Shown in pieces: positions 1 through 52,741 of a stretch of 52,741 nt of DNA (the first letter of the stretch is position 1; each line of letters starts with the position of its first letter). This stretch comes from Nanobdellati archaeon (lineage in GTDB: Archaea; Nanobdellota; Nanobdellia; Woesearchaeales; JAADFO01): the NCBI GenBank assembly GCA_013152815.1, contig JAADFO010000048.1, forward strand, positions 1 to 52,741, given 5' to 3'. Both the position numbers and the translations under genes were made by a program. The notes beneath the pieces are model-generated. The model was given only the letters and a program-made list of their open reading frames with translations, had not been told where the DNA came from and searched no databases.

Positions 1-1
1 A

Positions 2-2140
2 GGCATCAACGACGGATTCCACCAATGGAACGTCACCTGCCAGGACAACGCCAGCAACAGCCACACCAGCACCACCAGGAACTTCACCGTCAACGCTCCA
101 CCGACCATCGTCCTGGACCAACCTCCGACAAACTATTGGAACAATACCGGGAACATCACCTTCCTGTACACTCCGACGGACACCGGCGGACTGGCCAACT
201 GCTCATTATATGTCGACGACCAGCTCAACCAGACCAACACCACGGCCCTCATCAGCGGATCCCAGCAGAACTTCTCCCTCAGCGGACTCGCCCCGGGCAT
301 CTACAACTGGACGGTCCAATGCATCGACCTCGGCGGCCTTTCATCGGCCGCAGCTCCCCGGATCTTCAGGGTGGACAGGACAGGGCCGAACATCACCCTC
401 CTGACGCCGGAAGCCAACGCCTCGATGGACTCCTCCAGCATCACCTTCAATTTCACCGCGAGCGATGATATGGGGACGCCTCTCCTATGCAACATCACCC
501 TGAACGGCAGCGTCACCAATCCCAGCACCCTTGTGGTACAGAACGGAACCAACGCCTCCTCGACGACGACAGGATTGACCGACGGGCTCTTCTTCTGGAA
601 TGTCACCTGTCTCGACAATGCGTCCAACAGCGGTACGAGCCCCACCAGGAACTTCACCCTCAATGAACCGCCGCGTGTGGCCCTCCTGTCTCCTGGTGAC
701 GGCACGGAGAGCAAGGAACAGAACCAGACCTTCGTCTATGTCCCCCGGGACAACTCAGGTTCGATAGCGGACTGCAGCCTCATCCTCAACGATGTGGTGA
801 ACAGGACGAACACCTCCATCTCCGCTTCCCAGAGCAATAACTTCACGGTCTATGGTCTTCCGGACAACGTCTATAACTGGACCGTGAACTGCACCGACGG
901 ATCAGGCAACAGGGGAACCAACGTCTCCGGGCGCCTGCTGTACATCGACAACGAAGGGCCTGCCATCGATCTCCATCACCCCAGCCCATCCCAGGCGATG
1001 AACAGCAACACGGTCCTTTTCAATTGGACAGCCAGCGACAATGTCCTCAGCGCCATGACCTGCAACCTCACCATCGACGACCAGGTCAACGTCTCCGGCA
1101 TCGCCGGGTCCTCGGGGATCGTCATCAGCCAGACCGTGGCGAACTTCAGCCAGGGAACCCACAACTGGAGCGTGGCCTGCTGGGACAGCCTCAACAACAG
1201 CAACACCTCACTGACCAGGTCATTCGTCATCAACATCCCTGATCTCTTCGTCAATGCATCGTTCATCACCTTCAACACCACCTCACCGACAGAAGGACAG
1301 AGCATCCTGATCAATGCCACGATCATGAACATCGGCGGCACCGCCGCTGATTTCTTCGCTGTGCGGTTCTATGACGGCCGGCCGTCCTCAGGAGGAAGCC
1401 TCATCGGAGCAGAGATCAACGTCACCAACCTTGGAGCGGACGAGAACATAACGGTCAACGTCACCTGGACCGCGAAGCTGGACCTCCACACCATCTGGGT
1501 GTTCGCCGACTATCACAACAACGTGACAGAGACATCTGAAGACAACAACAACGCCTCCCGCAACATCACCATCTCTGCCTGGCACTTCATCGTCGGCAAC
1601 AATAGCGGTGATCTGGAGATCCACGACACCGACGCCAACGTCGCCTTCGCCTGGACGATCAGCAACGCCACCGGCACGAACATCTATGCGGTGGACAGCG
1701 ACGGGTCGGTCTCCTGGAGCGCTCTCAGGGCATTGGGCCAGAACAGCAGCAACGCCACCCGGATGGACGACTTCACCCAGCTCGATGACGCCCTCAACAT
1801 GGAGAACTTCACCCAGAACGTGAACACGACCTTCACCGCCCAGGGAAGCCCGCGGAAGACCGGCAGCTTCATCATCTTCGGAAAGAACCAGACCCAGGTA
1901 CCGCTCGCAAACTCCACCAACACCAGCTCCTTCATGACCGGCATCCTCTGGGACACCAGTGACGGAGGGGACGGCAACTTCGACGGCACGGAGGATGTGG
2001 TCTTCATCACCGAGAACAAAGGGGTGAAGACCGGCGCCTATGGAAACTATGAGTTCGAGATACGGGTCCCTGCCCTGCTGCGGCAATACATCGCCCCGAA
2101 CAACGAGAACAGCATCACCCTCTATCTCGAACTGAAGTGA
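2..2140 (+). CDS. C-terminal part (5'-truncated) of a large Ig-like-repeat surface glycoprotein with a CARDB-like domain and a conserved C-terminal domain
   Basis: The frame of ORF 371..2140 is open back to position 2 (GINDGFHQWNVTCQDNASN...). It has ~95-aa repeats with CxL...WNVxCxD motifs and many N-x-S/T sequons, a CARDB-like segment (PDLFVN...INATIMNIGG...EDNNNASR) and ends ...ITLYLELK. Confidence 0.85.
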   Translation, partial: GINDGFHQWNVTCQDNASNSHTSTTRNFTVNAPPTIVLDQPPTNYWNNTGNITFLYTPTDTGGLANCSLYVDDQLNQTNTTALISGSQQNFSLSGLAPGIYNWTVQCIDLGGLSSAAAPRIFRVDRTGPNITLLTPEANASMDSSSITFNFTASDDMGTPLLCNITLNGSVTNPSTLVVQNGTNASSTTTGLTDGLFFWNVTCLDNASNSGTSPTRNFTLNEPPRVALLSPGDGTESKEQNQTFVYVPRDNSGSIADCSLILNDVVNRTNTSISASQSNNFTVYGLPDNVYNWTVNCTDGSGNRGTNVSGRLLYIDNEGPAIDLHHPSPSQAMNSNTVLFNWTASDNVLSAMTCNLTIDDQVNVSGIAGSSGIVISQTVANFSQGTHNWSVACWDSLNNSNTSLTRSFVINIPDLFVNASFITFNTTSPTEGQSILINATIMNIGGTAADFFAVRFYDGRPSSGGSLIGAEINVTNLGADENITVNVTWTAKLDLHTIWVFADYHNNVTETSEDNNNASRNITISAWHFIVGNNSGDLEIHDTDANVAFAWTISNATGTNIYAVDSDGSVSWSALRALGQNSSNATRMDDFTQLDDALNMENFTQNVNTTFTAQGSPRKTGSFIIFGKNQTQVPLANSTNTSSFMTGILWDTSDGGDGNFDGTEDVVFITENKGVKTGAYGNYEFEIRVPALLRQYIAPNNENSITLYLELK

Positions 2141-2310
2141 TGGGATGATGAAGGAAGAGCATAATAACGTGATGAAGCGATCCGCCGATCCTGCTCAGGA
2201 AAGAAAGAGTGAGACTGAAAGAGAGAAAGAAGAAGAGAAAGAGAGGAAGACAGGACAGGGGGAAAACAGGACAACATTCCGACTTTTTTATCCTGCCACA
2301 GTGAGAAAAA

Positions 2311-2325
2311 CAAAACCTATTTATA
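2311..2325 (+). promoter_or_regulatory. Archaeal BRE/TATA-like promoter, probably giving a leaderless transcript
   Basis: CAAAACCTATTTATA ends 22 nt before ATG 2348, with no SD site in between. Confidence 0.55.
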
Positions 2326-2347
2326 CCCTTGCCTGTTTCACAGCATC

Positions 2348-2653
2348 ATGGGAACCATCCTCAGTTCTAAGACGAAAGAGGACGGAAGCGTCATCTTCGA
2401 AGTCGTCGTAGATTATGAAGAAGCGCTCCAGCTGCAGGGCCGTCTGAACAACGTCCATCTCTTCTCAGAGGATATCGCCTCCATCGAGACCAAGATAGCG
2501 CCCAGGGGCAAGAATGAAGCGACGACCTATTTTCTGATGCCGCGGGAATTACGGAAGAACCTCACACTGACCAAGAAAGCCCATTGCCAGAAGATCGAGA
2601 CCAAGACCAAGATAATCTTTCTCTATGTGATAGACAAATTAGGCCTTCGATAG
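2348..2653 (+). CDS. Small hypothetical protein with a possible AbrB/MazE-like swapped-hairpin motif
   Basis: 101 aa, globular composition. TKIAPRGKNEATTYFLMPRELR resembles the AbrB-type motif. Sits 4 nt upstream of the KaiC-like gene. Confidence 0.65.
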   Translation: MGTILSSKTKEDGSVIFEVVVDYEEALQLQGRLNNVHLFSEDIASIETKIAPRGKNEATTYFLMPRELRKNLTLTKKAHCQKIETKTKIIFLYVIDKLGLR

Positions 2654-2657
2654 GAAG

Positions 2658-3449
2658 ATGACGACCAGAAAGAGCAACAGGACGAAGAGGACCAGAAGGG
2701 CCGACAGAGGGAACAGCATGACAGCAACAGGCAGGAAGACCAGGACAAGGGACCACAGGACACCCATGGGCATCAGGGGCTTTGATGCGCTCGTCGACGG
2801 AGGCGTCCCTCAGGGAAAATGCATCCTCCTCAGCGGCACACCCGGCACCGGGAAGACCATCTTCTCCCTGGAGTACATCTATCAGGGAGCGGTACGGTTC
2901 AAAGAGAAAGGGCTTTTCGTCTCCTTTGAAGAACAGGCAGAGAATCTCAGGGCTCAGGCAGCAAAATTCGGATGGGACTATCCGTTGCTCGAAAAGCAGG
3001 GCATCGTCACCTTCCTCAACATCCCGGTGAGTGAGATCAAACAGAACACCGTCGATGAGATCGTCAACTTCATCAGGAAGAACAGGATCAGAAGACTGGT
3101 CATCGATTCGCTCTCGGCCCTCGCCATCAACTCACCAACGGCGCATGTGAAGGTCACCGATATCACCGCCTATAGCATCCAGCGTTTCATCTATTCTTTC
3201 GTCAACAGGCTCAAAAGCCTCCGGGAGGTAACATCCCTCCTCATCTCCCAGACGCAGGAAGGCCAGCTGTCCCGCGACTCGGTCTCTGAATTCGTCTGTG
3301 ACGGCATCATCACCATCAACTATGAGGCGCTTGGAGGAGAGTACTCACGCAGCCTGATCGTCCGCAAGATGCGAGAGGTCAACAACGATGAGGATGTGCA
3401 TCCGCTCGAGATATCCAAGAAAGGGATCATCATCCATTCGCTTTCCTGA
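2658..3449 (+). CDS. KaiC-like (RecA superfamily) single-domain ATPase
   Basis: Motifs: GIRGFDALVDGGVP, Walker A GTPGTGKT, catalytic SFEE, Walker B LVIDS, SEFVCDGII and RKMR finger. The N-terminal ~35 aa are Arg/Thr-rich, so the start may lie downstream. Confidence 0.92.
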   Translation: MTTRKSNRTKRTRRADRGNSMTATGRKTRTRDHRTPMGIRGFDALVDGGVPQGKCILLSGTPGTGKTIFSLEYIYQGAVRFKEKGLFVSFEEQAENLRAQAAKFGWDYPLLEKQGIVTFLNIPVSEIKQNTVDEIVNFIRKNRIRRLVIDSLSALAINSPTAHVKVTDITAYSIQRFIYSFVNRLKSLREVTSLLISQTQEGQLSRDSVSEFVCDGIITINYEALGGEYSRSLIVRKMREVNNDEDVHPLEISKKGIIIHSLS

Positions 3450-3602
3450 ACACGGCAAGCGGCGGAGGAATAAAGAACGGGCATTCGGTCTTTCTTTCCC
3501 CCGTTCATGCACACCATCCTCTCCCCATCACCTTTGGGTACGTCGGGGAAACCCCGTCTAACGTTTCCAGATATCAACAAAGCAACAGAAGAAGCGATAC
3601 CG

Positions 3603-4265
3603 ATGATAGCACGATGGACCAACAGCTTCGTCAGACTGATGGGAGGCCATGGCATCTTCCGCTTCGACAGGAACGGTGTGCTCCGGGTGGCAGGGGTGGA
3701 GGCCCTCATGCTGCCCATGACAAGCTTTGCCATGCAGCAGTTCCTGCTCAACAAGTATCTCGACAGGCACATCGTCCAGGACATCTTCTATCATACGGGC
3801 AAGATCCAAGGAAAGGTCGCCGTCCGCATCCTCAGGGACAAGTTCGGCATCAAGGACCCGAAAAGGATATTCTCCATGATCATGGAGCAGTACAAGATGG
3901 TGGGCATGGGACGGAACGAGATCCTGAAGTTGGACCGGAAGAACCATATCGTGCTCCTCAAGAAGGTCGTCGCACCCTATGAAGAGAAATATCTCAAGCT
4001 CTTCGGCACGCAGAAGGAACCTGTCAGCCAGGGACACCGGGGAGCCACGGCGGGCATCTTCGAGGAGATCTTCGGGGAAGAGATGGTCACCATCGAGAAG
4101 CAATGCAAGGTCCAGGGCAAGCAGTTCTGCCTCGAAGAGACATTTCCTACGCGCCTGATCAAGAAGAAGGACCTGAGTCCCATGGAGAAGCGACAGCTTC
4201 CTTCGCCCGTATCACGATACCCTGAGCTCAGACAGCTCGAACAGACCATGCATTACCTGAGATGA
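3603..4265 (+). CDS. V4R (4-vinyl reductase-like) small-molecule-binding domain protein
   Basis: GMGRNEI...PVSQGHRGATAGIFEEIFGEEMVTIEKQCKVQGKQFC is the V4R signature. Start is uncertain (3507 or 3603). Confidence 0.8.
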   Translation: MIARWTNSFVRLMGGHGIFRFDRNGVLRVAGVEALMLPMTSFAMQQFLLNKYLDRHIVQDIFYHTGKIQGKVAVRILRDKFGIKDPKRIFSMIMEQYKMVGMGRNEILKLDRKNHIVLLKKVVAPYEEKYLKLFGTQKEPVSQGHRGATAGIFEEIFGEEMVTIEKQCKVQGKQFCLEETFPTRLIKKKDLSPMEKRQLPSPVSRYPELRQLEQTMHYLR

Positions 4266-4361
4266 TCCTGTTCTCTGAGATGGTCCCGGAAGGTCAGAAA
4301 GAGAAACCATCGAAGAAGGCCGGAGAGGAAGAATCGAAGAGGGAAGAACAGGTTCTCTTCT

Positions 4362-5768
4362 TCAGAGTGCCCGTCTCAGGAAGCGCGGAGGATTCTCCAG
4401 GTCGACGATCTCCAGATAGGCCTGCCGTTCTATGCCGTTGACCGAGACGGTCAGAGGAGTGTCCATGGGGACCCCGATCTTCTTGTAGAGGTCATACTCA
4501 TCGGCCTCAAGGATCTGGACCCAATGGGTGGCACCCTTCGCCCGCGAGAAGCGGAAGGCCTCGAAAAGGAGCTTGAGACCCACCCCTGCCCGGACATAGG
4601 GCATCCGGATCCATCTCCCTGGCTCGATGATCCTTGCGCCCTGCTGGCGATAGTGGTCAAGCGGATAGAATGCGTCGGCGGGCAGCTTGTCCCGGGGACT
4701 GTCCTCCACAAGACGCATCGTCCCCAGGAGCTTTCCATGATGGCTTGCGATGAGATGATAGGCGTGCTCGTCAAACGCATCGGCATCGGTGAGCGGATGC
4801 CTGTAGAAAGGAGGTGTGTGTCCCTTCCGTTCGTTGAGATAATGGTAGCGGAAACGATAGAGCGAAGGAAGCTCTTCGGGCAGCGCTTGCCGTATGACAA
4901 GGTCATCCATGGGAAGGCCGGCGTAGACGATGCCTTTCTTCACCGCCAGAAGGAAGGCCTGCTTCATATACACTTCCTTCCCGGGCAGGGTGTCTGCTGC
5001 CAGGACATCGCTGAATCCCACATACTCCAGGAGGATCCTCTTCATCCGCTCGGTGGAAAAATGGTTCTTGATGTTCGCATCCAGAAGCTGGTTGACCATG
5101 CTGACGATCTGCAGGTCCTGTTGCCTGTCCTGAAGACGGCCGGTCTGCAGCAGCTCGGCCAGAAGCCCGCTCGTCAGTATCCGCACGTCCTGGTCGGGTT
5201 TGGGCCCGGAGACGACGAGGATCCCGTCTTTCTTCAGAGCACGGTAAGCCTGGTCCAGGGCATGATAGGGATCGTCGAGAGCGTAGAGCACGTTGAGCAT
5301 GGCCGCTCCGTCATAGCGGTTGGGGGGCAAGGTGAAACAGGAAGCGTCCGCAAGATGCAGATCGACGAGATGCTCAAGCCCCTCCTGCTGCACCTTGAGC
5401 TCTGCCTTTTTGAGCATCTCCTCGTTGGAATCATAGCCGTCGACGTGGATGCCCTTCTTCGCGAGGAGGATGGTCTGGTTGCCGGTCCCGCATCCGATGT
5501 CGGCGACGGCGGAACAGCCTTGGAGGATGTCTGCCACCTCCTGCTGCAGACGCCGATACTGGGAGTTGGTCCCCACGACGGCATCATAGCTCTCGGCATA
5601 TCTCGTGAAGAGCGCGGAGAAGGTCACCTGGTCCGCAGGAAGATCGAGCAGTGCACCGAGTCTTGCAAGATCATCCTGACCGAGACGGTTCCGAAGAGAA
5701 TCATCAGGAACAGGAGGGGACTGTCCTTCCGAAGCAGAGGATATCGGGTCAGGTATACGAGAATCCAT
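4362..5768 (-). CDS. Class I SAM-dependent methyltransferase fused to a GNAT domain of LuxI/FeeM (N-acyl amino acid synthase) type
   Basis: N-terminal half: ADIGCGTG, GYDSNEEML, NVLYAL, ALKKDGILVV. C-terminal half: LYRFRY...DAFDEHAYHL...LLGTMRLV...IEPGRW...YKKIG. Confidence 0.8.
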   Translation of the reverse strand: MDSRIPDPISSASEGQSPPVPDDSLRNRLGQDDLARLGALLDLPADQVTFSALFTRYAESYDAVVGTNSQYRRLQQEVADILQGCSAVADIGCGTGNQTILLAKKGIHVDGYDSNEEMLKKAELKVQQEGLEHLVDLHLADASCFTLPPNRYDGAAMLNVLYALDDPYHALDQAYRALKKDGILVVSGPKPDQDVRILTSGLLAELLQTGRLQDRQQDLQIVSMVNQLLDANIKNHFSTERMKRILLEYVGFSDVLAADTLPGKEVYMKQAFLLAVKKGIVYAGLPMDDLVIRQALPEELPSLYRFRYHYLNERKGHTPPFYRHPLTDADAFDEHAYHLIASHHGKLLGTMRLVEDSPRDKLPADAFYPLDHYRQQGARIIEPGRWIRMPYVRAGVGLKLLFEAFRFSRAKGATHWVQILEADEYDLYKKIGVPMDTPLTVSVNGIERQAYLEIVDLENPPRFLRRAL

Positions 5769-5771
5769 GGA

Positions 5772-7403
5772 TCATGCACCTCGCCGGACAGGGAAAGAGG
5801 ATTCTTGATGATGACTTTCCGGGTAGTGGAACCAATAGGCTCCCTTGCGGTGTTCCTGGAGCTGCCCCTCAAGACGACGTGAGCCCACCAGCTGATTGGT
5901 CATCATGCCCGTGCTGTCCAGCTGGGGGATCATGACACGGGAGACGTCGATCCTTGCATGCAACTCCTCGAAGATCGAAGGCAGGGAGAAGGAAGGATCC
6001 ATATAATAGACCGGACCGAGCAAGGCATCTCGGACAGCTGGCCTGGATGCACGATGCCCATTGGACGGTCTTCCTGCCTCCTGCTGCCCATCAAGCCCGG
6101 CAGGATCAGCATAAACCGCATCATCAGCATGATAGAAACCAGGCGTCGGTTCTCCAGAGAGGACCTTCTCCAGATAGGCCCGCCCTAGTGCGGTCCCGGG
6201 CAGGACGGCGACGCCCAAAGAGACACCGACCACATGAGGATCGAGAGCCTGTATATCATCAAGGGAACGGAACATCTTCTCAGGGCTGTCTCCGGGAAAA
6301 CCGAAGAGAAGCTCATGGGCGACAGGGATTCCGTTGTCCTGTGCAAGCCGCGTCGCCTTCGCAATCTCCTCAAGGCCATACCATTTGCCCATCTTCCGGA
6401 GCATATTCCGGTCAGTATGGTCGACACCGAAATTGATCCCCGCCCCATTGGCCCGGGAGAGGAGACGCGCATATTCTTCGTCGAAGGGTGACGGCTGCGC
6501 ATAGAGCCAGAAACGCAACTGATTCGTCCCATACCCTCGCGAAGCTATGGCCCTCAGGACATCTTTGGAATGGGCGAAGGGAATGTTGAACTCACTGTCG
6601 GCCGAATGGATATCATGGACTCTCTGACCGATGAGCTGATCGAATTCAGAGAGCGTGTCCTCCAGGGAGACAAGGGCGTATCCATCCATCTTGGCCTCAG
6701 GTTCAATGCAGTAGGTTCTGCAGGGCATGGTACAGCCATGGGACGTCCGGATGGCACCGAGCCCGCCATGCTCATAGTACCATGCATTGTCCACCAGGGA
6801 ACGGTCGACCTTTGAAAGTATCCTTGTTGCACGTCCATCGATGAAGAGAGGGACCTCATCTGCCGACACCGATGCTCCATCATCGCCTGCAATGCCCATA
6901 GCAACAGGCTTTCCTGCCGATGAAGCCCTCACTGCGAATTGGCTTGCGAGGGACGCTCCCCTGGAAAGCCCGTCGGCAAGCTCCACGAGGACCTGGTCAC
7001 CCTGGCCCTGGACACCATAGCGAAGACCAAGATAGTGCAGCAGGGCTTCCGGCTGTGAGGAGAACCCTACTCCGCCCAGGATGATGCGCTCAGGGTCGAT
7101 GTGACCCTTGATCCGATCCACAAGACGATGATGTTCAGGCAGGAAAGAACCCTTCTCTGGCAGGTCGAAGAAGGAAGGGAAATAGAGATCATGGGTATTC
7201 CGAAGGGTGAGGGCGACCAGCTCAGGGCGTGACCTCTGAAAATAGCTGTCGATGGAAGCAGAAGGATCATCGGTCAAGGTGAGGTCGAGGATCTCGACAT
7301 CGTGGCCTTCCTGCCGTAGGGCCGAACCGAGAACGTCAAGCGCATAGGGCGCGATAGGGGGGACAAGTATCCTGTTGAGATTGACCAGGACCACATCGGT
7401 CAT
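5772..7403 (-). CDS. Cobalamin-binding radical SAM methyltransferase, TsrM (tryptophan 2-C-methyltransferase)-like
   Basis: PPIAPYALDVL, LRNTHD, GGVGFS, WYYEHGGLG, GCTMPCRTYCIEPEAK, DSEFN, INFGVDH and HELLFGFPG all match my recollection of the TsrM family. SD AGGTGAT precedes the ATG. Confidence 0.85.
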   Translation of the reverse strand: MTDVVLVNLNRILVPPIAPYALDVLGSALRQEGHDVEILDLTLTDDPSASIDSYFQRSRPELVALTLRNTHDLYFPSFFDLPEKGSFLPEHHRLVDRIKGHIDPERIILGGVGFSSQPEALLHYLGLRYGVQGQGDQVLVELADGLSRGASLASQFAVRASSAGKPVAMGIAGDDGASVSADEVPLFIDGRATRILSKVDRSLVDNAWYYEHGGLGAIRTSHGCTMPCRTYCIEPEAKMDGYALVSLEDTLSEFDQLIGQRVHDIHSADSEFNIPFAHSKDVLRAIASRGYGTNQLRFWLYAQPSPFDEEYARLLSRANGAGINFGVDHTDRNMLRKMGKWYGLEEIAKATRLAQDNGIPVAHELLFGFPGDSPEKMFRSLDDIQALDPHVVGVSLGVAVLPGTALGRAYLEKVLSGEPTPGFYHADDAVYADPAGLDGQQEAGRPSNGHRASRPAVRDALLGPVYYMDPSFSLPSIFEELHARIDVSRVMIPQLDSTGMMTNQLVGSRRLEGQLQEHRKGAYWFHYPESHHQESSFPVRRGA

Positions 7404-7500
7404 CCCGCATCACCTTGCCTCTTTTCTGAAGTGTCACCCATGCCAGGTCACCCATGCCGTCTTTCTTAATGCTCTTTTAATGCTCTTAGAAGTCCTGATT

Positions 7501-7516
7501 GTTTAATAAGCTTTTC
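7501..7516 (-). promoter_or_regulatory. BRE/TATA-like promoter for the TsrM-like operon
   Basis: The minus strand reads GAAAAGCTTATTAAAC about 100 nt upstream of start 7403, in an AT-rich intergenic region. Confidence 0.45.
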
Positions 7517-7851
7517 AATATATTTATCCATTTTATCATGAATCAGGACTGTATTCTATGATACAGGAAAAAGAATTAGAGAATAAGAGATGTTTAATAG
7601 AGAGTTTATCCAATAATGATAGCCACATGGCCTGTCGAAGACCAGAAAAGAGCAGGAAGCAGCAGTGACAGAAGAAGAGGACACAGAGGAGGAGAACATG
7701 CGATCTGCAGCCAGTGATGAAAAGTTATACCAAAACAGGCATAATTTATCCTGATTTCTACAATAACTCTTTATAGTCAGAGCTCCTCTTATCCTACAAG
7801 ACCAAGGCCGATGAGACCAACGATATTCATCTCATCATTCATACACCGGGG

Positions 7852-7879
7852 GTCCCTGCTCTTGGAAAAGAGCAGGGAC
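7852..7879. other. Perfect 12-bp hairpin with GGAA (GNRA) loop
   Basis: GTCCCTGCTCTT-GGAA-AAGAGCAGGGAC, followed by AACCTTTT. Function unknown. Confidence 0.6.
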
Positions 7880-8065
7880 AACCTTTTGGCCTGCGATTCT
7901 ACCCCACCACCCACTGGTCTTTATAAGCCGATACTTAGGTCAATACTGAACAGAATCCAGGGAAATGCTGATGAGCATCATTGACAGGGGCGTACGATAA
8001 GGCATCATAGGAAAGGTCGCTGCAGGAAGAGAAAGACAACAGAACACGGAAGAAAAAGGGATAGC

Positions 8066-8653
8066 ATGGACAAACTCAACGAGATAACGAACGACATGAG
8101 CGTATTGGTGGTCATGAACGAGCATGCCTATGACACAAAGACGCCGGCACTCCTGCAACAGCTGCATGAAAGCAGACGCAATTTCTGCTATGTGTGCCTG
8201 GCACGGCCCTACAGCGAGATAAAAGAAAGGTTCCAGAGCAGTTTCATACCGACGACGCAGTTCCATTTCATCGATACGTTGAGCAGCCATTATGAGAAAC
8301 AGGAAGAGCAAGAGGACTGCACCTTCCTTCCTGACCCCATAAAACTGAGCGTCCTTTCAGAGACCATCATGCAGAAGATGAAAGAGAAGCGATGTTCAGG
8401 GGTCGTCTTCGACACCTTCAGCGCACTGCTCAGCTATAAGGCTGATTTTGAGCTTCTCCACTTCATCAACGACCTTTCCATGAAGACGAAAGACAAGAAC
8501 ATGAGCAAAATCCTCTTCTTCGAGCGGAAGATCCGTCCCTATTACGAGAACTCGGAAAGGCTGGCCAATGATCTTGCCTTGTTCCTGGACAGGACCATCT
8601 GGCTCAACGGAAAGGAAACCCACCAAACCCACCCTGTGCAGGATCAGCGATGA
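8066..8653 (+). CDS. Inactivated KaiC/RecA-fold protein (no Walker A)
   Basis: CYVCLARPYSEI...FHFIDTLS...VVFDTFSALL...LALFLDRTI follows the RecA-fold strand order but has no GxxGxGKT. Paralogous to 22830..23357. Confidence 0.7.
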   Translation: MDKLNEITNDMSVLVVMNEHAYDTKTPALLQQLHESRRNFCYVCLARPYSEIKERFQSSFIPTTQFHFIDTLSSHYEKQEEQEDCTFLPDPIKLSVLSETIMQKMKEKRCSGVVFDTFSALLSYKADFELLHFINDLSMKTKDKNMSKILFFERKIRPYYENSERLANDLALFLDRTIWLNGKETHQTHPVQDQR

Positions 8654-8843
8654 CCCCGCTTCCTGGAAGGGCCCATCTTGAATATCTTGAGCACATAATC
8701 AGACGCATGAGAAAAAGGCGAAGAGAAGAACATAACACATAAATACGATGAAGGATATGATATGCTCATTACGCTCCTCGGACAAGAGATCCACACGGGG
8801 AGAGATAGAGACAGAGAGAAAATAAGTGAGGCGTAGGAAGACC

Positions 8844-9212
8844 ATGAAGACCATACTTGCAGTGGATGATGAAGAAAGCCTCAGACAGCTTATCGAAGCC
8901 ATCTTCGAACAGGAAGGATACCATGTCCTGACCGCATCGTCAGGACAGGAATGCCTTGACCTCCTCCAGAAGGAAAAGCCCGACCTTATCCTCATGGACA
9001 TGATGATGCCCGGGATGAGCGGAAGGGAGACCATAGAAAACATCAGGAAGAATCCCAAGACCAAGGACCAGAAGATCATCTTCCTCACCGTAGCAAGGTT
9101 CTCTGAGACAGGCAAGGATGTGCTTGGCAAGCTCAAGGTGCTGGATTACATCACCAAGCCGTTCGAGAATGCGGACCTTATCAAGACCGTCAAGAAGCAC
9201 CTGGGCAGATAA
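8844..9212 (+). CDS. Stand-alone response regulator receiver (CheY-like)
   Basis: Motifs: ILAVDDE, phosphoacceptor LILMDMMMPGMSG, FLT and YITKPF. No output domain. Confidence 0.95.
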   Translation: MKTILAVDDEESLRQLIEAIFEQEGYHVLTASSGQECLDLLQKEKPDLILMDMMMPGMSGRETIENIRKNPKTKDQKIIFLTVARFSETGKDVLGKLKVLDYITKPFENADLIKTVKKHLGR

Positions 9213-9300
9213 GGGGACGGATCCTTCGGATCGCGTAATTCTTAATTCTCTATCGGAGATCCGATAACCCAGATCTTTCCCGGCAACGTAATGTCCAGAA

Positions 9301-12300
9301 TCAACCTTCTGATCCTTTCCCGCTCTGTTTCTCTTTTCTTGTCCGGGACACTCTGCTGCTCTTCCTTGCCGCGCCCCTGCGGGAACCTGATCTTCGGAGA
9401 TCGTCTCGCGGGGCATCAGCTTTTCCAGCATCAACTCTTCCCGGCATGATGTTGATGGTCTTCTTCATGGTCTTCGGAGCTTTCAGAGGAAGGATGAACG
9501 AGAATGTCGAGCCGTTTCCCGGGCTGCTCTCTGCCCATATCTTCCCGCCCATGGCCTCGATGAACCCTCTGCTGATGGAGAGCCCGAGGCCTGACCCGCC
9601 TATCTGTCTGGTCAGAGGAGAATCGACCTGATAGAAACGCTCAAAGATCTTCTCGAGACTCTCCGGGGGGATGCCCTTGCCGGTATCAGAGACACTCACC
9701 TTGATGTCCTTCTGTCTCCTCTCGACAGTGAGGGTGATGGTCCCCTTGTCAGTATAGTGCACTGCATTGTTGACCAGGTTACGGATGACCTGGATGAGCT
9801 TGTCCTTGTCGATAAAGACCGAGGGAAGCGAGCGGGGGATATGAGTCTGGAAGCGAAGGCCCTTCGCTTTCACCTGGAGCGTTACCTGAGGCAAGCAGGC
9901 ACCGAAGACCTCACCAAGATTCACTTTCTCCCAGGCAAGCTTGAGGGTCCCGATATCCATCCGGGAAAGCTCGAGGATGTTGCTGATCAGCTCCCCGAGC
10001 CGGGTGGTATCGTTATAGATTATGGTCAGAAACTTCTGACGCTTCTTCTTGTCGTTCGCCACCGCCGGATTCTTCAGGAGATCGGTGAATCCCTTGATGC
10101 TCGTCAGCGGAGTCTTCAATTCATGGGCCGCGATGGAGATGAACTGGTCCTTCTGGAAATCCAGCTTCTCCAGTTCGTTCATGCTTTCCTTCAGCTTTCT
10201 TTGGGCGATGACGAGCCGGTTCTTGGCCTCGTCAGAATCCTCAAGTATGTTGAGCATGGCCGCTTTGTTCCTCTCGAGCTCGTCCACCTTAGCCCTGAGC
10301 TCTTTCGTCTTCCTGCGGACGATCTTCTCGAGATCCTTGCTATGGCCTGCAAGCTTCTTGTTGGCCTCGTTTAATTCTTCTGTACGGTGCTTCACGGTAA
10401 GCTCAAGAGTCGTATTCATCTTTGCAAGCTCTTTTGTCTGCCGTTGGACTTCCATGCGAAGATTCTTCGTGAGGATGATAAAGGAAAGGATCCCAAGAAG
10501 CACGACCATCACGACGATGGTGATTGCAGAACGCCAGATCCGGGAAAGAGATGCTGAGACACCTGCATAGATGGTGTCGAGGGGCTCGACGATGACAAGG
10601 GTCCATGTATCTTCCCCAACCTTGAAGGACTCGTAGACCCCGAGTTTCTTCGCATCAGGAGCGTCTCCAGACGAGACAATGAACGATTCAGAACCCCGGA
10701 CACCCAGGAAGAAGGAGCCCGATGGAGGAACTCCCCCCTGCTTCTCTGTCGTCAAAACACCGGACAAGATCCCTGCCAGCCCCGAATCCTCTGAACCGCT
10801 ACCATGGAACGTCTTGTTATCTATCAGCAGATGCACATCAAGACCGGTCTCTGCTCCTATCGACATGATATGACGGTCGAGAATAATCTGCAGGGGGATG
10901 TTCATCCTCAGCAGACCCTGTTGGGTGTTGTTCCTTTCGATGGGAACGATGACAGAGAATACCGAATCGTTGTACGCTGTCCGGAAAAGAGATGATATGA
11001 CCGGTTCGTCCTTTTCCAGGGCATCTTTCACTCCTGGTTTGTTCGTATAGTTCTTTTCCTTTCCTTCATAGAATCTATTGAACGGCACCCGCATCAGGAC
11101 CATGCCGTTCTTGTCCATCAGATAGGCACTCTCTATGTTTCCCGAAAGACGTGCATAGAGATGAGAGAGGACAAGAAACGAAGCCCTCTTTTCTCCTGCA
11201 TCCCATGCACCCACACCTCCTGCACCCAATAGCTGCGGGTCTTTGCTTGTAATGTAAGCATCATTGAGAATGGTGGAGAACTCTGAGGTTATTTCATTGG
11301 CTTTGATGTCCGCAAGCAGGGAAAGGCGGGCTTTTGTCTGCGAAAGGGTCTCGGTTTTGTAACTGATGGCTGACTTGTCAGCATTGAACAAGAAGGTCGC
11401 GATGATGATGAGGAGGACCATGCCCAGGATGACCATGATGAAATTTGCCTTGTAGCTCAGGTAACCCTGCCGGAAAAGGGCAAATCCCACCAACAGTGCC
11501 ATGAGGACAGGAAAAATGAGCGGGATGAGCGGATTGCGCAGACCGAACAGGCTTTCAGAGAGCGCATGAGGAATGAGGAACGCAAGGGAAAGAAGAAACC
11601 CATAGAAGAAATATTTCATCCGTTTATCCTTGCGTATGAGATATTCAAGGAAGAGTACGGTGAAAGAGACGACATAGAGGAGGATGAGGAGCAGGATTAA
11701 AAGGTCAAAATAAGCCCCCCGGACCAGACCAACAGTACCGTAGGCAGCCAGGAGGTCTGGCTGCAAGACCGCGCCTTTCACGACCTGGTCGCTGAAGAGG
11801 GTCCAGCTGATCATCATGATGGAAAGCAGATGCATGGTCCCCAGGACAACCCGATGAAGATGATATCTCGCGACACTGAACATGGTCAACAGATAATAGA
11901 AAGAGAACATGTACGCCAGGACAAAGATCGTGCGCGCCAGATAGGTGACCAAAGAAAGATCATGGACATGCAACCGGAAGGTATAGGTCATCAGCAGCAG
12001 CAACCCAAAGACCAGCATAAGCCGATAGGAGATGGTGACGCGTTTGTCTGATGAATGCCGGTTGATGGACCAGAACAGGAAGAAATAGATCAAGAAGCCG
12101 AGCAAGAAGACAGAGAGATACGTATAATTAAGCGACGAGAAAAGAGAGGGGATCATGACGTTGTCATCTTCGAAAGCATATTCATCCAGATAGGTGGTGG
12201 CAGCGACAGTAAGACCCACGCCGTCTGCGGTCCTTCGGCGAACCGGAGTGATATACATGTACTTTTTCCTCAGGGAACCATCAGGATCTTTCCAGTCATA

Positions 12301-12747
12301 CAGCCCCTCTGCGGTACGCCCCCCCTCGGTCTTGACCATGATGCCCCAAAAGCTCGGCAGTTTCCCGGCCAGGGTGTGGAGGTCCATATCGACGATCTTC
12401 GGATCCTTGTGAAAACGGGCAATGAGCGTATCATAGTCTGTCACCGCCGTGTATCCTGTCTTGCCCACCCTCTGGACAGCCAGGGTCTGGAAGTAGGCAT
12501 CCTGCTGGAGATCCTGCAGGGTCATGTCGGGATGGAACAGGAGATAGCTCCCTATCTGCTTCGCAACATCCAGGGCCGTCTGTTTAATCGCCGTCTTTCC
12601 ACGCGAGAAGGCCAGAGAGTTCCCGGAAGCATCCTGAACAGACTGAGCGATGACCGAAGGAGCAATGAGCAGGGAACCCGGCAGGATGACAAGCAAGGAC
12701 AATAAAACAAGCCTTCCGGGCCATCCCCTTGACTGACCAGAGATCAT
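9301..12747 (-). CDS. Membrane sensor histidine kinase: signal peptide, Cache-like, 7TM block, TM, dCache-like, TM, coiled coil, HisKA, HATPase_c
   Basis: H-box FISIAAHELKTPLT, N-box NLVNNAVHY, DTGKGI, FERFYQ and GSGLGL. Nine hydrophobic helices follow the signal peptide. Cache-like motifs: VGKTGY...YDWKDPDG and AYLMDKNG...PVISSLF. Confidence 0.93.
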   Translation of the reverse strand: MISGQSRGWPGRLVLLSLLVILPGSLLIAPSVIAQSVQDASGNSLAFSRGKTAIKQTALDVAKQIGSYLLFHPDMTLQDLQQDAYFQTLAVQRVGKTGYTAVTDYDTLIARFHKDPKIVDMDLHTLAGKLPSFWGIMVKTEGGRTAEGLYDWKDPDGSLRKKYMYITPVRRRTADGVGLTVAATTYLDEYAFEDDNVMIPSLFSSLNYTYLSVFLLGFLIYFFLFWSINRHSSDKRVTISYRLMLVFGLLLLMTYTFRLHVHDLSLVTYLARTIFVLAYMFSFYYLLTMFSVARYHLHRVVLGTMHLLSIMMISWTLFSDQVVKGAVLQPDLLAAYGTVGLVRGAYFDLLILLLILLYVVSFTVLFLEYLIRKDKRMKYFFYGFLLSLAFLIPHALSESLFGLRNPLIPLIFPVLMALLVGFALFRQGYLSYKANFIMVILGMVLLIIIATFLFNADKSAISYKTETLSQTKARLSLLADIKANEITSEFSTILNDAYITSKDPQLLGAGGVGAWDAGEKRASFLVLSHLYARLSGNIESAYLMDKNGMVLMRVPFNRFYEGKEKNYTNKPGVKDALEKDEPVISSLFRTAYNDSVFSVIVPIERNNTQQGLLRMNIPLQIILDRHIMSIGAETGLDVHLLIDNKTFHGSGSEDSGLAGILSGVLTTEKQGGVPPSGSFFLGVRGSESFIVSSGDAPDAKKLGVYESFKVGEDTWTLVIVEPLDTIYAGVSASLSRIWRSAITIVVMVVLLGILSFIILTKNLRMEVQRQTKELAKMNTTLELTVKHRTEELNEANKKLAGHSKDLEKIVRRKTKELRAKVDELERNKAAMLNILEDSDEAKNRLVIAQRKLKESMNELEKLDFQKDQFISIAAHELKTPLTSIKGFTDLLKNPAVANDKKKRQKFLTIIYNDTTRLGELISNILELSRMDIGTLKLAWEKVNLGEVFGACLPQVTLQVKAKGLRFQTHIPRSLPSVFIDKDKLIQVIRNLVNNAVHYTDKGTITLTVERRQKDIKVSVSDTGKGIPPESLEKIFERFYQVDSPLTRQIGGSGLGLSISRGFIEAMGGKIWAESSPGNGSTFSFILPLKAPKTMKKTINIMPGRVDAGKADAPRDDLRRSGSRRGAARKSSRVSRTRKEKQSGKGSEG

Positions 12748-12848
12748 CAGTTCACCATCACCTTCAGTTCACCATCACCTTCAGTTCACCATCACCTTCA
12801 GTTCACCATCACCTTCAGTTCACCATCACCTTCAGTTCACCATCACTT
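12747..12848 (-). repeat. Tandem repeat, 6 x 17 bp (minus-strand unit AGGTGATGGTGAACTGA)
   Basis: Plus-strand unit TCAGTTCACCATCACCT starts at 12747, 12764, 12781, 12798 and 12815 (perfect) and at 12832 (one mismatch). It spans the whole gap between the PAS and kinase genes. Confidence 0.97.
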
Positions 12849-15263
12849 GCTGCCCTGTTTCGCTTCCAGCTGTCGTATCCTCTTCTTGAGCTCCACCATC
12901 CGTAGTTCCCTGCCGACGGTAAATTTCTGGAAGCGTTCCAGGTCATCCACTTTACGCTGCAATTCGCTGTTCATCTTTTCACGCTCATGTTCTGCTGCCC
13001 GTTCTTTTGAGATATCCCGGATGGTTGCCTGAAGAGCGAATCGCTTATTCTTGCTGAATCGGGAAAGGAGGATTGTTGCGGGAAAGGTGGTTCCGTCTTG
13101 CCGTTGATGCACCCAATCAAAATAGGCATGCCCTTCCTTAAGCGCCATGGAAATCATCTTTTTTGCCTTCATCCTGGACAAGGTCCCGTCGGGTTGCTCA
13201 GGGGGAGAAAGATCCCACGGTGTCTTGGTGGTGAACGCTTCTTCACTCTTGCAACCGAAAAGGCTCAGAGTCGCCTGATTGCCCTCGATGAATCGCCAAC
13301 TCGGAGGAGCCAGGACCATCAACGCATCAACGGAAGAATCAAAGAGGGTCTTGAACTTGTTCTCACTCTCCCGAAGGGCAGTCTCTGCACGTTTTCGGTC
13401 AGTCACATCGATTACCGTCCCCAATACGCGACGCTTGTGCCCTTTCGCATCATAGTCCAACTCTGCGTGGGCATGAAGCCAGAGCTCCTTGCCATCACGT
13501 CGCCGGATACGATGGTCCAGGTCAAGAGCAGCGGTTCCCCGGAAGGCCATACGGAATCCCTTCTTGATCATGTCCCGATCACCAGGATGCACATACTTCA
13601 TCAACATGTCAAAAGTGACCTCATCGGTTCCGGGTTTGAGTCCATAGAGTTCGATGACCTCTTCAGAGAGATAGATCTTTCCTGTCTTGAGATCCCAATC
13701 GAGGAAACCCATCTTCGATACACGTTGTGCCTTGAGCAGACGACGCTGGAACTCCTTCATCTTCTCTTCTGCATCTCGTCTCAGGGTGATGTCCCTGCCC
13801 TCAGCAAGGACCATCTTGATCTTTCCCTGTTCATCATTGATGATGTTATTATACCAAGAGATGACTTTCTCTTTTCCGTCCTTGGTTCTTATGACGTTCT
13901 CGTGATGGAACAGAGGCTTTCCTTTAAGCAGACCGTTCAAGACGCTCCTGACCGGTTTTTGCTTTCTTGCCGGGATGAAGAGAGAGAACCAGTCCTTTCC
14001 CATGACCTCGCGCTTCTTGTAGCCCGTTATCCATTCAGCGCCTGCATTGAAGAGGATGATGCGTCCTTTCTTGTCCAGACCCACAATCAGACCGGGAGCG
14101 GTCTCGATGACCCGCTCAGAGAACTCCTTTTCCTTCTTTAGCTCCTGCTGATGCGCTTTCTCTTTAGTGATGTCCCGTTGGACAGCCATGAAACCCATGA
14201 TCTTTTGCTCATTGTCCAAGATCGGACTGAGCACCGCCTGCATGGTGACGAGCTTACCATCCTTCTTACGGTTGATGAATTCCTGCAGGATCGTCTCCTT
14301 CCGAAGGAGCCGTCTCCAAAGGGCGCGGTAGAAAGGCCTCTTGAAATGGTCTGATTTCAGGATGCGGGGAGTCTTTCCTGTAACGTCTTTCCAGGCATAG
14401 CCATAGAGCCTTGTGAAGGCAGGATTGATATGCTGGATGATGCCCTCCCTGTTGGTGGTGAAGATGACATCATTGGAGGTCTCAAAGCCTTTCATGAGCC
14501 AGCGCATCTGCTGCTCAGCCTCGTGCTGTTGGGTGATGTCACGCAACGATGTGTGAAGGCCGACTATCTTCCCCTGCTTTCTCAACGGAGTGCTCCACCA
14601 TTCGACCATGACAGGCCCACGGGGAGTGAACACTCTAGTTATCCCTCTGTTCTGCTTCCCTCTTTTCAGGTCGAGAAGGCTTTTGAGTATGGCTGGCCAT
14701 GCGCTCTTCGGCACAAATTCCAGCATAGAATGACCGATCAGGTCTTTTGGCCTGAACCCGTATCGTAATATGGTCTGATTGACCGAGAAGATCTTTCCCT
14801 TCAGGGATACGAGCATCTGGATATCCGGAGAATTATCGAATAGAGCACGAAATTCCTGTTCACGCTCGCTGAGCATCGTCTCCTGCTTCACCCTGCGGGT
14901 GATATCCCGAAAGACGGTCTGGTTATAGAGTATCTTTCCTTTGGACTTCCTGACATGGACTACGCCTTCCACATGAAGACGTTTTCCACGCTTAGTGATG
15001 AAATCAGTTCTCACGAGGGGCATCTTCTCTCCTGCGTTTATTCTCCGGAGGACAGATCTGCAGCGGGACCTAAAATCAGGATGGATGATATCGAAAAGAG
15101 TCATCTTCTCAGCTTCTTTTGAGGTATATCCCAGAATGCGACGCCAGGCCCTGTTGGTGTAGATCAGTTTTCCTGAAGGGGAGACACACTGCACCATATC
15201 AGAGATGTTCTCAGCGAGGTCCCTGTAGAAAGAGTCATCAAAGCGGTATCTTGAACCGGCCAT
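12843..15263 (-). CDS. Soluble multi-PAS sensor (6 PAS/PAC domains) with a C-terminal coiled coil and no catalytic output domain
   Basis: Six PAS units end in RDIT, RDIT, RDIT, RDIT, IDVT and RDIS. C-terminus is LERFQKFTVGRELRMVELKKRI. ATG 15263 has a purine-rich SD; alternative start is GTG 15287. Confidence 0.92.
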   Translation of the reverse strand: MAGSRYRFDDSFYRDLAENISDMVQCVSPSGKLIYTNRAWRRILGYTSKEAEKMTLFDIIHPDFRSRCRSVLRRINAGEKMPLVRTDFITKRGKRLHVEGVVHVRKSKGKILYNQTVFRDITRRVKQETMLSEREQEFRALFDNSPDIQMLVSLKGKIFSVNQTILRYGFRPKDLIGHSMLEFVPKSAWPAILKSLLDLKRGKQNRGITRVFTPRGPVMVEWWSTPLRKQGKIVGLHTSLRDITQQHEAEQQMRWLMKGFETSNDVIFTTNREGIIQHINPAFTRLYGYAWKDVTGKTPRILKSDHFKRPFYRALWRRLLRKETILQEFINRKKDGKLVTMQAVLSPILDNEQKIMGFMAVQRDITKEKAHQQELKKEKEFSERVIETAPGLIVGLDKKGRIILFNAGAEWITGYKKREVMGKDWFSLFIPARKQKPVRSVLNGLLKGKPLFHHENVIRTKDGKEKVISWYNNIINDEQGKIKMVLAEGRDITLRRDAEEKMKEFQRRLLKAQRVSKMGFLDWDLKTGKIYLSEEVIELYGLKPGTDEVTFDMLMKYVHPGDRDMIKKGFRMAFRGTAALDLDHRIRRRDGKELWLHAHAELDYDAKGHKRRVLGTVIDVTDRKRAETALRESENKFKTLFDSSVDALMVLAPPSWRFIEGNQATLSLFGCKSEEAFTTKTPWDLSPPEQPDGTLSRMKAKKMISMALKEGHAYFDWVHQRQDGTTFPATILLSRFSKNKRFALQATIRDISKERAAEHEREKMNSELQRKVDDLERFQKFTVGRELRMVELKKRIRQLEAKQGSK

Positions 15264-15323
15264 TCTCCCCTCTTTTTTTCTTGTCACTTACTTCCTCGTA
15301 CAAAGCTCATAGAAAGCAGTAGG

Positions 15324-15345
15324 TTAAAAACTATATATTCCTTTC
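15324..15345. promoter_or_regulatory. TATA-like element in the divergent promoter region between the PAS gene and the second KaiC-like gene
   Basis: TAAAAACTATATATTCCTTTCT can be read as BRE+TATA on either strand. Confidence 0.4.
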
Positions 15346-15508
15346 TGCAAGAGAGGGATAAACACAGCCGCAACAGACATCACTCTCCTCCAATACTCAC
15401 AAAAGAATAAATAGCCGGCCAAGAACAGGAGACTAGCAACATGAGATAGTGCTGCATACCTGCCGGATACCCAAGGGGGACCGACAAGCAGTTCAGACAA
15501 GGCATACT

Positions 15509-16801
15509 ATGGACGCATCGAAAGAACATCCGTTCATCCTGCATGACGGAACACCGGCCGCCAGTTTAGTGGAACTGCTCCATGCTGTCGAAGAAGCGCC
15601 AGAAGAGATCTTTCTTTATCATGTCACGTCGGAAAGGAATGATTTTGAGAACTGGATAACTGCCTGTCTCCACGAGCCTGAGCTAGCGCAGAAAATCTCA
15701 GGACAGCCGAAAAGGAAGAAGTTTCTCAGAATCCTGAAGAAAGCCGTCAAGAGACAAGAGAAGGATCTCAAGAAGCGCATACCTGAAGCTGGAAGTTCAT
15801 CTCCAGAGAACAGAGAACCTGAAAGAGACAACCACCTCAAACAGACGAACGTGCCGAAAGAGACAGAAGAACCATCTTTCTTTTCTGCGCCGGTTCCGGA
15901 AGAGATGCCGACCCTGCAAGAACTCGAAGAGACCCTCTCCCCTGATGATAACGAAGATAACAACACCAAAAGCCAGAAGCGACCGAACCAGCCCATCGCC
16001 AGGGAAGAGATCCTGCGCACAGAGTTCCAGGACGATGAGTCGGCCGGAGCGGAAGATGCCGAAGAAGAAGTGGCAAGGATAACCATCGGCGTCCCGGGAT
16101 TTGACGGTCTCGTCGGCAAAGGCGTCCCCAAAGGAAGCGCCATCCTCCTCACCGGCGGACCCGGGACCGGTAAGACGACCTTCGGCCTGCAGGCGCTGCG
16201 ATACGGCATCGAACAGGGAGAGAACTGTCTCTATCTGACCTTTGAGGAGAGTGAGAAGAACCTCATCCGTCACCTGAAGGATTTTGGATGGGACCCACGT
16301 CAGGCCATCGCAGAGAGACGCCTTATCATCAAGAAAGTCAACCCCATGCATCTCAGCAGATCGGTCGAGGCCCTGCTTGCACGTGCAAGCGGAGAGCTCC
16401 TCATAGACATCGATGAGGTGGAAGGGATCATCCCCTCAGGATTTCAGCCCGACCGGGTCATCCTCGACTCGCTCTCGGCAGTGGCAGCTGCTTTTGCCGG
16501 GACGAAAGAAGGATATCGCATCTATGTCGAGCAGATCTTCAACCTGTTCGAGCGCAGGGGGACCACATCGTTCCTCATCAGCGAACGGGAACAGACCACC
16601 GACAAGTACGCCAGGGCGGGAATCGAAGAGTTCCTGGCAGATGCCGTATTCATCTTCTACAACATCAGGAGGGAGAATGAGCGCGTCTCTGCCCTGGAGA
16701 TCCTCAAGATCAGGGGGACTCCGTTCCATAAGAAGATCGTCCCCTTCAAGATCACCGAAGGGAAGGGCATCGTGGTCTATCCTCAGGAAGCTGTCTTCTG
16801 A
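15509..16801 (+). CDS. KaiC-like ATPase with N-terminal DUF5752-like domain and acidic disordered linker
   Basis: N-terminus FILHDG...LVEL...FLYHVTSERNDFENWI...ELAQKI. ATPase motifs: Walker A GGPGTGKT, LTFEE, VILDS, GIEEFLADAV, LKIRG. Alternative start GTG 15449. Confidence 0.9.
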   Translation: MDASKEHPFILHDGTPAASLVELLHAVEEAPEEIFLYHVTSERNDFENWITACLHEPELAQKISGQPKRKKFLRILKKAVKRQEKDLKKRIPEAGSSSPENREPERDNHLKQTNVPKETEEPSFFSAPVPEEMPTLQELEETLSPDDNEDNNTKSQKRPNQPIAREEILRTEFQDDESAGAEDAEEEVARITIGVPGFDGLVGKGVPKGSAILLTGGPGTGKTTFGLQALRYGIEQGENCLYLTFEESEKNLIRHLKDFGWDPRQAIAERRLIIKKVNPMHLSRSVEALLARASGELLIDIDEVEGIIPSGFQPDRVILDSLSAVAAAFAGTKEGYRIYVEQIFNLFERRGTTSFLISEREQTTDKYARAGIEEFLADAVFIFYNIRRENERVSALEILKIRGTPFHKKIVPFKITEGKGIVVYPQEAVF

Positions 16802-16946
16802 AAACGAACGCGCTCTCCCAAAAAGAAGGTTCAGGGCCAGAGAAGCGAAAGTTTATCCCGTTTCGTCAGATGTTTACCCCGTTTTTCTTCGTAACATGAA
16901 CAGATATTTAAGGTTACACCATCTAGGAGAGTAAGGTGCGTAAGTG

Positions 16947-19900
16947 ATGGGGAGTTCGGTACCTATGCCCAGATATGAACAGGGTGGACCACTATCAACA
17001 GGTGTCTTGCTGCTAGTCTTCTTGCTCGCCATCATGTCGCTCCTGTCCCTTTCAGACCTGCCTTTCGTCGATGCTGCAGCAGGAAAATATTGCAATAGCA
17101 CGACGACACCCTGCCAATGCGGTGCCATCTGCAACGGAGGGAACGAAGTGGCCAACGGCTACAACACCATCGATTCCTGCCAGGACGGGACATCCCAATC
17201 CTTCGAATACGTCAATGACGTCACGGCCAGTGTCCTGAACGGCTCGACGTTCATCGTCAATACTCGGGTGGAGATAGATGCTGAAGTGGACTGCGACCCT
17301 GACCTTGATGAGGTATCCATCGCCTACAACAACGGGAGCGGATTCCGCAACATCTATGACACGACCTGCACCTATCCGAACAAGATACACAAGAAGGTCA
17401 ATCTCACGCTGGATAACGTCGCAGGCAACCATACGGTGCGGGCCATCATCACCTATGGAGGCACCACCGGCATGACCTGCGGCTATGACTATGACACCAT
17501 CTATTCAGACACGGATGATGTGACCTTTCAGGTCATCACCCTCGCCGACACCACACCCCCTCAGGTCGGAGGGATCGTGCCTGCTGCGGGGACGACTTTC
17601 TCCTACAGCCCGGGTCAGGCCATCACCCTGTCGGCATCCATCAACGACAGCTCGAGCATGGACACGACGTATGCGCTGGTGAGCTTCGGAGCGAAGAGCC
17701 AGAAGGTTGTCCTGAGCGACCCCGAAGTTGACGGCACCTACAGCGGCTCCTTCCTCAACACAAGCTTCATCGGGAACTATAGCGTCCAATTCCATGCCAA
17801 TGACAGCGAGGGCAACCTCAACGGGAGCGAGTCCAGCTTCTTCTACATCAACGTATCGAACAACATCACCATGACCAGTCCGGTCAACGGCCATGCCTAT
17901 GGCAACACGTCGGTGTCAGTCGACTTCATCCTCCCCACCGGATTCATCCCTGAAACCGCACTCTTTTCGGTAAACAACCAGACCAACGTCACCACCGATG
18001 CCAGGGTGAACATCTCGAACCTGAGAACAGACATACAGCTGCCGCTCTTCCTGACGGCAAACGCATCCCAGAACATCTCCCAGTCATTCATCCCTCAGGA
18101 GAACATGTCTGTCCTGGACGTGATTATCGTCCTCAAGAAGAAGACCGATGCGAGTCTCGACTCCAGTATCGATATCCATAACGACAGCAACGGACAGCCA
18201 GGGACGTTGAGCATGGGTACCGGCGTCGTGAACGATTCCCTGCTGGACAACAGCTCCTCCACGAGCGTGACCATACGGCTGGACAGCATCGTGAACCTGA
18301 CCGACCAGACCAGATACTGGATAACCCTCAGGAGCAATGCAAGCTCACCTGAGGGGCTTCTTTGGGAGGCCAACGATGACAGCACCTATGCACAGGGCAA
18401 CGCGAGCGGGAATGTTTCGCTGGACCATCTGTTCGCCATCTTCGACGCCTATCATTACCGCCTATCCAGATCGTTTTCACAGGGAAGCAATACCATCATC
18501 ACCTATGCCAACGACTCCAACGGCGTGATCGTGGAGTCTTCCCCGATAGGGTTCACCATCGACACTGTCCCTCCCGGCACAGACTTCTTCAACGTCTCAT
18601 CACCTGTAGAACTGGGGGACCAGGTGACTTTCCTCGCGGGAGTCACCGATGCGAGTTCCTCGGTCTCCCGGGTCCTGGCCGAAACCATGGTCGACGGGAC
18701 GCTCACCAACATCACCCTGACCCTGAGCGGAGGAACCTACAGCGCTTCCTTCACGACGACAGCGACAGGAACCTTTGCAGTCTCGCTCTTCCTCAACGAC
18801 AGCCTGGACAACCGGCTCCGCGAGACAGGGTACACCTTCAATGTCACCGATACGACCACGCCGGCCGCTGCAAACCTCTCCTACAGCCCGAACACCAGCG
18901 ATTCCCTCGACCCGGGAACACCCATCATCGTGGGAGTCACCTTCAGCGACCTGGGAGGCATGACATCGGTCATCCTGCAATATCGCAACCAGACGCAGGA
19001 CTTCTGGAGCAACCGGAGCATGGAAAACAGCTCATCACGATACACCGGGAACTTCACCCCTGCGACGGCAGGGAACTGGACCTTCCGTACTGTTGGAACA
19101 GACAGGACAAACCTCAGCACCAACACCACCAACATCACCGTGGAGGTCGTCCTGGACCGGAGTTGGCAGGTGAGCTCCACGCTGAACTCCACCGGAGCGG
19201 TGCTGAACAGCAACATCAGCATAGGAAATTTTACCGTGAAGAACACGGGCGACCAGAACCTCACGCTTATGCTTTCGGTGAGCGCAGACACCGCAATCCC
19301 TGTCGCCTTCAACGACAGTCCCGACACCCTGGTTTCGGGAGCGAACAAGACCATCCGGGCCTATGCAGAGACCCCGGCATTCACCGGAGAGTTCTCCATC
19401 GGCATCCTGCTCAACGCCAGCCGGAACGATACACCCCGGCATGTCCAGCTCAACATGACCCTGGTGGCCTATGTCTCCGGCCCCACGCTCCTCGCCGAGA
19501 TCACGGACTATGACCCCAGCGTCACCATCGGAGACCAGCGTGTGCGCCTCGCCTCGTCCATCAAGAACGTGGGCAACGATACCGCCCAGGACGTCAACCT
19601 CTCCTGGAACCTGCCGACCGGCTGGACAGCCAAAGGAAACAGCACCTCGGCCATCGGCAGCATCCTGGTCGGTGAGACCAAGAACGAGGAACTTCTGGTC
19701 ACCATCGGAGGCAGCGCAGGGACGAAGACCATCAGCGTCGTCGCGTGGGGCAACAACAGCATCAACGATACGGATTCCCGGACCGTCACCGTCAGTGAAG
19801 CGAGCGGAGGAGGATCATCAGGAGGAGGGACCGACGGGTCAGGTGGAGGAGGTTCTGCAGGCGGAGGCGTGGTCAGGGAGACCATCGTCGAACTCAAGAA

Positions 19901-21272
19901 CATGAGCATGACCATCAGCACCGACAGGACAGGCGACAGCATCGAGATCCCCCGTGGAGGATCGGCCAACATCACCCTCATCATCAGGAACAGCGGGGCC
20001 ACAAACATCACGGCCATAACAATCAAGGACACCGGGGAGGGAGAGGAATATCTCTTTGGGACCGCCCTGAGCCAAGACCGGCTGGGATATCTCAGGCCAG
20101 GGATCAGCAGGAACGTGACCTTTCTGATCTCGGTCCCGTCCTACGTGGATGAAGGAAAATATCAGGTGACCATCACTGCAGAAGGAAGCTCTGGAAAAGA
20201 CAAGGTATCTGCAGACAAAAAGGTCATCATCGTTGTCCTCCTGACCGACAAGAGCTCCATCACCGCCTGCATCCTGGAGAACCGGCTGGCCATAGAACGC
20301 CTGCGGACCCAGGGGATGAACGTGGAACGGATAGAGAAGACCCTGGCTGATGCCAGAACCTCTTTCTCTGTACAGGACTATCCCGCCGCAGGAAGCAGAT
20401 GCGCCTCTGCCACAGGACTGGTCAAGCTCGCAAAAGAGGTCACCGCTGGACTGGATGCCTACAGAGAACGCGCAGCTGACGCAGCCGACAATGAGAATGA
20501 GATCATAGCAGAAGCGTATCAGCTTGTCCGAAGGGCCTATGACGACGGGGATTTCACCCTTGCAAAAAACCGGCTGGATGATCTGCAGGCCCTGATAACG
20601 ATCGACAAAGAACTCGCCCAGCCGGGCACCATCAACAGGCTATTCATGCTTCTTAAGGACCATCCGTTCAGGTCAGCAGCATCATTCCTGGCCGTGCTTT
20701 TCCTCCTGACGGCGATCTTCCGCTGGGCGACCATAAAGCAGGGGACCGACAGGCTCCAGATCTATCAGAAAGAGCTGGAAGCCATCAGGGGATCCATACA
20801 GAACATCCAGCATCAGCATTATGTGACCCAAACGGTAAGCAGGAGAGCGTACGAGCAAGGCATGGAGACCTATAGGAAAAGGGTCGCAGACATCAACAAC
20901 AGGATGATGCACATCAGGCTCCGACGTGTGAAAGCGAGACATGGACGACTGACCAGGGAAGACCTCCAGGACGAAAAGAAGAAGATCCTTGAGATGGAGA
21001 AGGAACTGCAGAAGATGTTCTACCTGCACAAGCTGATACCAAGGGCAGACTATGAACAAGGATTGTCCTCTTTCAGGAAGAGTCTCAATGAGATCGACAA
21101 GAAGCTGCTATATGAAGAGAGAAAAGGATATGAAAAGAAGAAAGGACATGCAGAGAAAAAGGCGGAGAGAAGAACGGAAAAACAACAGAAAAGTCAGGAA
21201 AGAGACGCCCAAAGAACAAGAGAAAAGAAGAAAACAAGAAAACGAGAGAAAAGAAGAAAAGCATCAGCATGA
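16947..21272 (+). CDS. Large membrane-anchored surface glycoprotein (~1440 aa)
   Basis: Signal peptide, Cys-rich N-terminal domain, Ig/CARDB-like beta domains, Gly-rich linker, helical stalk, TM (SAASFLAVLFLLTAIF) and a cytoplasmic helical domain with a Lys/Arg tail. Confidence 0.85.
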   Translation: MGSSVPMPRYEQGGPLSTGVLLLVFLLAIMSLLSLSDLPFVDAAAGKYCNSTTTPCQCGAICNGGNEVANGYNTIDSCQDGTSQSFEYVNDVTASVLNGSTFIVNTRVEIDAEVDCDPDLDEVSIAYNNGSGFRNIYDTTCTYPNKIHKKVNLTLDNVAGNHTVRAIITYGGTTGMTCGYDYDTIYSDTDDVTFQVITLADTTPPQVGGIVPAAGTTFSYSPGQAITLSASINDSSSMDTTYALVSFGAKSQKVVLSDPEVDGTYSGSFLNTSFIGNYSVQFHANDSEGNLNGSESSFFYINVSNNITMTSPVNGHAYGNTSVSVDFILPTGFIPETALFSVNNQTNVTTDARVNISNLRTDIQLPLFLTANASQNISQSFIPQENMSVLDVIIVLKKKTDASLDSSIDIHNDSNGQPGTLSMGTGVVNDSLLDNSSSTSVTIRLDSIVNLTDQTRYWITLRSNASSPEGLLWEANDDSTYAQGNASGNVSLDHLFAIFDAYHYRLSRSFSQGSNTIITYANDSNGVIVESSPIGFTIDTVPPGTDFFNVSSPVELGDQVTFLAGVTDASSSVSRVLAETMVDGTLTNITLTLSGGTYSASFTTTATGTFAVSLFLNDSLDNRLRETGYTFNVTDTTTPAAANLSYSPNTSDSLDPGTPIIVGVTFSDLGGMTSVILQYRNQTQDFWSNRSMENSSSRYTGNFTPATAGNWTFRTVGTDRTNLSTNTTNITVEVVLDRSWQVSSTLNSTGAVLNSNISIGNFTVKNTGDQNLTLMLSVSADTAIPVAFNDSPDTLVSGANKTIRAYAETPAFTGEFSIGILLNASRNDTPRHVQLNMTLVAYVSGPTLLAEITDYDPSVTIGDQRVRLASSIKNVGNDTAQDVNLSWNLPTGWTAKGNSTSAIGSILVGETKNEELLVTIGGSAGTKTISVVAWGNNSINDTDSRTVTVSEASGGGSSGGGTDGSGGGGSAGGGVVRETIVELKNMSMTISTDRTGDSIEIPRGGSANITLIIRNSGATNITAITIKDTGEGEEYLFGTALSQDRLGYLRPGISRNVTFLISVPSYVDEGKYQVTITAEGSSGKDKVSADKKVIIVVLLTDKSSITACILENRLAIERLRTQGMNVERIEKTLADARTSFSVQDYPAAGSRCASATGLVKLAKEVTAGLDAYRERAADAADNENEIIAEAYQLVRRAYDDGDFTLAKNRLDDLQALITIDKELAQPGTINRLFMLLKDHPFRSAASFLAVLFLLTAIFRWATIKQGTDRLQIYQKELEAIRGSIQNIQHQHYVTQTVSRRAYEQGMETYRKRVADINNRMMHIRLRRVKARHGRLTREDLQDEKKKILEMEKELQKMFYLHKLIPRADYEQGLSSFRKSLNEIDKKLLYEERKGYEKKKGHAEKKAERRTEKQQKSQERDAQRTREKKKTRKREKRRKASA

Positions 21273-21281
21273 GATGAACAC

Positions 21282-22772
21282 ATGAAAAGAGCAAGAGAGC
21301 AGAGAAGGCAGGAAAGAGTCATCCGAAGAACAAGCCATGCCCAGCCTGCCTCGCACCATCTCATCCAGCTTATCCATCTCACCGTCTTTCTTCTCATCGT
21401 CAGCTTATATGTATTGGGTGTGCCTGTGCAGACAGCAGCAGGTCTGGAAAGCATAACACTCGACCAGCTGGAGGCCCTGCAGCAGAAAGCAGACGATCTC
21501 CAGGCAAGCGGCATCAACATGGAGCAGGTCCACCCTCTGCTGAACCAGACCAGGGAGTATCTTCTTCATCATGAACAGCAGTTAGCTATGCAGAAATATC
21601 AGAAGGCCGTCACCTTGATCGGAGAGATACAACGGTTGCAGACAGCACTTGACACAGAGCAGAAGCTCATCGCCGATATGCAGAAGAGGAACATGGATAC
21701 CGGAGCGGCGGAAGAGCATCTTGCACAAGCGAGCGAAGAATTCATCCTGGGGAACACCAAAGGAGCAGACCGGCATCTCAGAGAGACAGAAGAAGCGGCG
21801 AGCAGGATCATCCGGGAACGCTATGGACCCCTCCTTGACCGCGTGAAGGACCTGGCAGAAGCACCGCCGGGAACCGGAACAGTGTCGTCGGAAAGGACGC
21901 TCAGCAGAGAATGGATGGACAGGACAGACACGCTCATCGATGAGTCTTTGAGCAAAGGAGATCTGGACCGTCTCGATGCCATGGAACAGAACATAGGGAG
22001 GATAGAACAGTTCATGGGCACACTTCAGGAGGACAGGAAAACAGAGGACCTGCTCCTTCTCGAAGACGAGACCATGTTCGACGACCTTGAGGCAGAGATC
22101 ATCCTCCGGATCGAACTCAACCAACTCGACGGAGCAGCACTGAGGATGGGAAGGCTCAAGCAGCTTCTCGCAGAGGCGTCGCAGACAAAGGAGAGCATCG
22201 ATAATCTTCAGGGACAAATAGAGAAGCACAGGGATGATCTTGATCTGGAACCAGAGAAACAGGAACTCATCGTCATCAGGAAGCTCTTCTCAAAACACCA
22301 GTTCTCCAGAGCAAAGGAACAAGCAGACGGGCTTTTGCAAAAGATAGATGATAGGAGAGCACAACATCTCATCATGAAGAGCCTGGAACAGCCCAAGACC
22401 ATCGGATTTTCAGAGATGCTCAGAAGATACTGGAGTCAGGGGCTTTTTGTCCTGGTGATCATCATCTTCCTCGCCCTTCTTGTCTCGACACCCTTAAAAG
22501 AATCGATGGTCAACAGGAAGATAGAAAAGTATAAGAAAGAACAGGAGACCATCCTCTCACTGATACGGCGACGACAGACCGAGTACTTCAAGGAAAGGGC
22601 CATATCCAAGACCGATTACGACGAATCCTACGAACGGTTCCAAGACCGTCTTGCAATCATCGAAAGCAGATTACCGCCACTAGAAAAGAGACTGGAAGAG
22701 ATAAAAGAGAAGGGAAAAGATAAAAAAGACCAGAAGAGACAGAACGGAAACAAAGAGGAAGAACATCGGTAA
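21282..22772 (+). CDS. Coiled-coil membrane protein with N-terminal signal/TM and C-terminal TM
   Basis: Hydrophobic LIHLTVFLLIVSLYVLGV, a long helical E/L/Q/R-rich body, TM GLFVLVIIIFLALLV and a cytoplasmic QTEYFKERAISKTDY motif. Confidence 0.8.
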   Translation: MKRAREQRRQERVIRRTSHAQPASHHLIQLIHLTVFLLIVSLYVLGVPVQTAAGLESITLDQLEALQQKADDLQASGINMEQVHPLLNQTREYLLHHEQQLAMQKYQKAVTLIGEIQRLQTALDTEQKLIADMQKRNMDTGAAEEHLAQASEEFILGNTKGADRHLRETEEAASRIIRERYGPLLDRVKDLAEAPPGTGTVSSERTLSREWMDRTDTLIDESLSKGDLDRLDAMEQNIGRIEQFMGTLQEDRKTEDLLLLEDETMFDDLEAEIILRIELNQLDGAALRMGRLKQLLAEASQTKESIDNLQGQIEKHRDDLDLEPEKQELIVIRKLFSKHQFSRAKEQADGLLQKIDDRRAQHLIMKSLEQPKTIGFSEMLRRYWSQGLFVLVIIIFLALLVSTPLKESMVNRKIEKYKKEQETILSLIRRRQTEYFKERAISKTDYDESYERFQDRLAIIESRLPPLEKRLEEIKEKGKDKKDQKRQNGNKEEEHR

Positions 22773-22829
22773 AGGGACGGAAGAACCGACCGACAGAGAA
22801 CAGGCAAGACAACATACACGAGGCGAACC

Positions 22830-23357
22830 ATGGCTGAACTAGGAGAATCACTTGAAAAGAACCAGATAGTCCTCTGCGTGCTCGCGAAAGAGGGTTATCG
22901 GCAGGGACGGGTCGAACTTATCAGAAAAGCCAAGGACAGCATCCAAAAGATAGCCTATGTCACTTCAAACCTCCCGTATCAGAGCATAGTCGACGAGCTC
23001 AGAAAAGAAAACATCCCCCTGGAGGGTTTCTATTTCATCGATGCAGTCACGAGGACCGTGCAGGAACCGCCCCCTGCTGAAAACTGCACCTTTGTTGAAG
23101 GGCCCACCGCGCTCACCGACATCAGCCTTGCCTTCTCAGAGGCCATCAATGAACGGCAGTGCGACGGCTCGTTCATAGACACGATCTCCACCTTCGGCAT
23201 CTATCAGGATAAGGGCGCAGTCGTCAAACTCGTCCACAACCTGGTGACCAAATCAAGGGTAGCGGGAAAGAAAGGGATCTTCCTGGCGCTCAGAGAAGAC
23301 GGGGAAACGTTCATCAAGGACATCTCCCTCTTCATGGATACCGTCCTCGAGTTCTGA
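22830..23357 (+). CDS. Inactivated KaiC/RecA-fold protein (paralog of 8066..8653)
   Basis: AYVTSNLPYQSI...FYFIDAVT...ENCTFV..P..LTDIS...FIDTISTF...ISLFMDTVLEF. No Walker A. Confidence 0.72.
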   Translation: MAELGESLEKNQIVLCVLAKEGYRQGRVELIRKAKDSIQKIAYVTSNLPYQSIVDELRKENIPLEGFYFIDAVTRTVQEPPPAENCTFVEGPTALTDISLAFSEAINERQCDGSFIDTISTFGIYQDKGAVVKLVHNLVTKSRVAGKKGIFLALREDGETFIKDISLFMDTVLEF

Positions 23358-23489
23358 GTCAGACCGGAAAGACGGATCCATCCGGCTCGTCGCGGCGTTC
23401 TGTCATTCTTTTTCTTCACACATCCTGATGAATGAAGGATAATGAATCAATGCATACATCCAGAAACCATAGGAAACTATAAGAAGGAC

Positions 23490-23510
23490 GTAGCTACATT
23501 GTAGCTACAT
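23490..23510. promoter_or_regulatory. Tandem palindromic operator-like site (2 x GTAGCTACAT, 11-bp period)
   Basis: GTAGCTACAT-T-GTAGCTACAT, where each GTAGCTAC is self-complementary. Lies between a TATA-like GAAACTATAAG (23473-23483) and ATG 23509. Confidence 0.6.
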
Positions 23511-23685
23511 GGGCAAGCGGAGGAAACAGAAGCGGCACAAAAGGCGCAGGACATCGGTCATGATGACGCTCAAAGGCAGCGAGGTCCTCGAGAAGATACC
23601 GCGGTTGGGCGGGAACAGCGGCCGGGTCTATGTCCCCAAATCATGGATCGGCAAGAAGGTCAAGGTGGTGCTGCTCGATGAATAG
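23509..23685 (+). CDS. DUF2080-like small AbrB-fold DNA-binding protein (58 aa, absent from the ORF track)
   Basis: Hand translation: MGKRRKQKRHKRRRTSVMMTLKGSEVLEKIPRLGGNSGRVYVPKSWIGKKVKVVLLDE*. GNSGRVYVPKSWIGKKVKVV is the DUF2080 signature. Confidence 0.85.
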   Translation: MGKRRKQKRHKRRRTSVMMTLKGSEVLEKIPRLGGNSGRVYVPKSWIGKKVKVVLLDE

Positions 23686-23707
23686 GACGACCATGAATAG
23701 GACGACC
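23678..23707 (+). repeat. 15-bp tandem duplication (ATGAATAGGACGACC x2) at a stop/start junction
   Basis: Encodes MNRTT-MNRTT. The first copy contains the TAG stop of the DUF2080-like gene. Confidence 0.9.
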
Positions 23708-25639
23708 AGAACGAGAAGGACCATCTCCCAAAAAGGTATCATCGGTCGCTTCCTGCCGATCTTCCTCGGCATGTTGCTTCTCATGATCCTTCTTGTCCTG
23801 GGTCAGCCACCTTCACCCCACGGCATCGCAGGGACCATCTACCTCATCGACGGTTCCACCCAGGTGGGATTGGGAACGCCTTTCACGGTGAACGATTCGA
23901 CGTCAGGAGATTTCATCAGGGACGTGACCAGTGTCCCGGTACCAGGATACACCGGCAGGTATTCGGTGAGCATCGACGGCAATGATGGCGACCTGATCAT
24001 CGTCAGATCCTGGAACGCATCCCACTATGGCGAGAACAACCGGACGCTGCTGGGTGATATGGCCGGTGTCGACATCATCCTGAACAGGACACGCCCTCCT
24101 GAGGCGAACATCACCATCCTCTTCCCGCCTGACGGTCAGGTCTTCAACGCAAGCATCACGAGCAACGTAACCGCCAACATCACCTGGTTCGGAGGATCAG
24201 GCAGCCAGTGCAACACCACCCTCTCCATCGTCAATGAGAGCATCATCAACAGCTCACCCGGACAGCAGAAGACCCTCTCCATCGGAGCGGTCACCGCAGG
24301 GACCTCTTCGCTCCAGGTGTGGAACATCACCGCAGGACAGGTGAGCAGCACCAACCTCAGCGTCACGGCAGACTGCCTGGAATCAGGTATCCTGCTGGAG
24401 GCCAACGGCATCGACCATGCCCTGAACCTGACCGTCGTGGACACCACGCCGCCGCTGATCATCCCCTACGCTCCTCTGAACAGCACGAGCACCTCCAACA
24501 GGACGACCTCCTTCGTCTTCTTCGCCAACGACAGCGGCGTGGGAGTCGCAAACTGCTCGCTGGTGGTCAACGGCTCCATCACAGTAACGAACACCTCGAT
24601 CAATGGAGCGATGAACCAGACGCTGCAACAGACCTTCAACATCGGTTCCTACAGCTGGCAGATCCAATGCTACGACTTCCAGGGAAACCAGAGGATAACC
24701 GGCAGCTATCTCCTCAACGTGACCCTCCCCGACCTCTTCGTCAATGCATCGCTCATCCTCTTCCCGAAAGCAGAGTTCCAGGAGAACGAGAACATCACCA
24801 TCAACGCCACCATCGCGAACATCGGCAACGTGGCAGCCACCGATGCCATCGTCAGGTTCCTTGAACTGGACCCATTGGGAGCGTACCATCAACTCGGACA
24901 GAACACCACCGTGACCATCCCGGCAGGAGGAAGCACGGTCATCATGGCCAACTACACCACAAAGGCAGGGACATCCTCCATCATCGTCCAGGCAGACATC
25001 CCCCTCGCCACCAACGGAAGCATCAGCGAGGACAACGAATCCAACAATGAAGGCAACCGCACCATCTCCATATCCATCTGGCAGATCTACTATGGAGACG
25101 TGGCCAAGGATATCATCCTCGGGGCAGAGAACAACGCATCATTGTCTGCCTGGTACAATGCCACCATCATCTCAGGCAACCTCTATGTGGTCGACTCAGA
25201 CTCGTCGGTCTCCTGGAGTTCCCTCCAGGCACTGTCAAGAGACACCGGAGACGCCCTGCAGATGGGAGACTTCCCTGAACTTGATATGACGCTGAACATC
25301 AGCTACAGCGAGGACTCGGTCAACCGCACCTACACAGAGAACGGCGTGATCCGCAACACGACCACCTATACGGTCTTTGATGTGCCCATCTTCAACGTGC
25401 CCTCAGTAAATTCCACCAATACCAGCTCCTTCATGACCGGCATCCTCTGGGACCAGAGTGACGGCAACACCCAGTACAATGGTTCCCAGGATGTGGTCTT
25501 CGTCACCAAGATAAGTCCCACACCCATCCAGGGAGCATACGGCATCTATAACTATGAGATACGGGTGCCGGCGAATCTCAGGACATATATACAACCCAGC
25601 AACAGCCAGGAGGTATCATTCTATGTCGAGCTCAAGTAG
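23678..25639 (+). CDS. Secreted glycoprotein (~650 aa): Ig-like and CARDB-like domains plus the C-terminal domain shared with the gene at <1-2140
   Basis: Signal peptide FLPIFLGMLLLMILLVLG; PDLFVNAS...EDNESNNEG; ends EVSFYVELK. The track start at 23630 overlaps the DUF2080-like gene, so 23678 or 23693 is preferred. Confidence 0.85.
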   Translation: MNRTTMNRTTRTRRTISQKGIIGRFLPIFLGMLLLMILLVLGQPPSPHGIAGTIYLIDGSTQVGLGTPFTVNDSTSGDFIRDVTSVPVPGYTGRYSVSIDGNDGDLIIVRSWNASHYGENNRTLLGDMAGVDIILNRTRPPEANITILFPPDGQVFNASITSNVTANITWFGGSGSQCNTTLSIVNESIINSSPGQQKTLSIGAVTAGTSSLQVWNITAGQVSSTNLSVTADCLESGILLEANGIDHALNLTVVDTTPPLIIPYAPLNSTSTSNRTTSFVFFANDSGVGVANCSLVVNGSITVTNTSINGAMNQTLQQTFNIGSYSWQIQCYDFQGNQRITGSYLLNVTLPDLFVNASLILFPKAEFQENENITINATIANIGNVAATDAIVRFLELDPLGAYHQLGQNTTVTIPAGGSTVIMANYTTKAGTSSIIVQADIPLATNGSISEDNESNNEGNRTISISIWQIYYGDVAKDIILGAENNASLSAWYNATIISGNLYVVDSDSSVSWSSLQALSRDTGDALQMGDFPELDMTLNISYSEDSVNRTYTENGVIRNTTTYTVFDVPIFNVPSVNSTNTSSFMTGILWDQSDGNTQYNGSQDVVFVTKISPTPIQGAYGIYNYEIRVPANLRTYIQPSNSQEVSFYVELK

Positions 25640-26897
25640 AGCCAGAGCAGCCATCCCCTCCTGCCCGGCCATCTTCTGCACCGGTCATCGGTGGCCATCC
25701 CATCAGCTCATCATCCTGGTCCTTGCCCTCCTTTCCAGCATGGCGGTCCTTCCTGCAACCAGGGGATATGCCATCGGCATGAGCAGTTCCAGCCTTGATT
25801 TCGGCGAGCTCCCACCGGACAGCTCCTTTCAGAGGAACATCCAGTTCAGCACAGACAGCAAGACCCCGGTGGTGCTTGAGCTGACGGTCGACGGAGCTCT
25901 CGGTCAGTGGATGACCTTCCCGAAAACCGTCGAAGTCAGGAAAGGACTGCCCCGATCCATCGCCCTGCGTCTCATCATCCCTGACCAGGTTCCCCTGGGA
26001 ACCTACCGAGGACTTCTGGTCGTCACCGGCAGACAGGATACGGCAGTGCAAGGACAGACCCCGGTCCTCATCACCCCAGGCATCATAAGGGAGATGCAGG
26101 TGGAGATCACCGAACAGGGGAAAACCCCCTGCGTAGTCAAGGCGATCTCTTTCGTCGAGAACGGAGACTACCTCCGCATCAGGGCAGACGTGAAGAGCCA
26201 GGTGAACCTTGAGATCAAACCGACTCTCCTGCTGAGCTATTTTTCTGATGATAGTTCATCCGACGGGATAAAAAAGACAAAAAAAACAAAAGAATGGACC
26301 ATGGATCCTCTGGCTCCGTTCTCATCCGATTTCTTCGAGGTGCATTGGAAGCCCCCCTGGAGACCAGGATCCCATAGGATCAAGGCAAGAATTGGCATCT
26401 GCAACTATTCGACATCAGAAGAGATCTCCTACCGCACCATGAGGACACTGGGCAAAGGGAACGTGTTCCCTGCCATCAAGATCGGCAGGAAAGAGGCGAC
26501 AGCAGGAAACCCGTTTCCTGTCCAGGCCACCTTCACCAACCTTGAAGGGGAGAGCCTGGATGTGCAGCTCGTCGGCAGAGCAGTCTACCCGAACGGATCC
26601 AGCACCCCCTTCTCAACAGAACCATTGAGGGTGGAAAGCAATCAGACCCAGATGTTCATCGCCTATCTGACCCTTCCAAAAGGGACCTATTCCATCGAAG
26701 CCAAGTTCATCTATGGCCCCTGGGAGAGCATCGAAAGAGGCACGACCGTGACTATCAGGAGAGGGACCGCAGAAGAGGGCAAAGGAGAGAGCTTCTCTTT
26801 CCACACGATCGGACGCATCGTCGCCCTGCTCGTATTGCTGGCCGCAGGAATCTTTGCAGGACGCCTGATCCGAAAAAGACGCTCCGGAAAGGGATAA
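25623..26897 (+). CDS. Membrane-anchored beta-sandwich protein (signal peptide, ~3 Ig-like domains, C-terminal TM and basic tail)
   Basis: LIILVLALLSSMAVLP...YAIGMSSSSLDF; PLGTYRGLLVV; C-terminus IVALLVLLAAGIFAGRLIRKRR. Start uncertain. Confidence 0.75.
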   Translation: MSSSSRARAAIPSCPAIFCTGHRWPSHQLIILVLALLSSMAVLPATRGYAIGMSSSSLDFGELPPDSSFQRNIQFSTDSKTPVVLELTVDGALGQWMTFPKTVEVRKGLPRSIALRLIIPDQVPLGTYRGLLVVTGRQDTAVQGQTPVLITPGIIREMQVEITEQGKTPCVVKAISFVENGDYLRIRADVKSQVNLEIKPTLLLSYFSDDSSSDGIKKTKKTKEWTMDPLAPFSSDFFEVHWKPPWRPGSHRIKARIGICNYSTSEEISYRTMRTLGKGNVFPAIKIGRKEATAGNPFPVQATFTNLEGESLDVQLVGRAVYPNGSSTPFSTEPLRVESNQTQMFIAYLTLPKGTYSIEAKFIYGPWESIERGTTVTIRRGTAEEGKGESFSFHTIGRIVALLVLLAAGIFAGRLIRKRRSGKG

Positions 26898-27063
26898 CAA
26901 AAAGAGACAGTAAAAGATAAAAGAGACGATAAAAGATAGCAAGAGAAAAGGAAGAAAACATAAAAAGAGCGAGAAAATCCGGCAGCGATAACGGTCATTT
27001 TCTGAGCCCGACCCAGATTCACCAGATTACCCAAGACCACCCCTTTTGCAGTCCCGACCTATT

Positions 27064-27301
27064 CTTATCTAATAAGTATAATAACAAAAACTTTATAAAT
27101 CATTTTTATCTGATAAGAAGATAAATCCATAAAGACTTATTTGATGAGACTTTTCATGACCTGTTGGGGACAAAAGGAACATCATCAAACAGAGGAAATC
27201 CAGAAGAATAGCATCGAGAAAAACACTTATCTGATAAGAAAATACTAAGTCATCATGAGACAGCACACAGGAAGAATATGAAAAGATACTTATATGATAA
27301 G
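27064..27301. promoter_or_regulatory. Array of five CTTATC-N-GATAAG palindromes around a TATA box
   Basis: 27064 CTTATCTAATAAG, 27105 TTTATCTGATAAG, 27136 CTTATTTGATGAG, 27226 CTTATCTGATAAG (perfect), 27289 CTTATATGATAAG. BRE/TATA AAAAACTTTATAAA at 27086-27099. Confidence 0.75.
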
Positions 27302-27367
27302 AGTCCATAAATCCCTGATTTCCTGATTAAGCACACCCAGACCAGCTCTGGCAGTTGATATTTGTGC

Positions 27368-27997
27368 ATGAAGAGCAAAGACATCAACGAAACCCCTGAA
27401 GCGACGTCAAAAACGACAAAAATGAGGGATAGTGAGAGACAAAAGAGTGAGGTTTCCCGTAGCGTCAGCATCCAGCAGCCGATGACGAATGAAGCGAATG
27501 GACCGCTCCATCTCCTTCTTGACCTTCTTGAAAAGAAGCATCACATCAGCTACAGCGAACTCATCACCCTCCTTCAGAAGAGACAGGAAGAACAGCTGAA
27601 GGGGCGTGTCCCTGCAAGACTCTTCGCAGACCGGAAGCTGGGCGTTCTCGAGATCCTGGTACGATACCTGAAAGACCACCGGCAGATGTCCTTCAAAGAG
27701 ATCGGAAAGATCATCCAGAGGGACAACAGGACCATCTGGGCGTCTTACCATAACGCCTGTCAGAAGCGACAGAAGATGCAGCTTCCAAAAAAGCCGCAGA
27801 TCTACATACCGCTCGTATCGTTCGCTGACCGAAGGCTCGGACCTGCAGAGAACGTCATCTATCATCTCCATGCCAAGGAACAGATTCCCTTCTCCAGGAT
27901 CGCAGAACTTCTCAGACGTGATCCCCGGACAGTCTGGACAGCATTTGCCCATGCAAAAAAGAAAATGAACAGCAGAGAGGATGCCGATGCTGCATAG
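27368..27997 (+). CDS. Tandem helix-turn-helix DNA-binding protein
   Basis: Internal duplication: VPARLFADRKLGVLEILVRYL...SFKEIGKIIQRDNRTIWASY and IPLVSFADRRLGPAENVIYHL...PFSRIAELLRRDPRTVWTAF. Start uncertain. Overlaps the giant gene start. Confidence 0.8.
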   Translation: MKSKDINETPEATSKTTKMRDSERQKSEVSRSVSIQQPMTNEANGPLHLLLDLLEKKHHISYSELITLLQKRQEEQLKGRVPARLFADRKLGVLEILVRYLKDHRQMSFKEIGKIIQRDNRTIWASYHNACQKRQKMQLPKKPQIYIPLVSFADRRLGPAENVIYHLHAKEQIPFSRIAELLRRDPRTVWTAFAHAKKKMNSREDADAA

Positions 27998-30900
27998 AAA
28001 GATACGCAGTCGGATAAGCAGCCTGAAGAGACCGCAGTCTTTGCTGCTGCTGGCGCTTATCATACTGTCAGGCATCTCGGTCTACACCACCATGACCGGG
28101 GCGATCAACTATCCTCCGAACGATTCTCTGGCGACCATCCTGCCCAACAACAGCGACCTGCCCGTCCTAGCGCTCCTGAACCAGAGCGATGGCGGAAAGA
28201 AGAACATCCCAGAGAAGAACAGCGAAGGAAACCAGAACCTGAACAGCAATGCATCCACAGCACCCCTCCAGCAGGAACCGTCTCAAGAACCGTCCATCAC
28301 CATCACCCAACAGGATGCCCAGATAGGGAGGCCTGTCAGATGGGAAATGCGTATCGAGAATATCGGGAATCCGGCAGGTCCTTCAGGAGATACAGGACCC
28401 TCGGAGGATACGACACCTATCCTGCTGCCGATCCCGCCGGATGCAGAGAACATCACGCTCCTTGAAGGAAGCAACGTGACGATGAGCCAGGGAAACAGTA
28501 CAGACAACGTCTCTGTTGCATCCGGCAAGGCTGCCCAAGGAAGACAGCAGGTGAGCGTCCGGATGGACAAGGGAGAACAGGCCATCATCAGCTACCAGAC
28601 TCCCGCACCTTACATCAGCGAGAAAGATGTCCGTGAAGATGGTGCCCTGAAGAAGGAGATCATCATAGGATCCGACGCGAGCGTCCATTATTCCAACGTC
28701 CATGTCCAGACAGAGCTCATCAATGCCACCCAGGAAAGCGTCCGTCTTTACCATCAGGAAACGATGCCCGATGCCAGGGGAGAGGACATCACCAGAATGG
28801 TGGAGGTCACCGAAGACCCCGCATATCTCCTGACCTTCCTCGACCTTGACCAGGACGGAAAATACGACCAGATAGACTGGGTCGTCCCCCGGCTCAGCGA
28901 ACAACATTTCCTTCTGGTCCAGCGGCTCAACGGAAATTCCCCGAGCATAAGGCTCTACAGGGAACAGGCATCGGGGATAGGCACGAACAACCAGATGACA
29001 GTCACGCTCGTGCTGCATAACAACAACAGCGTGAACATCAGCAATCTGGCGATCACCGAGAGCGTGCCTTCCGGATGGACTCCCTTCAACCTGCCGAACG
29101 GCACCAACATGACCTTTGACATGGCAAACAACAGAACCCTGCTTTCCTTTTTCCTCGATCTTTCCGCAGACAGGACCAGACCCCTCATCTATGACGTCTC
29201 CTCACCTCCCTCTGAAGGGACAGGACTGTTCATCGCCACCGCAGGAGGCAGGACCATCGCAAGCCAGCTTGTCGAGGTAAACAGCAGCCGCGCCTTCTTC
29301 GAGACCATCCTGACCTTAGAGCAGCAGAACGATACCAACAACGCTGATAACCGCACCGGTGGGAACACGACCAACACCTCTGCCAGCAGCCCCGCCCAAA
29401 CATCCACCTACCGGACCATCGACAACGAACATCTCTATCCGCTTCACTTCAAGGTCATCAACAGGGGAGCATCCCAGAACCGCTATCCGACATTCTTCTA
29501 CTGGATCCACAACAGCTCAAAATGGCAGGTCCAGAGACGCCTGATGGAAGGGTCGTGCCCTGGAGCGTCTGTCGTTCCCTACCGGGATAAGAAGGCGCTC
29601 AGATGCATCTGGCAGACGTTCCCTGCAGGTACCAGCAAGGAATTTACCATATGGATCAGCGGAAAACAGCCAGTTTCAGAAGAGCTCATGCTGCTCAACA
29701 TCACCTATGACCCCCCAACATACCAAGACGGCGATGATGCCGAGACCGATAAGGGACAAACAGACAAGACAGACAGAGGGAACATCATAGGACGAGCAAT
29801 CAGGTCCATCTTCAGCATCATCAGACAAGGATTCGTCGATATCATCGGATACATCACCGATCTGTTCAAGGGCAACAGCACGGGCAACAGGCAGCAAGGC
29901 ATCACCGGACGGATCGTCGGAACCGCCCCTCAGGGGACAGCACAGGGTTCTCTTCCCGCGCAGACCAACGGCAACGCCGACCAGAACAACAATCCGGCGA
30001 CCTTTCCCGAAAACGGCGGAAGCGGCGTACTGCCAAGCGGCAATCCGATCATACCGATACAGAATCCGTCCGGGACCACCCTTCCCACACAGAATGCCGC
30101 GCTCCCCTCTGGACCGGTCCCCTTCCGACAGCAGCCCATCGATAACAGCATCGGCCCCACCGGTGGTCGTGGACCCGGAGAACCCATCGGAGGACCTGGA
30201 CCCGCACCACAAAGACCGCCAAGACTTCAGAAGATCTGGTACTCCACCACCCAGCAGGTTTACCTGAGGACACGACCATGGGCAGCACCGCCGCAGGGAG
30301 AACCCCCCATCATGCTGACGTTGCGGGATGCATCACGCAGGATCATACCACGAAGGATACTCCGGGCCATACCCGTCGGTCCAGAACAGTACGACCTGGA
30401 GATAGAGCTCGGCATGAAACAACTCAGGAATATCCAGTTCAAGGACATCCACATCAAGGCGAACCAGAGCCTGGACCTGGGCATCGAGGAACTGGAGAAG
30501 AACAACACTCCGCGCATAGGCTTCCAGAGCGCCATCAGCGGCTTTGCCATAGATCCCACAAGGTTGAACTTCACCAACGCAAGCTTCACCTTCGTCGCCT
30601 CAGGAAACGTCCTCTACAAATGCGTCGCCTGGAACTTCACCGAACAGACCTGCGAAGGGAACTGGAAAAAATATCAGGACATTGTTCCGGGAAAGGAATA
30701 CACGATCCTGTTCACCCCGGACGATCCGGGATATGCAGAGACAGGAGTGGCATCCATCAACACGAAAAAGCCGATATATCATCCCAACGAGACCGCAGAG
30801 ATCATCATGGTGGTATTGGACAGGGAAGGACACCTGGCAGAAGGAGCGAACGTCACGCTCAACATCACCCTGCCTAACGGCACGGTCTCCACCCGCACTA

Positions 30901-33900
30901 CCGGAACAGGACAGGGGTCTGGACAGGGCGCAGGAGAAGGGCTCATCACCGAGACCAGCAGAGGCATCTACCGGACCAACTTCACGCAGACGGACCTGGA
31001 AGGAAACTACTCGCTCGATGTCAGCGCCGTCGGAACGGGAGTGAACAACAGCATGCATTCTTTCTTCTCCGTCAGAGCATTCTACGAGTTCGACATCCTC
31101 AGGGACATGCCGGTCACCATGGACCCCTGGAGAGGCCCCTACACGGCAAAGGTGACCATCAGCTCCTACATCAACGTGACCAGCTTCGACTTCACCGAGG
31201 TCATCCCGGGGAACTTCTCGATCAACGATGCAGGAGGAGCAGAGGTGAGCCAGGCAAACGGCTCCTGGCATCTCTTCTGGAAAGGCCTCAGCGACGGCGC
31301 TCACATAAGCTACCGGGCACGGCCGCCGCTCTACAGCCCGGACCTCTATGAGATAGGACCTTCTTTTGTAGATTATGTCTTTGGAAACCAGAGCAGGACC
31401 TTTGAGGAAGCACGACCGTGGTACCTGGCCGTCGACCCTGAACAAGGTCTCTGTGCACCAAACTGTCCGACCCACGTGAAGGCAGAGACCGGCACCATCT
31501 ATCTCTCGGGAACCACCAACACGGCAAGCCTGACCAACTCCTACAACATCAGCAAGGCATTCATCATCAGACGTTACGCCATGTACATCAGCGACGCGAC
31601 GCAAGAACCCGACGGGGGAACGGCGACCATACGATGGTCCAACTGCAACGGTGACATCTGCGACCAGCTCACCGCCACAAGGATAGCAGGCGATGCAGAG
31701 GATGCCATCGTCTCCTATTCCATCCTCCAGGCAGAGAACATCAGGACCTGGAACTTCAGCATCAGCTGGGCAACCGGACAGAACACCGCGACCTTTGACC
31801 CGAACCCTGACCTTCCGGCAGACTGGTCCTCCAAATGCTTCGTCAACGTCTACCGGGCAACGAGGATAAGCTCGGCCACGGTCAGCGATTTCGCCGAGGC
31901 AGAGGTACGGAGCAACATCACAGCAGCGAACAACATCGACTTCGGCAGGGACGGAGAGGATGGAGGAAGTCCTGCGGCAGGCACCACCTACGGGGAAGTA
32001 ATCTGCTTCCGTGACACGACGGCGGTCCAGCAGATCAACTTTGCCATGGGCGAATCAGAACCGCATACCGACAATGTTCCCATCAGTTCGGTGAATGTCT
32101 CCAACAGCTGGGAGATCCACAATCATCGACAGCCGGACGACGGCGTCGGACAGAATTCGGTACTGGGCAACATCACCAGCCCCACCAACCTTCAGCTCTA
32201 CTATGCAGAGACCGGACAGACCGCAGCAGGAGACCAGCCCCAGCTCACCGCCTACATCATCGAACACGAGGCCGACAAGGGAGCGAGGGTCAGGAACGTG
32301 AGGATAAGTCCCGGCATTACCGACCAGAACATCACCACCACCATCAGCCCGCCGGTGACCGACCTCAACAATACCTTGCTCAGCTGCTACAACAGCATGG
32401 CAGCAGGAGGAGGGACCGCCCACACGAGGGATTACTGGGCCAACCGGTTCGTGGATGCAAGCACCATCAACAGCATCAACTACCGCACCCGCGCAACCGG
32501 CCAGACCAGCCTCATCAACTGCTACATCGTGGAATGGCCGACAACCACCAGCCTCGAGCTCGGTGAGGCACCGCCCAACACCACGCTCGTCCAGCCCGCG
32601 GACAATGCACTGCTGAACAGCAGGAACATCAACTTCACCTTCAACGTCAGCACGGATGACAGGATCATCAACTGCTCGCTCTACACCAATGCGACAGGAA
32701 GTTTCCTCCTCACCCAGAAGAACCAGACAGCCATCGTCAACGGCACCATCAACGGCATCAACCACACGTTCTCCCAGGACGCCACCCTGTCCTGGAACGT
32801 GGAATGCAGAGACCTGAGCAGCGCCGCATTCTCCTCAACAAACAGGACCCTCACCATGGATGCTACGCCCCCCTCCTTCCCGCTCATCCAGATAGGACCT
32901 GATCCCGCTGAATACGGCAGAGAGAACGTCTCAGTGAACTGGACAGCAAGCGACATAAGGTTCAACAGCACCTGGGCCAACGTAAGCTATCCCAACGGGA
33001 CCACCCTGGCCGTCTTCCTGCAGAACTTCACCCTCACGGCCGCTAATCTCAGTGTCATAGGGAACTTCAGCATCATCATCTACGCGAACGACAGCCTGGG
33101 CAACACGAACAGCAGCACCAACGTCCTGATCGTTCAGGACAGCCTTGCCCCGAACATCACCTTGTTCCTGCCAGTGAACGCGAGCTTCGACAATGATGGA
33201 AACATCAACTTCACCTATAATGTCAGCGATGTCTCTCCGATCGCGAACTGCAGCCTCTTCTTCGGCAGCACACGGGTAGACACCAACAACAGCATCAACC
33301 CGGATATCACCCAGCAGTTCGTCCGGACAAACCTTGCAGCAGTCACCTATGACTGGAACGTCTCCTGCTATGACGGACAGGGGAACCCCGGCAGCTCAGA
33401 TGTGTGGAGCGTGACAGTTGACAAGACCAGCCCGACAATAGCCCTGCACCAGCCGGACGACGGGGCATGGAGCGACACATCCCAGGTGCAGATGAACTAC
33501 ACCCCCAGCGATGCCTATCTGGAGAGCTGCAGGCTCTGGGCCAACTTCTCCGGAACCTGGATGGTCAACCAGACCAACAGCAGCCCTGCTTCAGGAGCGG
33601 CCAACCGCTTCCAGCCGCTCATCCTCAATGACGGAAGCTATCTCTGGAACGTGGAATGCAACGATTCGGCAGGAAACACCCAGTCTGGAGCTGCCAACCG
33701 GAGCCTGCATGTGGATGCAGGCAAACCAACGGTCCAGTTCGTCTTTCCCACGCCGCAGAACAACAGCAACCTGAGCGTGAACTCGGTCGTCATCAACATC
33801 TCCCACAACGAGGCCAACCCGGACACGCTCATCCTGTCCTGGAACGGCAGCAACCAGTCAAGACCCTACGCAGGAAGCTACACCAACATCACCGAAAGTC

Positions 33901-36900
33901 CGCTCGATGACGGAACCTACCGGTTCTTTGCGGTCGTCAACGACAGCTCCAACAACATCAACCAGACCGAGACGAGACTCGTCCGGATCGACACGAAAAG
34001 TCCGATCCTCACCCTGCTAGGACCAGAGAACGACAGCTGGCAGACATCCTCGCTCACCCGGTTCTTCTACAACACGAGCGATGCCTTCCTCGGCGTCATG
34101 AACTGCAGCCTGTACGCAGACGGAATCCTCAACCATACCAACACGAGCATCGAAGAAGGGATATCGCAGAACTTCAGCGTCTCTTTCGCTTCAGGCAACC
34201 ACAACTGGAGCGTCCGTTGCGAGGACAGGACCAGCAACCAGAACCAGACCGAGACCCGCATCCTCAAGACCGACCTGACCTTCCCCCAGATGAACGGAGA
34301 GCAGGTCAACGGAACCAGCTTCACCATCAACAGCCGCATCTGTCTCAATGTCACCGTGACCGATACCTATTCAGGAACAAGCCAGGTACTTGCCCAGATC
34401 GACCATCCTCAGAGCGGTCTTGTCAACATCAGCCTCTCCAACGCCACAGGAGGCTGCGGCAACGCAGGAGGAGACGTCTATAGCACCGCGCTCCTCAACG
34501 ACGAGGCAGGCCAATACAACTGGACCCTGACCTTTGCTCAGGATAACGCCGGCAACATCCAGACAAGCATACCGTCAAGCCCACTCGAGTGGAACGTCTC
34601 TGCGAACAACAACATGGAATCAGCCATGCTCAGTCCTGTCAGCAACAGGCTATTGAATGAATCCGAGACTGCAACCAACTATTCCATCTCCCAGACCTGC
34701 CAGGCATCATGCACAGCAGGAAACTGCATCGATGTGGAACTCACTCCCCAGTTCCATAACAGCACCTGGAATGACATCACATCGACAACCGGACAGCTGA
34801 ACAACCCGAACGGCACAATATCCTGCGGAAACCTCACCGGCAACCCTGACGCCTGGTGGAACTCCTCCTGGAACCATCGGGAACCCATCAACCTGTCGGT
34901 GCCGAGCGGATCGACCCCGCAGGATTTCCAGGTACAGCTCATCCTGAACAGCACCACCGTCGGCAGCGGCTTCAACTGGAGCAGGAGCTGTGCAGACATG
35001 AGATTCATCAACATCAGCAGCAACACGGTCATCAGCCATTTCATATCTTCCTGCAGCCAGACAGACCAGAATGCCTCTGTCTGGATCAAGGTGCCGGGAA
35101 GCATCACCACCAACGCATACATGATCTATATGTACTACGACAACCCGGATGCCGCCTCGACATCGAACGGGACAGCCACCTTTGAATTCTTCGATGACTT
35201 CAGCGGTGACCTCAGCAAATGGGATGTCCGTGACCCTGACATCTCCATCATCTCCGGCTATCTCGAGATCGCAGGAGGAAGCACCAGCTCACCCTACGGC
35301 CATGCGGTCCTCGGCTCCAACACCACCTACACCGGTTTCCAGGACGGCATCATCGAGATGGACCTCTACCTCACCACCAATTCCATCGCAGAGATAGGCA
35401 TGCGGGGCGACCCGGCAGCCAACACAGGCTACAAAGGACGATTCGACGCAAGAAGCGGCCAGGGCATGAGCTATCTCAAGCCGCCCTACGCAGGATGGGG
35501 TTTCTGGACCGGCAGCGGCCCTGACGGCAACGCAGTCCCCACCGGCAGCTGGATACCCATAAGACTCCAGGTCAACAGCACCTCTTTCCGGAGCTGGAGG
35601 GGCACCACAAGCTTCACCTCCAGCCCAGACAGCCAATACACCGGCCCGGGAGAGATATCGCTCCAGAACCACTACGGAACCTATTCCCGGTTCGACAATG
35701 TCCGGGTCAGGAAGTACAGCGCCGCAGAACCCGCAAGCAGCACAGGCGGGGAGGAGACCTATGTGGGGGCGAGCAACATCACCACCTGCAACGCGACCTT
35801 CACCATCATCAGCGGGAAGCATGCAGGGAACAACACCTGGCCCATCCGCTGCATCGCCAGATCCCAAAGCGCACCCAACGCCTACAGCAACGGACAAAAC
35901 CTCACCATCAACGACCATCCCACCGCAGGCATCAGCCAACCCCTCGACAGCACCTGGCTGGACGGGGAATTCCTGCTCAACGCATCGGCCAGCAGCGACG
36001 ATCGAGGGATAAGAAGATATCTTTTCACGCTCGCCAACGACAGCAGCTTCGACAACAGCCAGACCATCTGCGACAGCCTCAACACCATCGCTCCGACAAC
36101 CCCTGAGAACGTCACCTTCTCGGGCAGCTATGGCTATGCTGCAGGGACACAGACCGAGGCAGCAGCAGACGATAACAATTATGTCTTTGTCGGAGACAAC
36201 GCGACAGGGACCTTCACCGCCTACAGCAGCATCAGATACAACATGAGCAGACTGGGCATCAACAGCTCCCGGGTACGCGGGCTCATCTACTCGGTGCGGT
36301 ACTGCCATAGCAGGGACGACTATCCCAACGTCGGCTGCAATGGGAACAGCGCCACCGGAACACCCCAGGGGACACAGGACGTACAGGCGTACAACTACTC
36401 AGGAGGACAGTGGGTCACCCTGGGAGTGCTGCGGACCGACGACAACGGAAATGAACGGACGGACAGCTATCAGGTCAACGGCACCCTCGCCGATTTTGTC
36501 AATGAGACAAGCAATGAGACCTGGATTCGTTACACCATCGACTATCTCAATTTTGTCGACCTTGACGTCAGCTATTTAGTCATCGACCAGGCCATGCTCA
36601 ACATCACCTATGACACCCAGAGCGCCTCCTGCATCTTCAACAGCACCAAGGGAGGGACATGTCCAGAGGAGACGCTCAGCTGCGCCCTCCGTCTCAATGT
36701 GACCGACAATGAAGGACTGAAGAACAGCACCTGGATAACGGTCGGCATCGACAATACCGCCCCTCAGGTCAACCTCACCGATCCGGCGCAGGACGAGATA
36801 CTGACCGGTTCTTCGACGGTCGTGAATGCCACCGCCACCGATGCAGGAAGCGGCATCGATACGGTCTCTTTCCGCTACCGTGCCAATGATACCGATACCT

Positions 36901-39900
36901 GGAAGGACATCTGCGCAGATACAGACCAGAGTCCCCCCTTCAGCTGCGTCTGGGACCTGACCGGGCTCGACGACGGGAACACCTACCAGGTCAGGGTATC
37001 TGCAAATGACACGGTAGGGAATCCCAGCATCAACGACACCAACGTCAACATCACCATCTCCAGGCCCATGAGCATCCTGCTGCTCTCTCCTGACAACCTG
37101 AGCTGGAGCCTCAACCCTGTGGCCTTCCACTACAATGTAAGCCACCCTACCGCAACCGTCACCAACTGCAGCCTCATCCTGGACAACCAGGCCAACCAGA
37201 CCGACCAGACCATCAGCCAGGGGATCGATTCGGTGTTCACCGTCGAAAACATGACCGACGGAAACCATGGCTGGCTGGTCAATTGCACGGACAATATAGG
37301 AAAGGTCTCCGGTTCGGAAGGACGCATCATCAGGATAGACAACAGCTCGCCTTCGCTGAGCATCGACCAACCCATCTCCTACGAGAACATCTCGACAGCA
37401 AGTTTCCTGGTCAATGCGTCGGTGGACGACGGAACCGGCATCGGCATCAACACGACAACCTTTGAATATCGGGAGAATGATACTGCAAGCTGGAGCCTTA
37501 TCTGCCTTGACACGACCGGTCCTGATTACAGCTGCGGCTGGGATACGGGCAGCCTCAGCGAGGGCAAGACCTATGAGGTGAGAGCATGGGCCAACGACAG
37601 CCTGGGAAACACCGGTCCCGTGGACAGCAGCACCAACATCACGCTGGATCGCACGCCTCCTGCGCTGGAACTTCTGGGACCGGAGAACAGCACGCACAAC
37701 ATCAACGGCAGCATCATCTTCACCTACAACGTGAGCGATGCCCTGCTTGGAGTCGCCAACTGCAGCCTGCTGATCAACGAAAGCGTCAATCTCACAGACA
37801 CGAGCATCACCGAAGGAAGCGTCCAGAGCTTCCAGCAACAGTTCGTCAATGCATCCTACCGGTGGGCCGTCCGGTGCAGCGATACCGAAGGCAACAGCAA
37901 CACCAGCGGAACCCGGCTGCTGCTCGTCGCTCCGGACACCGAGGGACCGGCCATCACGTTGCTCTCACCTGCCAATCCGGCCACCGACAGTGACGGAGAC
38001 GTGACGTTCGGATATTCTGTCATCGACGCGCTCTCGGCCATCGCCAACTGCAGCCTCACCCTCAACGGGACGCTCCAGAACACAACAAATGCCCCTGCCC
38101 AGAGCCAGACCAACAGCTTCGTCGTCAACAACCTCAACGACGGGCTCTACTTCTGGAACATCACCTGCACGGACAATGCCACTATCCATAACAGCAACAC
38201 CAGCGAGACGCGGAACCTCACCATCTCCATCATCTCCATCCTCAATGTCTCGGTAACCACGGACAAGGCCAGCTATGAACAGGGCGAATACGCCAACGTG
38301 ACGACCAACAGCACCGATTCCTTCGGCAACCCCATCAACGCAAGCATCTTCACCGACATCCATCGGGGCAACGGCACGACACCCTGGTGGAACTCGAGCT
38401 GGCCCTACCGGACCCAGATCAGTGTGACGGAACAGACCGGCCAGGACCTCCTGGACTACCAGCTGAACCTCACCGTGGACACCAAGACCCTCATAGATGC
38501 GTCCAAGATGAACGCCAACTGCACGGATATGCGTTTTGCCGACGGTCTCACCAATCCGCTCTCCCACTGGATCGAATACGGCTGCAACACTACCTCGACC
38601 AGAGTCTGGGTCAAGGTCAACCTCACTGGAGGGAGCACCAGCACGCTTTCCATGTACTATGGCAATACCTCGGCAGCAAACACCAGCAATGCTTCCTCGA
38701 CGCTGAGACTGGTCGGTCAGGCAGGGATCCTCGAGGTCGACGGCAGCACCCAGAACATCACCCTGAACCATCCGCTGACCAATCCACGGGTCCTGGCCGT
38801 CCCGTTCCTCCAGACCGGCGCCTCACGGTTCGGCAGCGTCACCACCCAGCACCACATGATCACCAACGTGCAGTCCTCTGGGTTCTCCATCACCCAGGTC
38901 GAATCACCCACCGCAGGAGACAGCACCATCGACCTCGGCAACGTCTCCTACGTCGTGCTCGAGAACGGCACCTACTACCTGGGCCTGGGCATGCTCGTCG
39001 AAGTAGGCAGCACCACCTCTGACGGGACCTATGTGACCGTCACCTTCGGCCAGAGCTACAGCACCGATCCCTCGGTGCTCGCCGACACCCAGACCAACAA
39101 TGCAGGATCCAACCAGCTCTACGCAAGAGGCAACCTGCTCACAACGACGAACATCGCGCTGCAGGCAGAGACCGACGACGCAGCCACCCCCAGCCTCTCT
39201 CCGGCAGAGACCCTGGGCTACGGTGTCCTGCCCATCGGCACCGAACCCTACAACCAGATAGAGACCTACACCACAGGAGCGGTGACCGATGAAGTGTGGG
39301 ATTCCTATACGTTCGCCTACACCTACGGGACACTTCCGGCAGTGATCGCCTCCATCAACGACGAGTCAGGAACACAACCCTGCTATGCGGTCACCCGCCA
39401 GGTGACCACCACCGGATTCCAGCTGGCCTGCGAAGAGCCCGCACCCTATGATGGGAGCCATGCCAATGAAGTGGCATCCTGGGCGGTCTTCCCCTCAGGA
39501 GAGATCTACGGCAGGAAATATGCGAGCACCGAACCCAGCTACACCATACAGCAGGAGGACATGCTTGTGGGGACCAACACGAGCGACGCAGGGGACGACG
39601 GGCTCTGGACCTGGCCCTGGAGCACCTATAACATACCTGTCGGGAACTACACGGCAGCCTCCCTGGCATCACGTCAGAGCTACGCAGATGCGACAGGCCA
39701 TAGCTATTTTGAGATCATCCCCGATACCACGTTACCGAGCATTGCGCTCCTGAGCCCGTCCAACGAGAGCTGGACCGTCTCATCGACGCGCCTCTTCACC
39801 TACCTTCCCGTCGACAACAGCCACCATTTCCAGAACTGTTCGCTCATCTTCGATGATGCCATCAACCAGACCAACCAGAGCATACAGGAAGGAAGCAGCA

Positions 39901-42900
39901 ACGTCTTCAACATCACCGGAATCGGTCAGGGCAGCCATCAATGGTCGGTCAACTGCACCGACGCAGCAGGAAACAGCAACCGGTCAGAGACACGCATCCT
40001 CACCAGAGACAGCACCGCCCCCACCATCACCATCCACCATCCGCGCATCGGAGCGAACCTCTCGAGCAGCACCGCCCTCTTCAATTTCACCGCCGACGAC
40101 AACCTGGACGCATCCCTCAGCTGCAACATCACCCTCGACGGGAGCATGACCGCAGACAGCCCGCTTCCTGCCCCGAACGGCGTACCGACCAACACCAGCG
40201 TCCTGGGGCTCTCCGACGGGATCCATCGATGGAACATCAGTTGCCTTGATAACGCCTCCAACAACGCATTCAACGGCACCTACCTGTTCATCACCGATAC
40301 GCTTGCACCACAGACAGCCCTCCTGTCTCCCCCTGACCAGTCCTGGGATGATGACGGGCTTGTCCGGTTCAACTATTCTGCGACCGACAATCATCTCCGG
40401 CAATGTGAGCTCTGGGGAAATTTCTCAGGCAGCTGGGCAAAGAACCAGACCGACCTTGTTCCAGAGAACGACACCCCCCATAACTTTAGCCTGGTGACCC
40501 TGGAAGACGGCGATTACCGATGGAACGTCAACTGCAGCGACTATGCAGGCAACAGTGCCTTCAACCTCACCAACTACACGATCCACATCGATAGGACAAC
40601 ACCAGGAATAACATATGCCTACCCTACACCTGCCAACGATACCAACACGACCCAGACGACCATCATCATCAATGTCACACACCAGGAGAACAACCCGGCC
40701 AGCATAGCGTTCTACTGGAACGATAGCCTCAATGCCTCAAGAAGCTACGCGGCCGGAACCGGACAATACACCAATTTCACCCTGACAGGAGCAGAGGACG
40801 GAAGCTACCGGTATCTGGTGAGACTCAATGACTCGGCCGGACACCAGAACGAGACCAAGAACAGGACGATCACCATCGACACCCATCCTCCGCTCACCAG
40901 CATCATCGGACCGGCCGACCAGAGCTGGCGCAACATCGCCACGGCAGACACCACGTTCTTCTACAACACCACCGATACGGTCCTGACGGTCGCCAACTGC
41001 AGTCTCATCCTCGATAACCAGATCAACCAGACCAACCGAAGCATCACAGAAGGGGCAATCCAGAACTTCAGCGCGACCTTCAGCAGCGGAACCTACAGCT
41101 GGAACATCAGTTGTGAGGACACGCTGCAGAACCAGAACAGCACTCCCACCAGAATCCTGCAGGTGGACCTCACCATGCCCTCTGCCACGAAGGAAGCCAT
41201 CAACGCCACGGCATTCGGGGTCAACGAGTATATCTGTCTCAATCTCAGCGCTGCTGACACCCTGTCGGGGGTCAGCACGATCTATACCCAGGTGGACTAC
41301 CCAGTGAGCGGACCCATCAACATCAGCCTTTCCAACGCTACCGGAGGATGCGGCAACGGAGGAGGAGCTGTCTGGAGCGTCTCCCTCCAGAACGTCGAGA
41401 GCGGCCAATACAACTGGACCATGACCTATGTCATCGACACGGCAGGGAACATCAACGGTACCTATCCGCAGACCCTGCTCAACTGGTCTGCCACGACCCT
41501 CATCGAGATGAACGCGACCATGATCCGACCGACGGTCAACACCGAGATCAACGAATCTGGACAGCACAACAGCTTTGTGCAGACCTGCTCGGCCAACTGC
41601 ACAAGTGGGATCTGCAGAGATACGACGCTGCAACCACAGTATGACAACGGGACCTGGCAGGACATCACGACCCTGAACACCCAGCTGAGCAGCTCCCTCG
41701 ACAGCTACGACTGCGGCAACCTTACCGCCCCGGACACACTCTGGTGGAACCTTTCCTGGAAGAAGAAACAGGCCATCAACCTCAGCGTCAGTTCCGGAGC
41801 AACGCCCGAAGGGTATCAGATCCATCTCATCCTGAATGCGTCCAATGCAGGGACAGGATTCAACTGGAGCAGGAATTGCACAGACATCAGGATCATCAAT
41901 GCAAGCGAGGACGCAGAACTTCCCCATTGGACAGAGAGCTGCAATGCCACGACCCAGAACGCTTCCCTATGGGTGAAGGTGGATACCAACATCACCACGA
42001 TCATCAGCAGTATCTATCTTTACTATGACAACCCGGCAGCGACATCGACATCGAACGGGACAGCCACCTTTGAATTCTTCGACCAGGGAGACCAGATTGC
42101 CGACTGGACCACCAGCGGTACCGCAGGCCAGAGCGTTTCTGTCGGCAGGCCACAGCCCAGCTACTACGCGACATCGGTCAACGGCAACTATATGTACCAG
42201 GATGTCACGCTGGTTCCCGACCGGATCATCGAATGGGATTTCCGCTCCGATGGCCTGGGCAACTTCTACTATCTGGTGAACGCCGCAGGGTCTGGCCAGC
42301 ATTTCCGTCTGGAGACCCGAAGCGGCAATTCAGCAGGATTGGGCGCGGCCAGTTCGTGGACCTCCTGGTCGGTACCGACCCAGACCTGCGGCAATCTCGC
42401 CACAAACACCTGGTACGGGTTCAGGCTGGTCATAGGGTCGAGCACAGCGCAGGGGTATGTCGACGGGAACGCATGCGGCGGCGCCTACACCTTCTCAGAC
42501 AACGGAGGATTCATAGGCCTGGTGGGCGACGGTCTCGGCTCAGGATTCACCACCTGGATGGACAATCTCAGGATCAGGAAATACCACACGCCGGAACCCA
42601 CCTATGCCATCAGCGAAGAGCAGATAGGCGAAGGAATAAACAACAACAGCTACTGCTCGGCCAACTTCACCATCACCGCCGGAAGCGACTCAGGAAACCA
42701 GAGCTGGCCGATCCGTTGCACCGCAACATCGACGACAGCACCCATAGACTATTCGGGAACCGTCAACATCACCATCAATGACCATCCTCGGGCATCGTTT
42801 TTGAGCCCGCTGGACGGCCAATGGCTCAGAGGAACGGTCATCCTCAACGGCTCTACCTCCTCTGACAGCGACGGGACCATCGACAACTACCGTTTCCAGC

Positions 42901-45900
42901 TGGACAACCTGACCAGCTTCGCCTCCCCAAGCACACTCTGTGACAGCAATGAAAGCAACTGCACCCTCGACACCCAAAGCCAGACCCAGTGCCAGGACGA
43001 GAGCCAGACCTGCTACCTGAAACTGCAGGTCACCGACGACAACCAGCTCACCAACAGCACGACCATCACCATCGGCATCGACAATACCGGACCTCTCACG
43101 TCGCTTGACCTTCCGCAGAACGGGACGAACATCACGAGCGACAGCTTCTTCATCAACGCCAGCGTACAGGACCAGGGGATCGGAGTGAACACCTCCACGT
43201 TCGAGTACCGTGAGAACGACACGGCAAGCTGGAAGCTCATCTGCCATGACAGCAGGGCGCCCACCTATAACTGCAACTGGGACCTGACCGCCCTGGAAGA
43301 CGGGACGACCTATGAGGTGAGAGCATGGGCCAACGACAGCCTGGGAAACACAGGGACAGCAAGCCTCCACAGCAACATCACCATCGATAGGGGGAAGCCC
43401 AACATCTCCCTGGAATCCCCTGCCAACATGACCTGGCACCTGGAGAACATCACCTTCCTCTACAATGTGAGCGAAGGCATCTCCGGCATCATCAACTGCT
43501 CACTGCTCCTTGACGGGACCATCAACAGCACCGACACCTCGATCAGCACAGGAATCTCCCAGCAGTTCGATGTCACCTATCTTGCCGACGGCAACCACAG
43601 CTGGGCAGTGCAATGCTACGACGGAAACGACAACCTCGGAACCTCTGCAAGCAGGATAGCCCGGATCGACATGACCGGCCCGGACACCATCCTCGACAGG
43701 CCACAGAACTTCACCAACATCTCTGCGACGCTGTATCTCATCAATGCGACACCGAGCGACGGTGCAGGCATCGGCGTCAACGGCACCACCTTCGAGTATA
43801 GGCAGAACCAATCCGCGTCCTGGGTCAAGATCTGCACCGACAAGAGACCCCCGAAATATACCTGCAGCTGGGACACCTCGGTGCTCAACGAGGCCCGGAC
43901 CTATGAGGTGAGAGCATGGGCCAACGACAGCCTCGGCAATATCGGCGCAGCAGACCTGCATCAGAACATCACCATAGACTACCATGGACCGGGCATCATA
44001 CTCATGTCTCCAGAGAACGACAGTCAGGATGTTGATGGCAGCATCAGCTTCAACTACACTGTCCAGGACACCTTCCTGAGCATCATCAACTGCAGTATGC
44101 TCATCAACGGCAGCATCAACAAGACCGCGACAGGCATCACCGAAGGAAGTGTCCAGAGCTTCCAGCAGAACCTTCCCAACGGCACCTATGACTGGAGCAT
44201 CAAGTGCTATGACACTGCCCAGAACAGCAATGTCAGCCTGACACGCAGAGTCGTCGTCGCGCCGGACAGCGAACCCCCCCGGATCAGAATCCTATCGCCC
44301 GCGCCGGGCGCGGTCGATTCAGACGGCAACGTGCTCTTCACCTACAATGTGAGCGACACGCTCTCTGCTGTGGCCAACTGCAGCCTCACCCTCAACGGGA
44401 CCGTCAACAAGACGACGTTCTCTCCCACAGAGAATGCCATCAACACGTTCACCGTGACAGACATGAATGATGGGCTCTACTACTGGAACATCACCTGCAC
44501 CGACCTGGCAGCATCTCCCAACCAGAACACCACGGAGACCAGAAACCTCACGGTGACGCTCCTGCCTGACATGGTCGTGACCCTCTCGACCGACCAGACC
44601 GCCTATGAACAGGGTGAATATGCCAACATCACGACCAACACCACCGATTCCTTCACCAATCCGCTCAACACCACGGTCACCACATACATCATCCCCAACA
44701 ACACATGGTACAATCCTGCTTACCGTTATCGCCGGGCCATCAACATCACCGAACAGTCAGGAAAGAACCTCACCGAATATCAGATCAACCTGACCATAGA
44801 CACCGCGAGCCTCATCGTCGCGGAAAAACTGAGGAACGACTGCAACGACATACGGTTCACCAACGCATCCCATCAGGACATGCCCTATTACATCGAGAAT
44901 TCTTCATCGTTGGGATGCGACCAGACAAGCACGCTGGTATGGGTCCAGGTCCCCTTCCTCAGGGATCAGGAAACGACGACCATCTATATGTACTATGACA
45001 ATCCTGACGAGACCGACAGCAAGAGCGACAAGTGGGAGGTGTTCAACTATTCCACACCGACAGCGACCGCCTATGTCGTATCTGAACTCCTCGCGTCCCA
45101 TGACAGCTTTGATCTCGTGAGCTTCCGGGACAGCAACAGGATCATCGTCGGAGCGAGCGATACGGTCCAGAACCTTTCTGACACGGTCCAATACACCGGA
45201 ATCCTCAACTACACCAACGTCTCTGCCACGCAGCCATTCTTCGGAGCAGGCAATGAACAGGCAACAGACGGGGGAGGAGAAGATGCCCTGGCACCCATAG
45301 GCTTCGCCGCGAAACAGTTCATCTACCTCGACCGCATCGGCTCCTACTATGACCGCTATTACATCTATTCGCCGTTTGGAGATGCCACGGTGGAACTCTT
45401 CGAGGGCAACGATGGAGCATTGCCTCTGACCAGTGTCGCCGGACCCATCACCGTCGCTAAGGGGACGGTCGGCGTATTGACGGCGAGCGTCATAAGCACC
45501 GATGAAGCAAACTTCCTCAACGCCAGCATTCCCGTAGTTGTTGCCCATGATATGACCACCGGCGTCTATGATGCCTACATCCTCCACCCGCCCGACACAG
45601 ACTGGTGGGGAGTCCCGGGGACCTGGGTGCTCATAGCAGCCCTGGAGGACAACACCAACATCCAGATCCTGGAGAACAACGGCAGCAACAGGACCATGAC
45701 CCTCAACGCATTCCAGGACTACTCCTACCAGGACGGCGCAGCGAGCCAGGGAACAGGAAACGCTTATCACATCATCGCCGACAAGCCCATCGCCGCACTC
45801 CAGAATGCCGACGGCGATGGAGGAGAGACGACGACCTTCCTGCCGGAGAAAGAGCTGGACAACGAATACTTCATCCCCCACGGCTACGATTACCTGACCA

Positions 45901-48900
45901 TAGCAACGACCCAGCCCAACACCAACTGCACCCGCTATGACAATACGGGAGCAAAGATCGACAGCCAGCTCTCCACCAATACCTATGGGTACCCTTTCCC
46001 CAACAAGATCCTCTTCGGCGCCCGGACCACCTCATCGGGAGACCATCTGGTCTGCGACAGTCCTGTCTATGCCTACTATGAATACACCGGCGTCAGCGGC
46101 GGCGGCGATGAGCACAACCTCTGGAGCCTCAAGGCCAACCGCCAATACCAGTATCCCTCACCGACGCTCTCTTTCGATGCAGAGACCGCGCCAGGACTCT
46201 CTAACCAGAGCGTCACCGGGCTTGACGGCATCTGGACCTGGGTGTGGGATACCCTGCTCCAGGCGACCGGCAACTATTCCATCATCTCCTACGCGACCAA
46301 TCCATCCTATAACGAAGGAAGGGACTTCACCAACATAACCATCGCTGTGGACAGCACCGCACCGAATATTGCCCTGGTCTCTCCGGACAACCGATCCTTC
46401 TCCGGCGCCTCTGCCCTATTGAGCTATATCCCGACAGACAATGGGCATCGGTTCAGGAACTGCAGCCTCATCCTGGACAATCAGGTCAACCAGACCAACA
46501 ACACTGCGCTCATCGATGCCAGAGAGGAGAATTTCACGGTATCGGGACTGGCCGAGGCCAGCCATCTCTGGCAGGTGAACTGCACCGACCTCGCAGGCAA
46601 CAGCAACGGTTCTGTGACCTATACGCTCATCACCGACCTGACACCGCCGGCCATCACGCCCATCGCTCCCGGGCAGGACACCAACATCTCCAGCTCCACG
46701 GTCCTGTTCAACTTCAGCGTCCAGGACAACCTCCAGCCGTGGCTGCTCTGCAACCTCACGGTCGACGGGACCGTGAGGAACAACATACCAATCAACGTGA
46801 GCAACGGCAGCAACGGGAACATGACGATAACCAGCCTCGGAGACGGACAGCACATCTGGAATGTCACCTGCTGGGACAGCACCGATAACGTAAACACCAG
46901 CATCGCCAGGAACTTCAGTGTCGATACCCTGGCACCGACCGTCGGCCTGGCCGCACCCACCAACGGTTCCTGGAGCGACACGGCCACCATACAGTTCAAC
47001 ATCTCTCCCTCAGACGACAACCTGAAGCTCTGCGAGCTCTGGGGGAATTTCTCAGGCACCTGGGCGAAGAACCAGACACTCGACGCCCCGGTCAACGGAA
47101 GCATCAACAGCTTCCAGCCGCTCATCCTCAATGACGGAAGCTATATCTGGAACGCCAACTGCTCAGACTATGCAGGGAACGCCGCATTCAACCAGAGCAA
47201 CAGCACCTTTGTCATCGATACGCAGGAACCGTCGGTCTCCTTCATCTTCCCCACTCCACAGAACGACACCAACCAGAGCATCAATACGCTCACCCTCAAT
47301 ATCAGCCACAACGAACTCCATCCAGAGGTCCTCAGGGTCATACGCAACGGGACCGAGGAATATCAGGCAGCCTATGAAGGGAGCTACTCCAACCTTACCT
47401 TGACAGGATTAGCAGACGGCACCCATAGCTATTACGCCTGGGTGAACGACAGCGCAGGCAACAGCAACCAGACCCTCATCAGGACGATCCACATAGACAC
47501 CCATGCACCCACCCTGCTCCTGCTCTCACCTGCCAACGACAGCTGGCGGAACAACGCGACCGCCAATACGGCATTCATCTACCAGACGGCAGATGATGTG
47601 CTGACGGTGAAGAACTGCACCCTCTTCATCGACCAGCAGGCGAATGCTTCCGACAACAGCGTAGAAGAAGGGACTGCAGAGAACTTCACCCTCCGCCTGC
47701 AGAGCGGTTCCTACAACTGGAGCATCAGCTGCACCGATACGGTCGGCAACGCCAACAACAGCGAGACACGGCTCATCAAGGCGGATACTTTCTTCCCGAC
47801 CATCGCCAACGAGAGCATCAATGACAGTCTTCTCAACATCACCCAGTATATCTGCTTCAATGCCACCATCGACGACAACCTCTCGGGCATCGACCAGGTC
47901 TCCATCAGCATCCTCGACCCTGACCTCACGACCCAGACGGTCACCCTCTCAGACAGCGCCACCACCAGCTGCGACCAGACCAATGGGGATCACACCTACT
48001 CTGCAGAATGGGAGATCCAGAAACCGGGAGCCTACAACTGGACGACGACGCAGGTGAACGACACCGCAGGCAACCTGCAGACAAGCTCTCCCGGACTGCT
48101 CTTCAACGGCACCAGCATCGCCAGCCTCACGGTGAACCTCACCGCTCCTTTGGGGACCCTGGAAATCAACGAGTCAGGCCCGGCAAACGACTTCACGCTC
48201 AACTGTTCGACCACCTGCGACGACAGCCCGGAGAACTGCAGTTTTGTCCGGCTCTTCGCCGTCTACAACGAGACGCTGGCAGGGACAGACATCTCCACGG
48301 TCACCACCGACCTGGTGAACGACGTCAACGGCTTCTTCTGCGGCGACCTTGTCCCGCTCGAGAGCTGCAACGCAAGCTTCCATATCACCGCCGGACAGGA
48401 CTCAGGCAACAGAGAATGGCAGACCTGGTGCCGGGCAGACTCCTCCAACGCCGGAAACTACCGGTCTGATGGGATCCTCAACCTCACCATCAACGATGCC
48501 CCTCTCGCCAACCTCTCTTCGCCGGCAGAGGGTGCATGGCTCAAAGGGACCGTCATCCTCAACGGCTCGACCTCCTCCGACTCGGACGGCACCGTCAGCA
48601 GATATGTCTTCCAATTGGACAACCTGACGACCTTCAGCTCTCCCACCACCCTCTGCGACACCACCGACGGCAACTGTACCCTCGACACCCAAAGCCAGAC
48701 CCAATGCCAGGACGAGAGCCAGGAATGTTACGTCCTGCTTAAGGTCTATGATGACAATGACCTTTCCAACAGCACCATCATCACCATCGGCATCGACAAC
48801 AGCGGACCGGTCCTGAGCATCAGCCAACCGGTCAACGGCACCAACATCACCCAGGACAGCTACACGCTGAGCGCGGGCGTCACGGATACGGGGATAGGCA

Positions 48901-51900
48901 TCAACAGCACGCAATTCTTCTACCGCCAGAACAGCTCCGGCAGTTTCGCCCTTGCCTGTACCGACGTAGACGGGACAGCTCCCTATTCCTGCAGCTGGAA
49001 CGTCTCAAGCCTGGTCGACCTGACGACCTATGAAGTACGAGCATGGGCCAACGACAGCCTGGGAAACATCGGAGCCAACGACACCCGGTCCAACATCACC
49101 ATCGACAGGATGCCTCCCCGGATCAACCTCTCGGGACCGGCAAACGACACCTGGCATCATGAGAACATCACCTTCAACTACACCACTGCAGACGTCACCG
49201 TGGGGGTCATCAACTGCAGCCTGCTCCTCGACGGGACCATCAACAGCACCGACACCTCCATCGCTGAAGGCAGCCTCCAGGCATTCGCGGTGAACGGAAT
49301 CGGCGACGGTGCCCACGACTGGGCGATCCGATGCTATGACAGCGTAGGGAACCATAATGTCAGCAGGTCCAGGACCGTCCATGTCGACACCACCGGACCC
49401 ACCACCCTTCTCGACAGCCCGAGCGGTTTCGCAAACCTCTCCTCCAGCCCTGTCGTCGCCAACGCTGCCGTGAACGACGGTCCTGGCATCGGCGTCAATG
49501 CCACCTCATTCTGGTACCGGCAGAACCAGACCGCGAGCTGGAACATCATCTGCGTCGACGGAGTCCCCCCGACCTACCTCTGCATGTGGGACATCAGCAG
49601 CCTCGCCGAGGGCAAGACCTACGAGGTGAGAGCCTATGCGAACGACAGCCTGGGAAACATCGGAGCCAACGACACCCACCAGAACATCACCATCGACAGG
49701 ACCCCACCGACCGTGCTTCTGGAGAGCCCTGCCAACGACAGCCAGGACACCGACGGAGACGTGCTTTTCACCTATAATGTCTCTGACGCGCTCTCCACCA
49801 TCAGCTCCTGCGACCTCATCATAGACGACAGCATCAACCTCACCAATACCAGCATCACGAAAGACACCACGCTCAGCTTCAGCCAGACCTTCGCCACCCG
49901 CAATCTGAACTGGAGCGTCAACTGCACCGATGCTGCAGGAAATATCGGAGGCGCTCTCACCTATGTACTCAACGTCTCTCCAGACACGAAACCTCCCGTG
50001 GTCACCCTGCTCGGTCCGGCGAACCAATCCACCTACACCAACGAGAATGTGGTGTTCCGATACAATGTGACGAGCGACATCTCAGGCATCGACAACTGCA
50101 GCATCCTGCTTGACGGGACCATCAACCAGACCGATACCAGCGTCGTGGCAGACAGCACCCAATCATTCACCATCACGGGGGTGAACGACGGCAACTACAC
50201 CTGGAGCGTCCAATGCTATGACGGGGCAGCCATCCCGAACATGGGAATCGGCGGCACCTTCAACCTGACCGTCAGGAAGACCTCGAGCATCATCGTCAAC
50301 GTAAGCACATCTGCCCTCATCTACCAGCTCGGTGAGCTGGTGCCCATCCTCACCAACACCACCGACGAGTTCAGGAATCCCCTCGATACCGACGTGAACA
50401 CGAGCATCCGCCTCAATGACAGCTCCTGGTGGGACCAGCGATGGTGGTGGCGACGTGCCATCAACATCACCGAGACCAGCGGAACCTCCTTTGCGGGCTA
50501 CCAGACAAGGATCAGCCTGGACACCCAGACACCGATTGCGGGCCAGAAGATGAACACCGACTGCAGCGACCTCCGGTTCGTGAACAACGAGAGCAAGACA
50601 ATGGCTTACTGGATCGCCTCTGGCTGCAACACCACCACCACGGACATCTGGTTGCGGGTCAACCTGACCGCCAGCCAGACCACCCCGCTCCATGCGTATT
50701 ATGGATATCCTGAAGCGACAGCAATGAGCAACCAGACCTCGGTCTTCGACATCGTAGGAGAGGCTCACATCCTCTCTGTCGGGGGGACTGCACGGACCAT
50801 ACATCTGAATCATACATATCAGCGACCGAGGGTCTTCGCCGTGCCCAGACTGCCGGCAGGAACCTCCCGGAGCGGAACGGTCACGAGCCAGCATCATCTG
50901 ATCACCAACGTGACCGCAGCCAACTTCTCCATCGTCCAGGTCGAATCACCGACGGCAGGGGATGCCACCATCGATCAGACCGACATCTCGCTCATCGTCC
51001 TTGAGAACGGCACCTATTATCTCGGAACAGGTACGCAGGTGGAAGTAGGCACCACCAGTTCGACCGGAGCCTATACAACGGTGACGTTCGCATCGGGCTT
51101 CTCGAGCATCCCTGCCCTGCTTGCGGACACCCAGACCAACGATGCCGGCTCGAGCCAGATCTATGCCCGGGCCCAGGCACTGGGCAGCGCCTCGGTGCAG
51201 CTGCAGCCCGAGAGCGATGATGTCAGCACACCCAGCCTGTCTTCCCCGGAGACCATAGCCTACGCTGCCATCGTCAAACAGACCGATAGCCTGTTCCATC
51301 TGGAAGCCAACACCACAGCAGACTATGTCACCGATGCCTACAGCACCATAAGCTACGATGAGACCTACCAGGACTTCCCGGTCGTGGTCACGCAGATGGT
51401 CGACGAGGGCGGAGGGGACTCGTCCTTCTCGACCACAAGAAACATCGGTCTGACGACCTTCCAGGTGTCGAGCGAAGAGACAGCAGCCTTCAATGGAGGC
51501 CATACGACTGAACCGCACAGTTACCTCATCGCGCCGGAAGGAGCGATCCTCGGAAGGGCGGACCTGGCATCCTCCGCACCAACCCAGACCACAGGAGGCG
51601 AAGAAGGAGATGCGCCCACCACCTCGACCAATACGACCGGGACAGACGGCCATTGGACCTGGTCATGGAACACCCTCAACGAGTCTGTGGGAAACTACAG
51701 CATCCGGTCCTACGCCACGGCCGCATTGTATGATCCAGGAGCAGGATACCATAGCATCACCCTGGTGCCGGACACCACCCCGCCCAGGATGAGCATTGTC
51801 CTGCCCGGCAACAATACCTTCACCCAGGCGAACCTGAGCCTGCAGTACCTGCCGGTGGAGAACGGGCTCATCATAGAGAACTGCACCCTCACCCTGGACG

Positions 51901-52741
51901 GCTCCTTGAACCAGACCAACCAGACCATCGGGAACAACGAGACCAACGGCTTTTATCTCCACGACCTGGCAGAAGGGACCCATAACTGGTCCGTCGCCTG
52001 TGCCGACTACTGGGGAAACAGCAACAGCACCCAGAACAATAGCTTCATCGTCGACGTGTCTGCTCCGGCCATCGTCCTCAACGCGCCCGATGAAGGTCAT
52101 AACGCCACCATGTCCACGCTCTCCTTCAACTTCACAGCGACCGACAACCTCGCCCCAGCCATCTCCTGCAATCTCTCGCTGGACGGGACCGTCAACAACA
52201 CCGAACCCATCATCGCCCCAGACGGCATCATGACAAACATTTCGATAGGGAGCCTCAGTGAAGGGAACCACACCTGGCAGGTGCATTGCACCGACAACGC
52301 CTCGAACAGCCGCAGCAGCGAAACCCGCAACTTCACCATCGACACCCTGCCACCGGTGGTCGCCCTGGGCCAGCCGGCGAACAAGAGCTACCGGAACGGA
52401 GCGAGCGTGGACTTCACCTATACGCCGCAGGACCAGAACCTGGAATCCTGCTTCCTGTACACCAACTTCTCAGGAAGCTGGACCCGCAACAGCACCGAAC
52501 CTGCGCCGGTCTCCGGAAGCGAGAACAGCTTCACCCTCCTTGCCATTCCTGACGGAAGCTACATCTGGAACGTGGGATGCAATGACAGTCTGGGAAGCGT
52601 AGCCTTCAACGGCAGCAACAGGTCGGTGTCCATCGATTCGATCGTGCCAAGCATCAACTTCACCTACCCCACACCCTCCAACAACACCTACCGCAAACAG
52701 ACCCATTTCACCATCAACATCACCATCAACGAAACCAACCT
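27981..52741 (+). CDS. Giant secreted multidomain surface glycoprotein/adhesin, >8250 aa, 3'-truncated (Ig-like repeats, five DUF2341-like domains, lectin-like and IgGFc-binding-like modules)
   Basis: ATG 27981 gives MPMLHRKIRSRISSLKRPQSLLLLALIILSGISVYTTMTGAI. The same frame (position mod 3 = 0) reads as protein at every point checked and at the window end (NTYRKQTHFTINITINETN). The track lists no terminated ORF in this frame, consistent with no stop codon. Confidence 0.92.
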   Translation, partial: MPMLHRKIRSRISSLKRPQSLLLLALIILSGISVYTTMTGAINYPPNDSLATILPNNSDLPVLALLNQSDGGKKNIPEKNSEGNQNLNSNASTAPLQQEPSQEPSITITQQDAQIGRPVRWEMRIENIGNPAGPSGDTGPSEDTTPILLPIPPDAENITLLEGSNVTMSQGNSTDNVSVASGKAAQGRQQVSVRMDKGEQAIISYQTPAPYISEKDVREDGALKKEIIIGSDASVHYSNVHVQTELINATQESVRLYHQETMPDARGEDITRMVEVTEDPAYLLTFLDLDQDGKYDQIDWVVPRLSEQHFLLVQRLNGNSPSIRLYREQASGIGTNNQMTVTLVLHNNNSVNISNLAITESVPSGWTPFNLPNGTNMTFDMANNRTLLSFFLDLSADRTRPLIYDVSSPPSEGTGLFIATAGGRTIASQLVEVNSSRAFFETILTLEQQNDTNNADNRTGGNTTNTSASSPAQTSTYRTIDNEHLYPLHFKVINRGASQNRYPTFFYWIHNSSKWQVQRRLMEGSCPGASVVPYRDKKALRCIWQTFPAGTSKEFTIWISGKQPVSEELMLLNITYDPPTYQDGDDAETDKGQTDKTDRGNIIGRAIRSIFSIIRQGFVDIIGYITDLFKGNSTGNRQQGITGRIVGTAPQGTAQGSLPAQTNGNADQNNNPATFPENGGSGVLPSGNPIIPIQNPSGTTLPTQNAALPSGPVPFRQQPIDNSIGPTGGRGPGEPIGGPGPAPQRPPRLQKIWYSTTQQVYLRTRPWAAPPQGEPPIMLTLRDASRRIIPRRILRAIPVGPEQYDLEIELGMKQLRNIQFKDIHIKANQSLDLGIEELEKNNTPRIGFQSAISGFAIDPTRLNFTNASFTFVASGNVLYKCVAWNFTEQTCEGNWKKYQDIVPGKEYTILFTPDDPGYAETGVASINTKKPIYHPNETAEIIMVVLDREGHLAEGANVTLNITLPNGTVSTRTTGTGQGSGQGAGEGLITETSRGIYRTNFTQTDLEGNYSLDVSAVGTGVNNSMHSFFSVRAFYEFDILRDMPVTMDPWRGPYTAKVTISSYINVTSFDFTEVIPGNFSINDAGGAEVSQANGSWHLFWKGLSDGAHISYRARPPLYSPDLYEIGPSFVDYVFGNQSRTFEEARPWYLAVDPEQGLCAPNCPTHVKAETGTIYLSGTTNTASLTNSYNISKAFIIRRYAMYISDATQEPDGGTATIRWSNCNGDICDQLTATRIAGDAEDAIVSYSILQAENIRTWNFSISWATGQNTATFDPNPDLPADWSSKCFVNVYRATRISSATVSDFAEAEVRSNITAANNIDFGRDGEDGGSPAAGTTYGEVICFRDTTAVQQINFAMGESEPHTDNVPISSVNVSNSWEIHNHRQPDDGVGQNSVLGNITSPTNLQLYYAETGQTAAGDQPQLTAYIIEHEADKGARVRNVRISPGITDQNITTTISPPVTDLNNTLLSCYNSMAAGGGTAHTRDYWANRFVDASTINSINYRTRATGQTSLINCYIVEWPTTTSLELGEAPPNTTLVQPADNALLNSRNINFTFNVSTDDRIINCSLYTNATGSFLLTQKNQTAIVNGTINGINHTFSQDATLSWNVECRDLSSAAFSSTNRTLTMDATPPSFPLIQIGPDPAEYGRENVSVNWTASDIRFNSTWANVSYPNGTTLAVFLQNFTLTAANLSVIGNFSIIIYANDSLGNTNSSTNVLIVQDSLAPNITLFLPVNASFDNDGNINFTYNVSDVSPIANCSLFFGSTRVDTNNSINPDITQQFVRTNLAAVTYDWNVSCYDGQGNPGSSDVWSVTVDKTSPTIALHQPDDGAWSDTSQVQMNYTPSDAYLESCRLWANFSGTWMVNQTNSSPASGAANRFQPLILNDGSYLWNVECNDSAGNTQSGAANRSLHVDAGKPTVQFVFPTPQNNSNLSVNSVVINISHNEANPDTLILSWNGSNQSRPYAGSYTNITESPLDDGTYRFFAVVNDSSNNINQTETRLVRIDTKSPILTLLGPENDSWQTSSLTRFFYNTSDAFLGVMNCSLYADGILNHTNTSIEEGISQNFSVSFASGNHNWSVRCEDRTSNQNQTETRILKTDLTFPQMNGEQVNGTSFTINSRICLNVTVTDTYSGTSQVLAQIDHPQSGLVNISLSNATGGCGNAGGDVYSTALLNDEAGQYNWTLTFAQDNAGNIQTSIPSSPLEWNVSANNNMESAMLSPVSNRLLNESETATNYSISQTCQASCTAGNCIDVELTPQFHNSTWNDITSTTGQLNNPNGTISCGNLTGNPDAWWNSSWNHREPINLSVPSGSTPQDFQVQLILNSTTVGSGFNWSRSCADMRFINISSNTVISHFISSCSQTDQNASVWIKVPGSITTNAYMIYMYYDNPDAASTSNGTATFEFFDDFSGDLSKWDVRDPDISIISGYLEIAGGSTSSPYGHAVLGSNTTYTGFQDGIIEMDLYLTTNSIAEIGMRGDPAANTGYKGRFDARSGQGMSYLKPPYAGWGFWTGSGPDGNAVPTGSWIPIRLQVNSTSFRSWRGTTSFTSSPDSQYTGPGEISLQNHYGTYSRFDNVRVRKYSAAEPASSTGGEETYVGASNITTCNATFTIISGKHAGNNTWPIRCIARSQSAPNAYSNGQNLTINDHPTAGISQPLDSTWLDGEFLLNASASSDDRGIRRYLFTLANDSSFDNSQTICDSLNTIAPTTPENVTFSGSYGYAAGTQTEAAADDNNYVFVGDNATGTFTAYSSIRYNMSRLGINSSRVRGLIYSVRYCHSRDDYPNVGCNGNSATGTPQGTQDVQAYNYSGGQWVTLGVLRTDDNGNERTDSYQVNGTLADFVNETSNETWIRYTIDYLNFVDLDVSYLVIDQAMLNITYDTQSASCIFNSTKGGTCPEETLSCALRLNVTDNEGLKNSTWITVGIDNTAPQVNLTDPAQDEILTGSSTVVNATATDAGSGIDTVSFRYRANDTDTWKDICADTDQSPPFSCVWDLTGLDDGNTYQVRVSANDTVGNPSINDTNVNITISRPMSILLLSPDNLSWSLNPVAFHYNVSHPTATVTNCSLILDNQANQTDQTISQGIDSVFTVENMTDGNHGWLVNCTDNIGKVSGSEGRIIRIDNSSPSLSIDQPISYENISTASFLVNASVDDGTGIGINTTTFEYRENDTASWSLICLDTTGPDYSCGWDTGSLSEGKTYEVRAWANDSLGNTGPVDSSTNITLDRTPPALELLGPENSTHNINGSIIFTYNVSDALLGVANCSLLINESVNLTDTSITEGSVQSFQQQFVNASYRWAVRCSDTEGNSNTSGTRLLLVAPDTEGPAITLLSPANPATDSDGDVTFGYSVIDALSAIANCSLTLNGTLQNTTNAPAQSQTNSFVVNNLNDGLYFWNITCTDNATIHNSNTSETRNLTISIISILNVSVTTDKASYEQGEYANVTTNSTDSFGNPINASIFTDIHRGNGTTPWWNSSWPYRTQISVTEQTGQDLLDYQLNLTVDTKTLIDASKMNANCTDMRFADGLTNPLSHWIEYGCNTTSTRVWVKVNLTGGSTSTLSMYYGNTSAANTSNASSTLRLVGQAGILEVDGSTQNITLNHPLTNPRVLAVPFLQTGASRFGSVTTQHHMITNVQSSGFSITQVESPTAGDSTIDLGNVSYVVLENGTYYLGLGMLVEVGSTTSDGTYVTVTFGQSYSTDPSVLADTQTNNAGSNQLYARGNLLTTTNIALQAETDDAATPSLSPAETLGYGVLPIGTEPYNQIETYTTGAVTDEVWDSYTFAYTYGTLPAVIASINDESGTQPCYAVTRQVTTTGFQLACEEPAPYDGSHANEVASWAVFPSGEIYGRKYASTEPSYTIQQEDMLVGTNTSDAGDDGLWTWPWSTYNIPVGNYTAASLASRQSYADATGHSYFEIIPDTTLPSIALLSPSNESWTVSSTRLFTYLPVDNSHHFQNCSLIFDDAINQTNQSIQEGSSNVFNITGIGQGSHQWSVNCTDAAGNSNRSETRILTRDSTAPTITIHHPRIGANLSSSTALFNFTADDNLDASLSCNITLDGSMTADSPLPAPNGVPTNTSVLGLSDGIHRWNISCLDNASNNAFNGTYLFITDTLAPQTALLSPPDQSWDDDGLVRFNYSATDNHLRQCELWGNFSGSWAKNQTDLVPENDTPHNFSLVTLEDGDYRWNVNCSDYAGNSAFNLTNYTIHIDRTTPGITYAYPTPANDTNTTQTTIIINVTHQENNPASIAFYWNDSLNASRSYAAGTGQYTNFTLTGAEDGSYRYLVRLNDSAGHQNETKNRTITIDTHPPLTSIIGPADQSWRNIATADTTFFYNTTDTVLTVANCSLILDNQINQTNRSITEGAIQNFSATFSSGTYSWNISCEDTLQNQNSTPTRILQVDLTMPSATKEAINATAFGVNEYICLNLSAADTLSGVSTIYTQVDYPVSGPINISLSNATGGCGNGGGAVWSVSLQNVESGQYNWTMTYVIDTAGNINGTYPQTLLNWSATTLIEMNATMIRPTVNTEINESGQHNSFVQTCSANCTSGICRDTTLQPQYDNGTWQDITTLNTQLSSSLDSYDCGNLTAPDTLWWNLSWKKKQAINLSVSSGATPEGYQIHLILNASNAGTGFNWSRNCTDIRIINASEDAELPHWTESCNATTQNASLWVKVDTNITTIISSIYLYYDNPAATSTSNGTATFEFFDQGDQIADWTTSGTAGQSVSVGRPQPSYYATSVNGNYMYQDVTLVPDRIIEWDFRSDGLGNFYYLVNAAGSGQHFRLETRSGNSAGLGAASSWTSWSVPTQTCGNLATNTWYGFRLVIGSSTAQGYVDGNACGGAYTFSDNGGFIGLVGDGLGSGFTTWMDNLRIRKYHTPEPTYAISEEQIGEGINNNSYCSANFTITAGSDSGNQSWPIRCTATSTTAPIDYSGTVNITINDHPRASFLSPLDGQWLRGTVILNGSTSSDSDGTIDNYRFQLDNLTSFASPSTLCDSNESNCTLDTQSQTQCQDESQTCYLKLQVTDDNQLTNSTTITIGIDNTGPLTSLDLPQNGTNITSDSFFINASVQDQGIGVNTSTFEYRENDTASWKLICHDSRAPTYNCNWDLTALEDGTTYEVRAWANDSLGNTGTASLHSNITIDRGKPNISLESPANMTWHLENITFLYNVSEGISGIINCSLLLDGTINSTDTSISTGISQQFDVTYLADGNHSWAVQCYDGNDNLGTSASRIARIDMTGPDTILDRPQNFTNISATLYLINATPSDGAGIGVNGTTFEYRQNQSASWVKICTDKRPPKYTCSWDTSVLNEARTYEVRAWANDSLGNIGAADLHQNITIDYHGPGIILMSPENDSQDVDGSISFNYTVQDTFLSIINCSMLINGSINKTATGITEGSVQSFQQNLPNGTYDWSIKCYDTAQNSNVSLTRRVVVAPDSEPPRIRILSPAPGAVDSDGNVLFTYNVSDTLSAVANCSLTLNGTVNKTTFSPTENAINTFTVTDMNDGLYYWNITCTDLAASPNQNTTETRNLTVTLLPDMVVTLSTDQTAYEQGEYANITTNTTDSFTNPLNTTVTTYIIPNNTWYNPAYRYRRAINITEQSGKNLTEYQINLTIDTASLIVAEKLRNDCNDIRFTNASHQDMPYYIENSSSLGCDQTSTLVWVQVPFLRDQETTTIYMYYDNPDETDSKSDKWEVFNYSTPTATAYVVSELLASHDSFDLVSFRDSNRIIVGASDTVQNLSDTVQYTGILNYTNVSATQPFFGAGNEQATDGGGEDALAPIGFAAKQFIYLDRIGSYYDRYYIYSPFGDATVELFEGNDGALPLTSVAGPITVAKGTVGVLTASVISTDEANFLNASIPVVVAHDMTTGVYDAYILHPPDTDWWGVPGTWVLIAALEDNTNIQILENNGSNRTMTLNAFQDYSYQDGAASQGTGNAYHIIADKPIAALQNADGDGGETTTFLPEKELDNEYFIPHGYDYLTIATTQPNTNCTRYDNTGAKIDSQLSTNTYGYPFPNKILFGARTTSSGDHLVCDSPVYAYYEYTGVSGGGDEHNLWSLKANRQYQYPSPTLSFDAETAPGLSNQSVTGLDGIWTWVWDTLLQATGNYSIISYATNPSYNEGRDFTNITIAVDSTAPNIALVSPDNRSFSGASALLSYIPTDNGHRFRNCSLILDNQVNQTNNTALIDAREENFTVSGLAEASHLWQVNCTDLAGNSNGSVTYTLITDLTPPAITPIAPGQDTNISSSTVLFNFSVQDNLQPWLLCNLTVDGTVRNNIPINVSNGSNGNMTITSLGDGQHIWNVTCWDSTDNVNTSIARNFSVDTLAPTVGLAAPTNGSWSDTATIQFNISPSDDNLKLCELWGNFSGTWAKNQTLDAPVNGSINSFQPLILNDGSYIWNANCSDYAGNAAFNQSNSTFVIDTQEPSVSFIFPTPQNDTNQSINTLTLNISHNELHPEVLRVIRNGTEEYQAAYEGSYSNLTLTGLADGTHSYYAWVNDSAGNSNQTLIRTIHIDTHAPTLLLLSPANDSWRNNATANTAFIYQTADDVLTVKNCTLFIDQQANASDNSVEEGTAENFTLRLQSGSYNWSISCTDTVGNANNSETRLIKADTFFPTIANESINDSLLNITQYICFNATIDDNLSGIDQVSISILDPDLTTQTVTLSDSATTSCDQTNGDHTYSAEWEIQKPGAYNWTTTQVNDTAGNLQTSSPGLLFNGTSIASLTVNLTAPLGTLEINESGPANDFTLNCSTTCDDSPENCSFVRLFAVYNETLAGTDISTVTTDLVNDVNGFFCGDLVPLESCNASFHITAGQDSGNREWQTWCRADSSNAGNYRSDGILNLTINDAPLANLSSPAEGAWLKGTVILNGSTSSDSDGTVSRYVFQLDNLTTFSSPTTLCDTTDGNCTLDTQSQTQCQDESQECYVLLKVYDDNDLSNSTIITIGIDNSGPVLSISQPVNGTNITQDSYTLSAGVTDTGIGINSTQFFYRQNSSGSFALACTDVDGTAPYSCSWNVSSLVDLTTYEVRAWANDSLGNIGANDTRSNITIDRMPPRINLSGPANDTWHHENITFNYTTADVTVGVINCSLLLDGTINSTDTSIAEGSLQAFAVNGIGDGAHDWAIRCYDSVGNHNVSRSRTVHVDTTGPTTLLDSPSGFANLSSSPVVANAAVNDGPGIGVNATSFWYRQNQTASWNIICVDGVPPTYLCMWDISSLAEGKTYEVRAYANDSLGNIGANDTHQNITIDRTPPTVLLESPANDSQDTDGDVLFTYNVSDALSTISSCDLIIDDSINLTNTSITKDTTLSFSQTFATRNLNWSVNCTDAAGNIGGALTYVLNVSPDTKPPVVTLLGPANQSTYTNENVVFRYNVTSDISGIDNCSILLDGTINQTDTSVVADSTQSFTITGVNDGNYTWSVQCYDGAAIPNMGIGGTFNLTVRKTSSIIVNVSTSALIYQLGELVPILTNTTDEFRNPLDTDVNTSIRLNDSSWWDQRWWWRRAINITETSGTSFAGYQTRISLDTQTPIAGQKMNTDCSDLRFVNNESKTMAYWIASGCNTTTTDIWLRVNLTASQTTPLHAYYGYPEATAMSNQTSVFDIVGEAHILSVGGTARTIHLNHTYQRPRVFAVPRLPAGTSRSGTVTSQHHLITNVTAANFSIVQVESPTAGDATIDQTDISLIVLENGTYYLGTGTQVEVGTTSSTGAYTTVTFASGFSSIPALLADTQTNDAGSSQIYARAQALGSASVQLQPESDDVSTPSLSSPETIAYAAIVKQTDSLFHLEANTTADYVTDAYSTISYDETYQDFPVVVTQMVDEGGGDSSFSTTRNIGLTTFQVSSEETAAFNGGHTTEPHSYLIAPEGAILGRADLASSAPTQTTGGEEGDAPTTSTNTTGTDGHWTWSWNTLNESVGNYSIRSYATAALYDPGAGYHSITLVPDTTPPRMSIVLPGNNTFTQANLSLQYLPVENGLIIENCTLTLDGSLNQTNQTIGNNETNGFYLHDLAEGTHNWSVACADYWGNSNSTQNNSFIVDVSAPAIVLNAPDEGHNATMSTLSFNFTATDNLAPAISCNLSLDGTVNNTEPIIAPDGIMTNISIGSLSEGNHTWQVHCTDNASNSRSSETRNFTIDTLPPVVALGQPANKSYRNGASVDFTYTPQDQNLESCFLYTNFSGSWTRNSTEPAPVSGSENSFTLLAIPDGSYIWNVGCNDSLGSVAFNGSNRSVSIDSIVPSINFTYPTPSNNTYRKQTHFTINITINETN
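33420..52741 (+). repeat. Intragenic super-repeats: three complete units (~6.9, 6.6 and 5.4 kb) and the start of a fourth
   Basis: The anchor motif [W/Y]xNFSG[T/S]W occurs at 33537, 40413, 47040 and 52458, with the same downstream domain order each time. Confidence 0.85.

Follow-up and report, generated by a model that had tools for sequence, protein, structure and literature searches.

Two operons that face each other at positions 2348-7403 of a Woesearchaeales contig may make a small molecule and sense it, in the manner of luxI and luxR. We give about an even chance to this reading of the genomic context, in which the product would be autoinducer-like. We hypothesize that a TsrM-like enzyme would C-methylate an indole with cobalamin obtained from outside the cell, that a GNAT domain would use an acyl-CoA to form an amide (a search of the 90.8% complete genome for acyl carrier protein, PF00550, found none), and that the methyltransferase fused to it would add a further methyl group, giving a small methylated N-acyl amide derived from tryptophan. 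The product would enter the pocket of a V4R protein, and V4R would alter the activity of the ATPase KaiC1; KaiC1 and an AbrB-like protein would pass the signal on to GGATAAA boxes at the promoters of both operons, the AbrB-like protein acting at the box that adjoins the BRE/TATA element and raising enzyme expression, i.e., autoinduction.

The window, i.e., the whole analysed stretch of 52,741 nucleotides, belongs to contig JAADFO010000048.1 of a Nanobdellati archaeon (Woesearchaeales; assembly GCA_013152815.1; genome 1.49 Mb, completeness 90.8%). All genes named in the initial annotation of the block were found by Pfam and TIGR domain searches (Table 1), including the KaiC copy described as inactive, which has neither Walker motif, and the sensor with six PAS domains. 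The Ig-repeat genes said to flank the block were confirmed on the upstream side, where the domains are of the Big type, but the downstream surface gene matched NPCBM_assoc only. The conserved core (2348-7403) is smaller than the block first outlined. Its two operons, 2348-4265 and 4362-7403, converge tail-to-tail, and a search with bacterial patterns found no promoter- or terminator-like sites between the V4R and fusion genes.

The block is home to the only receiver and all six PAS matches of the genome (genome-wide domain search), its only V4R, FeeM-like and 101-aa-family genes, its one B12-binding domain and two of its three strong KaiC matches, and the block kinase ranks best among the five HATPase_c matches. 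This concentration exceeds chance. The GC3 values of the two enzyme genes (0.61 and 0.71) fall inside the range of the genome, thus there is no sign of recent transfer.

Table 1. Genes and GGATAAA boxes in the window
Feature	Position	Strand	Remarks
Upstream surface gene	ends 2140		truncated by contig start; CARDB/Big_13
GGATAAA box (TTTATCC on +)	2287..2293	-	upstream of AbrB-like/KaiC/V4R operon
AbrB-like 101-aa gene	2348..2653	+	Nanobdellota family; weak AbrB/MazE-like fold
KaiC1, single-domain KaiC-like ATPase	2658..3449	+	PF06745 E 2.5e-53
Stand-alone XylR_N+V4R gene	3507..4265	+	252 aa; predicted ligand-binding protein
Class I methyltransferase–LuxI/FeeM-like GNAT acyltransferase fusion	4362..5768	-	Pfam
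TsrM-like cobalamin-dependent radical SAM gene	5772..7403	-	B12-binding domain
Three GGATAAA boxes (7523, 7605, 7745)	7523..7751	-	enzyme-operon promoter region
Inactive KaiC-like protein, DUF835-like	8066..8653	+	Walker A and B absent
Stand-alone receiver domain	8826..9212	+	start probably ATG 8844
Membrane histidine kinase	9301..12747	-	sCache_2-like, TM region, dCache_1, HisKA, HATPase_c
Cytoplasmic six-PAS protein	12843..15287	-	no kinase domain; six TIGR00229 matches
GGATAAA box	15356..15362	+	divergent PAS6/KaiC2 region
KaiC2, active KaiC-like ATPase	15449..16801	+	DUF5752-like N-terminus
GGATAAA box (TTTATCC on +)	16852..16858	-	between KaiC2 and surface gene
Membrane-anchored surface protein	16944..21272	+	1442 aa; NPCBM_assoc; possible target, link weak
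GGATAAA box	23437
Giant ORF with Big-type domains	from 27969

Predicted enzymes, receptor and relay

The product of the two enzymes is likely a tryptophan-type molecule that carries methyl and acyl groups. The acyltransferase part of the fusion scores 52 bits against PF21926 (FeeM type, cut-off 27), and the GNAT profile of the fusion family, which has 15 members, matches AHL synthases (E 2e-13) and FeeM (E 2e-12; 2g0b) alike. A nearly invariant glutamate aligns with the catalytic glutamate of FeeM. The R, D, R and E positions of LuxI are retained and the tryptophan of its 'GW' is replaced by histidine; no match to PF00765 (LuxI) is listed for the block fusion, and weak ones occur in two relatives. 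The acyl donor of FeeM is acyl-ACP, and ACP was not found in this genome, which encodes one AMP-binding enzyme; the block GNAT further differs from FeeM in its fused methyltransferase and its link to a sensor operon.

The TsrM-like protein is likely an indole C-methyltransferase, as suggested by its match to the TsrM structure 6WTE (E 1e-78) and its Foldseek TM of 0.79 to 6WTF, with both the B12 domain and the radical SAM fold present. Its clade is the sister of TsrM (support 1.0), with members mostly of 460-510 aa. It keeps R68 and E271, the equivalents of Arg69 below the cobalamin and Glu273 at the unique iron of TsrM (residues as described in an excerpt of PMC8992657). It differs from TsrM in scoring 303 bits against TIGR04428, under the curated cut-off of 500, in its cluster motif CX3CX3C, and in lying outside a thiopeptide cluster; the motif is that of the aligned AprD4, while CX3CX2C is the form in the remaining clade members compared. 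A search of the 90.8% complete genome found no BtuF-type binding protein or other B12 proteins. Seven other systems carry another family of B12 radical SAM enzymes; tryptophan is therefore not the substrate throughout the family.

The V4R protein, modelled with a pLDDT of 85, is the likely receptor for the enzyme product. The model is closest to the sensor fold of MopR, DmpR and PoxR (Foldseek E 4e-10; Z 19.5 over 190 residues), and cysteines occupy the positions of MopR C181 and C189 (numbered as in an excerpt of PMC9556785). In contrast to XylR, DmpR, MopR and PoxR, the gene encodes neither an AAA+ nor an HTH domain, and in a profile alignment to MopR the phenol-anchoring H106 and W134 are not conserved. 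The equivalent of C155 is serine in the block protein and aspartate in 14 of 17 relatives, and Gln101 and Gln128 are specific to the V4R class. KaiC1, with intact Walker A/B, EE and KxR motifs, is the likely transducer, and a gene of its type lies immediately 5' of V4R in 27 of the 35 long/double V4R loci in which the preceding gene can be seen. The KaiC proteins of the block are single domains scoring about 105 bits against TIGR02655 (cut-off 546) and so differ from circadian KaiC, a double-domain protein. The 101-aa protein has no Pfam match; from its similarity to SpoVT-AbrB/MazE clusters in the ESM Atlas (TM 0.47-0.55, below the bar of the tool) we infer a candidate DNA-binding output.

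Recurrence in relatives and the GGATAAA box

In related genomes, the V4R and acyltransferase genes are not scattered. A GNAT acyltransferase lies within 8 kb at 21/37 long/double V4R loci and at 0/21 short-V4R loci of the same order (Fisher p 7e-6, overstated by kinship, with the two V4R classes drawn after the neighbours were seen). Reciprocally, a fusion-family profile made blind to gene neighbourhoods and searched in 400 genomes matched nine other genomes, eight of which have a facing V4R gene within 1.5 kb; in the ninth, V4R is 2.7 kb off and on the same strand. Excluding three unpublished genomes, the reciprocal linkage is 6/6. PF21926 gives a single match in 7 of 10 whole genomes, always at the V4R locus. 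The V4R stop is mostly within 40 bases of the facing gene, and the layout with interchangeable enzymes was found in 21 genomes from 20 families of the order; in G457, a member of another family, almost the entire block is repeated. The idea of the initial annotation that a signal is made and sensed by this block thus has genomic-context support for V4R and KaiC, rather than for the Cache/PAS kinase; the two-component genes are looser partners.

It is hardly credible that separately acquired genes merely came together in an island of accessory DNA. The TsrM-like clade is indeed rare (2/401 genomes in each of two samples), and in both G330 and G600 its gene is solitary, with TrmB as neighbour, from which we had considered the enzyme pair an unrelated insert; this was rejected after the V4R linkage of the fusion homologues was found. 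The linkage in both directions and the common box, which also precedes the TsrM-like gene of the block, largely refute chance clustering for the V4R-acyltransferase core, although the surface genes may still have come together in this way.

The box GGATAAA was read off the enzyme-promoter result and then counted on those same promoters, where it occurs in 15/18 (2.4 in shuffles); it is present in 12/16 AbrB-like promoters (1.7 in shuffles) and in 53/267 other promoters. The window has 7 sites in 3170 intergenic bases, where 0.93 are expected, and the site at 7523 sits just upstream of the BRE/TATA-like element of the enzyme operon. Three sites precede another TsrM-like/methyltransferase pair (L006/L007, in the cluster of P0121), whose genome was absent from the samples. 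No box was found upstream of five other TsrM-like genes, and one site fell inside a neighbouring gene. A palindromic motif search of the AbrB-like promoters gave no clear motif (IC 7.8-8.9 vs 7.1-8.2 in shuffled sequences).

The most common V4R partner is an acyltransferase of the LuxI/FeeM type, accompanied by tailoring methylases, by ThiF or by a heme-oxygenase-like enzyme. In G481, GNAT is paired with a ThiF gene, like PRK14851/14852, a pair that we presume to resemble OxzAB. Other neighbours were seen at 9/37 long/double V4R loci, i.e., LPG-synthase-like genes (3), an aromatic lyase, UbiA, an aminotransferase, a hydrolase, KaiC and a receiver with an unassigned output. We consider it rather unlikely, while giving it real weight, that V4R binds a host or environmental compound (an indole, an aromatic acid or an acyl compound) which the facing enzymes modify or neutralise in the XylR/DmpR manner. 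In the XylR family, the V4R domain recognises what the neighbouring catabolic enzymes act on, which would yield the same linkage; such sensing accounts equally well for the common box, and is favoured by the closeness of the V4R model to the effector domains of DmpR, MopR and PoxR and by facing FAD oxidases, acyl-CoA dehydrogenases, an aromatic ammonia-lyase and a hydrolase at other loci. On the other hand, the commonest partner is a bond-forming enzyme accompanied by tailoring enzymes, and the cassettes examined showed neither uptake genes nor genes for downstream catabolism.

A similarly low probability is given to a role inside the cell, in which the enzymes would produce or alter a lipid, secondary metabolite or protein while V4R-KaiC would provide feedback control or carry an acyl intermediate, with no signal passing between cells. 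In structure comparison the V4R fold is common also to palmitate-binding Bet3/TRAPP subunits, UbiA or LPG-synthase-like genes occur at the loci noted above, TsrM-like relatives adjoin an NRPS (L009) and a cyclodipeptide synthase (L072), and no exporter genes are present in the block. However, a fixed sensor with interchangeable chemistries fits private signals better than a structural lipid, as does the co-divergence of V4R and GNAT, whose distances correlate (rho 0.70, p 0.003, 9 loci; 0.40, p 0.04, 12 loci), with KaiC and GNAT nearly as high at 12 loci (0.36) and no species tree behind these values.

Two-component and surface genes

We propose that the kinase, the PAS protein, the receiver and the inactive KaiC form a frequent but optional input layer of the make-and-sense circuit. 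Two-component genes are near 12/25 V4R loci vs 1/14 controls, and in G485 and G437 the acyltransferase itself carries a fused receiver domain. The annotated Cache kinase has its HisKA and HATPase_c domains; its dCache_1 reaches 41 bits, below the Pfam cut-off of 45, and its N-terminal Cache, without a Pfam match, was recognised by its resemblance to an ESM Atlas entry (sCache_2/dCache_2, score 0.95). Both Cache domains had been suggested to sense tryptophan products. The motif of dCache_1AA amino-acid sensors is YxxxxRxW...Y...D, according to an excerpt of PMC8915833, and YxxxxRxW is absent from the kinase; the suggestion was rejected on this failed motif test.

It is improbable, in our view, that the Cache kinase senses the product in place of V4R and that the whole block governs the surface proteins. 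The two-component counts, the closely similar block of G457 and the boxes at 15356, 16852 and 23437 are in line with such control. Against it, besides the missing motif, the sensor domains of neighbouring kinases vary by genome (HisKA_7TM, HAMP, binding proteins), the kinase-PAS-KaiC2-surface unit exists without the enzymes on contigs G401:C140 and G202:C13, and the box was found upstream of 0/19 surface-gene homologues in other genomes.

KaiC2 and the surface genes form an adjacent module, which may be wired in here though not in most relatives. The ATPase part of KaiC2 is 72% identical to its counterpart on G401:C140, where the order with the surface gene is the same, and surface-protein homologues adjoin KaiC2 in G401, G202, G457 and G481. 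A box precedes 3/13 KaiC2 homologues (expected 1.3). Surface-gene homologues lie within 8 kb at 3/25 V4R loci vs 2/14 controls. The deployment of adhesins by the circuit, as first annotated, agrees with the G457 block and the box at 16852 but not with this last count; given the absent amino-acid motif of dCache_1 and the missing box before the surface homologues, circuit control of attachment and surface proteins is only weakly supported. The wider idea of DPANN quorum sensing with lineage dialects, where each lineage would exchange the enzymes opposite one V4R-KaiC-AbrB receiver, the signal here would be a methylated N-acyl-2-methyltryptophan, and the circuit, gated by the sole receiver of the genome and its kinase, would switch on host-attachment adhesins, is in our opinion quite unlikely.

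Relation to known systems

As in LuxI/LuxR systems, a synthase of the same fold (PDB 3p2f, 5w8c and 6wn0, titled AHL synthase, autoinducer synthase and 4-coumaroyl-HSL synthase) adjoins its candidate receptor, here tail-to-tail and with a common upstream box. We take these three structures to be BjaI/RpaI/TofI; BjaI and RpaI are CoA-using AHL synthases. In contrast to LuxI/LuxR, no LuxR-type protein was found among the block genes, the candidate receptor is a stand-alone V4R with a KaiC-like ATPase and an AbrB-like protein, and the tailoring enzymes vary.

The block also resembles archaeal KaiC hubs in its KaiC-like ATPases, stand-alone receivers, PAS proteins and inactive KaiC copies (excerpts of PMC5847659 and PMC13464002). 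In Haloferax, KaiC-like CirA is required for a quorum response that affects surface structures; the signal of the CirA/QarA system is undefined, and that paper (PMC13464002) nowhere uses the word 'synthase', whereas here a candidate synthase and receptor are adjacent. Archaeal quorum-type responses are known and their signals are still unknown, according to an excerpt of a 2026 review (PMC13419125). A 2020 survey of CPR and DPANN reported LuxI homologues in CPR only, and the word V4R is absent from it. In the literature searched we found no description of a circuit of V4R-KaiC and acyltransferase. The circuit logic is of the known autoinducer type; what is new is how receptor and relay are combined.

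If the proposed circuit is real, it would be an undescribed chemical signalling circuit in an archaeon with a small genome, and KaiC-like hubs would gain a defined ligand input and a transcriptional output. The loci offer varied biosynthetic cassettes, including the unstudied sister clade of TsrM. The pairing of synthase and receptor with a common operator makes signalling of DPANN symbionts directly testable on soluble proteins.

V4R genes and their neighbours across genomes

All genes named in the initial annotation were recovered by gene and domain matches in the window, contig C48 of a 1.49-Mb genome (completeness 90.8%), and the genome's only receiver, only B12-binding domain, only V4R gene and only FeeM-like gene, together with every PAS match, fall within the block. 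Homologues were labelled Nanoarchaeia or Nanoarchaeota, and the Atlas clusters belonged mostly to Nanobdellota, which points to a DPANN archaeon. The features are compiled in the table.

Features of the window (bare coordinates) and of the other loci mentioned
Location	Strand	Feature	Remark
2348-2653		AbrB-like gene	101 aa
2658-3449		KaiC1	Walker A/B intact
3507-4265		V4R	
4362-5768		methyltransferase-GNAT fusion	
5772-7403		TsrM-like enzyme	
7852-7879		perfect 12-base inverted repeat, 4-base loop	divergent promoter region
8066-8653		inactive KaiC	Walker A/B missing
8826-9212		receiver	
9301-12747		histidine kinase	
12747-12846		17-base unit in about six tandem (head-to-tail) copies	immediately ahead of kinase start
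12843-15287		six-PAS protein	
15449-16801		KaiC2	Walker A/B intact
16944-21272		surface gene	
22830-23357	+	second inactive KaiC-like gene, DUF7504-like	Walker A/B missing; last in surface operon; 25% identity to 8066-8653
27065-27301		four near-copies of TTATCTGATAAG	ahead of small ORF
27362-27997		small ORF	just before giant ORF; repeated helix-turn-helix, judged by eye
27969-52741	+	giant ORF, at least 8257 codons	runs off contig end; Big_13/Big_7/Big_3_3, DUF2341 and MG2 matches
G000:C4:1893	+	366-aa gene, same genome	box plus TATA ahead
L144:8047-12212		long/double V4R gene	by UbiA and FAD reductase
L003:10704-12985		solitary TsrM-like gene	divergent from TrmB-family regulator
L133:5718-8803		solitary TsrM-like gene	divergent from TrmB-family regulator
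L009:3-10871		TsrM-like clade gene	NRPS-like genes immediately ahead of it; cluster labelled Bryobacteraceae
L072:1213-3391		TsrM-like clade gene	then cyclodipeptide synthase (PF16715); contig GC 31%

The fusion profile matched at least nine other genomes among 400, and matches were probably missed, since the search scored four candidates per genome. A V4R gene faces the fusion homologue within 1.5 kb in 8/9 of these genomes, a count to which the unpublished genomes G486, G646 and G556 contribute, as they do to the fusion and V4R profile tallies; without them it is 6/6. At the ninth homologue the V4R gene lies 2.7 kb off on the same strand. The V4R profile matched 58 of 291 genomes, and loci were read in 54 of them (four unpublished ones left out) and in G401, giving 69 V4R genes, from which the V4R tree split off a short clade of 26 (SH-aLRT 97). 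A FeeM-like GNAT was found within 8 kb at 21 of 37 long/double V4R loci versus 0 of 21 short-clade loci, where the classes were set only after the neighbours had been seen, five short genes inside long-class loci and six outliers were omitted, and 14 of these 21 loci supplied the seeds of the GNAT HMM (16 of the 21 have their own Pfam GNAT match). The 21 genomes with both genes are spread over 20 families. The other 16 loci comprise four that stop at V4R, two that stop after the methyltransferase, one with a cut GNAT-methyltransferase and nine with other neighbours. The gene immediately upstream of V4R can be seen at 35 loci and is KaiC1 at 27 of them.

This linkage is best read as an autoinducer-like circuit formed by the V4R-enzyme core, a reading that we regard as about evenly poised between right and wrong. 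The identical linkage is predicted if V4R senses a substrate or a host cue, which we consider unlikely, and if the enzymes and V4R-KaiC serve an intracellular role, which seems improbable to a similar degree.

Tailoring partners vary: a B12 radical SAM enzyme of another family (seven genomes), acyl-CoA dehydrogenase, heme-oxygenase-like enzyme, ThiF and FAD oxidase. Among ten whole genomes picked from these loci, PF21926 had a single match, at the V4R locus, in seven and no match in three. Besides L144, long/double V4R genes lie by an aromatic ammonia-lyase (locus L273), an aminotransferase-aldehyde dehydrogenase fusion (L265) or an LPG-synthase-like gene with a reductase (L264, L266, L276). 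Short-clade V4R genes often precede FIST and LuxE/AMP-binding genes (34 downstream genes scanned); at six loci (L237, L258, L270, L272, L161, L185) FIST-domain genes follow, with LuxE, AMP-binding or aldehyde dehydrogenase genes in some. The short-clade FIST loci would form a second V4R system.

Candidate receptor and enzymes

The V4R model (pLDDT 85) is nearest to the sensor domains of DmpR, PoxR and MopR. H106 and W134 of MopR, which anchor phenol (PMC9556785), are not retained in the profile alignment, and Gln101 and Gln128 are conserved in 16/17 and 15/17 long-class proteins, respectively; this suggests a different ligand. V4R-GNAT distances correlated at 0.70 versus 0.12 for V4R-KaiC (9 loci) and at 0.40 versus 0.20 (12 loci), with 0.40 and 0.36 for KaiC-GNAT; computed without a species tree, the V4R-GNAT correlation hints at co-divergence.

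The methyltransferase-GNAT fusion has relatives in Nanoarchaeota and one CPR bacterium, and a profile built from 11 such GNATs matches AHL synthases and FeeM about equally. Neither an ACP nor a BtuF-type protein was found in the 90.8% complete genome; SufBD and one AMP-binding enzyme are present.

The neighbouring enzyme matches TsrM in sequence (E 1e-78) and fold (TM 0.79). In a FastTree phylogeny it falls in a clade of 39 sequences that is the sister group of TsrM proper (support 1.0). It retains the Arg and Glu that define the non-radical chemistry of TsrM (PMC8992657). The enzyme scores under the TsrM family cut-off, by which it is not a member, and has a CX3CX3C cluster motif. The clade is rare, with 2/401 genomes in the class sample and, counted at clade level, 2/401 in the order sample, where 15/401 matched at E 1e-30 and the remaining 13 were distant radical SAM enzymes (at most 185 bits). 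The clade gene is solitary and near a TrmB gene in genomes G330 and G600; the solitary L003 and L133 genes come from two Nanoarchaeia genomes. On metagenome contigs a clade gene precedes a related methyltransferase (L006/L007, L011); the L009 and L072 genes also come from such contigs.

Promoter box, two-component genes and surface genes

GGATAA[AT] occurred in 15/18 enzyme promoters (shuffles 2.4), 12/16 AbrB-like promoters (shuffles 1.7) and 53/267 unlabelled promoters of the same loci, the box having been derived from the promoters on which it was counted. In most cases a BRE/TATA-like element follows closely downstream of the box, and in four the box forms an inverted pair spaced by 11-12 bases. 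The window holds seven sites in 3170 intergenic bases versus 0.93 expected. Outside the derivation, L006 has three sites ahead of its TsrM-like gene; the box is absent before five other TsrM-like genes, and the one site in G330 lies inside the neighbouring gene. A weak fold match makes the AbrB-like protein a candidate binder. Elsewhere in the genome, the box was found combined with a TATA element once, ahead of the 366-aa gene, which is a possible regulon member.

Where 10 kb or more of a locus could be read, receiver or kinase genes lay within 8 kb at 12/25 long-class versus 1/14 short loci (p 0.013). A GNAT-receiver fusion occurs in genomes G485 and G437; the case of G177 is weak. In G457 the order is CARDB, KaiC2, surface gene, inactive KaiC, AbrB-like, KaiC1 and V4R, then FeeM and radical SAM facing V4R, followed by inactive KaiC, receiver and kinase. 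Around the 22830-23357-type inactive KaiC, gene order in G401, G202 and G457 matches the window. The 17-base unit ahead of the kinase contains a GGTGA ribosome-binding-like site and ATG, and may reflect translation tuning or an assembly artefact.

The initial annotation had proposed that the circuit deploys adhesins; a general link is weak. Surface homologues lay within 8 kb at 3/25 long-class versus 2/14 short loci and in the wider flanks of 4/15 genomes, the box preceded 0/19 surface homologues (starts set at the first ATG), and G401:C140 and G202:C13 are kinase-KaiC2-surface loci without enzymes. The dCache_1 of the kinase lacks the amino-acid motif described in PMC8915833. The giant ORF is predicted from its domains to encode a giant surface protein. 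TTATCTGATAAG has six matches in the window versus 0.1 expected, and its copies are likely a separate operator for the surface genes.

The proposed circuit would share its working logic with luxI/luxR, although it lies outside that family and is not a member of the XylR regulators. No description of the V4R-enzyme module was found in the literature searched, supplements being outside its scope. The window contributes a TsrM-like variant within a complete sensing and surface-gene block, and puts numbers on how far the adhesin claim can be taken.

Follow-up and report, generated by a model that had tools for sequence, protein, structure and literature searches.

A TsrM-related B12 radical-SAM enzyme and a methyltransferase-FeeM fusion beside a V4R/KaiC operon: a likely chemical signalling cassette in Woesearchaeales

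Among the described systems closest to the locus analyzed here is TsrM (TIGR04428; K. setae structures 6WTE/6WTF), the model non-radical B12 radical-SAM enzyme. The locus shares with TsrM the B12-binding and radical-SAM domains, the lower-axial Arg, the DSE Glu, the Cys-loop Glu, the ribose Asp, and a Lys, but its partners are an acyltransferase and a sensor, and a thiopeptide context is lacking (no YcaO turned up in the 90.8% complete genome, and the neighbors belong to other families). The FeeM N-acyl amino acid synthases (PF21926, 2G0B) and their acyl-CoA-using relatives TyzA/OxzA have the same Arg/Asp/Arg/Glu/Arg core, and redox/ThiF tailoring accompanies relatives in the order, as in oxazolone pathways; in contrast, the present protein is archaeal, fused to a methyltransferase, and linked to a V4R/KaiC operon in a genome in which no ACP was found. 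As in LuxI/LuxR systems, including the CoA-using BjaI (5W8C) and the 4-coumaroyl-HSL synthase 6WN0, a LuxI-fold synthase lies tail-to-tail with a predicted ligand-binding protein and a common upstream motif is present, whereas a V4R sensor, a separate KaiC ATPase, and a small AbrB-like protein take the place of LuxR and the LuxI aromatic pair is missing. MopR, PoxR, and DmpR (5KBE, 5FRU, 6IY8) share the sensor fold, as predicted by modeling of our protein, which, unlike them, has no AAA+ or HTH domain and appears changed at the Trp134 position. The response of Haloferax to its disk-forming signal involves CirA, likewise a single-domain KaiC-like ATPase in a small-molecule response, and the density-signal response of Haloferax volcanii requires a KaiC-like protein, according to sections of PMC12642392. 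In the available account of Haloferax, no single cassette links the signal synthase with the receptor, whereas synthase and candidate receptor are neighbors here. The literature searched yielded no archaeal signal for which a single locus holds both a defined synthase and its receptor, and the table of a CPR/DPANN survey of quorum-sensing homologues lists LuxI homologues for CPR only (PMC7567580).

The window, that is, the whole 52,741-nt stretch of Woesearchaeales DNA analyzed in this study, fits the DPANN origin proposed in the first-pass annotation (Nanobdellota) and contains the following features.

2288..2293, + strand: TTATCC/GGATAA site, 60 nt upstream of the sensor arm, candidate operator half-site
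2348..2653, + strand: 101-aa Nanobdellota protein, weakly AbrB/MazE/SpoVT-like, candidate DNA-binding output
2658..3449, + strand: single-domain KaiC-like ATPase, Walker A/B-type motifs intact
3507..4265, + strand: stand-alone V4R/XylR_N-like protein, predicted ligand binder whose modeled fold matches the MopR/PoxR aromatic sensor domain
4362..5768, - strand: class I SAM methyltransferase fused to a FeeM/LuxI-fold GNAT, 468 aa
5772..7403, - strand: B12-dependent radical-SAM-family methylase of a TsrM sister clade, 543 aa
7524..7529, - strand: GGATAA site, ~120 nt upstream of the enzyme arm, candidate operator half-site
8066..8653, + strand: DUF835/inactive-KaiC-like protein (weak Pfam matches, below cut-off), divergent from the enzyme arm
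8826..16801, strand not assigned: linked signalling block with a receiver protein, a Cache histidine kinase, a multi-PAS protein, and a second KaiC

The two enzyme genes (5772-7403 and 4362-5768) are co-oriented on the - strand with 3 nt between them, exactly as first described, and the pair is tail-to-tail with the V4R/KaiC/AbrB-like operon, with 96 nt separating the end of the V4R gene from the stop of the fusion gene. The reported absence of YcaO and lantibiotic dehydratase genes from the window also held among the ORFs profiled (16 + 6), and YcaO was absent from a profile search of the 90.8% complete genome. A LuxR-family receptor was not found among the scanned neighbors; V4R and KaiC stand in that place. 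A sigma-70 promoter/terminator scan gave results near chance, the models being ill suited to archaea.

The 543-aa protein comprises a B12-binding domain (E 3e-11) and a Radical_SAM domain (E 2e-14). Among NCBIfam models it scores highest against TIGR04428, tryptophan 2-C-methyltransferase, at 303 bits, below the cut-off of 500 (318 bits for the orthologue in L091, a named Nanoarchaeota MAG). The top-ranking PDB sequence is 6WTE (E 1e-78), and the identity to S. laurentii TsrM is 35%. In a quick tree of B12 radical-SAM proteins, supported by SH-aLRT only, it fell outside the S. laurentii TsrM clade and within a clade of 37 rows, hereafter clade A (99%). The TsrM clade (100%) is its sister, and the branch uniting the two (99%) lies away from the lipid- or RNA-modifying families. 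The members of clade A are 470-540 aa long. The residues R68, E234, D269-S270-E271, D328, and K340 are kept; R68 and E271 correspond to TsrM R69, the Arg under the cobalt, and E273, the cluster-ligating Glu, two residues that underlie the non-radical chemistry of TsrM, and equivalents of both occur in 30/30 aligned clade members. All four SAM-site residues of TsrM listed in PMC9204698 (E236, D335, K346, and L379) are matched here by E234, D328, K340, and L366, with residue roles in the solved enzyme taken from passages of PMC8992657 and PMC9204698.

The substrate-cap loop departs from TsrM. Asn527 is kept (N503), whereas Tyr529 is replaced by Leu or Ile and the beta-6 Arg412 is absent, each in 30/30 clade members; the cap-loop residues are printed as 257/259 in a review and are presumably 527/529 by the 6WTE numbering. 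Because both changes hold across the clade, the substrate of clade A may differ from free Trp. The published TsrM structure (Knox 2021) reportedly contains a list of Trp contacts. The earlier reading of the gene as a TsrM-like Trp methylase thus stands for the grouping with TsrM and falls for membership: by score, tree, and cap-loop residues, the protein belongs to the TsrM sister clade and is not TsrM itself, so that free L-Trp is no more than a candidate substrate. Bacterial members of clade A have adjoining NRPS genes (L013/L094) or, in one locus (L092), a Trp-dioxygenase-like gene, an ACP, and a methyltransferase within ~6 kb. The members in G269 and L124 are solitary, having neither the GNAT nor the GGATAA motif. 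A third TsrM-like family (~460 aa) was also considered and showed no common partner; its largest neighbor cluster covered 20/120 loci (L016-L135), with neighbors not annotated.

Several features of this copy raise the question of whether it is decaying or inactive cargo whose working versions reside in other genomes. It has the longest terminal branch of its sub-group (0.62), and its Cys motif at 224-232 is CX3CX3C rather than CX3CX2C. In the alignment of 30 clade rows, the motif is canonical in the other 29, and two private insertions are likewise restricted to this copy. The protein also carries the sole B12-binding domain of this genome, neither a BtuF- nor a CbiQ-type B12 uptake gene was found in the 90.8% complete assembly, and the cassette was not found in three same-family genomes searched. 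Against decay, all five reading frames of the cassette are intact, the catalytic residues and motif sites are kept, the GC3 of the pair (0.61, 0.71) is like that of the genome (0.68 +/- 0.10), and AprD4 is described as functional with CX3CX3C in an excerpt of PMC13707489. We therefore regard decay as very unlikely. Mis-binning or recent transfer was considered separately; the GC3 values and the synteny with a named archaeal contig speak against it.

Cobalamin use had been called unexpected for a reduced-genome lineage. This expectation was overturned, because B12-binding domains occur in 119/151 genomes of the order and in some of them number more than 20. A class II (B12) ribonucleotide reductase was considered as a second B12 user in the present genome, and the enzyme proved to be class I with an adjacent beta subunit. 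Neither Trp synthase alpha nor an ACP (PF00550) was found in the 90.8% complete genome, which encodes MetK, SufB, PDH, and AcsA; acetyl-CoA is the one acyl donor that this genome visibly makes.

In the fusion protein, Methyltransf_11 matched residues 90-186 (class I methyltransferase core 88-186) and FeeM PF21926 matched residues 304-431 at 52 bits, above the gathering score of 27. The GNAT part spans residues about 286-468 (window 4362-4913), and its core residues R307, D333, R352, E382, and R385 are kept. A GNAT profile retrieved 5W8C, 3P2F, FeeM 2G0B, and 6WN0 as the best solved relatives, and Atlas structure matches agreed with the LuxI/FeeM fold (TM about 0.8). The autoinducer synthase family PF00765 gave no match in the fusion at E<=0.01, and Leu311 and His317 stand where BjaI has its Phe and Trp, so that the aromatic pair conserved in LuxI (residues as given in PMC7567580) is gone. 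The aromatic residue four positions past the first Arg, kept by most cassette GNATs, is absent as well. These findings uphold the fusion and its FeeM character and weaken the AHL side of the proposed LuxI/FeeM assignment: by sequence, the acyltransferase is FeeM-type. Given the FeeM-type domain, the missing LuxI aromatic pair, and the lack of any ACP partner found, neither an AHL nor a product made from long-chain acyl-ACP is likely. TyzA, as described in part of PMC10404671, is an example of this fold acylating aromatic amino acids, Trp among them, with acyl-CoA as the donor.

The same evidence bears on whether a make-and-sense circuit might run on a different chemistry, with another electron-rich ring, a carrier-bound or acylated intermediate, or a GNAT using SAM to make an acyl-homoserine lactone. 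The cap-loop and beta-6 changes throughout clade A would suit this explanation, as would the unrelated B12 radical-SAM enzyme that takes the TsrM-like slot in other cassettes and the GNAT profile, which scores AHL synthases equal to FeeM. However, the enzyme belongs to the closest sampled sister of TsrM with polar methyl-transfer residues, the polar route needs a nucleophilic ring such as indole, and neither the LuxI Phe/Trp pair nor a PF00765 match is present. We consider such a different chemistry improbable, and a make-and-sense circuit based on Trp or indole has about an even chance of being correct.

The sensor arm begins with the 101-aa protein, for which 9/11 VIA structure matches were AbrB, SpoVT, MazE, VapB antitoxins or similar small DNA-binding proteins, at Z only 3.0-4.2; one homologue matches PF04014 (27 bits), and the AbrB-like assignment is weak. 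The homologous part of the KaiC-like ATPase begins near residue 34. The top folds for the predicted structure of the V4R protein (252 aa, stand-alone, first 39 residues of low confidence in the model) were MopR/PoxR/DmpR, with TM 0.76-0.80 over the target and Foldseek E 1e-11 to 1e-10, which suggests that it is a predicted small-molecule sensor with the MopR fold. By alignment register, the phenol-anchor Trp134 position of MopR would be Lys here. An earlier treatment of KaiC hubs (Makarova 2017) may already mention KaiC-V4R links. A complex prediction for two V4R copies with KaiC scored 0.00 in two runs in which the controls were not folded either, and carries no weight either way.

The pair recurs. 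Its genes are adjacent and in the same order in L091 (identities 49% and 42%), as they are in two metagenome contigs near L091 (L011 and L012), both of which end inside the second gene; because the gene order is the same in all three, the pairing is not a matter of chance. In a survey of 401 genomes of the order, a V4R gene lay within two genes of FeeM in 17/18 genomes with FeeM over the cut-off, and at further informative V4R loci a small-molecule enzyme lay within two genes in 20/22. The tailoring enzymes are interchangeable between cassettes, and the sensor arm is constant. Relatives in the order combine FeeM with ThiF or redox tailoring enzymes, and some have an enzyme arm without any LuxI-fold protein. 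Among the enzymes of alternative arms are an aromatic amino-acid lyase, a PaaK-like ligase, an aminotransferase-ALDH fusion, ThiF, other ligases, acyltransferases, methylases, LPG_synthase_C plus a reductase, and an acyl-CoA dehydrogenase. The V4R proteins of the two TsrM-type cassettes group on a branch of their own (100/100), and the KaiCs of the same cassettes do not; this TsrM-type V4R/enzyme pairing is from two genomes only. General co-evolution of V4R and enzyme type was not shown, the labels being unclustered among 24 V4R proteins (29/200 shuffles as low).

GGATAA occurred upstream of both arms, in 21/25 and 16/20 regions versus 20/131 control regions, with enrichment over shuffles of about 11-fold and 7-fold before the two arms. 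A paired form was present in 11/25 enzyme arms, and the window carries half-sites only. The 662-nt gap before the enzyme arm contains GGATAA at 7524, 7606, 7746, and 7789, four copies versus 0.47 expected, and only 2/2000 shuffles were as high. GGATAA is a candidate operator common to both arms. The facing V4R/KaiC/AbrB-like operon and this common motif lend support to the first-pass proposal of a signal synthase.

A common operator is as compatible with induction as with autoinduction, and V4R might instead sense a host or environmental compound and induce its methylation and acylation for detoxification, for disarming of a host signal, or toward a lipid-like end product, as MopR/DmpR do with phenol genes. 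The V4R folds known with a bound ligand sense substrates, as described in part of PMC10715001, and the LPG_synthase_C plus reductase and acyl-CoA dehydrogenase arms look like lipid enzymes. Nevertheless, the arms are synthetic and highly variable while the sensor arm is constant, for which signal diversification is a better fit, and no recurrent ring-cleavage or uptake genes adjoined the cassettes at the loci inspected. Inducible modification thus appears unlikely. Because the layout and the upstream motif recur across the order with swappable enzymes, the cassette is likely a chemical signalling circuit, and no description of it was found in the literature searched.

In the proposed signalling circuit, Trp and cobalamin would be scavenged, and the TsrM-like enzyme would place a methyl group onto the indole C2 of tryptophan or of an already modified tryptophan by the polar methylcobalamin route of TsrM. 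The FeeM-type domain would N-acylate the amino acid from acyl-CoA, and the fused methyltransferase would cap the carboxyl or amide. The V4R protein with its MopR-like fold would then bind the resulting small diffusible molecule and, by way of the KaiC ATPase, act on the AbrB-like protein and the GGATAA sites. A feedback loop of the LuxI/LuxR kind would thereby be closed. The exact product, a neutral N-acyl-2-methyltryptophan derivative with the methyltransferase capping its carboxyl or amide, is a doubtful prediction at this level of detail. We tentatively propose that the order has a family of autoinducer circuits, each genetically complete, with a non-LuxR receptor system (V4R, KaiC, AbrB-like protein, and GGATAA operator), in which a plug-in synthase arm may diversify the chemical language and which here would use a cobalamin-made 2-methylindole acyl-amide from scavenged Trp and B12. 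If true, such a product would signal own density and host presence together.

The enzymes of the cassette are named, and it offers candidates for both receptor and operator; all parts are expressible in E. coli, and chemical communication in uncultured DPANN symbionts is therefore directly testable. It poses the substrate question for an uncharacterized sister clade of TsrM and offers a candidate route to 2-methylindoles outside thiopeptides, where these have so far been seen in labindoles, according to part of PMC6017429. More broadly, stand-alone V4R proteins would gain assigned ligands, and KaiC-like hubs an input.

GNATs and class I methyltransferases frequently have protein substrates, and large Ig-repeat genes flank the block, so that the target of the enzymes could be a protein, whether the sensor, KaiC, or the giant surface proteins nearby, instead of a small molecule. 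The GNAT is, however, of the LuxI/FeeM small-molecule branch, and alternative arms such as the aromatic amino-acid lyase, the PaaK-like ligase, and the aminotransferase-ALDH fusion are small-molecule enzymes, which makes protein modification highly improbable. A single giant ORF fills the right half of the window. The DUF835/inactive-KaiC-like gene is syntenic in L091, and homologues of the signalling block, which is outside the minimal cassette, adjoin the cassette in L091 and G086.

The domain search recovered the two co-oriented genes, 3 nt apart, that the first-pass annotation had described in a probable DPANN host:

5772-7403, minus strand, B12-binding and radical-SAM protein of 543 aa (domain search)
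4362-5768, minus strand, fusion of a class I methyltransferase with FeeM, 468 aa (domain search)

The contig (C48) belongs to a genome of 1.49 Mb that is 90.8% complete, and the GC3 values of the radical-SAM and fusion genes (0.61 and 0.71) lie inside the genome range (0.68 ± 0.10, 716 long ORFs). The DPANN assignment fits, the host being Nanobdellota, likely Woesearchaeales, as inferred from homologue taxonomy: three of the four homologues of the neighbouring 101-aa protein with organism names are from Ca. Woesearchaeota, the Atlas clusters of this protein are Nanobdellota for the most part, and a protein of a same-order genome clusters with a named Woesearchaeota protein in a tree. Facing the enzyme pair, at a stop-to-stop distance of 96 nt, is a plus-strand operon encoding the 101-aa, weakly AbrB-like protein, a KaiC ATPase and a V4R protein; we refer to the operon as the sensor arm, to the pair as the enzyme arm, and to their tail-to-tail arrangement as the cassette. 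The window also carries a single plus-strand reading frame (27981-52739) that exceeds 8,250 codons and continues to the contig end; with its DUF2341 and Ig-like repeats it reads as a giant surface protein; a relative also flanks the cassette of L091, a syntenic locus of a Nanoarchaeota MAG.

The first-pass annotation had called the radical-SAM protein TsrM-like. Its top family was TIGR04428 (303 bits, under the cut-off of 500), and its nearest solved relative was 6WTE. The homologue search matched 230 proteins, and among the 120 matches listed, 30 (35-49% identity, 462-506 aa) outscored every named TsrM. In a quick tree of 93 rows, with SH-aLRT support only and a midpoint root, these 30 and the window protein, along with six locus proteins, made up a clade of 37 rows (99%) whose sister was that of TsrM (100%; joint branch 99%); a third family of approximately 460 aa and the radical-SAM enzymes of other cassettes lay outside both. 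The window protein keeps R69, E236, D271-S272-E273, D335, K346 and L379 (6WTE numbering); two reviews link R69 and E273 to the non-radical methyl transfer of TsrM (PMC8992657, PMC9204698). The likeness thus stands for the grouping, TsrM being the nearest sampled group, and for the key residues, but the protein is not a member of TsrM proper. Two changes present in all 30 aligned rows tell against plain TsrM identity: Leu or Ile takes the place of cap-loop Tyr529, and the beta-6 residue Arg412 is missing. The window copy alone among the aligned rows has a CX3CX3C motif and two insertions. These peculiarities bear on decay of the window copy, which we consider very improbable; according to PMC13707489 and our alignment, the same spacing is functional in AprD4.

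NRPS genes adjoin the bacterial clade members in L013, L014 and L094, all of one lineage, and the member in L092 (Pyrinomonadaceae) has a Trp-dioxygenase-like gene (50 bits, cut-off 35) approximately 3-6 kb away, together with genes for an ACP and a methyltransferase, and with a luciferase-like monooxygenase also near; L092:6592-12833 is a candidate Trp-derived metabolite cluster. Neither context adjoins the member in L015, and the O-methyltransferase adjoining that in L093 (unpublished genome G044) carries no conclusion. Stand-alone members in Woesearchaeota-type genomes (L157:5718-8803 in G269; L124:1950-4308) adjoin a TrmB regulator, and L124 also an MFS transporter; neither has a GNAT beside it or GGATAA upstream. 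On a different contig, G269 carries a complete cassette in which the radical-SAM enzyme is a different one. The third family (L011-L135) is large, occurs in anaerobes (Dehalococcoidia, Verrucomicrobiota and others) and has no gene neighbour in common across loci.

The fusion had been annotated as LuxI/FeeM-type, of which the FeeM part held. In its C-terminal domain, which scores above the PF21926 cut-off, R307, D333, R352, E382 and R385 are conserved. The GNAT domains of 18 cassettes were combined into a profile, which matched the autoinducer synthases 5W8C, 3P2F and 6WN0 and FeeM 2G0B (E 1e-13 to 2e-9) and also a plain acetyltransferase (5e-12), so the profile alone cannot separate AHL from amino-acid acylation. 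The AHL-type marks were absent: PF00765 gave no match in the fusion, and the LuxI aromatic-pair positions are Leu311 and His317, which favours an amino acid as the predicted acceptor. PMC10404671 describes TyzA, with FeeM and BjaI as nearest structures, as using C3-C16 acyl-CoAs to acylate Trp and other amino acids. The methyltransferase domain passed no specific NCBIfam family (best 72 bits vs 180), and its target is a guess; that the enzymes act on protein seems very improbable. The fusion recurs, as a six-fusion profile retrieved many full-length relatives, one of them named Nanoarchaeota. The same methyltransferase family is also joined to TIR, caspase-like, DUF4062 and B12 radical-SAM domains (P0269, P0308, P0296, P0322, P0200), a hint that it may serve further systems of signalling or conflict.

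The exact pair is conserved elsewhere. L091 carries both enzyme genes in the same neighbourhood, with identities to the window of 63% (101-aa protein), 60% (KaiC), 45% (V4R), 42% (fusion) and 49% (radical SAM), and shares DUF835-like, kinase, PAS and second KaiC genes. L011 and L012 hold the pair up to their contig ends and are close to the lineage of L091, so the independent examples amount to two lineages. No radical-SAM orthologue was found among 40 relatives (best 25% identity), and the clade profile found one other member over 401 genomes of the order, in G269, with no fusion beside it.

The larger cassette is more widespread. A PF21926 search of the 401 genomes returned 27 matches, 18 above the cut-off; flanks were read for all 18 and for five of the nine weaker matches, and V4R was absent from the 1.5 kb viewed on each side of the remaining four. 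A V4R gene lay within two genes in 17 of the 18 (15 of 16 without the unpublished G128 and G216), the exception being G228; calls in G048, G165 and G360 rest on our own profile (E 8e-12 to 5e-19). FeeM partners comprised an unrelated B12 radical-SAM family, a separate or fused methyltransferase, acyl-CoA dehydrogenase, a haem-oxygenase-like enzyme and ThiF. A V4R profile from 14 loci matched 50 of 401 genomes, 13 by construction. Among 32 further V4R loci, four had nothing but a shorter paralogue, in a different gene context, and six ended too near the gene; of the 22 left, 20 had a recognisable small-molecule enzyme within two genes, a FeeM/LuxI-type GNAT in eight. In the other two (G131, G380), an unannotated protein stands beside V4R. 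These tallies take in the unpublished G128, G190, G216 and G320, and kin among the genomes are not independent; the cassette was not found in the three same-family genomes searched. Most enzyme arms face V4R, and those of G112, G125, G147, G197 and G288 are partly co-oriented. Outside the eight GNAT loci, the enzymes were an aromatic amino-acid lyase, a PaaK-like ligase accompanied by radical SAM, LPG_synthase_C with a reductase, an aminotransferase-ALDH fusion and a methyltransferase at a contig end. For the window, the same circuit with other chemistry is conceivable, though quite unlikely.

Alternative arms by the V4R/KaiC unit (L215:18-1610, L216-L218, L229-L232, L237) hold the lyase, the PaaK-like ligase and its radical-SAM partner, LPG_synthase_C with a reductase of NAD_binding_4 type, and the fusion, which joins aminotransferase III to ALDH. 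Enzyme-slot proteins that match no Pfam family, or just a receiver domain (L213:4678-5616 in G380, L225:988-2472 in G131, L232:5971-7206 in G275), are candidate new synthases. The shorter V4R paralogue (approximately 165 aa) lies 5' of KaiC in some cassettes and is solitary in other genomes:

L211:2993-3475, shorter V4R paralogue
L222:2987-3484, shorter V4R paralogue
L224:3019-3519, shorter V4R paralogue
L238, L240 and L241, shorter V4R paralogue

GGATAA, a hexamer chosen by eye from the same sequences with gene starts approximate, preceded 21 of 25 enzyme arms on either strand, with 52 sites where 300 dinucleotide shuffles gave 4.6 ± 2.3, and 16 of 20 sensor arms, with 29 sites vs 4.1 ± 1.8, three of these sensor regions sharing an intergenic gap with an enzyme arm. 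It occurred in 20 of 131 non-cassette upstream regions of the same loci and 65 of 599 in the window's own genome. Before 11 of 25 enzyme arms it stood as two inverted copies spaced by 14-16 nt; the window lacks this paired form. Its sites are at 2288, at 7524 and at three more positions in the gap of 7524, and the four in this enzyme-arm gap were equalled in 2 of 2000 shuffles.

The closest matches of the V4R structure model (pLDDT 81) were the MopR, PoxR and DmpR aromatic sensor domains (TM 0.76-0.80 for MopR/PoxR). By alignment register, the phenol anchor Trp134 (PMC10715001) is not kept, which makes a simple phenol an unlikely V4R ligand. KaiC keeps Walker-type motifs, and the 101-aa protein gave weak swapped-hairpin matches. 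The two TsrM-type cassettes share a long V4R branch of their own (100/100), whereas their KaiCs are joined in just 8% of bootstrap trees; across 24 rows, enzyme type did not cluster on the V4R tree (29 of 200 shuffles as low).

Domains, layout, recurrence and motif were observed directly, and we give an even chance to a Trp/indole-based make-and-sense circuit. The TsrM-like enzyme would methylate C2 of an indole, the GNAT domain would carry out an N-acylation from acyl-CoA, and the fused methyltransferase might cap the product at a guessed target; V4R would bind this product, and KaiC would relay to a DNA-binding protein. The cassette would thus work like LuxI/LuxR, yet lies outside that family. 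The mainly open-access literature covered on V4R, KaiC, Woesearchaeota, LuxI/FeeM, TsrM and DPANN contained no description of it, and the main text of a 2026 Nanobdellota preprint mentions none of V4R, KaiC, cobalamin or quorum. In the passages covered, PMC7567580 records LuxI homologues in CPR alone, PMC5847659 and PMC12826048 describe V4R, in different contexts, as a putative binder of small molecules, and PMC12642392 reports that a density signal in Haloferax requires a KaiC-like protein.

The genome carries MetK, SufB, a pyruvate dehydrogenase complex and acetyl-CoA synthetase. At its 90.8% completeness, genes for ACP and Trp synthase alpha and those of BtuF and CbiQ type were not found in it, nor, by single queries each, were ADP-forming acyl-CoA synthetase, acyl-CoA dehydrogenase or a PaaK-like ligase. 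Inducible modification of an outside compound is a possible but unlikely reading. The first-pass annotation had held cobalamin-dependent specialised metabolism to be unexpected in a reduced-genome lineage; for cobalamin use this was not supported, since B12-binding domains occur in 119 of the 151 genomes of the order (a tally including the unpublished G119, G128 and G139) and their presence is therefore ordinary. The TsrM-like protein has the sole B12-binding domain found in its own genome, which encodes a class I ribonucleotide reductase. Expansions of B12-binding domains are seen in many genomes of the order, with up to 27 matches in one genome, mostly in frames of 450-550 aa and often clustered. 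The window's own genome also encodes a second, highly divergent MetK-like protein (L246:128-1336, contig C10; 85 bits vs TIGR01034, cut-off 309).

Follow-up and report, generated by a model that had tools for sequence, protein, structure and literature searches.

The window analysed here is a stretch of 52,741 nt; all features described lie on its forward strand. A giant open reading frame (ORF; 27981..52739) runs stop-free in a single frame from position 27981 to the window end, with its 3′ end open, and encodes at least 8,253 amino acids (aa), including 126 Cys residues, 443 NxS/T sequons and three super-repeats of Ig-like stalk domains. The sole hydrophobic segment (aa 21–39; 28041..28097) is preceded by a basic N-terminus; it is a likely signal peptide or signal anchor, which we read as Sec-type. 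The SSU rRNA found in the genome is archaeal. The product is likely to be a secreted, glycosylated stalk protein of a Woesearchaeota-type archaeon, and is likely displayed on the surface of this small-genome cell. A contig with an ORF of 2,576 aa and a fourth super-repeat (C16) is probably the continuation of the gene, and the full protein would then probably comprise ~10,900 aa; no sequence overlap between C16 and the window end was found. Neither a hydrophobic segment nor a C-terminal anchor was found in the C16 ORF, the probable tail, which also has no NCBIfam match. A search of nine fragments against NCBIfam returned no family and an Rfam search of the window returned no match.

Pairwise global alignments of the three super-repeats give protein identities of 42–44%, with large gaps that open at defined sites, or slots, between conserved Cys pairs; in the alignment of repeats 1 and 3, aa 2287–2598 (312 residues) and 2703–2873 (171 residues) are left unaligned. 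A sequence-only reading of this DNA had proposed that homologous slots in the stalk are filled in some repeats and empty in others, and the slot flanks do align, both among the repeats and among the copies sampled from other genomes. The giant gene runs off the contig end and assemblies of relatives break nearby too, which would fit a pattern produced by collapsed or chimeric repeats. However, the repeats are too distant from one another to have been mixed up, no stop interrupts the frame over 24.7 kb and other genomes likewise show both filled and empty slots; an assembly artefact is therefore extremely improbable.

Slot A interrupts the first of three host domains. In repeat 1, the N-terminal half of host A (34599..34838) ends in the first clamp Cys (C2282, 34824) and the C-terminal half (35775..35912) holds the second (C2603, 35787), 963 nt away. 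The corresponding distance is 942 nt in repeat 2 (C4578, 41712, to C4892, 42654), in which the host (41493..42779) is filled by an insert at 41727–42644, and 27 nt in repeat 3 (C6787, 48339, to C6796, 48366), in which the Cys spacing marks the host (48111..48494) as empty. These spacings, and those of slot B below, are as originally described. The insert of repeat 1 (34839..35774) comprises a DUF2341 adapter (34848–35183; PF10102 match), a ConA/CBM66-like payload (35184–35717; fold match of a model) and, after the payload, a returning strand (35718–35765). Residues 198–375 of a model of hosts A and B match the CBM66 structure 4b1m (Z = 17.5, r.m.s.d. 2.4, 153 aligned residues), and in this model the payload is one self-contained ConA-like fold. 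A PDB sequence search with the cassette gave no matches. The insert of repeat 2 has an adapter 57% identical to that of repeat 1 and a payload without BLAST similarity to the first. The catalytic motif of GH16 glycoside hydrolases is E-x-D-x(x)-E; because it is missing from the slot A payloads of both repeats, we rejected an enzymatic role of this kind for them.

Slot B interrupts a PKD-like host. In repeat 1, the flanking Cys of the two halves (35913..36071 and 36630..36758), C2697 (36069) and C2884 (36630), are 561 nt apart, and the predicted insert of ~180 aa proved to be a 186-aa all-beta module (36072..36629) with an invariant Cys pair and no adapter. In repeats 2 (42780..43088) and 3 (48495..48803) the slot is empty, and only 21 nt separate C4987 (42939) and C6892 (48654) from their respective partners; in repeat 2, a match to the PKD-like family PF22352 crosses the empty slot at E = 6e-4, which is below the cut-off. 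The family of the slot B module shows weak matches to GH114_assoc in 13 of its 28 members, the window copies falling below the curated cut-off, and its hits in the Atlas are unnamed clusters. A Kelch identity was rejected, as the profile gave only short matches and passed on no single stretch. Members of the family occur in five contexts: in slot B, inside a slot C adapter, in line and in two other loops.

To place these states in a wider context, we used 30 pairs of hosts A and B from 17 genomes. Slot A is filled in 4 pairs and slot B in 3; in empty copies of either slot, the two Cys are 7–12 residues apart. The slot A pair is kept in 24 of the 26 empty copies, and the other two, which have neither Cys, share one clade and may reflect one event. 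For slot B, the pair is present in all 30 copies, with a spacing of 7 in every empty one (27/27). A disulfide between the flanking Cys is predicted to close both slots, and the stalk would thus be unchanged whether or not an insert is present.

The halves of host A and of host B are each predicted to fold into one Ig-like domain across the insert, on less direct grounds than for slot C: empty copies that run on without a break, matches to profiles and a prediction with two chains that gave a weak signal. The model of both hosts has a pTM of 0.52, and because the ConA domain filled the fold searches with it, these searches assigned no fold to either host, to the adapter or to the slot B module, and no fold match spanning the halves of host A or host B was returned. 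When the host A halves were predicted as two chains, the score was 0.57 against 0.00 for the best control, a weakly positive result in which at least 90% of contacts agree between runs and partner pLDDT is at least 69; in calibration, the mark was reached by 116 of 157 solved pairs and by 2 of 215 mismatched pairs, but just 18 of the 157 solved pairs, and both of the mismatched ones, reached it with scores of 0.60 or less. These two results, together with the in-line occurrence of the same modules elsewhere, would fit an arrangement in which slots A and B each join a pair of small domains, with cassettes placed end to end and slot C alone a true split. Such an arrangement is very unlikely, given that the C-terminal halves have just 43–46 aa (about three strands), that empty copies hold their Cys pair so close together, that the PKD-like profile crosses the empty slot B and that host A is a contiguous unit of 111–117 aa in five other giant proteins (L163–L167).

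Slot C lies in a host that resembles macroglobulin domain MG2. In repeat 1, the N-terminal half (38238..38366) is followed by an insert (38367..39572) made up of a DUF2341 adapter, about three H-type-lectin-like repeats and a returning strand, and then by the C-terminal half (39573..39719). Repeat 2 (44559..46352; insert 44691–46202) combines the adapter with a different payload of ~370 aa, for which IgGFc_binding, found in 16% of the members of one Atlas cluster, is a weak lead; repeat 3 (50274..51773; insert 50409–51623) again carries an adapter and an H-lectin-like payload, which shares 47% identity with its counterpart in repeat 1 compared with 22–28% for the other pairs of slot C payloads. 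Positions 38385, 44706 and 50427, previously given as the starts of the inserts, are the WW/WY starts of the DUF2341-like units. The motif GxWTWxWxT does occur once per slot C and, over the whole protein, exactly three times (39600, 46227 and 51648), but it does not close the cassette, as had been thought: it belongs to the C-terminal half of the host, past the return of the chain.

The model of slot C (pLDDT 93.4, pTM 0.87), in which the flanks surround a 400-residue insert, was built from an alignment of 48 rows, of which just 3 cover both halves of the host. It matches MG2 of human alpha2-macroglobulin (2p9r_B, 97 aa) over 94 aligned residues (Z = 12.8, r.m.s.d. 1.8 Å), the match covering model range 6..499 and thus both host ends; among the 50 matches listed, nearly all cover ~80–104 residues and span both ends. 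The flanks are therefore predicted, from a confident model, to form one MG2-like domain. The proposal of loop insertion rather than an end-to-end chain thus holds for slot C at the level of the model, and less directly, without a fold match, for slots A and B. Foldseek found nothing in the PDB at E = 0.001 or better with the slot C model and one unnamed protein in BFVD (E = 3e-12 over 297 columns); a PDB sequence search with the cassette of repeat 2 gave one match, at chance level. Elsewhere in the ORF, an uninterrupted MG2-like domain (30762..30995) is a distant relative of host C, scoring just under the PF01835 cut-off (E = 1.6e-7; 32.1 bits against 32.8) and matching profiles of the N- and C-terminal halves of host C at E = 1.2e-4 and E = 0.005, respectively. 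The PKD and MG2 Pfam matches of the window copies are likewise below curated cut-offs.

As proposed, slot C is always filled, in 3 of 3 repeats of the gene and in 23 of 23 copies in the sample, among which no empty host was found. The payloads change, and include MAM (2), Laminin_G_3 (1), H-lectin-like, slot-B-type and other modules. Ten of 14 members of the H-lectin-like family match the H-type lectin family PF09458 (best E = 3e-9); the window copy scores 22 bits, below the cut-off of 24, and snail agglutinins match only at E = 0.56.

All five DUF2341 adapters of the window exceed the curated PF10102 cut-off (52.9–75.9 bits against 23.4). DUF2341 is likely to be a split adapter that bears the payload, whether ConA-like, triple H-lectin-like, MAM, LamG or another. 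Its main part would precede the payload and its last strand would follow it; with DUF2341 on both sides of the payload, the ends of the cassette would meet at one spot and fit a loop. A motif for the returning strand, derived partly from the very sequences scored, follows 23 of 64 adapters compared with 3 of 145 control windows; the strict closing motif is missing in the other 41, including the three slot C copies of the window. The 66 adapters clustered yield 35 payload clusters, a count that overstates diversity because 167 residues and a strict cut-off were used; the clustering split off L151, for example, although it has an H-lectin-like payload. The split of the adapter around its payload, and the existence of further slots, had escaped the sequence-only reading.

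A given loop is seen filled in some copies and empty in others, both within the gene and across the 17 genomes, and the same module families recur in different loops. The slot B module and the H-lectin-like payload are also found inside other host domains and as short ORFs of their own. In addition, an in-line module of the giant ORF (31452..32525), for which there is no match in Pfam or NCBIfam, has a homologue that fills slot A in genome G172 (24% over 375 columns, E = 1.6e-19). Relationships among the super-repeats shift by block: host B is 72% identical between repeats 2 and 3 (other pairs, 42–55%), and the slot C payloads are closest between repeats 1 and 3. We infer that occasional recombination, among repeats as well as among genes, has copied, exchanged or removed cassettes and payloads. 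The idea of interchangeable modules is borne out between genomes and between repeats, on an evolutionary time scale. The super-repeat DNA, mostly 65–72% identical over stretches of at least 150 nt, shows no sign of ongoing switching, and phase variation was set aside because near-identical DNA was not found at the slots. A collection scan with a single protein as query found no relatives, and of 7,999 candidates in a search restricted to longer proteins (420–2000 aa), 2 were hits.

A history without swapping, in which ancestral slots were filled, inserts were mostly lost and payloads merely diverged, seems unlikely to us. Loss between two close Cys would be easy, one module family occupies all three filled copies of slot B, and the trees, which are short and mostly unresolved, do not polarise events and therefore leave gain and loss indistinguishable. 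Loss alone is nevertheless insufficient, because slot A holds unrelated inserts (adapter cassettes as opposed to the adapter-less module of G172), slot C payloads belong to different Pfam families and one module family occurs in unrelated hosts. The pattern at slot B may be explained by loss alone; this alternative bears on history alone, and may hold in part together with the reading that we favour.

The principle of split domains is already known from bacterial RTX adhesins, for which the available parts of the reports describe crystal-backed examples (PMC12077191) and split Ig-like domains in Aeromonas AhLap, Vibrio FrhA and Marinomonas MpIBP (PMC12077191, PMC10865825 and bioRxiv 10.1101/2025.09.30.679566). 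As far as these texts extend, the likeness comprises an Ig-like stalk, domains that bud from a host-domain loop with their ends side by side (ligand-binding in RTX adhesins), nesting (a vWFA or CBM as split domain in RTX adhesins) and ligand domains that differ between otherwise similar proteins. The giant protein differs in being archaeal and in having an N-terminal hydrophobic signal, in the recurrence of its branches in super-repeats along the whole stalk rather than in the one distal region described for RTX adhesins, in loops that are empty as well as filled and flanked by Cys pairs, and in its MG2-like and Cys-rich hosts and recurring DUF2341 adapter. The portions of the RTX literature covered mention neither archaea nor empty slots. 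No family of the RTX N-terminal retention module matched the N-terminal fragment of the ORF, and membership of this Gram-negative group was rejected in view of the archaeal SSU rRNA and the hydrophobic signal. DUF2341 itself is reported from archaeal pilus-associated arCOG03508 proteins (PMC4858521) and from Patescibacteria proteins of >4000 aa (PMC11809585). In the sections of these reports available, DUF2341 occurs in very large surface proteins with a proposed part in adhesion or host contact, as here, but is given no structural role, whereas in the giant protein it is inserted and likely serves as a split carrier for a variety of payloads; no pilus family was found among the 16 window ORFs scanned.

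The nanohaloarchaeal SPEARE-type protein SVXNc_0300 (9,409 aa; PMC10266531) is, in the available part of its description, also a DPANN protein of ~9–11 thousand residues with a Sec-type signal, a long Ig-like array and a proposed role in host attachment. That text describes a C-terminal membrane helix with a VirB4-like ATPase, and tandem chains; the C16 ORF has neither a hydrophobic segment nor an NCBIfam match, which argues against membership only if C16 is the tail. With alpha2-macroglobulin and complement C3–C5 the slot C host shares the predicted MG2 fold, present here as a single stalk domain; family membership, with an MG ring, bait region and thioester domain, was rejected, since the 15 window fragments searched gave one MG2 match and no other macroglobulin family. 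DDxP proteins grow by insertion (PMC7730722) and, in the part of that report available, are likewise large and adhesin-like, some homologues lacking inserted modules; they gain modules as tandem additions at a target motif that is duplicated, whereas the modules of the giant protein occupy loops that part the two halves of a host, and by eye the slot borders show no evident duplicated motif of this kind.

We conclude, with fair confidence, that the gene encodes a giant stalk protein with fixed host-domain loops, either empty or filled by branches that would probably bind sugars and serve in attachment. The inserts would stand out from the stalk; sugar binding and sideways projection are suggested by the payload fold and by the precedent of RTX adhesins. 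A change of payload would alter the set of ligands, on a host cell surface or in the matrix, that the cell could grip, and related archaea with different modules in the same loops would likely stick to different targets. The same architecture could instead serve as a glycosylated coat, spacer or decoy against viruses or host defences, the lectin-like folds being structural. The abundance of sequons (443) is in keeping with this, as are several payloads without a recognised family, the probable tail without an anchor and the fact that a common fold proves no function. We give this little weight, as the payloads that can be named have lectin-like or adhesion folds (CBM66/ConA, H-lectin, LamG and MAM), and payloads vary while adapters and stalk are conserved, as recognition parts would.

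A literature search, mostly of openly accessible papers, found no report of split domains of this kind in archaea, although one may exist. The predicted branched stalk would carry the split-domain principle known from bacterial RTX adhesins over to archaea, where filled and empty domains form natural pairs, and offers a concrete structural role for DUF2341, left unexplained in the available text of the literature searched. More tentatively, and at somewhat less than an even chance, disulfide-closed or split stalk domains may be sockets and DUF2341 a universal plug, with a pool of lectin-like payloads recombining among sockets, repeats and genes. If so, DUF2341 would be a general branching adapter in surface proteins of DPANN and CPR, and the specificity of a cell for its host or partner could be read, like a code, from the payloads that its genome encodes. 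For most Woesearchaeota, the host is not known. The empty copies and flanking Cys exactly delimit the variable parts of the stalk, giving a short list of domains of 170–400 residues that can be expressed and assayed for binding to glycan arrays or to cells of candidate hosts, so that partner specificity would be testable without culture.

The genome of the window (G000; 1.49 Mb, 90.8% complete) has an SSU rRNA with an archaeal match, and we take its source to be a Woesearchaeota-type archaeon. A single frame runs from 27981 beyond the window end and encodes 8,253 amino acids (aa), including 126 Cys, 443 NxS/T sequons and one hydrophobic segment (aa 21–39). The protein consists mostly of Ig-like stalk domains (Big_13, Big_7 and Big_3_3 matches) and contains three super-repeats with 42–44% identity to each other, each with host domains A, B and C, the loops of which (slots) are either filled with inserted domains or empty. 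The probable tail of the protein is a 5′-open frame of 2,576 aa at the start of another contig, C16 (G000:C16:3-7733; L067), which carries a fourth super-repeat with A empty, B empty and C filled. C16 and the window contig, C48, share no overlapping sequence. Because the window tail aligns to residues 1558–1761, and the C16 head to residues 1799–2025, of a single stretch in a relative (G220), and because DNA repeats in the region of the junction are 87–91% identical in G026, the complete protein, with C48 joined to C16, would probably be about 10,900 aa long. The giant gene breaks at the same point in three assemblies (window 52342-52741, G041:C29 start and G137:C12 end), about 424 residues upstream of the last host A. 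Intact relatives (G026 and G340) show near-identical tandem Ig repeats there, and the segment is possibly length-variable. About ten relatives share the conserved stretch of roughly 380 aa with which the C16 frame ends; it lacks hydrophobic segments and matched nothing in NCBIfam, and anchoring or partner binding are possible roles.

The sequence-only reading proposed that binding modules are plugged into loops of stalk domains as interchangeable sideways branches. Its Cys spacings in slot A (963, 942 and 27 nt in repeats 1, 2 and 3) and slot B (561, 21 and 21 nt) and its slot C starts (38385, 44706 and 50427) were exactly right; the GxWTWxWxT motif, which it took to close the slot C cassette, instead sits in the returning half of host C. 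In a model of a slot C host with its insert (aa 3415–3917; pLDDT 93.4, pTM 0.87; only 3 of the 48 alignment rows cover both host halves), the best fold match is human α2-macroglobulin MG2 (97 residues; Z 12.8, rmsd 1.8, 94 aligned). This match covers the model range 6..499 and, as modelled, the two ends of the region therefore form one domain with about 400 residues inserted. Host C is filled in all 23 copies, with 279–505 residues separating the half-profiles; an MG2-like domain that is a distant relative of host C occurs uninterrupted at aa 928–1005.

Fold searches with a model of hosts A and B (aa 2205–2926; pLDDT 86.7, pTM 0.52) were filled by matches to its ConA-like payload (model residues 198–375; against CBM66, Z 17.5, rmsd 2.4, 153 aligned), and therefore do not show closure of these hosts. 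Comparison of sequences is what argues for slots A and B as loops. With the empty repeat 3 as the query, matches were obtained in 30 of 401 genomes of the order, strong ones in 20, and the regions compared came from the 19 strong relatives plus a single genome from among the 10 weak ones. Half-domain profiles identified 30 complete host A and B pairs in 17 genomes, with A filled in 4 and B in 3; outside this count are G094 (an adapter follows slot A and then the contig ends) and G045 and G008 (each with only an empty host B). The two Cys of empty slot B are 7 apart in 27 of 27 copies, and a PKD-like profile runs across the slot. In empty slot A the Cys pair is 9–12 apart in 24 of 26 copies; the other two are without both Cys, which may reflect a single event. 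Five further giant proteins contain host A uninterrupted. Folded as two chains, its halves gave 0.57 versus 0.00 for the best control, a weak pass; at least 90% of contacts agreed between runs, and partner pLDDT was at least 69. Of 157 solved pairs, 116 reached the mark, as did 2 of 215 mismatched pairs, but only 18 of the solved pairs and both mismatches did so at 0.60 or under. The host tree, otherwise weak, places filled B copies in three separate places, two adjoining empty copies with good support. In a phylum-wide sample, the host pair was matched in 28 of 341 genomes, strongly only inside the order.

DUF2341 has five matches above the cut-off in the window, each at the start of an insert. 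Within a cassette, this adapter of roughly 110 residues is followed by the payload and then by a short strand whose motif resembles R/K-Y..EP..G-EE. The strict form of the motif, which was partly drawn from the sequences tested and misses the slot C copies of the window, follows 23 of 64 adapters versus 3 of 145 control windows. Both models place a strand after the payload and before the host resumes, and we infer that DUF2341 is a split domain in its own right, one that unites both ends of the cassette. Payloads vary on a conserved adapter: the adapters in slot A of repeats 1 and 2 are 57% identical and their payloads have no BLAST match to each other; the adapter tree is based on few columns. 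Payloads in slot C include a ConA-like family (11 copies), MAM (2), Laminin_G_3 (1) and an H-lectin-like triple repeat (PF09458 matches 10 of the 14 family members), as well as singletons and the slot B module.

The slot B module is present in 27 of 401 genomes. It occupies slot B directly in 3 copies, is nested in a slot C adapter in G188, G068 and (twice) G299, sits inside an ordinary stalk domain in G026 (Cys spacing of 206 versus 33–39 in the other copies listed) and in the second loop of a host A sister domain in G083, and also occurs in line. Profile comparison (E 2e-4 and 4e-6) shows that this sister domain and host A are related. An adapter fills the second loop of the sister domain in G087, G150 and G334, the module fills it in G083, and in G136 the loop is empty. 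The H-lectin-like payload can be carried by an adapter, sit adapter-free in a stalk domain (L138) or occur in small separate ORFs. Slot A of G172 holds an adapter-less module with a homologue in line at window aa 1158–1515, the slot A payload of G094 is related to the slot C payload of repeat 2 in the window, and affinities among the window's repeats shift from block to block. Six small secreted-looking proteins (L132, L135, L136, L140, L145 and L155) consist mostly of H-lectin-like repeat and are possible stand-alone lectins and payload donors. In another conserved group of giant proteins (L108, L111, L112, L113, L121, L123 and L124), the slot B module comes after an MG-like domain, often with one Cys on each side.

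Other giants occur in this genome. The first frame of the window (2-2140) looks like the end of another giant gene, located on contig C76 (G000:C76:3234-23201; L068, L069), the upstream part of which comprises three overlapping frames (3234-10196, 9848-12307 and 11607-end) with near-duplicate DUF2341 cassettes; the overlaps look like frameshifts or a repeat that has collapsed. Together, C76, C48 and C16 may make up a single island of surface giants. Further giant frames are G000:C30:3971-22600 (6,210 aa) and G000:C5:26240-35278 (3,013 aa, 369 Cys). Two secreted-looking CARDB proteins in the window (371-2140 and 23630-25639) have closely similar C-terminal sequences. Amid the surface-protein genes lies a signalling cluster (2658-4265, 8066-8653, 9301-16801 and 22830-23357) of two KaiC-like ATPases, V4R and DUF835-like proteins, a Cache histidine kinase and a multi-PAS protein. 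On the minus strand at 4362-7403, a B12-binding radical SAM protein adjoins a methyltransferase with a fused FeeM/GNAT-like N-acyl amino acid synthase domain, and a 1,442-aa protein (16944-21272) combines an N-terminal hydrophobic stretch, a NEW3 domain and 59 sequons with a C-terminal tail rich in Lys and Arg. A small helix-turn-helix (sigma-70 region 4-like) protein (27362-27997), a possible regulator, has an end that overlaps the giant gene start.

The giant protein most likely forms a long stalk at the cell surface from which side branches extend. The two halves of a host would close round each insert, with predicted disulfide closure in A and B, the adapter would keep a lectin-like payload off the stalk axis, and the cell would grip glycans of a partner or matrix at multiple positions on the stalk. 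The super-repeats are mostly 65–72% identical in DNA. Exchange probably occurs by rare recombination between repeats and genes, the direction of events being inferred, and nothing points to fast switching. For bacterial RTX adhesins it is established that split Ig-like domains project ligand-binding domains, nested cases included (PMC12077191, PMC10865825, bioRxiv 10.1101/2025.09.30.679566); the giant protein would work like these adhesins but is no RTX adhesin. Available descriptions of DUF2341 in large pilus-associated and Patescibacteria proteins give it no structural role, giant Ig-rich proteins are described from nanohaloarchaea, and archaeal proteins of more than 10,000 aa are reported to be few (bioRxiv 10.1101/2023.11.21.568195). 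Our literature search, with subscription journals mostly outside its reach, found no published report of an archaeal split-domain protein. What this analysis adds is a natural series of filled and empty slots across paralogues and orthologues, several sockets that draw on a common pool of modules, and a role for DUF2341 that can be tested.
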